A stretch of DNA of 21,762 nucleotides, from the UHGV virus genome UHGV-0262451; one strand, given 5' to 3'. Below are positions 1-21,762 of this stretch, piece by piece (positions within the stretch are counted from its first letter, which is position 1; each line of letters starts with the position of its first letter). The notes beneath the pieces were generated by a model that saw only the letters and a program-made list of their open reading frames with translations, was not told the DNA's origin and made no database searches. This stretch comes from a virus. The position numbers and the translations under genes were made by a program.

Positions 1-841
1 CTTCTCCCAAACCAAGGTATGCGAGAAGACCGGCAACATCCTTCCCACTCAAATGAGTCAGCGTCTCATCCAGTGGCTGCTTACCTGACAGCGCATTGTT
101 AATGGTGGTGCTGAATTTCGGGTCATTGTTAATGGCTGCGGCAATTTCTTTCAGTGTATCCAGCGTGGCAGGCGCACCGTTAATCAGAGCGGTGATAGCG
201 GCCTGTACAAACGCAGTGGTCGCAATCCGCGTGGTGTTATTTCCTGCGGCAGGCGTCGGCGCTTTTGGTTCTCCGGTAAATGTCGGATTATGTTTCTGTG
301 CATACTGGGTATGAGGATCCTGTGCGGCAATGTGGTTTCTCATCTGGTCATCCACATACAGCTTTAATTCCAGGACTTCATCATCCACGTATTTACGGGT
401 CGCCAGTACCACCGACGGGTCGATTTTCAGCGTGATGGCTTCGGTATTCGTGACAACCAGAATCATGCGGATAGTCTGGGTACGACCGCTGCCTTCCTGC
501 AACTGCGGTTTGTACGTTTCCGGGCAGTTCGCCACCGCAATGAGTACGCCTTCATCATCATAAAGCCCAATCTCACGGATCCAGAATCCGCCCTCGTTCT
601 CAGGGATGATTTGCTCCGCAATAATCTGACTCTGGTTGTTCGGGTCAACACTCAGAAGATTCAGCGGCGCGATGCGTTTCTGGTTAATCAGTTTTATCTG
701 TGCCGGGTCTGGTGTCGGCAAGACACCATTCGCATCACCAACGGCCATTTGCGTCAGATTCAGCTTACTGCCGAGCATCGTCGCGTTAGCCAGCCGTGCT
801 GCGCCCTGATTAGTCAGAATGGCGTAGTATTTCACTGTCAT
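1..841 (-). CDS. H: Tail fibre protein, N-terminal part (gene continues beyond the left edge of the window)
   Basis: Minus-strand reading frame open from ATG at 841-839 to the window edge; translation begins MTVKYYAILTNQGAARLANA...MAVGDANG...GGFWIREIGLYDDEGVLIAVAN, which resembles the conserved N-terminal domain of P2-family tail fibres. Start overlaps the stop of gene I (ATGA). Not in the supplied ORF track because no stop lies inside the window. Confidence 0.85.
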   Translation of the reverse strand, partial: MTVKYYAILTNQGAARLANATMLGSKLNLTQMAVGDANGVLPTPDPAQIKLINQKRIAPLNLLSVDPNNQSQIIAEQIIPENEGGFWIREIGLYDDEGVLIAVANCPETYKPQLQEGSGRTQTIRMILVVTNTEAITLKIDPSVVLATRKYVDDEVLELKLYVDDQMRNHIAAQDPHTQYAQKHNPTFTGEPKAPTPAAGNNTTRIATTAFVQAAITALINGAPATLDTLKEIAAAINNDPKFSTTINNALSGKQPLDETLTHLSGKDVAGLLAYLGLGE

Positions 842-1449
842 GCGTTTACTCTCAGGTTATCAATTAAATGAATGGCCGAGGCCGGGAAATAATCCCCTCC
901 GACAATAATGGCCTCCGGGGTGTAGGGATAAACCGTCAGGGCGTCACCGTGATAGCATCCCGCACCGGCAAAAATGTTGCCGGTTGTACTTAAACTGATA
1001 GCCAGTCCCGTCAGATGGCGGCTCGCCGGTTTTGCATCAGCAACGAGGCGCTCCAGCTCCTGATACATTTCCTCGGTAATACCCTGCTCAAGCACACCAA
1101 CAACGATGCGGAACGTCCCCGGCTCCTCATTGAGTTGCCACCACTCCCTCACCTCAATCAGATAGCCGAGCGGCTCCACCACACGGCGAATCGCACCAAT
1201 AGTGCCCTTATGGCAGTGAATGAAATACGCATCGCGGATAACAGCGCGTTTTGTCGCTTCCGGCCACTTATCATCCCAGCGGTCAACCGAAAATGACCAC
1301 GCCAGCCACGGCAGCAGATTTGCCGGGCAGGTGTCCGGGTTCCACAGCTCACGAATACTGACCGGCGTTTTTTCAATTTCCGCACAGGCTTTTGCGGCGG
1401 CAACTTCAAGCTGTGATGAGCCGGTCGGCAGCAGGCGCGAATCACTCAT
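838..1449 (-). CDS. I: Baseplate assembly protein gpI-like
   Basis: 203-aa ORF in the P2 position between J and H; start overlaps J stop, stop overlaps H start (operon coupling). Confidence 0.8.
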   Translation of the reverse strand: MSDSRLLPTGSSQLEVAAAKACAEIEKTPVSIRELWNPDTCPANLLPWLAWSFSVDRWDDKWPEATKRAVIRDAYFIHCHKGTIGAIRRVVEPLGYLIEVREWWQLNEEPGTFRIVVGVLEQGITEEMYQELERLVADAKPASRHLTGLAISLSTTGNIFAGAGCYHGDALTVYPYTPEAIIVGGDYFPASAIHLIDNLRVNA

Positions 1450-2350
1450 CCGAGCCTCCGGTCACGACGCGGTATTCGGTGCAGAAAGACGCCTGCGTAC
1501 TGTTGAGCACAATGTCGGCCAGTGGTGCGGCCAGCTCGACACGCTGCACGCCTTCCACATGCAAAGCGGCATAAATGGCAGACAGACGGATGTCGCGCCC
1601 CAGCCGGTGCTGTGCCGTGATGTACGCTTCCAGTTTTTTCACGGCAGCAGCGCGGATGGGTTCGCTTTCAGGACCAGGGTAAAGGTAAAGCGTGGCGTTT
1701 ATCTGGTATTCAACGATGGCGGCAGACTGCACGGTCACGCGGTCGGCCACCGGCCTGACGTCCTCACCATTAAGGGCGTTGCGCACCACCGCCAGCAGGT
1801 CTTCGGATGCGACACCGTTATTTTCACGTGACAGCACAGAGATGGTGACGCAGGCCGGAGACGGACTGGTGACAGAGATATCCGCGACACGCCCGTCGGC
1901 ACTGCGACCATGATACTGATAGGCTCCCACCGACCCGGCGACGCTTAAGCCCTCAAACGCCTGCTGAATACGCAGACGATAATCGGTGTCAGACTCCATC
2001 ACTGCCGGTGTCGGCGGGATGGTCGAATCATCTGCCGGGGTGATAGTCAGGCGCGTGGTGTTGTAATTGGCACCAATCACATCAAGGTCATTACCGGCAG
2101 CACAGGCCAGCATCACCGCCCGTGCGGCCTCATTCACACGCTGACGCCAGATAAGCTCACGATAAGCATTTTCCTCCAGCAGTTTGACGAGAGGCTCAGA
2201 TTCCAGCGTCAGGGTACGGGCGACCGCCTCCTGCTGGTCTTCCGGGTAAAGGGAAATCAGTGTCGCCTTGCGTTCGGCGAGAATGGTTTCAAAGTCCAGC
2301 TCCTCGACCACATCCGGTGCGGGTAGCTGGTTCAGGTCGATAATCGGCAT
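1442..2350 (-). CDS. J: Baseplate protein gpJ-like
   Basis: 302-aa ORF, same length as P2 gpJ, in the V-W-J-I-H order. Confidence 0.88.
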   Translation of the reverse strand: MPIIDLNQLPAPDVVEELDFETILAERKATLISLYPEDQQEAVARTLTLESEPLVKLLEENAYRELIWRQRVNEAARAVMLACAAGNDLDVIGANYNTTRLTITPADDSTIPPTPAVMESDTDYRLRIQQAFEGLSVAGSVGAYQYHGRSADGRVADISVTSPSPACVTISVLSRENNGVASEDLLAVVRNALNGEDVRPVADRVTVQSAAIVEYQINATLYLYPGPESEPIRAAAVKKLEAYITAQHRLGRDIRLSAIYAALHVEGVQRVELAAPLADIVLNSTQASFCTEYRVVTGGSDE

Positions 2351-2354
2351 GATT

Positions 2355-2702
2355 TCAACTCACAGGGATGGTTAACGAAAGTGGCTGGCCGGTGTCGTTG
2401 TGCTGGCCGGTTAACGTGACCGTCATTCGCCCGTCAAAACTGCGCTCAGTGGTGACAGATGACAGGGTGACGCGGGGTTCCCATTTCAGCACTGCCATGT
2501 AACAGGCGACCTTAATCTGCAACTCAAGCGCCGGGGTCTGCGGCTGGTCAATCATTGACGCCAGCAACGAGCCGTAATCACGACGCATCACCCGTGAACC
2601 GACCGGTGTGCGCAGGATATCGCCGATACTCTGGCTGATATGTTCAAGGTCAGTGACAGTCAGGCCATCACTGCGATTCATTCCGAGATAACGCGCTGTC
2701 AT
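2355..2702 (-). CDS. W: Baseplate wedge protein gpW-like (gp25/lysozyme-like fold family)
   Basis: 115-aa ORF, same length as P2 gpW; positioned between V and J; start overlaps V stop. Confidence 0.88.
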   Translation of the reverse strand: MTARYLGMNRSDGLTVTDLEHISQSIGDILRTPVGSRVMRRDYGSLLASMIDQPQTPALELQIKVACYMAVLKWEPRVTLSSVTTERSFDGRMTVTLTGQHNDTGQPLSLTIPVS

Positions 2703-3334
2703 AGAGGACTCCCGGTTGTGCCGCCGCTGTCGCCGGGGTGTTTATGGGTATGCAGTACCTTACCGTTTGATGAGAGTTCACCGCCGGTGTGTTCAATGTT
2801 GCCGCGCATCGTCCCGCCCTTCTGTACTTCCAACGTGCCGGTAATCAGCCTGTTGGTGCAGACCACCTCCGGTGTGTCCAGGGTGACGCGGGTTGATGCT
2901 TTCACCATGACCACCGGCACCGTGGCGGTAACAGAATCAGAAGCCGTCACGCTGGCCGTTTTAATTCCGCTTACCGTGAGTGCACTGGTTTCGGGTTCAT
3001 ACTCAATCACCGCCCCGTCAGGGAAACGGATATGCAGGGCATCCGCCGACGCAGACGGCGCGGGGTTATCGCCGGAATAAATCCCCGGCAGAACAAACGC
3101 CGTGTCAAGTTCACCGCCCACGGCCAGAATCAGCACCTGCTCCCCCACGGAAGGTGCCCACCATGTGCGCGAACGCCCGGCACGACAGGTCAGCCACTGA
3201 AGCCAGTCGGTGCACATGCCGCCGGTCTGCACACGGCAGCGACCGGCTTTAAGGTTGGTTTCGACGATAATGCCGGTGCGAATCATGTTGCGCAGTGCGC
3301 GCGCGAGTTCCTGGATATTTGCGAGAGTGTTCAT
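2699..3334 (-). CDS. V: Baseplate spike/hub protein gpV-like
   Basis: 211-aa ORF, same length as P2 gpV; first gene of the V-W-J-I-H late operon. Confidence 0.88.
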   Translation of the reverse strand: MNTLANIQELARALRNMIRTGIIVETNLKAGRCRVQTGGMCTDWLQWLTCRAGRSRTWWAPSVGEQVLILAVGGELDTAFVLPGIYSGDNPAPSASADALHIRFPDGAVIEYEPETSALTVSGIKTASVTASDSVTATVPVVMVKASTRVTLDTPEVVCTNRLITGTLEVQKGGTMRGNIEHTGGELSSNGKVLHTHKHPGDSGGTTGSPL

Positions 3335-3400
3335 AACGGGAAGGATGCCGCCGGGTCATACCGGCGGCAATGTAACGATGAGGTGTCGGGAATGGCACAA

Positions 3401-3853
3401 CTAACGGTCGAGGTGAGCCAGGATAATCTCTTCAATCATCTGCACATCCTCACCGGTAAAGCCGAGCAGAGGACGCGCCGGATAATCAATTTTCTTACCG
3501 TCTTTCCGGGTTTCTTCCGACAGACCGAACTGATGCACACTGGCTATTTTCGGTGACTTCCCGCCGTAAAACTCCATTGATGCCTGTTCAGGGCTGGCGC
3601 GGATATGCAAAAAACGACTGGTGATAAGTTTCGCAAACATTTTTCGCTTAACGCGACCGGTCTTTTTTCTGGCGCTCTGCTGCTGGCGTGGTGCGTAGGG
3701 TGTGCCGTCCGGGGCTTTCTGTGCCATCACCCGGCGCTGCTGACTCTGCCGCAGACGTTTCGCCAGTTCGGCGCTCAGTCGCCGACGCCCTGACGGTGAC
3801 AGCGATTCAATAAGTCCGGTCAGCCGGTCTTCAAAACGCTTAAACTCATTCAT
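3401..3853 (-). CDS. S: Tail completion protein gpS-like
   Basis: 150-aa ORF (P2 gpS size) downstream of R, overlapping the R stop. Confidence 0.85.
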   Translation of the reverse strand: MNEFKRFEDRLTGLIESLSPSGRRRLSAELAKRLRQSQQRRVMAQKAPDGTPYAPRQQQSARKKTGRVKRKMFAKLITSRFLHIRASPEQASMEFYGGKSPKIASVHQFGLSEETRKDGKKIDYPARPLLGFTGEDVQMIEEIILAHLDR

Positions 3854-4313
3854 CCCACTTGCTCACCAGTTCGCCATTGATATAAAGCTCCACCGGGCGG
3901 GTGACCGGCTCCGGCGGCGGAGGTTCCGGGATATTCTTCACATGCAGCGCGCCGTCCACCTCACTGACCAGCGTGCGCTCGGTCAGCATCAGGCTGATGC
4001 TGATATCAAAGCTGCTGTCATTGTTGATGTCTGCATAAAACGTGAAACCTTTTTTCTGGCCTTCGTCGGTGGTCATGATGTCGGGCTGATTTTCCAGCAG
4101 CCACGCCAGCACCGGCACGATGAGCAGGTCAAAATCACCGGTAAAGTCGGTCACAATCACATTGAGCGTGTAACGCTTTTCGAATGACAACGACGTCGCC
4201 AGCGTGGAGGCAATACTCCCGTTATCAACGAATATCCGCAGCATCTCGGGACTGGTTTTCAGCACCGTGACGGCATCAGTCAGAGCCCTGCGCAGGCTGT
4301 CGGGTTTGAGCAT
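3846..4313 (-). CDS. R: Tail completion protein gpR-like
   Basis: 155-aa ORF (P2 gpR size) immediately after the lysis cassette. Confidence 0.85.
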   Translation of the reverse strand: MLKPDSLRRALTDAVTVLKTSPEMLRIFVDNGSIASTLATSLSFEKRYTLNVIVTDFTGDFDLLIVPVLAWLLENQPDIMTTDEGQKKGFTFYADINNDSSFDISISLMLTERTLVSEVDGALHVKNIPEPPPPEPVTRPVELYINGELVSKWDE

Positions 4314-4566
4314 CGTTTTCGTCCTGACAGTGTTTAATCATTTTCACCTGGCTGGCACAGCGTGCCAGCGCGTTCTCAAGCTGCCGGATATCAGCACTTA
4401 AATCGCCGTTCGTCTGCGGGTCACTGCCCGGCATCGGGCAAAGGCTCACTTTCGGGCAGGCGTTGTGGACAATCACTGGCGTCGGTGCAGGCGGGGCGCT
4501 GGTGCAACCGGCGCACAGCATCAGGCAGGTCAGCGCCATACCAGCGGCGAAAATCTTCGTTTTCAT
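4276..4566 (-). CDS. lysC: Outer-membrane spanin lipoprotein (Rz1-like), embedded out of frame in the 3' part of lysB
   Basis: Within minus ORF 4276-4683 the internal start MKTKIFAAGMALTCLMLCAGC... gives a 96-aa product with a lipoprotein-type signal peptide ending in Cys; GAGG Shine-Dalgarno about 8 nt upstream of the ATG at 4566-4564. The first 39 codons of the track ORF are probably not translated. Confidence 0.7.
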   Translation of the reverse strand: MKTKIFAAGMALTCLMLCAGCTSAPPAPTPVIVHNACPKVSLCPMPGSDPQTNGDLSADIRQLENALARCASQVKMIKHCQDENDAQTRQPAQGSD

Positions 4567-4846
4567 TAAGTAACCTCGTGATGGTTTTCTCGCGCTGTGC
4601 TTCACGCTTCGCGGCGTTCTCCAGCTCCTGACGCAGTGCCACCTGCGCCAGCTCGTTTTTATCTGCCCTGGTGATGGCAACATGAAGCTGATTTTTCAGC
4701 ATGGTGATGGTCGTCTGCTGCCCGCTGGCGACACTGTTCGCCCTGTCCAGCGAGGCGCGCAGGCTGGCATTTTTGTGTTTCACCAGAAACAGACCGGCCA
4801 CCGCCAGTGATAACAACACAACCAGCACAATCATCAGCTTTGACAT
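4421..4846 (-). CDS. lysB: Inner-membrane spanin (Rz-like)
   Basis: 141-aa ORF with an N-terminal hydrophobic anchor (MSKLMIVLVVLLSLAVAGLFLV) followed by a charged, helix-prone region; P2 LysB position and size. Confidence 0.8.
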   Translation of the reverse strand: MSKLMIVLVVLLSLAVAGLFLVKHKNASLRASLDRANSVASGQQTTITMLKNQLHVAITRADKNELAQVALRQELENAAKREAQREKTITRLLNENEDFRRWYGADLPDAVRRLHQRPACTDASDCPQRLPESEPLPDAGQ

Positions 4847-5259
4847 GGTTCCCGCCCCTCAAAACGCTGACGGCAGGCCGTACGTATCAGCCGGAAGAAC
4901 ACCGACGCCACGAGATAAATCAGCGCGGTAAAAATCCACCCGGCAGCGACCAGCGAGATAAACGTCGCCACCATCACCACCAGAGCCACCGCCCGTCTGC
5001 GCCACGGCACCGGCTGCAAAAACAGCGACGTGACAATCTTCACGGCCAGCGATTCCGGCGGCAGCTCCCGCCCGTAGCGTTCCAGCACATACTCAGTGGC
5101 ATACACGCCGACACCACCGGCAACCACACAGATAACCATCGCCAGAATCGCCCAGGCAGCGACAAAACTGACGGCCACGCTCTGCGGGTAAATCAGGGAC
5201 AGTGCCAGCATCAGCGCCAGCGACACGTTCAGCATCAGTGAAAGGGATAATTTCTTCAT
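4834..5259 (-). CDS. lysA: Lysis-timing membrane protein (antiholin-like)
   Basis: 141-aa ORF made almost entirely of hydrophobic segments (several predicted TM helices); P2 LysA position and size. Confidence 0.75.
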   Translation of the reverse strand: MKKLSLSLMLNVSLALMLALSLIYPQSVAVSFVAAWAILAMVICVVAGGVGVYATEYVLERYGRELPPESLAVKIVTSLFLQPVPWRRRAVALVVMVATFISLVAAGWIFTALIYLVASVFFRLIRTACRQRFEGREPCQS

Positions 5260-5273
5260 GGTGTTTACTCCGT

Positions 5274-5771
5274 TTAAGCCGGTACGCCGCCAGCGGTACG
5301 CCAGACGGTGACCAGTTTTTCCAGTGAATGCTCACGCTGACCGTAACCGGCACCCGGCAGGGACGCCCAGATATTGCGACAGCGTGAAATGGCGCGCTCA
5401 ATGCGTCCCGCCCGGATGTCATCCAGCGCACCGCGTTCGCGGATCAACTGAATGGCGAGTCTGTCCTGTGACAACGGACTGAAATCCGGCAGGGCAAGCT
5501 GTTTGCGGTAATGCGGCCAGAACAGGTAAAGCTGCTGATAGCGACCGGAGGCCGTGGATTTTTCACCGCGACGGTTAAACACCTTCGCCGGTCGGCCATG
5601 CGCGAACGGGTGGTCACTGTAGTCGGTGAAAATTTCCGGCTTCCCGTCCAGTCCGGTGACTATCACGTCATAGCCACGGTTTTTCGTCAGCGGATGATTC
5701 GCCGTCCCTTCGGATACCGCCAGCATGTCGAGAAAGGCGGCGATATTCTGATGCGTGTTAATTACCGGCAT
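5274..5771 (-). CDS. K: Endolysin gpK-like
   Basis: 165-aa ORF (P2 gpK size) between holin Y and lysA; start overlaps the holin stop. Confidence 0.85.
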   Translation of the reverse strand: MPVINTHQNIAAFLDMLAVSEGTANHPLTKNRGYDVIVTGLDGKPEIFTDYSDHPFAHGRPAKVFNRRGEKSTASGRYQQLYLFWPHYRKQLALPDFSPLSQDRLAIQLIRERGALDDIRAGRIERAISRCRNIWASLPGAGYGQREHSLEKLVTVWRTAGGVPA

Positions 5772-6052
5772 TACGGTTTCCCCCTGCCCTTAAAGCGGCG
5801 CTGAATGGCAATCTCAATCACCTGATAACCGGCGATACCCAGCATGGAGCCGATACCGCACACCGCAGGCAGTGACAGGTCAGGAAACTGCACCAGAACA
5901 ACACCGGCAACCATCGAGACAAAACCACCGAGCAACATGCGCCCGATAAACAGACGCGGGGTGATGGGTTCACCACCGGCAAGCACCTTGCCGACAACAA
6001 TCAGCACCCCAATCATGAAAAGCGACAGGACGCTTTTTTCTTCTGCTGTCAT
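5771..6052 (-). CDS. Y: Holin gpY-like
   Basis: 93-aa ORF (P2 gpY size) with hydrophobic helices (LSLFMIGVLIVVGKVLAGG..., GGFVSMVAGVVLV...) and a basic C-terminus. Confidence 0.85.
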   Translation of the reverse strand: MTAEEKSVLSLFMIGVLIVVGKVLAGGEPITPRLFIGRMLLGGFVSMVAGVVLVQFPDLSLPAVCGIGSMLGIAGYQVIEIAIQRRFKGRGKP

Positions 6053-6055
6053 GCG

Positions 6056-6259
6056 TTACTCCCACAGATTGACAGTTTCAGCCACGGGCGCGGTCTGAAC
6101 GTCGGGCAGTTCGACGGCGGTGCCGTGCGGCAGCACCGCGCCCAGTTCAGCCAGTCCCGGATTTGCGGCGAGCACGGTCTCAACCACGCCCTCAGTGCGC
6201 CCGTAATACCGGACACAAATGGCGTCGAGCGTGTCGCCCTGTAGCGCAAAGGTCTTCAT
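6056..6259 (-). CDS. X: Tail protein gpX-like (small LysM-like protein)
   Basis: Internal start MKTFALQGDTLDAICVRYYGR... within track ORF 6056-6328 gives 67 aa (P2 gpX size); ATG at 6259-6257 overlaps the L stop (TGATG). Confidence 0.8.
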   Translation of the reverse strand: MKTFALQGDTLDAICVRYYGRTEGVVETVLAANPGLAELGAVLPHGTAVELPDVQTAPVAETVNLWE

Positions 6260-6768
6260 CAGATTTGACTCACGATGCAGCGCGGCTTGTCCTGGATACG
6301 CGCCACCGCCCAGCGCATATCCCGCCACAGCTCATCAATGGTGCTGTCAATGCTGTCAGCCTTCTTGTCGCCTTTCGCACTGGCATCCACGCCGCGATAA
6401 CGCTCATAAAGCGACGCGGTCGCCATCGCACACACGGCGCGCTCGTAGTAAAAAACTTTGATGCTTTCACCGTCGATATCGTCCGCCGGGACGTCCGCCA
6501 GACGCGTAAAACCGGCGGCAATTTTCTGTTCGCGGTACTCGTACAGCTCCGCATTCGTCTCCGCCATGCCTGACTTGATGGCCTCACGCAGACGGGCGGG
6601 GGCGACGGTCTGCTCAAGGCGCATACGTTCCCGGACGCGCTTCGGGTCGATATCGGGAAAAAAGAACGTGTTTTTAATCACCGGCTCGTCGCCTGCCGGT
6701 TGCGGGATGACCACCGTACCCTCACCGGATACAGGAGCCTCCTTTCGCGGAATAATCAGCGTCATCAT
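6259..6768 (-). CDS. L: Head completion/stabilisation protein gpL-like
   Basis: 169 aa from MMTLIIPRKEAPVSGEG...; strong SD (GAGGTGG) just upstream of the ATG at 6768. The track ORF 6259-6828 adds 20 upstream codons that are probably not translated. Confidence 0.85.
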   Translation of the reverse strand: MMTLIIPRKEAPVSGEGTVVIPQPAGDEPVIKNTFFFPDIDPKRVRERMRLEQTVAPARLREAIKSGMAETNAELYEYREQKIAAGFTRLADVPADDIDGESIKVFYYERAVCAMATASLYERYRGVDASAKGDKKADSIDSTIDELWRDMRWAVARIQDKPRCIVSQI

Positions 6769-6866
6769 GACCACCTCTGAAAAGTCGGGCGGTGGACGCC
6801 GGTACAGTGTCAGGTGATTCACCCTCACTGACCGGCGTGCCGCCCTGGCGCGGGGCGCATTCGTTG

Positions 6867-7610
6867 TTAACTGGCTTTCTTTTTCGGGCGTCCACGTTTT
6901 GCCGGTGTCACGCTCCGGGTCTTACGCGGGGCACGGGTGGCCGCTTTGGGCTGCGGCTCCGGCTTCGGTTTCAGCTCCCGCTCCAGTCGTTCAATCTCTT
7001 TTTTGACGCCTGCCTGACAGTCGAGCTGTGTCGCACGTTGCAGATGCGCCAGCGCACCTGCGGCATCACCAGCGTCACGCAGAAACAGACCGGTGATTTT
7101 GTGCAGCTTTGCGCGCACTTCATCAGGCATGTCAGCCGTGGCGGTCAGTTCAAGGGTCTCCGTCAGCAGGCGGGTATCCACAGACTCACCGGCAGCGTGA
7201 GCGCGCATGGCCGCAAGCGCCACCTCCTCGGTGAACATGTACGGCGGGGTGCGGCGGTGTTTCCCCGGCATGGCCAGACCGTACTTCAGGGCATAACGGG
7301 CAATCTCCAGCGCACCGGCAATATCGCCGGTATCCAGACGCCACAGCATGACCGTCATCAGAATGTCATCCTGTGCACCTTTGCCCTGCTCCAGCACGCC
7401 GTTCACCCACGGCAACCAGAACGGCAGCAGTTCGCGTTTTTTTGCGGCCTTCAGCTCTTTTGAATAAATCGCTTTCAGTGTGCGCTGGTCTGCGGCCAGC
7501 TTGACCAGCATCTGCTCATAGACAGTTGCATGTCGCAGCGGGGCGGCTTCCCGCTGCGCGGTCATCGCTGCCGAGACCCGCATCATGTGGCGCTGTGCGG
7601 GACTCGTCAT
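6867..7610 (-). CDS. M: Terminase small/endonuclease subunit gpM-like
   Basis: 247-aa ORF (P2 gpM size), basic C-terminal tail, between N and L. Confidence 0.88.
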   Translation of the reverse strand: MTSPAQRHMMRVSAAMTAQREAAPLRHATVYEQMLVKLAADQRTLKAIYSKELKAAKKRELLPFWLPWVNGVLEQGKGAQDDILMTVMLWRLDTGDIAGALEIARYALKYGLAMPGKHRRTPPYMFTEEVALAAMRAHAAGESVDTRLLTETLELTATADMPDEVRAKLHKITGLFLRDAGDAAGALAHLQRATQLDCQAGVKKEIERLERELKPKPEPQPKAATRAPRKTRSVTPAKRGRPKKKAS

Positions 7611-7613
7611 CGG

Positions 7614-8687
7614 TTACGCTCCCGGCTCTGCGGTCGCTTTAGCCAGTGTGGAGAAATCACCGACCTTAATTTTTTCCACCAGACAACCGGCGGCGTAGTC
7701 TTCCACCACGTAATCAATGTTCATTGACTCGTAGTTCTCCACGCGGTCGAGTTTCGGGTTTTCCTCAATCACGCGGCGATGGCTGTCATCCATGTAGTAG
7801 ATGGACAGGTTTTCCAGCTTTGTGATGAGCATCGCATCCGCCGGGAAGTACGGGACGCGTACCGCCGGCAGGTTGCCGATGCGTTTCTGGCTGATGATGA
7901 CGTCAGCGGCCAGCATTTCGCTGTTGTCCTGCTCCTTGTTGACGATGGGAAAATACTTGTCCGCCAGTAGCTGACGCCCCACAATCACCACAAGGTCAGG
8001 GTCTTCCTGATACCACGGTTCAATCAGGTTGTTGGTCGCATCCATCACCAGTGCATCAAGGCTGGCATAATCACCGCCCTTACCCACGCGGATGACCTCA
8101 GAGGTGGTGTGCCCTTCCTCGTCAGTGACCTTGCTCATCACGCGCGCCGGGGCTTCATTGCGGTATTTCTGCAGCCAGCCGACCGCCACATCCTGCAGCA
8201 TCTGGTTACTGCTGCGGTCAGAGGTTTCGGCACGCCTCACGCCGTTAAAACCGGCCATGATTAAATCAAGGGACTGGCGTTTGATAATGGCGTTACGGAC
8301 ACGGAGCTGGAAATCCTGATAACGCGCCCACAGGTCCAGCGTTTTGTAGCGGATATAAAAATCAAAGTTAATCTGGTCGCATTCGTACTTGTTTGACGCC
8401 AGCTTCGAGAAGTCCTTCGGCTGACGCTCGGTGCCACCGGCGGTGTCTGTGGTGCTGGCGATGGAGCCGGTGACACCAATACCAATTTTTTCCCCTTTCA
8501 TTTCGCTGACCGGCACAATGTTGATGCGGGTCAGAAAGTCAGAGGACTCCTGCATGGTGTTCATCAGGGTCTGGGTGACCGACGGTTCAACGGTGAATTT
8601 TTTCGACACATCACCGGCGTCGATGCCGTTCAGTTCGGCAACACGGGACAGGTAGGCATTAAATTTAAAGCGGGTTTCCTGGCGCAT
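7614..8687 (-). CDS. N: Major capsid protein gpN-like
   Basis: 357-aa ORF (P2 gpN size) between O and M. Confidence 0.9.
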   Translation of the reverse strand: MRQETRFKFNAYLSRVAELNGIDAGDVSKKFTVEPSVTQTLMNTMQESSDFLTRINIVPVSEMKGEKIGIGVTGSIASTTDTAGGTERQPKDFSKLASNKYECDQINFDFYIRYKTLDLWARYQDFQLRVRNAIIKRQSLDLIMAGFNGVRRAETSDRSSNQMLQDVAVGWLQKYRNEAPARVMSKVTDEEGHTTSEVIRVGKGGDYASLDALVMDATNNLIEPWYQEDPDLVVIVGRQLLADKYFPIVNKEQDNSEMLAADVIISQKRIGNLPAVRVPYFPADAMLITKLENLSIYYMDDSHRRVIEENPKLDRVENYESMNIDYVVEDYAAGCLVEKIKVGDFSTLAKATAEPGA

Positions 8688-8745
8688 AGTTTTTCCTGAA
8701 ATTAAGGGTTAATCGTGAAGGTTTTCCCGGACTGACTGACGCCGC

Positions 8746-9600
8746 TCAGCAGTTCGTCATCAGGGCGTCACCGCCACCACCGGTGGCCTTGCTGCGGCGC
8801 TGCTGGGTCAGACTTTCGGTGTGGTCGAGACTGTTTTTCAGGCGGGTGAATGCCTGGCTGGTTTCATCCGCCCTGTCAGTCACCTCCTGCTTAAGTGCGG
8901 AAAATGCGGTTTCCATCTCAGCAAGGCGCTGCTCAGTGGCGCTCAGTTTTTCCTGCACATGTTCAGCAACAGCGGTCACCGCTTCATGCACGTCATTCAG
9001 ACGGGCGTCATCGCTGGCCTGTTTGCGGCCAAAAATGGATTTCACCTTTTCGGTCAGGGCGGTGAACACGGTTTCAGGCAGGTCTTCAAATTCCAGCTCA
9101 ACGGGCGTTGCCACTGAAATCAGGTTTTCAGGGCTTAATTTGAAGCGGTTCAGGGGGTTGTGTTTTGCCGTGCGGCAGAATTCCAGGTATTCCGTGCCGA
9201 GGCTTGCCGGGTCATCGGTGACGGCCAGCCCCACCAGATAACATTTGCCGGTGTTGGCAAAATTTGGCTGAATTTCCATTGAGGTGTAGACCTTCTGCGC
9301 GGCCTTGTTCATCGCGATAAGGTCATCGGTCGGGGTGATTTTCGCAAACAGCGCCCATTTGCCTTTCAGCGCCGAATCATCGTCAATCTTTTCGGCCTTC
9401 AGTTCGGCCACATCGCCATAACGCTTAAAAATACCGTCAGGCAGGATGCCGCGCAGATGTTCCAGGTTAATACGGCAACCATAGACTCGCGGGTCAAAGG
9501 TTTCGGCCATTTCCTGAATATCCTGCGCACTGATGACACGCCCGTCACAGGTGTCACCCTCAACGCCGATACGAAAGAATTTTGAGACTTTTTTTGCCAT
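8746..9600 (-). CDS. O: Capsid scaffold/protease gpO-like
   Basis: 284 aa from the internal start MAKKVSKFFRIGVEGDTCDGR... (P2 gpO size); the track ORF 8746-9666 begins 22 codons further upstream. Confidence 0.85.
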   Translation of the reverse strand: MAKKVSKFFRIGVEGDTCDGRVISAQDIQEMAETFDPRVYGCRINLEHLRGILPDGIFKRYGDVAELKAEKIDDDSALKGKWALFAKITPTDDLIAMNKAAQKVYTSMEIQPNFANTGKCYLVGLAVTDDPASLGTEYLEFCRTAKHNPLNRFKLSPENLISVATPVELEFEDLPETVFTALTEKVKSIFGRKQASDDARLNDVHEAVTAVAEHVQEKLSATEQRLAEMETAFSALKQEVTDRADETSQAFTRLKNSLDHTESLTQQRRSKATGGGGDALMTNC

Positions 9601-9773
9601 TGTCAGGAGTCCTGAATAGTGATTAGAGGAGTCACATGTCGGCATCAGTTTCCCGACGATGCGCATCCTCCGCCATCAGTCCCGGATGGCTTATCACTGA
9701 CACAACAGCACCTTAGCGAATCGCGGGGCGCGACTCAGTAGCCTTGCCGTGTATTCATCACGGCGAGGTATTC
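9601..9773. promoter_or_regulatory. Divergent late-promoter region between gene O (minus) and gene P (plus)
   Basis: 173-bp non-coding gap between two divergently transcribed late operons, as in P2 where Ogr-activated promoters sit here. A partial dyad (TGTCGG-N10-CCGAC, about 9637-9656) is visible, but I could not find a clean TGT-N12-ACA match. Confidence 0.5.
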
Positions 9774-11546
9774 ATGACCATCACCACAGACACCACTCTT
9801 TTACACGACCCGCGTCGTCAGGCGGCGCTGCTGTACTGGCAGGGGTTTTCCGTGCCGCAGATTGCCGCCATGTTGCAGATGAAACGCCCGACGGTGCAGA
9901 GCTGGAAACAGCGCGACGGCTGGGACAGCGTTGCCCCCATCAGCCGTGTCGAAATGAGTCTGGAAGCGCGGCTGACCCAGCTCATCATCAAACCGCAGAA
10001 AACCGGCGGTGACTTCAAGGAAATTGACCTGCTCGGACGCCAGATTGAACGACTGGCACGGGTAAACCGTTACAGTCAGACCGGCAACGAGGCAGACCTT
10101 AATCCGAACGTCGCTAACCGCAACAAAGGCGGGCGGCGCAAACCGAAAAAGAATTTTTTCAGTGACGAGGCCATCGAAAAGCTGGAGCAGATTTTCTTTG
10201 AGCAGTCTTTCGACTATCAGTTGCACTGGTATCGCGCCGGGCTTGAGCACCGCATCCGCGATATCCTGAAATCCCGCCAGATTGGCGCAACGTTTTATTT
10301 TTCCCGCGAGGCGCTGCTGCGCGCCCTGAAAACCGGCCATAACCAGATTTTTCTGTCGGCCAGTAAAACGCAGGCGTATGTGTTCCGCGAATACATCATC
10401 GCCTTTGCCCGTCTGGTTGACGTTGACCTGACCGGTGACCCGATTGTCCTGGGCAATAACGGCGCAAAACTGATTTTTCTCGGCACCAACTCCAATACCG
10501 CGCAGAGCCATAACGGCGACCTGTACGTCGACGAGATTTTCTGGATCCCGAATTTTCAGGTACTGCGTAAGGTGGCATCAGGTATGGCCTCACAGAGCCA
10601 CCTGCGCTCGACCTATTTCTCCACCCCGTCCACGCTGGCGCACGACGCCTACCCATTCTGGTCGGGTGAACTGTTCAACCGGGGACGCGCCAGCGCCGCC
10701 GAACGCGTGGAAATCGACGTCAGTCATAACGCCCTTGCCGGAGGGCTTCTCTGTGCGGACGGCCAGTGGCGGCAGATTGTCACCATTGAGGACGCCCTGA
10801 AAGGCGGCTGCACGCTGTTCGACATTGAGCAGCTCAAACGCGAAAACAGCGCCGACGATTTTAAAAACCTGTTCATGTGTGAATTTGTTGACGACAAGGC
10901 GTCGGTGTTCCCGTTCGAGGAGCTGCAACGCTGCATGGTCGACACGCTGGAAGAATGGGAAGACTATGCACCGTTTGCCGCCAATCCGTTCGGCTCCCGC
11001 CCGGTATGGATTGGTTACGACCCGTCACACCGTGGCGACAGCGCCGGATGCGTGGTGCTGGCACCGCCGGTGGTGGCCGGTGGCAAATTCAGAATACTTG
11101 AGCGTCACCAGTGGAAAGGCATGGACTTTGCCACCCAGGCTGAATCCATCCGCAAACTCACCGAAAAATACAACGTCGAATACATCGGAATTGATGCCAC
11201 CGGCCTCGGTGTCGGCGTGTTCCAGCTCGTGCGCTCGTTCTATCCCGCCGCGCGCGACATCCGCTACACACCGGAAATGAAAACCGCAATGGTGCTCAAG
11301 GCAAAAGACGTTATCCGCCGTGGCTGTCTGGAATATGACGTCAGCGCCACCGACATCACCAGCTCGTTTATGGCTATTCGCAAGACCATGACCAGCAGCG
11401 GACGCAGCGCCACCTATGAGGCCAGCCGCAGCGAGGAAGCCAGCCACGCCGATCTCGCCTGGGCGACCATGCACGCCCTGTTAAATGAGCCACTCACCGC
11501 CGGTATCAGCACCCCGCTGACATCCACCATTCTGGAGTTTTACTGA
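9774..11546 (+). CDS. P: Terminase large (ATPase) subunit gpP-like
   Basis: 590 aa from MTITTDTTLLHDPRRQAALLYWQGFSVPQIAAMLQ... (P2 gpP size and recalled N-terminus); GAGG SD upstream of the ATG at 9774. The track ORF starts 10 codons earlier at 9744. Confidence 0.9.
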   Translation: MTITTDTTLLHDPRRQAALLYWQGFSVPQIAAMLQMKRPTVQSWKQRDGWDSVAPISRVEMSLEARLTQLIIKPQKTGGDFKEIDLLGRQIERLARVNRYSQTGNEADLNPNVANRNKGGRRKPKKNFFSDEAIEKLEQIFFEQSFDYQLHWYRAGLEHRIRDILKSRQIGATFYFSREALLRALKTGHNQIFLSASKTQAYVFREYIIAFARLVDVDLTGDPIVLGNNGAKLIFLGTNSNTAQSHNGDLYVDEIFWIPNFQVLRKVASGMASQSHLRSTYFSTPSTLAHDAYPFWSGELFNRGRASAAERVEIDVSHNALAGGLLCADGQWRQIVTIEDALKGGCTLFDIEQLKRENSADDFKNLFMCEFVDDKASVFPFEELQRCMVDTLEEWEDYAPFAANPFGSRPVWIGYDPSHRGDSAGCVVLAPPVVAGGKFRILERHQWKGMDFATQAESIRKLTEKYNVEYIGIDATGLGVGVFQLVRSFYPAARDIRYTPEMKTAMVLKAKDVIRRGCLEYDVSATDITSSFMAIRKTMTSSGRSATYEASRSEEASHADLAWATMHALLNEPLTAGISTPLTSTILEFY

Positions 11547-12580
11547 TGAGTAAGAAAAAAGGGAAAACACCGCAACCTGCGGCAAAAAAAATGACCGCCA
11601 GCGCCCCGAAAATGGAGGCATTCACCTTTGGTGAGCCGGTGCCGGTACTCGACCGCCGTGACATTCTGGATTACGTCGAGTGCATCAGTAACGGCAGATG
11701 GTATGAGCCGCCGGTCAGCTTTACCGGTCTGGCGAAAAGCCTGCGTGCTGCCGTGCATCACAGCTCGCCGATTTACGTCAAACGCAATATTCTGGCCTCG
11801 ACATTTATCCCGCACCCGTGGCTTTCCCAGCAGGATTTCAGCCGCTTTGTGCTGGATTTTCTGGTGTTCGGTAATGCGTTTCTGGAAAAGCGTTACAGTA
11901 CCACCGGTAAGGTCATCAGACTGGAAACCTCACCGGCAAAATATACCCGCCGTGGCGTGGAGGAGGATGTTTACTGGTGGGTGCCGTCCTTCAACGAGCC
12001 GACAGCCTTCGCGCCCGGCTCCGTGTTTCACCTGCTGGAGCCGGATATCAATCAGGAACTGTACGGCCTGCCGGAATATCTCAGCGCCCTTAACTCTGCC
12101 TGGCTGAATGAGTCGGCCACGCTGTTCCGCCGCAAGTATTACGAAAACGGCGCTCATGCCGGATACATCATGTATGTCACCGATGCCGTGCAGGATCGCA
12201 ACGATATCGAAATGCTTCGCGAAAACATGGTTAAGTCGAAAGGCCGCAACAACTTTAAAAACCTGTTTCTCTATGCCCCACAGGGGAAAGCCGACGGCAT
12301 TAAAATTATCCCCCTCAGTGAAGTGGCGACGAAGGACGATTTTTTTAATATCAAAAAAGTCAGCGCCGCAGATCTCCTGGACGCACACCGCATCCCCTTT
12401 CAGTTGATGGGCGGTAAGCCGGAGAATGTCGGGTCACTGGGAGATATTGAGAAAGTGGCAAAGGTCTTTGTCCGCAATGAGCTTATCCCGTTACAGGACA
12501 GGATCCGCGAGATAAACGGCTGGCTCGGTCAGGAGGTCATCCGCTTTAAAAACTACTCACTGGACACTGACAACGGCTGA
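11546..12580 (+). CDS. Q: Portal protein gpQ-like
   Basis: 344-aa ORF (P2 gpQ size); start overlaps the P stop (TGATG); last gene before cos, as in P2. Confidence 0.9.
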   Translation: MSKKKGKTPQPAAKKMTASAPKMEAFTFGEPVPVLDRRDILDYVECISNGRWYEPPVSFTGLAKSLRAAVHHSSPIYVKRNILASTFIPHPWLSQQDFSRFVLDFLVFGNAFLEKRYSTTGKVIRLETSPAKYTRRGVEEDVYWWVPSFNEPTAFAPGSVFHLLEPDINQELYGLPEYLSALNSAWLNESATLFRRKYYENGAHAGYIMYVTDAVQDRNDIEMLRENMVKSKGRNNFKNLFLYAPQGKADGIKIIPLSEVATKDDFFNIKKVSAADLLDAHRIPFQLMGGKPENVGSLGDIEKVAKVFVRNELIPLQDRIREINGWLGQEVIRFKNYSLDTDNG

Positions 12581-12585
12581 ACATC

Positions 12586-12607
12586 GCCGCCTGCGGGCGG
12601 CTTTTTT
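12586..12607 (+). terminator. Rho-independent terminator of the P-Q operon
   Basis: GCCGCC-tgcg-GGCGGC hairpin (12586-12601) followed directly by TTTTTT (12602-12607), 6 nt after the Q stop codon. Confidence 0.75.
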
Positions 12608-12749
12608 ACACCCCGTCATCACGCCCTCACACACTCACCACCGCACAAAACAGCCCGCAGACACACCAACGCCCCGGTGCACAATCTAAACGCCATCAAG
12701 ACGCGCTCAGACGCTGAAAAAATAAAATCAGCACCACCGCCAGCGCGCA

Positions 12750-12768
12750 GTGCTTTCCCCGCCTCGCC
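12750..12768. other. cos site (cohesive-end sequence) of the P2-like genome
   Basis: GTGCTTTCCCCGCCTCGCC, the reverse complement of the 19-nt P2 cohesive end as I recall it (GGCGAGGCGGGGAAAGCAC), located just past Q where P2 cos lies. Confidence 0.7.
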
Positions 12769-13040
12769 TGCCCGCTTTATAGGTCGGGTTTAATGCAGTT
12801 GCGTGACCATTTTGGATCCGCGCCAGCTCTGGCCGCTCACGGCCAGAGCGTGCAAGGCTGACTCATGCAAAACCATGCACCTTATGCATTCATGGTTAAA
12901 TAACGATAACTCTGACTCAAATTATTGGTTTGTGTTGGTTTTATTTTGGTTAAGAGATGCGCATTGCACCAATAATACTGGATAGCAGCTTAATAATCAG
13001 CGCTGTTAACAACAGGATATTTGAAGTCATTACCATGGTA

Positions 13041-13070
13041 TTGACCAAGTTACTAAATCTCGGTGTTAAT
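13041..13070 (+). promoter_or_regulatory. Candidate sigma70-type promoter upstream of the cargo ORF
   Basis: TTGACC (13041-13046), 18 bp spacer, GTTAAT (13065-13070) in an AT-rich leader about 150 bp upstream of the ORF. Weak -10; position is speculative. Confidence 0.25.
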
Positions 13071-13221
13071 CAGGGATTGTCAGCGTCATATGTAACATCT
13101 CACGATATCCACATCAACAGCCTGTAGTTTGGCGGCTGATGGCACTTTGGGAGGCTTTCACTTTCACTCTATCTAATGTTACTATCGCGCCCATTACTAG
13201 GAAAATTACTTAATCATAACA

Positions 13222-14844
13222 ATGGGTAGTGATATGCAAATTCAAAGAGGCGTAATTTGGCATACATACACAACACAATCGCCAGAATATCAAGATGCCG
13301 AGAAATTTAGTTCAGACTTGATAAATACAGGGTTGTTTCTTGCAATACTAACGCCACACAACACATTCAAATATTTATCAAAAAACACACCATCCTCAAC
13401 AAAAATAAGCATGAGATATGAAAACAACGAAAATGCTGTTACTGTTGAGGGCGGTGATAAGATTCATGCGTCAGGTGTTTGCGCCCTAACTGCTACGGCT
13501 TTTTCCCAGTGTATAAACATTAGACTCTCTGAAAGAAAGCTTTTTCACACACCAGGTAATAATTATTACGAAAACATAATATGTTGTCAAAAGCCAATCC
13601 TAGTAAAAAATAACGATGTGGAATTTTTTATTCATCCAATTATTCGTCTCTATAAAAATGGGATAGCACATGTTACCTTTGTTGACACTGAGGAACGCAA
13701 TGTTGATTTGAATGATTTCATAAAAAACATTTTAAACCTACCTTTAAAACTAAACAGTTCGATTACTACCAGCATAGAGTTCGCCAAGAGTTCGTTACTG
13801 CTAGACTATTCAGGAATGCCACTACTTAGTAGACTGATAGCGAAGTGTAGTATTAAAAAGAGTTTAAAACTATTGAACGACAACTCTGAAGATCTAGAGG
13901 TTGGTGAATTTAAGGTTACAGGTAGATATATTGATTACACAAATTTAATGCAAATTCAGCATAATTTAAGTGACATCGCCAGATATGTGATTGCTATAAT
14001 ATTTGACAAAACAAAAAAAAGAACAATTAAAGATTATCTTTTAGGCAGAAATCTTTCTGAGTTTTATAACTTCTGGCAAGGTAAGCCAAGCGTCTATATC
14101 TTCGAGCACGATAATCAAAAAAACAATGCCACTGACAATTTTCAGAGTAATAAGTCGTTAGTTTATTCATTGCTGGGCAAAAATCACCTATTAACAAACA
14201 TAAAGCACACCAAGAAAATCATTGATCATCGTGCCTTTGATGATTTCAATTTTTTTTCTGAACAGTCTTTAGCACTGACTATACTTACATGTAAAGTTAA
14301 AAAAGAATTTTTTACCGGGACATATACAGAAGAAAATCTGATGTGGGACAATCAGGTTAAGAGTGATCTTAGAGATTTCATTTCCTTTTCATATGATTCA
14401 ACAATAGAAAAAATTGAAAATGAAAAAAGCCATCTTGGCCTTGCCAAAATACAAGAAGACATCCTTTTATTTGAAGAGTGGCTTAGGATTTTCTCAAGGA
14501 AGTATGGAGAGATACAAGACTTCACATTTAATACATTAAATTCAATCGATATAAAAAGGGCTCGTCAAAGCGTCATTGAATTGATAAAGTCAAGAATCCA
14601 AGTGCTAAAATTAATTGATGCCGACTTAAATGACAAAAGTAATAAGAAGATAACAATGGCCTTTGGTTTAATTGCATCGACATCATTATCCCCAATTTTA
14701 GTAAAGCCATTATTTGAAACACTAAACCTGTCACTTTTAATTAAGAAATCTGGACTCAAAAGCTATGAAGATGCAATTTACTTTGCCACATCCATGGTTT
14801 TGGTTTGGTTAATAATAAAGCTATTAAACTTCAGGAGAAAATAG
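13222..14844 (+). CDS. Hypothetical protein, 540 aa, AT-rich cargo gene in the cos-to-A variable locus; no recognisable catalytic motif; predicted C-terminal membrane hairpin
   Basis: Single long ORF in otherwise ORF-poor AT-rich DNA; codon usage dominated by AAA/AAT/ATT/TTA. Two hydrophobic stretches at the C-terminus (ITMAFGLIASTSLSPILV and AIYFATSMVLVWLIIKLL, then FRRK). Start may be the second ATG at 13234 (weak GGGTAG-like SD). Function is inferred from location only. Confidence 0.7.
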   Translation: MGSDMQIQRGVIWHTYTTQSPEYQDAEKFSSDLINTGLFLAILTPHNTFKYLSKNTPSSTKISMRYENNENAVTVEGGDKIHASGVCALTATAFSQCINIRLSERKLFHTPGNNYYENIICCQKPILVKNNDVEFFIHPIIRLYKNGIAHVTFVDTEERNVDLNDFIKNILNLPLKLNSSITTSIEFAKSSLLLDYSGMPLLSRLIAKCSIKKSLKLLNDNSEDLEVGEFKVTGRYIDYTNLMQIQHNLSDIARYVIAIIFDKTKKRTIKDYLLGRNLSEFYNFWQGKPSVYIFEHDNQKNNATDNFQSNKSLVYSLLGKNHLLTNIKHTKKIIDHRAFDDFNFFSEQSLALTILTCKVKKEFFTGTYTEENLMWDNQVKSDLRDFISFSYDSTIEKIENEKSHLGLAKIQEDILLFEEWLRIFSRKYGEIQDFTFNTLNSIDIKRARQSVIELIKSRIQVLKLIDADLNDKSNKKITMAFGLIASTSLSPILVKPLFETLNLSLLIKKSGLKSYEDAIYFATSMVLVWLIIKLLNFRRK

Positions 14845-14997
14845 ACAATGTAATACCTAAATGCCAATACTAATGTAATTACAAAAATCTTGGCTTAAAG
14901 TATTAGGATCGTAACTTCAACCATAGCTAACGCCTCGCTGGGCGAGTTGTTCAACCCCGCCAGCACTGAAAGCAAGTTTCAGCACCGGCGGCGTTTC

Positions 14998-15234
14998 CTA
15001 TGGTCGACGTGGCGGCAGTATTATCGGACCTCTCGCCGGTGTGAAGGCCTCAACTTTCTGATTGCTTATATCATGCAGCCGCCCGTAATTATCCCTGACG
15101 ATTTCAGCACACCCGACCAGTTCGGCGGGTGTCAGATTCTCATTGACCATTATTTGTTGCAGTCGATGCACAATACCCATCAGTTTTATGCTGTTGTTCT
15201 TATGCTGCGGAATTTCACGGTGTAGTCTGTGCAT
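14998..15234 (-). CDS. Hypothetical small protein (78 aa), translationally coupled to the upstream 101-aa ORF
   Basis: ATG at 15234-15232 directly follows the TAA of the 101-aa ORF; strong SD (GAAGGTGGAGA) 8 nt upstream. The opposite-strand 92-aa ORF (14947-15225) lacks such signals. Confidence 0.55.
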   Translation of the reverse strand: MHRLHREIPQHKNNSIKLMGIVHRLQQIMVNENLTPAELVGCAEIVRDNYGRLHDISNQKVEAFTPARGPIILPPRRP

Positions 15235-15540
15235 TTACCAGTCTCCACCTTCAACGTGTAACTTGTCTGAAATGAGCGCCGCTAACTCATGATTTGCTGA
15301 TGAATTTCTTCCGCTATGCGTATCCCCCAGAACCAACGCGAAGCCATCGCCACCCACCGTGTAATACTTAGCTTCCGGGAAGTGTTCCCGCACCTCCTGA
15401 CGCAGCTTTTCTAGCGCGGTAGAAAGACGATAAAATCGAGATGCCGCAGTCGGCATAACATCAGATAGCAAGTCACGCGCCGTGGTAATGCCTTCGCTAT
15501 CTTTAATAACTTGTTTTATTTCTTCGGTGTACATGGTCAT
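15235..15540 (-). CDS. Hypothetical protein (101 aa) immediately downstream of A; positional equivalent of P2 orf91
   Basis: ATG directly follows the TGA of gene A (TGAATG) with GGAG about 9 nt upstream. Sequence not recognised. Confidence 0.7.
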   Translation of the reverse strand: MTMYTEEIKQVIKDSEGITTARDLLSDVMPTAASRFYRLSTALEKLRQEVREHFPEAKYYTVGGDGFALVLGDTHSGRNSSANHELAALISDKLHVEGGDW

Positions 15541-17874
15541 TCAATCAATCTCCATTATTGAAACATTGGAATATCCCGGCCACTCATCAGCGACCGCATA
15601 ACTGAATTTTTTCTCGCCATATGTCACCGTTGCGCCCCGCGCCAGTACATCCAGTTCCCACCGCTCCGGCGTGATACCGTGTTGTGCTAGGTCAAACCGG
15701 ATGCGTGATATCTGGTCACGCTGCGATTTAGTCAGTCGCGCTGAAGGTGCTAATTCATCCGGCTTCAACGGTGATCGGTTTCTTTGTTGCCTGTTTTGAG
15801 GTTTAGCCCCTGCTTTTAGCGCGCCCCTGAGCACCTTCACGGCGTCCGGGTCATTCCAGTCGATCACCCCAGCATCAATGAGATTTATCACCGCTGCGGC
15901 TTGCTCAGACGGTGTGGGCGTCATATCCGTGTCGCTTCCGTTGGCCGGTAACCCACAGTTATTGACAGGACTCCGAGGCGCGGCGATGCCGCTTTTTAAA
16001 GTCAAAGGCTCAACGACCGGCACTTTCGTAACAATGCGCCAGTCCGTCGTTCTGGTGATATGAATATGACGCGCGCCGAGATGCGGCGCGTAAATGCCGA
16101 CCACTCTCTCGACTTCTTCCTCGTACTCGTTAACTTCATCCGACGGACTACGGGCGACCCTGACAGTCTGACAATCGCGCGGGACATTTGCCCCACCCTG
16201 CGCGCTGATATACAACGCAAAATCACCACTGTCTGCGGCGGCGCGTGCAGCCTCGACGCGCTCGTCAAACTCATCAGCAATGCTGACGCCGCGCGGCAAT
16301 TTGCGTAGTTCACGGTAAGCCCCCATTGTCGGCAGGCCAACCGTTTTAAATTGCGGGATGCGCCACGTTGACGCCCATGCGGTAACAGCCGCTGCAGTGT
16401 CTTTCAGCGGCCTGCCGGTGTCGTTATCGAGCTGACCATCCAGTGCATAGCCGTCGATGTTTTTTGAAATGTATTTCGCGATATATCCCGCAGCACCGCC
16501 CCGGTTAAGGTGTTTTGCCTGAAAACGGTTTCGCGCGGCTCCTCTTTCGTCGCCATCCTCTTTGAGCGCATAGCGACGCATGATTTCGATAATCTGGTTA
16601 CGCTGGCGTGAATTACAAAAAAGCATCATATGCCAGTGCGGCGTTCCGTCGTGGTGTGGCTCGACGACACGCAAACCGTAGACCTGTAAATCATTATCCT
16701 TGAATGCCGTGCGCATCAGGCTCCAGATACGGCAGAGATAACGCTGCGCATCCTTTGGATTAAATGCCTCATCGTTCCAGCCGTGATTAAGCTGCACGGT
16801 TTTACTTTCGCCTTTTCCTACCTGACGTGTCGGGTGATACTTTGACGGCGCGGTCAGCGTGATAAACATCCCCACATCACCCTCTGCAGCGGCGTAACGC
16901 TCAATACCGGCAATGGTGTTCATCAGCTCCATCCGGCGAATTTCAGGATTAGAAATACTGCCCATCACCTTACTGATAAGGTCGATGCGCTCGCCGGTTT
17001 CCCTGTTTTCAAGGTCACACGATTTAAGAAATTCCAGATTTGCCTGGCGGCGCGCACGCACATCACGAATGGCGTGTTTACTGGCATAAGGAGAACGGTC
17101 TTTATTGACCTCCCCGACAGCTATCAGTAACGCTTCATGCCAGCGCATACGCTGGCCTTTAAGCTGACTAATCCACCACTCATCGTTAAACAGGCGGGCA
17201 ATGGCAGAATATGCCTGCCTCGTTGTCATCTGTCCTTTACGGTATTTTTTCCAGTAGAGCGGGGAAATATTGAAAGCACGTGCAGCGCCAGCAACATGAC
17301 CATACAGATGCGCCTGCGCCTCATCCGTAAACAGCGATTCTTTTTCACCATGCGCATCAACCCATGCATCGCAGAGTTCCTCATACATCATGAAAAGCTG
17401 CGATGAGATACGGGCGGCAAACTTTTTCAGCTCCTTGTCATTCATTCCAGGCAGGCGCGCATAGTGGTCACGCTCTGCCAGAAACAGCAACGACGCGTCG
17501 GTGTTCATTTCATGGCGCTGATTAACGCGCTCAATGCGCGGCCATAAACGACGCTGAAAAGTGGATGTGAGGAAATAAAACCCGTGCACCGGGCTTTTAT
17601 TGCGCCGGATGTAGTCATAGCGTGAAGTAAACAGCGAGCGCAAAAAGTAAGGCAGGCGATTAATCGTGGATAAAACACCTTGCACCTGACGCATCTCGTC
17701 ACGTGTAAGGGGTCTTTCGCGCCCGACAGCCTCGCGTGGCGCGTTCCATGCATAAGCACCGGTAAACGTCTTACCGGTGCCTGCGGCAAATGCTGACGGA
17801 GGGACAAAACGCCCGAAGGCTTTAACGGCCATATGAGCCAAAAGCCTCTGAACAACGCTTGCTGAGTTGCTCAA
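15541..17874 (-). CDS. A: Replication initiation protein gpA-like (HUH-type rolling-circle nickase)
   Basis: 777-aa ORF; internal MAVKAFGRFVPPSAFAAGTGKTFTG... matches my recollection of the P2 A N-terminus, so the true start may be 17832 (763 aa). Contains a HUH-like motif (TPHWHMMLF). Confidence 0.9.
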   Translation of the reverse strand: MSNSASVVQRLLAHMAVKAFGRFVPPSAFAAGTGKTFTGAYAWNAPREAVGRERPLTRDEMRQVQGVLSTINRLPYFLRSLFTSRYDYIRRNKSPVHGFYFLTSTFQRRLWPRIERVNQRHEMNTDASLLFLAERDHYARLPGMNDKELKKFAARISSQLFMMYEELCDAWVDAHGEKESLFTDEAQAHLYGHVAGAARAFNISPLYWKKYRKGQMTTRQAYSAIARLFNDEWWISQLKGQRMRWHEALLIAVGEVNKDRSPYASKHAIRDVRARRQANLEFLKSCDLENRETGERIDLISKVMGSISNPEIRRMELMNTIAGIERYAAAEGDVGMFITLTAPSKYHPTRQVGKGESKTVQLNHGWNDEAFNPKDAQRYLCRIWSLMRTAFKDNDLQVYGLRVVEPHHDGTPHWHMMLFCNSRQRNQIIEIMRRYALKEDGDERGAARNRFQAKHLNRGGAAGYIAKYISKNIDGYALDGQLDNDTGRPLKDTAAAVTAWASTWRIPQFKTVGLPTMGAYRELRKLPRGVSIADEFDERVEAARAAADSGDFALYISAQGGANVPRDCQTVRVARSPSDEVNEYEEEVERVVGIYAPHLGARHIHITRTTDWRIVTKVPVVEPLTLKSGIAAPRSPVNNCGLPANGSDTDMTPTPSEQAAAVINLIDAGVIDWNDPDAVKVLRGALKAGAKPQNRQQRNRSPLKPDELAPSARLTKSQRDQISRIRFDLAQHGITPERWELDVLARGATVTYGEKKFSYAVADEWPGYSNVSIMEID

Positions 17875-18097
17875 CCTGCGCGTTTAAATCAGCAAAAGAC
17901 TTTGCGCTTCCGGTCAGAATATCGTGATGCATCAGGCCGGAAACGAGCTGGCTTAATTTCGGGTAATAACCAACCACCGCCAGCCATTCCTGACCGGCGT
18001 TTTTACCGCTTTCCGCTCTCTTTTTCTCGTGGAGAATAAACTGAAAGCTGTCACTGGTAACGACATAACGTTCGCCAATTTCAATACGAATACTCAT
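17822..18097 (-). CDS. Hypothetical early protein (91 aa), P2 orf83-position
   Basis: ORF in the early operon between the zinc-finger ORF and A, overlapping both neighbours. Confidence 0.65.
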   Translation of the reverse strand: MSIRIEIGERYVVTSDSFQFILHEKKRAESGKNAGQEWLAVVGYYPKLSQLVSGLMHHDILTGSAKSFADLNAQVEQLSKRCSEAFGSYGR

Positions 18098-18318
18098 GCC
18101 GTTCTCCGGTAATGTTTGTTTTTTGCTTCAAAGACTGACTGGCAGGAAACACAACGCGTGGCTGACGGATAAGCCGCACGACGGGCAGCAGGTATTGGCG
18201 CGTCACACTCTTCGCAAACCAGCGCAGAAACACCGCAATGCTTTACCCTTGCCGCGTTAATCTGGCGCTCCAGTAATTCAGCCTGTTGTTCCTGAATAAA
18301 ATCTACGTTGTCCGGCAT
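18094..18318 (-). CDS. TraR/DksA-family C4 zinc-finger protein (74 aa), P2 orf82-position
   Basis: Two CxxC pairs at the C-terminus (CEECDAPIP...CVSCQ) with spacing typical of TraR/DksA zinc fingers. Confidence 0.8.
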   Translation of the reverse strand: MPDNVDFIQEQQAELLERQINAARVKHCGVSALVCEECDAPIPAARRAAYPSATRCVSCQSVFEAKNKHYRRTA

Positions 18319-18623
18319 TACCAGCTCCTTTTGTCGTTAAGTTTTTTAAATTCATCAGCGCAATAGCTGGCAATTTCTGTCGTTAATTTTGTCAGTTCAT
18401 CCACTGAGGAAATTTGCTTGTGAAATACAGCGCGTTTCACAAGTAAATTGATCACATCAGACAGGAGGTTTAATTCGCTCTGATAAATCGCGATAACAGA
18501 TTCAGTTATGTCGCGCTTTTCTTTATCAAGACCAAGTTGAATAAGAGACAAATCGCCATTTTCCATAACGGCGATTTTTAAGGCGTTATTCAGTAATACA
18601 ATTGAACGAGAACAGGACATCAA
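18318..18623 (-). CDS. Hypothetical early protein (101 aa), P2 orf81-position
   Basis: ORF with coupled start/stop in the early operon; lower GC than neighbours. Confidence 0.65.
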
Positions 18624-18877
18624 AGCACCTCCCCGCGAGACAATCCGATATTGTGAAATTTTTCCGACTCCTGACTGAGCAGCTCGACTATCTCCACGCG
18701 GGATAACTCCGCCTTTGTGATGTGGCGAATCATGGCGTCAAGATGAGAAGAAAAGCGCGTCGCTGCGTCGGCCTGTGCTTCGGTTCTGGCCTGTTGCAGC
18801 AGTAATGCGTATTTACCGCACTGATTTTCAGAAACTGTATGCATGACTTTCTCCAGGCAAAAAGAAGCCCCGCACAA
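18620..18877 (-). CDS. Hypothetical early protein (85 aa or shorter), P2 orf80-position
   Basis: ORF between B and the next small ORF; start uncertain (an internal Met at codon 12 is possible). Confidence 0.6.
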
Positions 18878-18907
18878 TTAAGTGCGTTAAAAACTCTTGT
18901 TAATTAC

Positions 18908-19408
18908 TTAATGCAGATATTGCTCTGGTTTTACCGACGTCAGAATTGTCGGTGCATACTCAAACAGGCTGAATAATTCACGTAATGCACGGAATAAAGC
19001 ATCACGCCAGTAACATGACTCTTCATTAATTCGCCAGTATGGCTGGTTAAATTCTTTTTCTGTCAGTCGTGCGTGCATAAATAAAGTGCGACGCTGACTG
19101 ACAGTTAAAAAACTAATATATGCATACTCACTTGCACCAACCTGACGGCGTTTTGAGAATGCCCCACGCAATTCATCAATTGCACATACCAGTCGTTCAC
19201 GTTCGACGTCGTTCATTTCTTCAAAACGCATCGTTGCGTGACGCTGTTTTAACTGCGCATGAAAGCAAACCGTTAGCCGTTCGCGTTCCATCATCTGATT
19301 ATAATAATCGCATGTCTCCTGCCAGCGAGGGACGGCCAGATGCTTACCAATTATCCGGCGCATGGCTGCTGGCTGTTTTTCGACGAGATTAAGCGTCATC
19401 ACTGTCAT
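18908..19408 (-). CDS. B: Replication protein gpB-like (helicase-loader function in P2)
   Basis: 166-aa ORF (P2 gpB size) in the cox-B-A early operon. Confidence 0.85.
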   Translation of the reverse strand: MTVMTLNLVEKQPAAMRRIIGKHLAVPRWQETCDYYNQMMERERLTVCFHAQLKQRHATMRFEEMNDVERERLVCAIDELRGAFSKRRQVGASEYAYISFLTVSQRRTLFMHARLTEKEFNQPYWRINEESCYWRDALFRALRELFSLFEYAPTILTSVKPEQYLH

Positions 19409-19599
19409 TTCCAGCCCCTCCGGCTTTTCAGAAAGGTCAGAGCCTTTTTTAACGGACTCTGTTTTTTGGTGCGGATAATGATTCCCTTACGCCCCTTACC
19501 GTGGGTGATGGTGAAGTCAATCGCCCTGGGGCTTTCGTTACGCAGTAACTGAGCAATACAACGAGGCTCATTCATACGGTTCTCCTTAACGTGGTTCAC
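19405..19599 (-). CDS. Hypothetical small early protein, P2 orf78-position
   Basis: 64-aa ORF between cox and B, overlapping both; start uncertain. Confidence 0.5.
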   Translation of the reverse strand: MNHVKENRMNEPRCIAQLLRNESPRAIDFTITHGKGRKGIIIRTKKQSPLKKALTFLKSRRGWK

Positions 19600-19861
19600 C
19601 GAGACCTAACCACATCAACCAGCCGTCACGAATCTCTTTAGGGCGGCTTTCATAAGCCAGTTTTAGTCCGTTATTCCATGCCGGAAGGTATACCCAATAT
19701 TCACCTGCACGACCTGAAGCTGATTGTGGATCGGTCATATCAATTACAGGCAGCTTTCCTTTATCAATCATCCGACGAACCGCTCCTGTCGATTTTCCTA
19801 TTAGTTTTGCGAACTCCTGATAAGGAATCGCATCAGTCATGAGTGTTACTTGCTTGCTCAT
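19586..19861 (-). CDS. cox: Cox excisionase / transcriptional regulator
   Basis: 91-aa ORF MSKQVTLMTDAIPYQEFAKLIGKSTGAVRRMIDKGKLP..., the size and sequence I recall for P2 Cox; divergent from C. Confidence 0.9.
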   Translation of the reverse strand: MSKQVTLMTDAIPYQEFAKLIGKSTGAVRRMIDKGKLPVIDMTDPQSASGRAGEYWVYLPAWNNGLKLAYESRPKEIRDGWLMWLGLGEPR

Positions 19862-19942
19862 GTCGTCCTCTAGCCCTCATGAATTGCGTTTAATGTCTTA
19901 TAATGCCTTTTAGTGCCCACATCCAAGCACTAAACAATCTAC

Positions 19943-19972
19943 ATCTAAACTAAATACTATTGAGATCTAAAC
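19943..19972. promoter_or_regulatory. Immunity operator: direct repeats ATCTAAAC in the cox/C divergent promoter region
   Basis: ATCTAAAC at 19943-19950 and 19965-19972 (22 bp centre to centre), plus a partial copy ACTAAAC at 19929-19935, between the cox and C starts. P2 C repressor is known to bind direct repeats overlapping the early promoter. Confidence 0.6.
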
Positions 19973-19975
19973 ACC

Positions 19976-20275
19976 ATGTCAAACACGATAAGCGAGAAGA
20001 TAGTCTTAATGCGAAAATCAGAGTATTTGAGCAGACAACAACTTGCTGATTTAACAGGGGTTCCGTATGGCACGCTGAGTTACTATGAAAGTGGTCGTTC
20101 AACACCTCCAACAGATGTCATGATGAACATCCTGCAGACCCCACAATTCACCAAATACACTTTATGGTTCATGACCAATCAGATCGCTCCTGAGTCCGGG
20201 CAAATTGCGCCCGCTCTCGCACACTTTGGGCAAAACGAAACAACGTCGCCCCACTCCGGTCAAAAGACTGGTTAA
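19976..20275 (+). CDS. C: Immunity repressor C
   Basis: 99-aa ORF (P2 C size) with an N-terminal HTH-like segment (LSRQQLADLTGVPYGTLSYYESGRS), divergent from cox and upstream of int. Confidence 0.9.
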   Translation: MSNTISEKIVLMRKSEYLSRQQLADLTGVPYGTLSYYESGRSTPPTDVMMNILQTPQFTKYTLWFMTNQIAPESGQIAPALAHFGQNETTSPHSGQKTG

Positions 20276-20390
20276 CAATTCATCGTGAATATATTCATCA
20301 CAAGTGCCTACTATTGGTGGCTAAATTTCAGCCACCACGAAAAAAGCGATTAGTAGTCGCAAAAAAACACACCACTCGGAGGGTTTTCTG

Positions 20391-21404
20391 ATGGCAATCA
20401 AAAAACTCGATGATGGTCGATATGAAGTGGACATCCGCCCTACTGGACGTAATGGAAAACGCATCCGTAGGAAGTTTGATAAGAAAAGCGAAGCTGTCGC
20501 TTTCGAGAAATACACGTTGTACAACCACCACAATAAAGAATGGCTATCAAAACCAACAGACAAGCGACGTCTGTCGGAGCTGACACAGATCTGGTGGGAT
20601 TTAAAGGGTAAACACGAAGAGCATGGGAAATCTAATCTTGGAAAAATTGAAATCTTCACAAAAATAACGAATGACCCATGCGCATTTCAAATTACGAAAT
20701 CGCTTATCAGCCAGTACTGCGCCACCCGAAGAAGTCAGGGTATTAAACCTTCGAGTATCAATCGTGATTTAACATGTATTAGCGGCATGTTTACAGCCCT
20801 GATTGAAGCGGAGTTATTCTTTGGTGAGCACCCTATCAGAGGGACAAAAAGGCTTAAGGAGGAAAAACCAGACACAGGCTATCTCACGCAGGAAGAAATT
20901 GCCTTACTGCTTGCTGCTCTTGACGGCGACAACAAAAAGATTGCGATTCTTTGCCTGAGTACTGGAGCGCGTTGGGGAGAAGCAGCTCGTTTGAAAGCAG
21001 AAAATATCATCCATAACCGCGTCACGTTTGTTAAAACGAAAACAAACAAACCACGCACCGTCCCGATCTCAGAGGCTGTTGCCAAAATGATCGCGGATAA
21101 CAAACGAGGTTTTTTATTCCCTGATGCTGATTACCCTCGCTTCAGACGAACAATGAAAGCAATAAAACCGGATTTGCCAATGGGGCAAGCCACACATGCA
21201 CTAAGGCACAGCTTTGCCACTCATTTCATGATTAATGGAGGAAGTATTATCACGCTACAACGGATACTAGGTCACACGCGGATTGAGCAAACTATGGTTT
21301 ACGCTCATTTTGCGCCAGAGTACCTTCAGGACGCCATTTCTCTTAATCCGCTAAGAGGTGGTACTGAGGCCGAGAGTGTCCACATAGTGTCCACAGTAGA
21401 GTAA
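20391..21404 (+). CDS. int: Tyrosine integrase
   Basis: 337-aa ORF (P2 Int size); C-terminal catalytic region with HALRHSFATH...LGHTRIEQTMVYAHF (conserved R/H/Y pattern of tyrosine recombinases); adjacent to the att core. Confidence 0.9.
   Translation: MAIKKLDDGRYEVDIRPTGRNGKRIRRKFDKKSEAVAFEKYTLYNHHNKEWLSKPTDKRRLSELTQIWWDLKGKHEEHGKSNLGKIEIFTKITNDPCAFQITKSLISQYCATRRSQGIKPSSINRDLTCISGMFTALIEAELFFGEHPIRGTKRLKEEKPDTGYLTQEEIALLLAALDGDNKKIAILCLSTGARWGEAARLKAENIIHNRVTFVKTKTNKPRTVPISEAVAKMIADNKRGFLFPDADYPRFRRTMKAIKPDLPMGQATHALRHSFATHFMINGGSIITLQRILGHTRIEQTMVYAHFAPEYLQDAISLNPLRGGTEAESVHIVSTVE
21376..21395. promoter_or_regulatory. Candidate Int arm-type binding sites (direct repeat GTGTCCACA x2)
   Basis: GTGTCCACA at 21376-21384 and 21387-21395 (11-bp phasing) at the 3' end of int; reverse complement TGTGGACA matches the P2 Int arm-site consensus as I recall it. 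Confidence 0.5.
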
Positions 21405-21483
21405 CGTTTAAGGGCTTTCAGTGGTAATTTATGCCGCTCAAACCCGCATTGTACCGTTGAAAGCCCCTACTGGTGACACCCTA

Positions 21484-21510
21484 AATCTCCCTTACACGGG
21501 CTTATTTTTT
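21484..21510. other. Attachment-site core (prophage/flank junction)
   Basis: AATCTCCCTTACACGGGCTTATTTTTT, the reverse complement of the 27-bp P2 att core as I recall it (AAAAAATAAGCCCGTGTAAGGGAGATT), 80 bp downstream of the int stop. Confidence 0.7.
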
Positions 21511-21578
21511 GTGCATAAACCATAGAGACGGATTGATCCCAGGTGACCGTCTTCCATTGACCACATCGATAGAATCTC

Positions 21579-21762
21579 CCTTCATAGCACGATGCCTTTC
21601 ACGTAACGGCATCGTGCTCGCACAGGTTCCGGCTAACTGACATTCAAATGTGGAGAGTGAGAATATTTTTTGGTAAGCGTCAAACATGCGCGTTCTGGTT
21701 GTGCTTAGCCGGAACCTGTGCGAGCACGATGCCGTTACGTGAAAGGCATCGTGCTATGAAGG
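21579..21762. repeat. Perfect 58-bp inverted repeat (arms 21579-21636 and 21705-21762, 68-bp spacer), each arm with an internal 10-bp hairpin; truncated by the window edge
   Basis: The arm CCTTCATAGCACGATGCCTTTCACGTAACGGCATCGTGCTCGCACAGGTTCCGGCTAA is exactly reverse-complemented at 21705-21762; inside each arm GCACGATGCC...GGCATCGTGC forms a nested stem. Confidence 0.8.

What the first reader, a model, noticed from the sequence alone, without database searches (positions are those of the whole stretch)
13222..14844. Uncharacterised 540-aa AT-rich ORF at the P2 cos-to-A cargo position (where P2 carries tin/old): candidate new single-gene anti-phage system
The locus between cos (12750-12768) and the replication operon is where P2 carries old and tin, and it is described in the literature as a hotspot where P2-like prophages swap in diverse defence systems. 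Here it holds one long ORF, convergent with gene A. The protein shows no Walker A, HEPN (Rx4-6H), HUH, TIR or obvious nuclease motif that I can see, and has a distinctive C-terminal hydrophobic hairpin. Its composition is clearly foreign to the phage backbone. Together this fits a phage-borne abortive-infection or superinfection-exclusion gene that may not belong to a described family.
Basis: partly seen in the sequence, partly recalled or inferred. Interest (0 to 1): 0.85.

Follow-up and report, generated by a model that had tools for sequence, protein, structure and literature searches.

The report
Uncharacterised membrane protein in P2 defence hotspot
A P2-like prophage carries, exactly where phage P2 keeps its anti-phage genes old and tin, one foreign gene for a 536-aa protein of an undescribed family found across many bacterial phyla; it looks like a new single-gene anti-phage system but nobody has tested it.

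Summary
Window 13222-14844 (+) is a real, conserved gene; the true start is probably 13234, giving 536 aa. Its G+C is 33% against about 53% in the backbone. It lies 465 nt past the P2 cos site (12750-12768), runs from cos towards gpA, and so has the position and orientation of P2's old-tin operon.

Enterobacterial homologues (33-74% identical) sit at the same portal/cos-gpA position, sometimes as the only gene there. About 228 distant cluster representatives occur across many phyla as stand-alone genes, often beside toxin-antitoxin, defence or mobile-element genes.

Rousset et al. 2022 catalogued a 50%-identical variant as "system #84" but did not test it.

Best reading, inferred and not shown: a single-protein sensor plus membrane-pore effector for abortive infection.

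The parts
11546..12580 (+). Portal gene gpQ of the P2-like prophage; left border of the hotspot (context only)
   Evidence: ORF; annotated 'phage portal protein' in the 99.7%-identical E. coli 1217KP record.
12586..12601 (+). Terminator-like GC hairpin plus T-run just after gpQ. It would insulate the cargo from late P-Q transcription.
   Evidence: 6 G-C pairs, then TTTTTT. A consensus match only; function not shown.
12750..12768 (.). P2 cos cohesive-end sequence
   Evidence: Identical to the annotated cosR of NC_001895.
12769..12895 (+). Conserved cos-proximal segment shared by loci with different cargo. It includes phased ATGCA repeats at 12864-12897. In P2 the old-tin mRNA starts just beyond the equivalent motif. 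Homology between loci ends here, which sets the left cargo boundary.
   Evidence: Alignment A6 of the window, P2, E. coli variant 2 and Klebsiella; P2 transcript starts.
12896..14950 (+). AT-rich foreign cargo segment of about 2.05 kb: a leader of about 330 nt, the ORF, and a 3' tail of about 100 nt
   Evidence: G+C falls to 0.31-0.39 here. The boundaries are approximate.
13234..14844 (+). The cargo gene: 536 aa from the likely start at 13234, or 540 aa from 13222. It belongs to an undescribed family whose only library match is PHROG 24946.
13234..14313 (+). Predicted cytoplasmic N-terminal region (aa 1-360) with two alpha/beta lobes. It is the candidate sensor and holds the most variable patches (aa 50-80, 180-215, 310-320). 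It also holds conserved motifs WQGKP (14074-14088), Q295 (14116-14118) and DHRAFDD (14224-14244).
14329..14640 (+). Helical bundle and long stalk (aa 366-469), including the near-invariant G-E-I motif (14506-14514)
   Evidence: Secondary structure of the model; conservation.
14641..14703 (+). Membrane helix 1 (aa 470-490, NKKITMAFGLIASTSLSPILV). It continues directly from the stalk helix, is the most conserved segment of the protein, and carries the F-G motif.
14704..14763 (+). Variable loop between the two membrane helices (aa 491-510), with near-invariant P492; predicted periplasmic
   Evidence: Topology is inferred from the positive-inside rule.
14764..14838 (+). Membrane helix 2 (aa 511-535) followed by the basic tail FRRK
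14998..15540 (-). Two small backbone ORFs (78 and 101 aa) co-directional with gpA, at the place of P2 Orf91. They are not part of the cargo gene's unit, because they are absent from the Klebsiella and variant-2 loci.
   Evidence: No Pfam hit. G+C 0.49.
15541..17874 (-). Replication endonuclease gpA; right border of the hotspot (context only)

Best explanation
The gene is a horizontally acquired, single-gene anti-phage module carried by a P2-like prophage at the cos-proximal defence hotspot, and it is expressed from the lysogen. The protein is anchored in the inner membrane by a C-terminal helical hairpin, with both termini in the cytoplasm. Its large cytoplasmic N-terminal part (two alpha/beta lobes) acts as the sensor of an infection cue. 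The signal passes through a helical stalk that runs directly into membrane helix 1. Activation makes the membrane helices, probably in a homo-oligomer, form or open a pore or channel. The membrane depolarises and the infected cell stops supporting phage growth (abortive infection).

Shown: the gene is real, foreign, conserved and alone at the hotspot; the family is undescribed; the architecture is predicted with high confidence; membrane helix 1 is the most constrained part.

Inferred: the defence function, sensing by the N-terminal lobes, oligomerisation, pore formation and the abortive outcome.
For: **Position and orientation**
- They are identical to the old-tin operon of P2.
- The gpQ-gpA interval is a documented reservoir of anti-phage systems (PMC9122126; PMC13586616).

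**Recurrence at the same site**
- Homologues of 33-74% identity occupy the same site in P2/186-like prophages or their remnants in Enterobacter, Klebsiella, Pantoea, Serratia, Cronobacter and E. coli.
- In several of these loci it is the sole gene there.

**Foreign origin and rarity**
- G+C is 33%.
- It is present in 13 of 5,426 complete E. coli genomes.

**Distant relatives**
- About 228 distant cluster representatives occur in many phyla, almost all full-length.
- They are stand-alone genes: no Pfam family is shared by the neighbours of more than 3 of 23 loci.
- All six Pfam-annotated neighbourhoods contain toxin-antitoxin, defence or mobile-element genes: PIN, DUF4238, an AAA_15/DUF3696 ATPase, HicA, ParE/Phd, LmuB_C-MC3-CTD7, an ICE, and transposases.
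- PADLOC hits among the pooled neighbours include PDC-S09, mad3, HEC-03B, NsnB and AriA/GajA-like proteins.

**Architecture**
- The AF2 model has pLDDT 93.8 and pTM 0.89.
- Two C-terminal hydrophobic helices are conserved in 87 of 90 members.
- Basic residues flank both cytoplasmic ends.
- Membrane helix 1 is the best-conserved region (0.85 within the P2-borne clade, 0.49 family-wide), while N-lobe patches are the most variable. This suits a functional pore helix joined to a diversifying sensor.
- CorA-family channels recur among the top but non-significant structural hits in all three fold searches.

**Precedent**
- Membrane-pore effectors are an established defence strategy, for example Csx28, Csx23, CARF-TM proteins and CRISPR-associated CorA (paper list).
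Against: - There is no phenotype of any kind. Rousset et al. catalogued the variant but did not clone it.
- The hotspot also carries non-defence cargo.
- Many neighbours of the distant homologues are housekeeping genes, and no defence-association statistic with a background control was computed.
- No recognisable sensor, nucleotide-binding or enzymatic domain was found.
- Profile comparison with CorA is null.
- Membrane helix 1 is only marginally hydrophobic.
- No deposited phage genome carries the gene, and no clear sigma-70 promoter was found upstream.
Confidence: 0.45

Rival explanations
1. It is a superinfection-exclusion protein. Sitting permanently in the inner membrane of the lysogen, it blocks genome entry, or an early membrane step, of incoming phages, possibly including other P2-like phages. 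The cell is not killed.
For: - It is a membrane-anchored prophage cargo at a hotspot where SieB-type exclusion genes also occur (Pfam 'SieB' arrangements in Table S5A).
- A tested hotspot system excluded P2 relatives.
- The membrane hairpin is conserved.
Against: - From my general knowledge, known exclusion proteins are mostly small membrane proteins, whereas here about 470 of 536 residues form a conserved cytoplasmic multi-domain body.
- The periplasmic loop, where an entering phage would be met, is short and is the least conserved part.
- Relatives are spread across phyla in non-prophage contexts.
Confidence: 0.15
2. It is non-defence cargo: a membrane channel, transporter or signalling protein (CorA-like in architecture) that changes host physiology and benefits the lysogen independently of phages.
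For: - CorA/MRS2/ZntB channels are the recurrent top structural neighbours.
- The overall layout of an alpha/beta domain, a stalk and two C-terminal membrane helices resembles CorA.
- The hotspot carries some non-defence genes.
- Several distant homologues have housekeeping neighbours.
Against: - No sequence relation to CorA was found: hhalign probability 0.3%, no GMN motif, no PF01544 hit.
- The structural scores are not significant.
- Distribution is sporadic and rare, tied to mobile elements and islands, and composition is AT-rich. That is atypical for a housekeeping transporter.
Confidence: 0.2
3. It serves the phage rather than the host: for example counter-defence, interference with P4-like satellites, prophage maintenance, or control of lysis timing.
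For: - It lies next to cos in P2-like elements, which are parasitised by P4.
- A few P2 elements carry anti-defence genes (28 P2 elements).
- Its being a membrane protein could suggest a role in lysis.
Against: - Anti-defence genes are rare in P2.
- The distant homologues lie in chromosomal islands, an ICE and a plasmid, with no P2/P4 context.
- The Serratia copies persist where the prophage has decayed to a portal fragment. That argues for a host-beneficial function independent of the phage life cycle.
Confidence: 0.1

Closest known systems
P2 old-tin lysogenic-conversion operon (NC_001895)
   Same: Same genomic slot and orientation: it starts just past cos, is transcribed towards gpA and is convergent with it. 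Both are AT-rich accessory cargo, and both share a conserved cos-proximal upstream segment.
   Different: There is no sequence or domain relationship. Old is an AAA/OLD-family ATPase-nuclease (product and note). From my own knowledge, not tested here, Tin is a soluble protein. This protein has no ATPase or Toprim match and is membrane-anchored.
Rousset et al. 2022 P2-hotspot 'system #84' (WP_001165947), and PHROG 24946
   Same: Same protein family (50% identity, full length), same single-gene arrangement, same hotspot. The query matches PHROG 24946 over its full length.
   Different: These are catalogue entries with no name, domain or function. The window's allele is a rarer and more divergent branch: 1 of 5,426 complete E. 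coli genomes against 12.
CorA / MRS2 / ZntB divalent-cation channels, including CRISPR-associated CorA effectors
   Same: The gross architecture is alike: a cytoplasmic alpha/beta domain, long helices with a stalk running into membrane helix 1, a second C-terminal membrane helix, and a basic C-terminal tail. They recur at the top of all three structure searches.
Single-protein or effector-type membrane defence proteins (Csx28, Csx23, CARF-TM proteins such as Cam1, CBASS 2TM effectors, RexB)
   Same: The proposed logic is the same: a cytoplasmic sensing part coupled to transmembrane helices that permeabilise the membrane on infection (literature list; Rousset 2022 discussion).
   Different: There is no sequence match to any PADLOC model. 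No partner that makes a signal, such as a cyclase or a Cas protein, is conserved nearby. The membrane helices are C-terminal, and the fold has no solved counterpart.
GAF/PHY-type small-molecule-binding domains

Membership tests
P2-like cos-proximal (gpQ-gpA) hotspot cargo | Lies between the portal gene/cos and the replication gene A of a P2-like element | tested here: met
   gpQ 11546-12580, cos 12750-12768, ORF 13234-14844, gpA 15541-17874. The hotspot is defined in PMC9122126.
P2-like cos-proximal (gpQ-gpA) hotspot cargo | Variable content between conserved flanks; composition foreign to the backbone | tested here: met
   Flank homology ends about 120 nt after cos, while the cargo differs between P2, the window and other loci. 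G+C is 0.33 against 0.53.
Any described anti-phage defence family (PADLOC-DB v2.0.0) | Significant match to a defence-protein HMM | tested here: not met
   0 families for the query at E <= 1. Among 90 relatives there is only one chance-level hit. DefenseFinder's current models could not be run.
Any described anti-phage defence family | Experimentally shown phage resistance | not testable with these tools
   The signature peptides are absent from the tables of cloned systems in Rousset 2022. No paper holds the accession or the PHROG id.
OLD-family nucleases and Tin (the P2 occupants of this slot) | ATPase (AAA_15/AAA_21) plus Toprim domains, or similarity to Tin | tested here: not met
CorA / MIT superfamily channels | Pfam CorA (PF01544) or profile-level sequence similarity | tested here: not met
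   No Pfam hit in the query or in 89 relatives. hhalign against E. coli CorA gives a probability of 0.3%.
CorA / MIT superfamily channels | GMN (or G-x-N) motif at the outer end of membrane helix 1 | tested here: not met
   Membrane helix 1 carries a conserved F-G-[LIV] near its cytoplasmic end, and P492 follows it. There is no GMN. CorA's YGMNF is visible.
CorA / MIT superfamily channels | Cytoplasmic alpha/beta domain, stalk helix and two C-terminal membrane helices, with significant fold similarity | tested here: inconclusive
SAVED / CARF cyclic-oligonucleotide sensors | SAVED (PF18145) or CARF domain match, with a signal-producing cyclase nearby | tested here: not met
GAF domain | Pfam GAF match, or strong fold match with a ligand pocket | tested here: inconclusive
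PHROG 24946 | Full-length match to the PHROG profile | tested here: met
   E = 0, 1135 bits, residues 1-540 of 540, category 'unknown function'.

The most novel reading that the evidence does not exclude
This would be the founding member of a phylum-spanning, structurally new family of stand-alone immune proteins. A single polypeptide senses a phage cue directly with a novel two-lobed cytoplasmic domain. It then gates its own CorA-like oligomeric membrane channel, with no second-messenger-producing partner. P2-like phages would have captured it as swappable hotspot cargo.
Probability: 0.22. Interest if true: 0.75.

Novelty: new variant of a known kind. Interest (0 to 1): 0.55.

Why it matters
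If it protects against phages, it would add a defence family with no Pfam, PADLOC, NCBIfam or PDB counterpart and a fold without a solved relative. The family has about 228 clusters at 50% identity across Proteobacteria, Cyanobacteria, Acidobacteriota, Chloroflexota, Desulfobacterota and other phyla.

It would also give a compact one-gene model for how a cytoplasmic sensor is coupled to a membrane effector. Sequence-only annotation cannot currently assign it. It is also a concrete, cheap test case: a 1.6-kb gene, an E. coli host, and a hotspot that already yielded PARIS and other systems. It was listed in the 2022 survey but left untested.

If it proves to be a channel with no phage phenotype, it would be a useful counter-example to inferring defence from position at the P2 hotspot.

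Tried and rejected
1. **SAVED/CARF sensor.** The lead was a UniRef name for the Alteromonas homologue. I rejected it: there are no HMM hits at permissive thresholds, no SAVED structure among the fold hits, and no conserved cyclase neighbour.
2. **CorA homology.** Structural hits recur but are not significant. hhalign against E. coli CorA is null and there is no GMN motif. I keep it only as an architectural analogy.
3. **First AF2 model.** The model from 23 close sequences was mediocre (pLDDT 73). The 90-sequence model replaced it.
4. **AFDB50 Foldseek.** The library was not available, so no AFDB comparison was made.
5. **Searches with the 90-sequence alignment A3.**
   - The search for related loci on viral contigs failed because no stretch was conserved enough.
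   - The search for homologous proteins returned only close relatives, because of the word pre-filter.
6. **Domain fusions.** Ten unusually long members have no Pfam domains.
7. **Partner gene or antitoxin.**
   - The two short ORFs in the window's leader (12803-12985 and 12957-13127) have no Pfam hit.
   - That leader is missing from the variant-2 and Klebsiella loci.
   - No neighbour is conserved across the distant loci.
8. **Promoter, terminator and RNA.**
   - By eye, TTGACC-N18-GTTAAT at about 13041-13070 is a weak candidate only.
   - The 3' hairpin at 14923-14950 has no U-run, and the region's fold z-score is -1.2.
   - Rfam finds nothing in 12500-15700.
9. **Deposited phages.** No DNA or protein match in 50,697 records.
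10. **Literature.** No paper holds WP_001165947 or phrog_24946 in its main text.
Full report
**1. The observation**

- The ORF listing gives one ORF at 13222..14844 (+), 540 aa.
- It is not a chance frame. The AT-rich segment holds a 547-codon open frame, against a maximum of 181 in 1,000 shuffles. P(no stop in 540 codons) is about 4e-19. The five alternative frames carry 24-60 stops each.
- G+C is 0.31-0.35 across the ORF against 0.52-0.60 in the backbone. GC3 is 0.31, against 0.66 for the portal gene and 0.56 for gpA.
- Window 12750-12768 is the exact reverse complement of GGCGAGGCGGGGAAAGCAC. It aligns base for base with the annotated cosR of phage P2.
- A 99.7%-identical copy in E. coli 1217KP sits in an annotated P2-like prophage, between 'phage portal protein' and 'replication endonuclease'. 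It is called 'hypothetical protein' there.
- RefSeq starts the gene at the second ATG (window 13234, 536 aa). Most homologues start at the equivalent MQI..., and the four extra residues are not conserved. I take 13234 as the likely start.
- Two small minus-strand ORFs (14998-15234 and 15235-15540) lie between the gene and gpA, at the place of P2 Orf91. They have no Pfam hit and are absent from other loci that carry the gene.

**2. The locus**

- In reference P2, the old-tin mRNA starts about 150 nt from cosR and runs towards A, convergent with A and Orf91. The window's gene has the same position and orientation.
- I aligned the cos-proximal DNA of the window, P2, an E. coli variant locus and a Klebsiella locus.
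  - All share cos plus about 120 nt, including phased ATGCA repeats (window 12864-12897). In P2 these lie just upstream of the old-tin transcript starts.
  - Beyond that point the sequences diverge into their cargoes. This puts the left cargo boundary near 12896, where G+C starts to fall.
- A terminator-like hairpin with a T-run directly follows gpQ (12586-12601), so the cargo is probably not read through from the late operon.
- I found no convincing promoter or terminator for the gene itself and no Rfam match in 12500-15700.

**3. The protein family**

- Pfam, NCBIfam and PADLOC give nothing for the protein. The only match is PHROG 24946, full length, 'unknown function'.
- The word-indexed search of 5.8 billion proteins found 24 clusters, all enterobacterial, all about 535-540 aa and 'hypothetical', at 33-99% identity.
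- An exhaustive profile search of 1.84 billion cluster representatives found 228 proteins at E <= 0.001 and 140 at E <= 1e-10. Nearly all are full length, about 510-590 aa.
- These come from Pantoea, Aeromonas, Alteromonas, Geobacter, Cellvibrio, Cyanobium and other cyanobacteria. They also come from Acidobacteriota, Chloroflexota, Desulfobacterota, Longimicrobium, Armatimonadota and Janthinobacterium.
- None of 90 aligned members hits any Pfam or PADLOC model beyond chance. The PDB sequence profile search is empty. Ten unusually long members carry no recognisable fused domain.
- Family-wide near-invariant positions, in 536-aa numbering, are:
  - P135, G143 and N168;
  - W281-x-G-[RK]-P285 and Q295;
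  - [DN]331-x-R333-x-F-[DE]-D337 and L348;
  - G425-E426-[IV];
  - F477-G478 and P492.

**4. Structure**

- With the 90-sequence alignment, AlphaFold2 gives a confident model: pLDDT 93.8, pTM 0.89.
- The model has these parts:
  - two alpha/beta lobes (about aa 1-165 and 176-360);
  - helices 366-396, 400-420 and 425-435;
  - a 47-residue helix (438-484) whose end is the first hydrophobic segment;
  - two short helices;
  - a final helix (509-535) that is the second hydrophobic segment.
- Two C-terminal hydrophobic segments are present in 87 of 90 members.
- Basic residues precede membrane helix 1 (NKK) and follow helix 2 (FRRK). By the positive-inside rule, both termini should be cytoplasmic; this is an inference.
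- Foldseek against PDB gives nothing at E <= 0.001. Its top hit is the E. coli CorA cytosolic domain (E 0.034), with MRS2 at E 0.24 and TM-scores <= 0.28.
- CorA also appeared with the weaker first model.
- hhalign of the family profile against E. coli CorA is null (probability 0.3%), and there is no GMN motif. The CorA likeness is therefore an architectural analogy at most.
- One UniRef label calls an Alteromonas member a SAVED-domain protein. HMM scans and the fold searches do not support it.

**5. Where the protein is constrained**

- Per-region conservation shows that membrane helix 1 is the best-conserved segment: 0.85 within the P2-borne clade and 0.49 family-wide.
- The inter-helix loop (aa 491-510) and N-lobe patches (aa 50-80, 180-215, 310-320) are the most variable.
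- A passive membrane anchor would not be expected to be the most conserved element. The pattern fits a functional, pore-lining or gating helix joined to a faster-evolving sensing surface. This is an inference.

**6. Genomic context of relatives**

Enterobacterial homologues all sit at the portal/cos-gpA site, in the same orientation:

| Organism | Identity | Context |
|---|---|---|
| Enterobacter | 68% | next to gpA in a decayed P2 prophage |
| Klebsiella | 51% | the only gene between portal and gpA |
| E. coli variant 2, WP_001165947 | 50% | the only annotated gene there |
| Pantoea | 37% | 186-like prophage |
| Cronobacter | 50% | P2 remnant |
| Serratia | 46% | beside a portal fragment after the rest of the prophage was lost |

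- In complete E. coli genomes the window's allele occurs in 1 of 5,426 and variant 2 in 12 of 5,426.
- None of 50,697 deposited phage genomes has it.

Distant homologues are stand-alone:

- Among 124 neighbouring ORFs from 23 loci, no Pfam family occurs in more than 3 loci.
- All six neighbourhoods with Pfam annotation contain toxin-antitoxin, defence or mobile-element genes:
  - PIN_12/PIN_8, DUF4238 and TA pairs in Cyanobium;
  - an AAA_15/DUF3696 ATPase and HicA in another genome;
  - an ICE with a Pol-beta nucleotidyltransferase in Cellvibrio;
  - transposases in Geobacter;
  - ParE/Phd, PIN and another antitoxin in a Terriglobia genome;
  - an LmuB_C-MC3-CTD7 cluster 3 kb away in another.
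- PADLOC hits among the pooled neighbours include PDC-S09, mad3, HEC-03B, NsnB and AriA/GajA-like ATPases.
- Many other neighbours are housekeeping genes, and I could not compute an enrichment against a background.

**7. What is already known**

- Rousset et al. 2022 (PMC9122126) defined the gpQ-gpA hotspot: 18,150 loci and 169 curated systems. Some are non-defensive, such as partition systems in about a quarter of P2-like phages and cdt in about 2%.
- Their Table S5A lists WP_001165947 alone as 'hypothetical'. Table S5B lists the same sequence as system #84: 43 occurrences, no Pfam, '1 TM'.
- The family's signature peptides are absent from their tables of cloned systems.
- The 2026 follow-up (PMC13586616) tested novel systems from P4 loci (abstract). 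The two sections I read confirm the P2 gpA-gpQ hotspot and report no test of this protein.
- No paper in the library holds the accession or the PHROG id.
- The family is therefore recorded as an anonymous hotspot occupant, but it is unnamed and untested.

**8. Interpretation**

- The best-supported reading is a single-gene anti-phage module. It would have a cytoplasmic two-lobed sensor, a helical stalk and a membrane hairpin that forms or opens a pore on activation, giving abortive infection (confidence 0.45).
- Only the architecture and the context are shown. Sensing, oligomerisation, pore formation and any phage phenotype are inferred.
- The rivals are:
  - constitutive superinfection exclusion (0.15);
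  - a non-defence channel or signalling cargo (0.20);
  - a function that benefits the phage, such as counter-defence or satellite interference (0.10).
- It is not a member of any family I could test: OLD/Tin, CorA, SAVED/CARF, GAF, or any PADLOC model.

**9. Verdict**

- The defence interpretation is plausible and now better grounded: a conserved hotspot position across genera, a stand-alone gene in island-like contexts across phyla, a novel confident fold, and a highly constrained membrane helix. It remains unproven.
- The family is not entirely unrecorded.
- I rate it as a good but not exceptional candidate: a new variant of a known kind (prophage-borne single-gene defence with a membrane effector), interest 0.55.

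Noticed in passing
window 12769-12897; compare L044 (P2) 5925-6075, L043 5830-5960, L013 7830-7960: About 120 nt next to cos are conserved among P2-like loci that carry unrelated cargo. They include phased ATGCA repeats (window CATGCAAAACCATGCACCTTATGCATTCATGG). In P2 these lie just upstream of the old-tin transcript starts. They could be a shared hotspot promoter or operator, or part of the packaging signal.
   Followed up: partly
window 12896-13221: The window's allele has an AT-rich leader about 270 nt longer between the conserved cos-proximal segment and the start codon. In E. coli variant 2 and Klebsiella the gene starts only about 190 nt from cos. The leader holds two short ORFs (60 and 56 aa) with no Pfam hit.
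   Followed up: partly
L042 (NZ_CP134387.1, 88-kb 'plasmid' pMTY11352_3) 1-19614: A record annotated as a plasmid carries a whole P2-like prophage with the variant-2 gene, followed by the chromosomal genes pflA and ycaD. The same strain's chromosome holds another copy. This is probably a mis-assembled or excised chromosomal segment.
   Followed up: no
L002-L005 (Enterobacter) 5189-6505: The decayed P2-like prophage that carries the 68%-identical homologue also has a 438-aa Ion_trans_2 (potassium-channel family) gene inserted between the tail gene S and baseplate gene V. This is a second membrane-channel-type cargo, at the tail-region hotspot.
   Followed up: no
L006-L008 (Serratia) about 6500-12200: In Serratia the homologue persists beside a 220-aa portal fragment, although the rest of the prophage is gone. 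Two unannotated ORFs (about 239 and 257 aa) and a PhoH-like ATPase follow it on the opposite strand. This may be a domesticated remnant or a small island.
   Followed up: no
L046 7083-7997 and L016 6853-7902: In two distant loci an upstream gene abuts the homologue in the same orientation: an unannotated 304-aa ORF with a 3-nt gap, and a Trypsin_2-like 349-aa protein with a 98-nt gap. These may be occasional partner genes. They are not conserved across the family.
   Followed up: no
P0143 (Alteromonas gilva, UniRef100_A0ABT5L5S9): UniRef names this family member a 'SMODS-associated and fused to various effectors (SAVED) domain-containing protein'. Pfam and NCBIfam scans up to E = 5 and the fold searches give no support, so the label looks like an unsupported automatic prediction.
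   Followed up: yes
cluster of P0001 (P0027, P0035, P0038 and others): Several E. coli genomes, including complete ones, carry truncated alleles of about 165-167 aa of the window's protein. They may be pseudogenes, which would be of interest if the protein is costly or toxic.
   Followed up: no
window 20444-21762: By offset from the annotated 1217KP record, the integrase ends near 21439 and the host gene pflA begins near 21471. The window therefore contains the right prophage-host junction (att) in that gap of about 30 nt.
   Followed up: no

What the first reader, a model, noticed from the sequence alone, without database searches (positions are those of the whole stretch)
14650..14841. Predicted C-terminal transmembrane hairpin on the cargo protein
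The last 64 residues contain two hydrophobic stretches (ITMAFGLIASTSLSPILV and AIYFATSMVLVWLIIKLL) separated by a short polar linker and followed by FRRK, while the first ~475 residues are hydrophilic. A large cytoplasmic sensor domain with a short C-terminal membrane anchor is a layout seen in several abortive-infection effectors that kill by membrane disruption. This is a testable mechanistic hypothesis, not an established one.
Basis: inference. Interest (0 to 1): 0.5.

Follow-up and report, generated by a model that had tools for sequence, protein, structure and literature searches.

The report
Membrane-hairpin protein in P2 defence hotspot
A single, unannotated 540-residue gene in the anti-phage hotspot of a P2-like prophage ends in a conserved two-helix membrane hairpin, and belongs to a widespread uncharacterised family found next to known defence systems, so it is a good but untested candidate for a one-protein sensor-and-membrane-killer immune system.

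Summary
Bases 14650-14841 encode the quoted 64 residues. The two hydrophobic segments are the only ones in the protein, and 120 distant homologues keep them.

The flanks before helix 1 and after helix 2 are rich in Lys/Arg and the loop is neutral. This fits an N-in/C-in hairpin.

The gene is the only cargo between portal gpQ and replication gene gpA of a P2-like prophage. That locus is the published cos-proximal defence hotspot. Its GC is about 32-36%, against about 55% in the flanks.

Relatives sit in the same P2 slot in Klebsiella, Pantoea and E. coli. More distant ones lie beside CBASS, Lamassu, DUF4238 and toxin-antitoxin genes.

Helix 1 is among the most conserved stretches of the protein and continues directly from a 35-residue stalk helix. 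It therefore looks functional, not just an anchor.

The overall layout resembles CorA, but membership of the CorA family failed every test I could run.

Defence activity and membrane killing have not been tested.

The parts
13222..14844 (+). Cargo ORF, 540 aa. The probable true start is Met5 at 13234, giving 536 aa. It is a stand-alone gene of an uncharacterised family.
   Evidence: ORF list. PHROG 24946, unknown function, matched full length. No Pfam, NCBIfam or PADLOC hit. RefSeq CDS in E. coli 1217KP starts at the Met5 equivalent. GC 0.32-0.36 against about 0.55 in the flanks.
13222..14325 (+). N-terminal alpha/beta region (residues 1-368), presumed cytoplasmic. It carries family-wide conserved P139, G147, W285, P289, Q299, R337, D341 and L352.
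14326..14544 (+). Helical region (residues 369-441; helices 370-400, 404-425 and 429-439) with conserved G429 and E430.
14545..14649 (+). Charged stalk (residues 442-476). It is the first part of one continuous predicted helix, 442-500, that runs into membrane helix 1.
   Evidence: Model helix H442-500. Mean hydrophobicity -0.25. The 15 residues before helix 1 carry 0.22 K+R per residue across the family.
14650..14715 (+). Membrane helix 1 (residues 477-498, ITMAFGLIASTSLSPILVKPLF). Family motif: L-T-x-x-F-G-L-x-A-x-x-x-L-A-x-x-V-x-x-P-x-W.
   Evidence: KD and Wimley-White peaks. Hydrophobic moment 0.02, so it is not amphipathic. T478, F481, G482, A485, S488, S490, P491 and P496 are invariant in the close clade. 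G482 is kept in 115/120 and P496 in 112/120 of the family. 2nd and 5th most conserved window.
14716..14772 (+). Loop between the helices (residues 499-517), with a short helix at 503-509. Presumed periplasmic.
   Evidence: Family median length 19 residues. K+R 0.10 and D+E 0.10 per residue, so net neutral. Lowest conservation of the C-terminal region.
14773..14829 (+). Membrane helix 2 (residues 518-536, AIYFATSMVLVWLIIKLLN). The sequence varies but it is always hydrophobic, and position 524 is a small residue.
   Evidence: KD >= 1.6 in 120/120 relatives, median 2.47. Position 524 is S, A or T in 112/120.
14830..14844 (+). Basic C-terminal tail FRRK plus the stop codon. Presumed cytoplasmic.
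   Evidence: Family tails have median length 10, with 0.33 K+R and 0.03 D+E per residue.
11546..12580 (+). Portal protein gpQ, the left border of the P2 hotspot.
   Evidence: Pfam Phage_portal, E 3.7e-14. RefSeq 'phage portal protein' in the near-identical locus.
12581..13221 (.). Non-coding cos-proximal spacer. The first ~310 bases are conserved in P2-like phages, then GC falls.
   Evidence: Megablast: only bases 1-313 of the query (window 12581-12893) match P2-family phage records. No annotated gene here in E. coli 1217KP. Terminator-like hairpin after gpQ at 12586-12601.
15541..17874 (-). Replication gene gpA, the right border of the hotspot.
   Evidence: Pfam Phage_GPA, E 4e-123.

Best explanation
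The gene encodes a stand-alone, prophage-carried candidate anti-phage protein. A cytoplasmic N-terminal alpha/beta plus helical-bundle region (about 440 residues) connects through a long rigid stalk helix to a C-terminal N-in/C-in transmembrane hairpin in the inner membrane.

Proposed mechanism (inferred, not shown):
1. The cytoplasmic part detects an infection cue.
2. The change passes along the stalk helix, which is continuous with membrane helix 1.
3. The conserved hairpin helices of several protomers rearrange or assemble into an ion-conducting pore.
4. The membrane potential collapses and the infection is aborted before competing phage is released, which protects the lysogen population and the P2-like prophage.

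Shown here by computation: the hairpin and its conservation, the charge distribution that gives the topology, the continuity of stalk and helix, the hotspot location, and the association with defence islands.

Inferred: the sensor role, oligomerisation, pore formation and the abortive outcome.
For: Hairpin:
- Hydropathy peaks occur only at 477-498 and 518-536. The family-mean profile peaks at the same two places, 1.72 and 2.35.
- The segments are kept in 95-120 of 120 distant homologues.
- K+R is enriched before helix 1 and after helix 2, and the loop is neutral.

Functional rather than passive:
- Helix 1 ranks 2nd and 5th of 519 windows for conservation.
- G482 and P496 are >= 90% conserved family-wide.
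- Positions 485 and 524 are small residues.
- The model has one continuous helix 442-500, at pLDDT 94.7 and pTM 0.90.

Defence context:
- It is the sole gene between gpQ and gpA. Rousset et al. 2022 (PMC9122126) define this locus as a defence hotspot.
- GC is 0.32-0.36 against 0.55 in the flanks.
- The gene is in 1 of 5426 complete E. coli genomes and in none of 50,697 phage records, which is typical of swapped cargo.
- Relatives occupy the same slot in Pantoea, Klebsiella and E. coli P2-like prophages.
- Distant relatives lie beside type III CBASS, Lamassu, PIN + DUF4238, an AAA_15/21 ATPase + HicA and TA modules, or within an ICE.
- No partner gene is conserved across these loci, so it acts as a single-gene unit.

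Prior: 6 of 8 randomly chosen unknown-function hotspot loci in P4 satellites protected against phage. 19% of P2-like phages carry only unknown genes at this locus (PMC13586616).
Against: - No experiment exists for any family member.
- No PADLOC model matches.
- The accessions I could test do not appear in the DefensePredictor or Vassallo supplements.
- In this particular protein helix 1 is only marginally hydrophobic: KD 1.46, and a simple Hessa-scale sum of +5.3 kcal/mol.
- No dedicated TM predictor or multimer model could be run, and I could not inspect the model coordinates. Packing of the hairpin against the soluble part cannot be excluded.
- Nothing identifies the N-terminal region as a sensor. 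Its conserved polar residues (Q299, R337, D341, E430) could equally form a catalytic site.
- Conserved small residues in helix 1 could serve hairpin packing alone.
Confidence: 0.45

Rival explanations
1. Membrane-anchored defence or exclusion protein. The hairpin only tethers the protein to the inner membrane, and the cytoplasmic domain does the work. It might block DNA entry or injection (superinfection exclusion), or act as an enzyme on a phage or host target at the membrane. No pore forms.
For: The hotspot and defence-island context is the same as for the best explanation. The N-terminal part carries conserved polar residues Q299, R337, D341 and E430 that could be catalytic or ligand-binding. 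Helix 2 varies in sequence, like a plain anchor. P2 hotspots also carry SieB-type exclusion genes (Table S5A of PMC9122126).
Against: Helix 1 is one of the most conserved stretches of the protein, with near-invariant G and P. That is unusual for a passive anchor. No enzyme or Sie family is detected by Pfam in 82 members or by the PDB profile search.
Confidence: 0.25
2. Accessory 'moron' gene that is not an immune system. It would be a membrane protein giving the lysogen some other benefit, such as ion or small-molecule transport, stress tolerance or envelope modification. Alternatively it could be a selfish toxin-like element.
For: The CorA-like layout (cytosolic domain, stalk, two C-terminal TMs, basic tail) is that of a transporter. 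The Serratia copy survives beside a decayed portal fragment among housekeeping genes. Some distant copies have only weak mobile-element neighbours.
Against: The gene sits consistently in a locus dedicated to defence cargo and beside CBASS, Lamassu, DUF4238 and TA genes in unrelated phyla. It has a patchy, rare distribution: 1 and 12 of 5426 E. coli genomes for the two paralogues. It has no CorA signature.
Confidence: 0.15
3. The hydrophobic helices are not membrane-embedded at rest. They are buried in a soluble monomer or oligomer, as in colicin or Bcl-2-type and ClyA-type pore formers, and insert only after activation. Alternatively they never insert.
Against: Most relatives have a strongly hydrophobic helix 2 (median KD 2.47, up to 3.4) and a positive-inside charge pattern typical of constitutive insertion. 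Helix 1 has no amphipathic moment (0.02).
Confidence: 0.1

Closest known systems
CorA / ZntB / Mrs2 divalent-cation channels (Pfam PF01544)
Membrane effectors of signalling-based immunity (CBASS 2TM/Cap14/Cap15, Pycsar PycTM, type II Thoeris TM effector, type III CRISPR CorA, Cam1, Csx23, Csx28, Hailong HalA)
   Same: A cytoplasmic sensing domain is coupled to TM helices that are believed or shown to depolarise the membrane and abort infection. This rests on my own knowledge and on the abstracts listed.
   Different: Those effectors are second components, activated by a nucleotide made by a partner enzyme. This protein has no conserved partner gene. It has no SAVED, CARF, TIR or Macro domain and no PADLOC match.
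Lambda RexAB and other classical membrane Abi/exclusion proteins (RexB, PifA, SieB)
   Same: They are prophage-encoded, protect the lysogen against other phages and act at the inner membrane.
   Different: RexB is a small 4-TM protein that needs RexA. No sequence relation was found by Pfam or PADLOC. This protein is a single large polypeptide with a C-terminal hairpin.
Other cargo of the P2 gpA-gpQ hotspot (old, tin; the TIR + 2TM + 1TM system of phage AC1; DUF4238; retrons and others) described by Rousset et al. 2022
   Same: The genomic slot next to cos is identical, the GC is low, and occupancy is rare and swapped. A 50%-identical paralogue (WP_001165947) is already listed there as a one-gene 'hypothetical' locus.
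   Different: The protein family is unrelated to the other cargo. It is not among the systems cloned and tested in that study, since the accession occurs only in the catalogue table.

Membership tests
CorA/MIT superfamily (PF01544) | Sequence match to the CorA profile | tested here: not met
   No PF01544 hit for the window protein at E <= 1 or for 82 family members at E <= 0.01. hhalign of the 120-sequence profile against E. coli CorA gives probability 0.3%.
CorA/MIT superfamily (PF01544) | G-M-N motif at the outer end of TM1 | tested here: not met
   G[MVI]N occurs in the last 110 residues of only 3 of 120 members. The conserved outer-end motif is P-x-W instead.
CorA/MIT superfamily (PF01544) | Cytoplasmic domain, then a long stalk helix continuous with TM1, then TM2 and a basic tail at the extreme C-terminus | tested here: met
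   Model helix 442-500 and helix 513-539. Charge distribution.
CorA/MIT superfamily (PF01544) | Fold of the cytoplasmic domain | tested here: inconclusive
CorA/MIT superfamily (PF01544) | Homopentameric funnel with a TM1-lined pore | not testable with these tools
   No multimer prediction or coordinate access was available.
P2-like phage gpA-gpQ defence-hotspot cargo (Rousset et al. 2022) | Located between portal gpQ and replication gene gpA, next to cos | tested here: met
   Phage_portal at 11546-12580 and Phage_GPA at 15541-17874. Hotspot definition in PMC9122126. The layout is the same in the annotated E. coli 1217KP prophage.
P2-like phage gpA-gpQ defence-hotspot cargo (Rousset et al. 2022) | Variable, horizontally swapped insert with atypical composition | tested here: met
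   GC 0.32-0.36 against about 0.55. Absent from 50,697 phage records, although the flanks match 101 of them. Present in 1 of 5426 E. coli genomes.
P2-like phage gpA-gpQ defence-hotspot cargo (Rousset et al. 2022) | Demonstrated protection against phage | not testable with these tools
   No experimental record was found. The accessions are absent from the full text of the library and from the tested-system tables.
Known or candidate defence systems in PADLOC-DB v2.0.0 | Match to any of 5027 defence-protein models | tested here: not met
   0 hits for the window protein at E <= 1. Among 82 relatives, one chance-level hit (PDC-M18B, E 0.006). The database dates from 2023, so later-named systems are not covered.
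Abortive-infection membrane effectors (functional class) | Transmembrane helices | tested here: met
   Hydropathy, conservation and the positive-inside pattern. No dedicated TM predictor was available.
Abortive-infection membrane effectors (functional class) | Infection-triggered membrane permeabilisation with death or arrest of the infected cell | not testable with these tools
   This needs wet-lab assays.

The most novel reading that the evidence does not exclude
This is the founding member of a new, phylogenetically widespread single-protein immune system. The family has at least 228 clusters at 50% identity, from Enterobacterales to Geobacter, cyanobacteria, Acidobacteriota and Gemmatimonadota. 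One polypeptide with a previously undescribed cytoplasmic fold would sense infection and gate its own CorA-like, stalk-coupled two-helix membrane pore. It would be a self-contained sensor-channel that reached the CorA architecture by convergence.
Probability: 0.3. Interest if true: 0.7.

Novelty: new variant of a known kind. Interest (0 to 1): 0.5.

Why it matters
If the hypothesis holds, a one-gene sensor-plus-pore system would add a compact new effector design to bacterial immunity. It would explain one of the recurrent 'hypothetical' occupants of the P2 hotspot. About 19% of P2-like phages carry only unknown genes there (PMC13586616). It would also give function to an unannotated family present in many phyla.

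The clear split between a conserved helix 1 (F-G ... P-x-W) and a variable helix 2, together with the rigid stalk, gives immediate and cheap mutational tests of how a cytoplasmic signal is passed to a membrane pore.

If the hypothesis fails, the result still marks a well-defined family of unknown function with a confident structural model.

Tried and rejected
Family and profile searches that found nothing useful:
- Pfam, NCBIfam and PADLOC scans of the protein gave only chance-level hits (CNDH2_N, 'sunset').
- Pfam and PADLOC scans of 82 relatives, and Pfam scans of 10 longer relatives that might have carried fused domains, were uninformative.
- A profile search of all PDB sequences returned only designed helical repeats at E > 0.5.

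Fold searches that found nothing useful:
- Foldseek against BFVD viral structures gave nothing at E <= 0.001.
- The AlphaFold-DB library was not available.

CorA homology was rejected on three grounds: hhalign 0.3%, no GMN motif and no PF01544 hit.

Locus and literature searches:
- The search for related loci in species-representative genomes failed. The broad alignment was too diverse and the close alignment gave no confirmed locus.
- Accession searches in the paper library and in the DefensePredictor and Vassallo supplements gave no mention.
- The supplements of the 2026 NAR P2/P4 paper are not held.
- Brenes & Laub 2025 is not in the library. I therefore cannot exclude that the family was tested there.

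The promoter and terminator scan around the gene was no better than shuffles for promoters.

I ran no further search on building a CorA profile, because three independent tests were already negative.

Full report
**1. Observation**

The ORF at 13222-14844 (+) encodes 540 residues.

All Kyte-Doolittle 19-residue windows above 1.2 lie at 476-539, with peaks of 1.46 for segment 1 and 1.86 for segment 2. Wimley-White octanol sums are favourable for both, at about -4.3 and -11.3 kcal/mol. Only 6 of 5000 composition-preserving shuffles give an equally hydrophobic pair within the last 64 residues.

Two details need correcting. The linker is 23 residues of mixed character with a short predicted helix, not a short polar linker. 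Segment 1 of this particular protein is below the classical 1.6 threshold. The likely start codon is Met5 (13234), where most homologues and the RefSeq annotation begin.

**2. The hairpin is a conserved family feature**

A word-indexed search found only 24 clusters, all Enterobacterales and all 'hypothetical'. A profile search of 1.84 billion representative proteins found 228 clusters at E <= 0.001 and 140 at E <= 1e-10. Almost all are 510-570 residues and match end to end. Named members come from Geobacter, Cellvibrio, Cyanobium, Syntrophus, Desulfomonilaceae, Terriglobia and Longimicrobium.

In a 120-sequence alignment (mean column identity 23%; most members about 15-25% identical to the query) the family-mean hydropathy profile has just two peaks, at 476-494 (1.72) and 518-536 (2.35). 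Segment 2 reaches KD >= 1.6 in 120/120 members. Segment 1 reaches that in 95/120 and >= 1.4 in 112/120.

Charge distribution across the family:

| Region | K+R per residue | D+E per residue |
|---|---|---|
| 15 residues before segment 1 | 0.22 | 0.13 |
| Loop (median 19 residues) | 0.10 | 0.10 |
| C-terminal tail | 0.33 | 0.03 |

This is the positive-inside pattern expected for an N-in/C-in hairpin on a protein with no N-terminal signal-like segment. Segment 1 has essentially no amphipathic moment (0.02), so it is not a surface helix.

**3. Helix 1 is more than an anchor**

Only twelve positions are >= 90% conserved across the broad family. Two of them, G482 and P496, lie in or at the end of helix 1. 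In the close clade T478, F481, G482, A485, S488, S490, P491 and P496 are invariant.

Window 477-498 is the 2nd most conserved of 519 windows of 22 residues in the close clade and the 5th in the broad family. Helix 2 is below average in identity. Position 485 is A, G or S in 111/120 members and position 524 is S, A or T in 112/120. W498 is kept in 73/120, as expected for a residue at the membrane interface.

With the 120-sequence alignment AlphaFold2 gives a confident model (mean pLDDT 94.7, pTM 0.90). In it a single helix runs from 442 to 500, so a charged 35-residue stalk continues straight into helix 1. A short helix at 503-509 and helix 513-539 follow. I could not inspect the coordinates or predict multimers.

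**4. Genomic setting**

The window is a P2-like (Peduovirus) prophage. It contains a large terminase at 9744-11546, portal gpQ at 11546-12580 and replication gene gpA at 15541-17874 on the opposite strand.

The cargo gene is the only sizeable ORF between gpQ and gpA. The only other ORFs there are two small conserved hypothetical genes next to gpA. This is the cos-proximal locus that Rousset et al. 2022 showed to be a hotspot of anti-phage systems, and it holds old and tin in P2 itself (PMC9122126).

GC falls from about 0.55 to 0.32-0.36 across the insert. Among 50,697 phage records, 101 match the flanking ~310 bases and none matches the gene. The gene occurs in 1 of 5426 complete E. coli genomes.

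Relatives occupy the same slot as the sole cargo gene:
- Pantoea, 36% identity.
- Klebsiella, 51% identity.
- An E. coli paralogue at 50% identity, WP_001165947, present in 12 of 5426 genomes.

That paralogue is listed at least 7 times in Table S5A of Rousset et al. as a one-gene 'hypothetical' P2 locus. Its accession occurs in no other supplementary file, so it was apparently not among the cloned systems. The Serratia copy sits beside a portal-gene fragment in a decayed prophage.

**5. Distant relatives**

Their neighbourhoods are typical of defence islands and mobile elements:

| Neighbourhood |
|---|
| Adjacent to a type III CBASS operon (Cap4-SAVED, SMODS, HORMA, AAA) plus an HTH-M78/DUF3368 pair |
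| Near Lamassu (LmuB_C) and conflict-system domains |
| Between a PIN_12/PIN_8 protein and a DUF4238 protein, with TA pairs nearby |
| Next to an AAA_15/AAA_21/DUF3696 ATPase, an RNA ligase and HicA |
| Among ParE/Phd, PIN and antitoxin genes |
| Inside an ICE-like element |
| Among transposases |

In one MAG lineage the same chromosomal site beside the suf operon holds the gene alone in one genome and the gene plus further defence-like genes in another.

No neighbouring gene is conserved across these loci, so the functional unit is the single protein.

**6. What it is not**

- Pfam, NCBIfam and PADLOC give nothing for the protein.
- Pfam and PADLOC scans of 82 relatives, and a Pfam scan of 10 longer relatives, give nothing.
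- The only library hit is PHROG 24946, of unknown function.
- A profile search of all PDB sequences is empty.
- BFVD viral structures give nothing.

**7. Comparison with CorA**

**8. Mechanism and rivals**

Best-supported reading (confidence about 0.45): a single-protein abortive-infection-type system. The cytoplasmic region detects infection, and through the stalk drives the conserved hairpin into or within an oligomeric pore that depolarises the cell.

Rivals:
- Membrane-tethered protein whose cytoplasmic domain is the effector or blocks phage DNA entry (0.25).
- Non-immune accessory membrane protein or transporter (0.15).
- Hairpin that is buried until activation, or never inserts (0.1).

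The defence assignment rests on guilt by association. The prior is that most tested unknown hotspot loci are defensive: 6 of 8 randomly chosen unknown-function loci in P4 satellites protected (PMC13586616). The pore assignment rests on the conservation pattern and on analogy.

**9. Novelty and score**

The kind of system, a hotspot-borne defence candidate with a membrane effector, is known. The protein family, its fold and the single-polypeptide sensor-stalk-hairpin design are undescribed in every resource I could query. PADLOC dates from 2023 and one relevant 2025 paper is not in the library. I rate it a new variant of a known kind, with interest 0.5.

Noticed in passing
window 13222-13236: The longest ORF starts at ATG 13222 (MGSDMQI...). 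19 of 22 close homologues and the RefSeq CDS in E. coli 1217KP begin at the Met5 equivalent (13234). The real protein is therefore probably 536 aa.
   Followed up: partly
L012:3001-4614 / L013:3001-4614 (E. coli O157:H16 98-3133, WP_001165947): A 50%-identical paralogue occupies the same gpQ-gpA slot in other E. coli P2-like prophages (12 of 5426 complete genomes, one copy on a plasmid). In strain 98-3133 the neighbouring terminase gene is a truncated pseudogene. The paralogue is catalogued as a lone 'hypothetical' locus in Rousset et al. 2022 Table S5A.
   Followed up: partly
L001-L003:8521-11620 (Serratia): The Serratia homologue (46% identity) lies next to a 220-aa portal fragment, between chaABC-type housekeeping genes and a PhoH-like gene. 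This looks like a decayed P2-like prophage in which the cargo gene has been kept intact.
   Followed up: no
window 14998-15234 (-) and 15235-15540 (-): Two small back-to-back ORFs (78 and 101 aa) lie between the cargo gene and gpA. RefSeq annotates them as conserved hypothetical proteins (WP_000554921, WP_000180113). They have no Pfam family. Other P2-like loci have DinI and small unknown genes in this position.
   Followed up: partly
window 12586-12601 (+): A GC-rich hairpin followed by a T-run lies directly after the portal stop codon. It is a likely intrinsic terminator of the gpQ-gpP operon. The conserved P2-family sequence ends about 310 bases after gpQ, where GC starts to fall.
   Followed up: no
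window protein residues 139, 147, 285-299, 335-341, 429-430 (about 13636-14511): The cytoplasmic part has a small set of family-wide conserved residues (P139, G147, W285, P289, Q299, R337, D341, L352, G429, E430). The pattern is W-x-G-[KR]-P ... Q, D-x-R-x-[FY]-D-D and G-E-I. It could be a ligand-binding or catalytic site, and no known motif matches.
   Followed up: no
L008:7384-12463 versus L018:7478-9830: In two related metagenome-assembled genomes the site between the suf operon regulator (Rrf2) and a peptidase-like gene holds the family member alone in one genome. In the other it holds the member plus an AAA_15/AAA_21/DUF3696 ATPase, an RNA ligase and HicA. This looks like a chromosomal variable defence hotspot.
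   Followed up: no
L016:932-9647 and L017:932-9647: A soil-metagenome relative sits immediately downstream of an HTH-Peptidase_M78 / DUF3368 gene pair and a complete type III CBASS operon (Cap4-SAVED, SMODS, HORMA, Cap8, AAA). The start of the family gene is only 20 bases after DUF3368, so co-transcription is possible in that lineage.
   Followed up: no

What the first reader, a model, noticed from the sequence alone, without database searches (positions are those of the whole stretch)
14998..15540. Two translationally coupled small ORFs extend the A operon toward the cargo gene
A stop and 101-aa start abut (TGAATG); the 101-aa stop and 78-aa start abut (TAAATG), the latter with a strong SD (GAAGGTGGAGA). 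Canonical P2 has a single small ORF (orf91) after A, so the 78-aa gene looks extra. It may belong to the cargo module (partner, antitoxin or regulator of the 540-aa protein) or be an independent moron. Neither protein carries a motif I recognise.
Basis: partly seen in the sequence, partly recalled or inferred. Interest (0 to 1): 0.45.

Follow-up and report, generated by a model that had tools for sequence, protein, structure and literature searches.

The report
Two accessory genes ending P2 replication operon
Two small, real, function-unknown genes sit at the tail of the replication operon of a P2-like prophage; they are ordinary phage accessory genes that travel independently of the neighbouring cargo gene rather than being its partners.

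Summary
On the minus strand, gene A (stop 15541-15543), a 101-aa ORF (15540-15235) and a 78-aa ORF (15234-14998) abut as TGAATG and TAAATG, each with a GGAG 8-9 nt upstream. Both are real genes: substitutions fall mainly on third codon positions, and dN/dS is about 0.05-0.3.

- **78-aa gene.** It belongs to a widespread family (phrog_11386, PSP3 gp37) that ends the early operon of P2-type prophages and follows tum in 186-type ones. It occurs next to 34 different cargo intervals, including empty ones.
- **101-aa gene.** This is the non-canonical one. It is unrelated to P2 orf91 (DUF3850) and fills a variable slot between A and the 78-aa gene. That slot elsewhere holds DUF3850 or at least four other unrelated small genes.
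- **Cargo link.** The 101+78 pair occurs with at least three different cargos, and a 63% homologue of the cargo occurs without either small gene. A cargo-partner or antitoxin role is not supported.

A covarying 15-bp RNA hairpin directly after the 78-aa stop marks the operon end, and the GC drop into the AT-rich cargo begins there.

Function is unknown for both: no Pfam, NCBIfam, PADLOC, PDB or fold match. The most likely roles are early lytic-cycle accessory proteins. Interest is low to moderate.

The parts
15541..17874 (-). Replication initiator gene A (gpA). This is the longest ORF, starting at a TTG. RefSeq calls a 763-aa product in the identical locus, which implies a start at about 17832. 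Its last ~12 codons belong to the swapped module.
   Evidence: Pfam Phage_GPA 4e-123. RefSeq annotates a 'replication endonuclease'. Megablast homology to several other P2-like phages ends at query 3074-3081, i.e. window ~15573-15580, about 35 nt before the A stop.
15235..15540 (-). 101-aa acidic protein (pI 5.25), family phrog_27273. It occupies the variable slot between A and the 78-aa gene. Its start abuts the A stop (TGAATG), with GGAG at 15550-15553.
   Evidence: ORF and sequence. phrog_27273 2.9e-58 over the full length. Codon-position bias and dN/dS 0.1-0.3. AF2 pLDDT 92.7. 140 family representatives with the motif FPDAxYYT..GG..L.LGxSH and a C-terminal GGDW. pI.
14998..15234 (-). 78-aa basic protein (pI 10.0), family phrog_11386 (Salmonella phage PSP3 gp37 family). 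It is the terminal gene of the early operon. Its start abuts the 101-aa stop (TAAATG), with GGAG at 15243-15246 inside the codons for the 101-aa protein's C-terminal EGGDW.
   Evidence: ORF and sequence. phrog_11386 5e-44. tblastn hits in 34 phage records and 166 protein clusters. dN/dS about 0.07. AF2 gives a helical hairpin, H10-31 and H36-59, core pLDDT above 90, with a disordered proline-rich tail ending PPRRP. pI.
14927..14997 (-). Conserved ~70-nt element directly after the 78-aa stop codon. It has a 15-bp stem with a 5-nt loop and a conserved GUUGAACAAC...GCGAGGCGUUAG tail, with no U tract. It marks the end of the operon and the compositional boundary with the cargo.
   Evidence: Minus-strand RNA fold -43.5 kcal/mol, z -3.9, against -29.9, z -1.6 for the plus strand. 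The element lies downstream of the 78-aa gene on the same strand in 100 places, and a second copy follows tumB in 23 places in 186-type loci. 94.5% of cells pair, 7 pairs have changes on both sides, and 0 of 500 shuffles reach this. It is not called as an intrinsic terminator. The GC switch falls here.
13222..14844 (+). 540-aa cargo gene, given as context and not part of the operon. It is convergent, AT-rich, and sits where P2 carries old/tin.
   Evidence: ORF. phrog_24946, with no Pfam, PADLOC or NCBIfam match. GC 31-36%. P2 map for comparison.

Best explanation
**Shown.** The window is a P2-like (Peduovirus-type) prophage. The two ORFs are genuine protein-coding genes forming the 3' tail of the early replication operon: Pe ... 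B - orf80-83 - A - 101 aa - 78 aa.

The operon tail is modular.
- The last ~12 codons of A together with the next gene form a variable slot. In P2-type relatives it holds a 150-aa DUF3850+DUF7415 protein (truncated to orf91 in P2), a 58-aa very acidic protein, 90-, 126- or 133-aa proteins, nothing, or, rarely, this 101-aa protein.
- Each slot gene abuts or overlaps the start of the conserved 78-aa gene.
- The 78-aa gene is followed by a covarying RNA hairpin, after which the exchangeable A-Q hotspot cargo begins.

Neither small gene is linked to the 540-aa cargo.

**Inferred (expression).** Both proteins are made only when the early operon is derepressed, on infection or induction. Ribosomes terminating on A and then on the 101-aa gene would re-initiate at the abutting ATGs, which ties their output to gpA translation.

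**Inferred (function, low confidence).** They are non-essential early accessory proteins that act by binding rather than catalysis.
- The 101-aa protein is a compact alpha/beta domain. Its family sits next to replication initiator, helicase or primase genes in many unrelated phages. It most plausibly modulates or protects phage DNA replication, or neutralises a host factor or defence that senses it.
- The 78-aa protein is a basic helical hairpin under very strong purifying selection, with conserved unstructured N- and C-terminal motifs. It most plausibly binds a conserved host or phage macromolecule.

The hairpin most likely stabilises or defines the 3' end of the operon's mRNA.
For: - **Operon and coupling:**
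- **Coding status:**
- **78-aa family breadth:**
- **Slot variability.** Among 46 P2-type IMG/VR loci the gene before the 78-aa homologue is DUF3850 in 29, the 58-aa protein in 7, the 101-aa protein in 6, and something else or nothing in 4. All end at or overlap the 78-aa start. A 96%-identical 78-aa gene follows a 126-aa slot gene in L032.
- **Independence from cargo:**. The GC step at the hairpin agrees.
- **The 78-aa gene is not a gpA-specific partner.** It occurs with gpA types that are only 37% identical and is itself 82-86% identical between them.
- **It is not essential.** P2 lacks it, and about 543 places carry it against about 4,618 places with the portal gene in E. coli genomes.
- **The 101-aa family sits in early/replication modules of unrelated phages:**
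  - after Rep_O and DnaB in Acinetobacter prophages;
  - 10 nt after a Toprim primase;
  - among helicase, HNH, VRR-NUC and NinB genes;
  - next to PAPS_reduct and ahead of GmrSD_N.
- **Structures:**
- **Hairpin:**
Against: - The functional part therefore rests on context alone.
- One member of the 101-aa family lies among head genes in Pectobacterium phage Pappous, so the replication-module association is not absolute.
- Within E. coli, all ten sampled contexts of the identical 101-aa protein carry the same cargo. The independence argument relies on more diverged copies at 84-93% identity.
- No expression data were available.
- The hairpin lacks a U tract, so a terminator role is unproven.
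Confidence: 0.6

Rival explanations
1. One or both small proteins belong to the cargo module, as antitoxin, immunity factor or regulator of the 540-aa protein.
For: The genes are physically adjacent. In all 10 sampled contexts of the identical 101-aa protein the triad 101-78-540 is kept, across two different immunity/integrase modules. The triad is equally rare: one complete E. coli genome carries each of the 101-aa gene and the cargo.
Against: - The cargo is convergently transcribed and compositionally foreign, at 31-36% GC against 47-51%.
- The 101+78 pair occurs with SocA_Panacea cargo and with ParB_N/methyltransferase cargo (L033).
- The same cargo cluster occurs with either the 101-aa gene or DUF3850.
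- The 78-aa gene occurs with 34 cargo clusters, including empty hotspots.
- A 63% cargo homologue occurs with neither small gene.
- Cargo alleles truncated to 477 and 263 aa coexist with intact small genes.
Confidence: 0.05
2. The slot between A and the 78-aa gene is a counter-defence micro-hotspot. On this reading the variable, mostly acidic slot proteins (the 101-aa protein included) are inhibitors of host immune systems expressed at the start of lytic growth, and the conserved 78-aa protein is a shared helper or regulator.
For: - At least six unrelated alternatives occupy one position in an early operon, all small and with pI 4.1-5.4.
- The slot lies next to a known defence hotspot (PMC9122126; PMC13586616).
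- The layout, variable small genes followed by one conserved small gene, recalls anti-CRISPR/aca operons. That comparison comes from my own knowledge.
- Known anti-defence genes are almost undetected in P2-like phages, 28 of 1,511 (PMC13586616), which leaves room for unknown ones.
Against: - No anti-defence library was available to test against.
- The 78-aa model is a two-helix hairpin, not a helix-turn-helix like Aca proteins.
- The slot has no promoter of its own.
- DUF3850/ASCH and the 101-aa family could equally be nucleic-acid metabolism factors; related PHROGs are annotated 'RNA-binding protein'.
Confidence: 0.25
3. The 78-aa protein acts on the adjacent hairpin RNA, in the manner of the Rop helical-hairpin dimer, to control mRNA stability or read-through from the early operon into the hotspot. 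With convergent cargo such as this one, read-through would produce antisense RNA.
For: The protein is a basic helical hairpin. A covarying hairpin lies immediately 3' of the gene in about 100 loci, and flanks the gene on both sides in 186-type prophages. G-U pairs favour the sense strand of the operon.
Confidence: 0.08
4. The ORFs are chance or decaying reading frames with no protein product.
For: They are short, lack any domain match, and are annotated only as hypothetical.
Against: - Third-position substitution bias and dN/dS well below 1, with saturated dS.
- Intact homologues of constant length across genera.
- A confident, compact AF2 fold for the 101-aa protein, pLDDT 92.7.
- Good SD sequences and start/stop coupling.
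Confidence: 0.02

Closest known systems
Salmonella phage PSP3 gp37 (AAN08401.1), Escherichia phage vB_EcoM-12474III HYP86_gp07, PHROG phrog_11386
   Same: The 78-aa protein is homologous to these: 82.5% identity over residues 1-57 with PSP3 and 72% over 76 residues with 12474III, and an HMM match of 5e-44. It is the last gene before the A-Q hotspot in each and is followed by the same hairpin element.
   Different: In PSP3 and other 186-type phages the gene stands about 200 nt after tumA/tumB, behind a second copy of the hairpin, rather than being coupled to a slot gene. The C-terminal tails differ in length (67-81 aa). No member has a known function.
P2 orf91 (NP_046796.1, DUF3850/ASCH-like) and the full-length 150-aa DUF3850+DUF7415 protein of P2-like phages
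   Same: Same position, immediately after A with overlapping or abutting junctions. Same expression logic. Where full-length, it is likewise followed directly by the 78-aa gene.
   Different: There is no sequence relationship to the 101-aa protein. The 101-aa gene is a non-homologous replacement. P2's own orf91 is a truncated form, and P2 lacks both the 78-aa gene and the hairpin.
PHROG phrog_27273 and its wider ~100-aa family (Pectobacterium phages Pappous/Taid, Dickeya phage Setonix, Acinetobacter phages, Mesorhizobium phage Cp1R7A-A1)
   Same: The 101-aa protein is a full-length member (2.9e-58), 35-56% identical to these phage proteins. The conserved motif and the C-terminal GGDW are shared.
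   Different: Those phages are not P2-like, and the gene lies in their own early/replication or small-gene clusters. Placement after gpA is a rare recruitment, seen in 1 of 5,426 complete E. coli genomes.
The A-Q ('TO', tin/old) defence hotspot of P2-like phages (Rousset et al. 2022, PMC9122126; Moura de Sousa et al. 2026, PMC13586616)
   Same: The small ORFs lie inside the interval these studies treat as the hotspot, between gpA and gpQ. The 540-aa gene occupies the old/tin position and orientation.
   Different: The small ORFs are not hotspot cargo. They are on the operon side of a conserved hairpin and GC step, and they are kept while the cargo changes. In the text searches I ran on these papers I found no mention that separates this operon tail from the cargo.
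Anti-CRISPR/aca operons (resemblance in layout only; from my own knowledge)
   Same: Variable small genes lie immediately upstream of one conserved small gene.
   Different: No dedicated promoter. The conserved protein is not predicted to be a helix-turn-helix. No anti-defence activity is known or was tested.

Membership tests
P2 orf91 / DUF3850 (ASCH-like) | Match to Pfam PF12961 (DUF3850) or ASCH, or detectable homology to P2 Orf91 | tested here: not met
   The 101-aa protein has no Pfam hit other than a sub-threshold Spc7 match. BLASTP against P2 Orf91 gives E=2.6. The true 150-aa slot protein scores DUF3850 1e-17.
phrog_11386 / PSP3 gp37 family (78-aa protein) | Full-length HMM or sequence match | tested here: met
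   phrog_11386 5e-44 over residues 1-68 of 69 profile positions. 166 homologous clusters. 18 invariant core positions in a 28-sequence sample.
phrog_11386 / PSP3 gp37 family (78-aa protein) | Position as the last gene before the A-Q hotspot, on the A strand, followed by the conserved hairpin | tested here: met
phrog_27273 family (101-aa protein) | Full-length HMM match and the conserved motif FP(D/E)A.YYT..GG..L.LG.(S/T)H with a C-terminal GGDW | tested here: met
   2.9e-58 over 1-101 of 101. The motif is invariant among close members and nearly invariant (P55, A57, Y60, L69, G72, H75, G99) in 97 sequences.
Toxin-antitoxin or two-gene defence module with the 540-aa cargo | Partner genes co-occur across diverged loci | tested here: not met
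   The 101+78 pair occurs with three cargos. The 78-aa gene occurs with 34 cargo clusters. A cargo homologue occurs without either small gene.
Toxin-antitoxin or two-gene defence module with the 540-aa cargo | Same transcription unit or shared regulation | tested here: not met
   Opposite strands, convergent, separated by the hairpin and a GC step. Transcription itself was not measured.
Known anti-phage defence proteins (PADLOC-DB) | HMM match to a defence family | tested here: not met
   No hit at E<=0.1 for either small protein or the cargo.
Known anti-defence proteins (anti-restriction, Acr, nucleotide sponges and similar) | Sequence or fold similarity to a characterised inhibitor, or demonstrated inhibition | tested here: inconclusive
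Intrinsic (Rho-independent) terminator, for the hairpin at 14927-14997 | GC-rich stem-loop | tested here: met
   15-bp stem, -43.5 kcal/mol for the 101-nt stretch (14900-15000, minus strand) that contains it, with covariation.
Intrinsic (Rho-independent) terminator, for the hairpin at 14927-14997 | U tract directly after the stem | tested here: not met
   The stem is followed by GGGGUUGAACAAC. The terminator scan does not call it.
Aca-like regulator (helix-turn-helix downstream of variable small genes) | Helix-turn-helix DNA-binding fold | tested here: not met
   The AF2 model has only two long helices. There is no HTH Pfam hit.
Rop-like RNA-binding helical hairpin | Helical hairpin that dimerises into a four-helix bundle and binds RNA stem-loops | tested here: inconclusive

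The most novel reading that the evidence does not exclude
The tail of the P2/186 early operon would be a second, previously unseparated exchange site inside the 'A-Q hotspot'. It would be a counter-defence or host-takeover slot in which unrelated small acidic proteins, here the 101-aa protein with no detectable relative among solved structures, are swapped in front of a strongly conserved 78-aa basic helical-hairpin protein and a structured RNA element. On this reading the 78-aa protein and hairpin form a conserved functional unit, for example an RNA-binding regulator of operon 3'-end formation or of read-through into the cargo, or a shared adaptor for the slot proteins. P2-like phages would then carry offence and defence cassettes back to back.
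Probability: 0.12. Interest if true: 0.6.

Novelty: new member of a known kind. Interest (0 to 1): 0.3.

Why it matters
- **Reading the hotspot.** Surveys that take everything between gpA and gpQ as candidate defence cargo will include early-operon genes that are expressed in the lytic cycle, not in the lysogen. Those genes do not co-vary with the cargo. The conserved hairpin and the GC step give a practical left boundary for the cargo.
- **Testable candidates.** There is a very conserved 78-aa protein carried by roughly a tenth of P2/186-type prophages in E. coli. There is also a set of interchangeable small proteins directly after the replication initiator. Both are plausible places to look for the counter-defence or replication-helper functions that remain almost unknown in this phage group.
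- **The finding as written.** The suggested link to the 540-aa cargo does not hold, so that gene should be studied as a single-gene cargo.

Tried and rejected
**Function by homology.** All of these returned nothing usable.
- Pfam, PHROGs, PADLOC and NCBIfam gave only unnamed PHROGs.
- The PDB sequence profile searches were negative: only weak coiled-coil noise for the 101-aa family and nothing for the 78-aa family.
- Rfam gave nothing over 12400-16000.

**Function by fold.**
- BFVD returned only two unnamed small phage proteins, at E 1.5e-3 and 4.5e-2.
- The afdb50 library was not available.

**Domain fusions.** Longer members of the 101-aa family (up to 245 aa) carry no Pfam domain.

**Literature.**
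- No paper mentions the protein accessions or PHROG ids.
- Searches for orf91 and orf92 found nothing relevant.
- Nilsson et al. 2004, on recombination at the TO region, is not held.

**Ideas considered and dropped.**
- 'Wphi gp92' as the family's name-giver. The annotated Wphi CDS is a chimera, and the 78-like frame there has an internal stop.
- The hairpin as a canonical terminator, because there is no U tract.
- A sigma-70 promoter for the 78-aa gene in PSP3, because none was found.
- The plus-strand 92-aa antisense ORF, because the codon-position pattern is wrong.
Full report
**What the window is.**
- The window is a P2-like prophage lying in reverse orientation to the P2 map.
- Gene order, with strands: terminase P and portal Q (+, Q at 11546-12580); a cos-proximal gap; a 540-aa gene (+, 13222-14844); then on the minus strand the 78-aa ORF (15234-14998), the 101-aa ORF (15540-15235), gene A (from 17874 or 17832 to 15541); then orf83/82/81/80, B, cox, C and int.
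- Megablast finds 116 phage records of the P2 group. All match A and Q but not the stretch in between.
- The reference P2 map places old and tin where the 540-aa gene sits, with the same orientation relative to A.

**Checking the observation.**
- The junctions are as described once read on the minus strand: TGAATG between A and the 101-aa ORF, and TAAATG between the 101-aa and 78-aa ORFs.
- A GGAG lies 9 nt before the first ATG (15550-15553) and 8 nt before the second (15243-15246).
- The second GGAG lies within the codons for the C-terminal EGGDW of the 101-aa protein. That motif is conserved in distant family members from unrelated phages, so it is not merely a by-product of the ribosome-binding site.
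- Both ORFs are real genes.
  - In ungapped codon alignments with homologous loci, substitutions fall 177/98/485 on codon positions 1/2/3 for the 78-aa core and 32/18/81 for the 101-aa gene.
  - dN/dS is 0.04-0.18 for the 78-aa core, with dS often above 1, and 0.10-0.30 for the 101-aa gene.
- The antisense 92-aa ORF on the plus strand would take most changes at its first codon position, so it is an artefact.

**What the 78-aa gene is.**
- It matches phrog_11386 over its full length (5e-44).
- tblastn finds it in 34 P2/186-group phage records, among them Salmonella phage PSP3 gp37 and Escherichia phage vB_EcoM-12474III gp07.
- The large protein collection holds 166 clusters from Escherichia, Salmonella, Klebsiella, Citrobacter, Enterobacter, Edwardsiella, Lelliottia and Buttiauxella.
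- About 516 of 5,426 complete E. coli genomes carry a DNA-level match, against 3,286 with a P2/186-type portal gene. It is therefore a common accessory gene, not a core one.
- The core sequence IPQH..IKLMAIVHRLQQIMVNENLTPAELVGCAEIVRDNY is nearly invariant. The tail varies in length but usually ends PPRRP.
- AlphaFold2 predicts two long helices (10-31 and 36-59, pLDDT above 90) with disordered ends. The protein is basic, pI 10.0.
- The annotated gp92 of phage Wphi is not a good name-giver. It is a chimera of the end of a DUF7415 domain and the first nine codons of the 78-like frame, and that frame carries an internal stop there.

**What the 101-aa gene is.**
- P2 orf91 is a DUF3850/ASCH protein. 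The 101-aa protein is unrelated to it.
- It matches phrog_27273 over its full length (2.9e-58).
- Its phage relatives are in Pectobacterium, Dickeya, Acinetobacter and Mesorhizobium phages, at 35-56% identity.
- A profile search of 1.8 billion representatives finds 140 members. Almost all are stand-alone proteins of about 100 aa sharing FP(D/E)A.YYT..GG..L.LG.(S/T)H and a C-terminal GGDW.
- The AlphaFold2 model is confident (pLDDT 92.7): three helices packed on a small sheet.
- In other phages the gene lies in early/replication modules:
  - after Rep_O and DnaB in Acinetobacter prophages;
  - 10 nt after a Toprim primase and before SbcCD-like and RusA genes;
  - among helicase, HNH, VRR-NUC and NinB genes;
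  - next to PAPS_reduct;
  - overlapping a GmrSD_N gene.
- There is one exception, among head genes.
- In E. coli the arrangement A-101-78 is rare: 1 of 5,426 complete genomes, although the identical protein is on several hundred draft contigs.

**The operon tail is modular.**
- I fetched 80 IMG/VR loci that encode a 78-aa homologue and located reference proteins in them.
- In the 46 P2-type loci (gpA at least 64% identical), the gene between A and the 78-aa homologue is:
  - a 150-aa DUF3850+DUF7415 protein in 29;
  - a 58-aa very acidic protein in 7;
  - the 101-aa protein in 6;
  - in the other 4, a 126-aa, 133-aa or 90-aa protein, or nothing.
- In each case the upstream gene ends at, or overlaps, the 78-aa start codon.
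- A 96%-identical 78-aa gene follows the 126-aa protein in L032. The slot gene therefore changes without the 78-aa gene changing.
- In several P2-like phages, homology to this window's A gene stops about 35 nt before the A stop codon (query positions 3074-3081). The last codons of A thus travel with the slot gene.
- In 186/PSP3-type prophages (gpA 37-38% identical), the 78-aa homologue is 82-86% identical. It stands about 200 nt after the SOS-controlled tumA/tumB genes.
- P2 itself has a truncated orf91 and lacks both the 78-aa gene and the hairpin.

**Independence from the cargo.**
- I clustered the DNA between the 78-aa stop and the Q stop in the 77 loci that contain both. This gave 34 clusters, and 18 loci have an essentially empty interval of about 490 bp.
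- One cargo cluster (about 3.8 kb) occurs with the 101-aa gene in L033 and with DUF3850 in L086 and L089.
- The 101+78 pair occurs with three cargos:
  - the 540-aa gene in E. coli;
  - a SocA_Panacea gene plus a 190-aa gene in a Buttiauxella prophage;
  - ParB_N, a 339-aa gene and a D12 methyltransferase.
- A 63% homologue of the 540-aa protein lies between tum and Q in a 186-type prophage that has neither small gene.
- In some E. coli strains the cargo is truncated to 477 or 263 aa while both small genes are intact.
- GC content is 31-36% across the cargo, 47-51% across the small ORFs and 54-58% in A. The step falls at about 14900-14950.
- Together these results rule out an obligatory partnership with the cargo. 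They place both small genes on the phage-operon side of the boundary.

**The element at the boundary.**
- A megablast of 14845-15600 against E. coli genomes showed that about 70 bp (14927-14996) is conserved at about 95% identity in many genomes that lack the small genes.
- On the minus strand this stretch folds into a 15-bp stem with a 5-nt loop. It folds much better than on the plus strand: -43.5 against -29.9 kcal/mol, z -3.9 against -1.6. G-U pairs on the sense strand of the operon account for the difference.
- Among the fetched loci it lies directly after the 78-aa stop, on the same strand, in 100 places. In 186-type prophages a second copy follows the tumB stop, so the 78-aa gene is flanked by direct repeats there. 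A 186-type locus without the 78-aa gene has a single copy.
- On 33 distinct sequences, 94.5% of cells pair and 7 of the 15 pairs show changes on both sides. No shuffle out of 500 reaches this, and slid registers collapse to 35-51% paired.
- Some loci that lacked a BLAST hit carry diverged copies of the stem that still pair (L085/L088/L090, L102); the others carry collapsed or partly deleted copies (L018/L042, L079, L103/L105/L106).
- There is no U tract and the terminator scan does not call it.
- I regard it as a 3'-end stem-loop of the operon whose exact role is open: stabiliser, processing site, Rho-dependent end or protein target. It serves as a practical marker of where cargo begins.

**How the genes most likely work.**
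- *Shown:* the genes are part of the early operon and are arranged for coupled translation.
- *Inferred:* they are expressed only on infection or induction, with output tied to gpA.
- Neither can be essential, since P2 lacks both.
- The 78-aa protein is not a gpA-specific partner, since it accompanies gpA types that are only 37% identical.
- Its very low dN/dS, with saturated synonymous sites, points to a conserved binding partner in the host or in the conserved part of the phage.
- The position of the 101-aa family next to replication genes in unrelated phages points to a role at or around phage DNA replication, or in countering something that senses it.
- I consider a counter-defence reading of the variable slot plausible but untested. 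It rests on several unrelated, mostly acidic small proteins occupying one early position next to a defence hotspot.
- An RNA-binding role of the 78-aa protein on the adjacent hairpin is possible but weakly supported. The hairpin exists without the gene.

**Comparison with what is known, and verdict.**
- Both genes are members of existing but uncharacterised families: phrog_11386 (PSP3 gp37) and phrog_27273.
- The region is the well-known A-Q (tin/old, 'TO') hotspot (PMC9122126, PMC13586616, PMC6823313). In the text searches I ran on those papers I found nothing that separates the operon tail from the cargo.
- Very few known anti-defence genes are reported in P2-like prophages: 28 of 1,511 (PMC13586616).
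- The finding is therefore an accurate observation of ordinary phage accessory genes.
- Two points of modest interest are added: the variable slot in front of a strongly conserved small gene, and the covarying hairpin that bounds the cargo.
- The proposed link to the cargo is not supported.

Noticed in passing
window 14927-14997 (minus strand); also L001 3812-3876 and 4212-4281, L122 3505-3570 and 3115-3152: A conserved ~70-nt element with a covarying 15-bp stem-loop and no U tract lies directly after the stop of the last early-operon gene. In 186/PSP3-type prophages it is duplicated on both sides of the 78-aa gene, so that gene looks like a cassette between direct repeats. There is no Rfam match.
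   Followed up: partly
window ~15541-15580 (3' end of gene A); L032, L041, L045 around 4560-5000: The last ~12 codons of gpA differ along with the slot gene (…EWPGYSNVSIMEID, …EWPGYSTETEWS, …EWPGFSTGFK). DNA homology to other P2-like phages ends about 35 nt before the A stop, so the recombination breakpoint lies inside A.
   Followed up: partly
L004 (phage Wphi) 3863-4216: The annotated Wphi gp92 CDS is a chimera of the C-terminal part of a DUF7415 domain and the first 9 codons of the 78-like frame. The 78-like frame there has an internal stop after 18 codons, so Wphi carries a decayed copy.
   Followed up: yes
window 13222-14844; L010, L011, L017, L028; L120 2446-4056: The 540-aa cargo protein has no Pfam, PADLOC or NCBIfam match and has 31-36% GC. 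Alleles truncated or split to 477 and 263 aa occur in some E. coli strains. A 63% homologue lies in a 186-type prophage. It is present in only 1 of 5,426 complete E. coli genomes and in no record of the phage collection.
   Followed up: partly
L034-L036, L039, L087, L096, L104 (~4825-4998); L007 4309-4485: One alternative slot gene encodes a 58-aa protein that is extremely acidic and tryptophan-rich (pI 4.1, net charge about -11; MADFASTNRTASFEEWHEQLIDYAELRGGSASDADAWREDYDSGRSVADAWHDAWGDD). It matches only the C-terminal part of phrog_519. Its composition resembles DNA-mimic inhibitors, which is a lead only.
   Followed up: no
L055, L059, L069, L073, L081 (4062-4821); L064 (3677-4786): In some 186-type prophages extra genes are inserted between tum and the 78-aa gene. 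One is a 243-aa protein with a hydrophobic N-terminal stretch. In L064 the insert is a 156-aa plus a 198-aa pair, similar in gene sizes to the SocA_Panacea + 190-aa pair of L018; I did not compare the sequences. This suggests a further insertion point upstream of the 78-aa gene.
   Followed up: no
L122 4393-5880: A group II intron reverse transcriptase/maturase (ltrA) is inserted between gene A and tumA in a 186-type prophage of E. coli O68:H12 strain 97.3.
   Followed up: no
L002 3549-4001; L003 4817-5146: The usual slot protein is a two-domain DUF3850 (ASCH-like) + DUF7415 protein of 150 aa. P2 orf91 (109 aa) and Wphi orf91 (93 aa) are truncated versions that keep only the first domain.
   Followed up: partly
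P0033 (129 aa), P0055 (99 aa): A few 78-aa family members carry N-terminal extensions of 20-50 residues. These look like read-through fusions with an upstream small slot gene.
   Followed up: no
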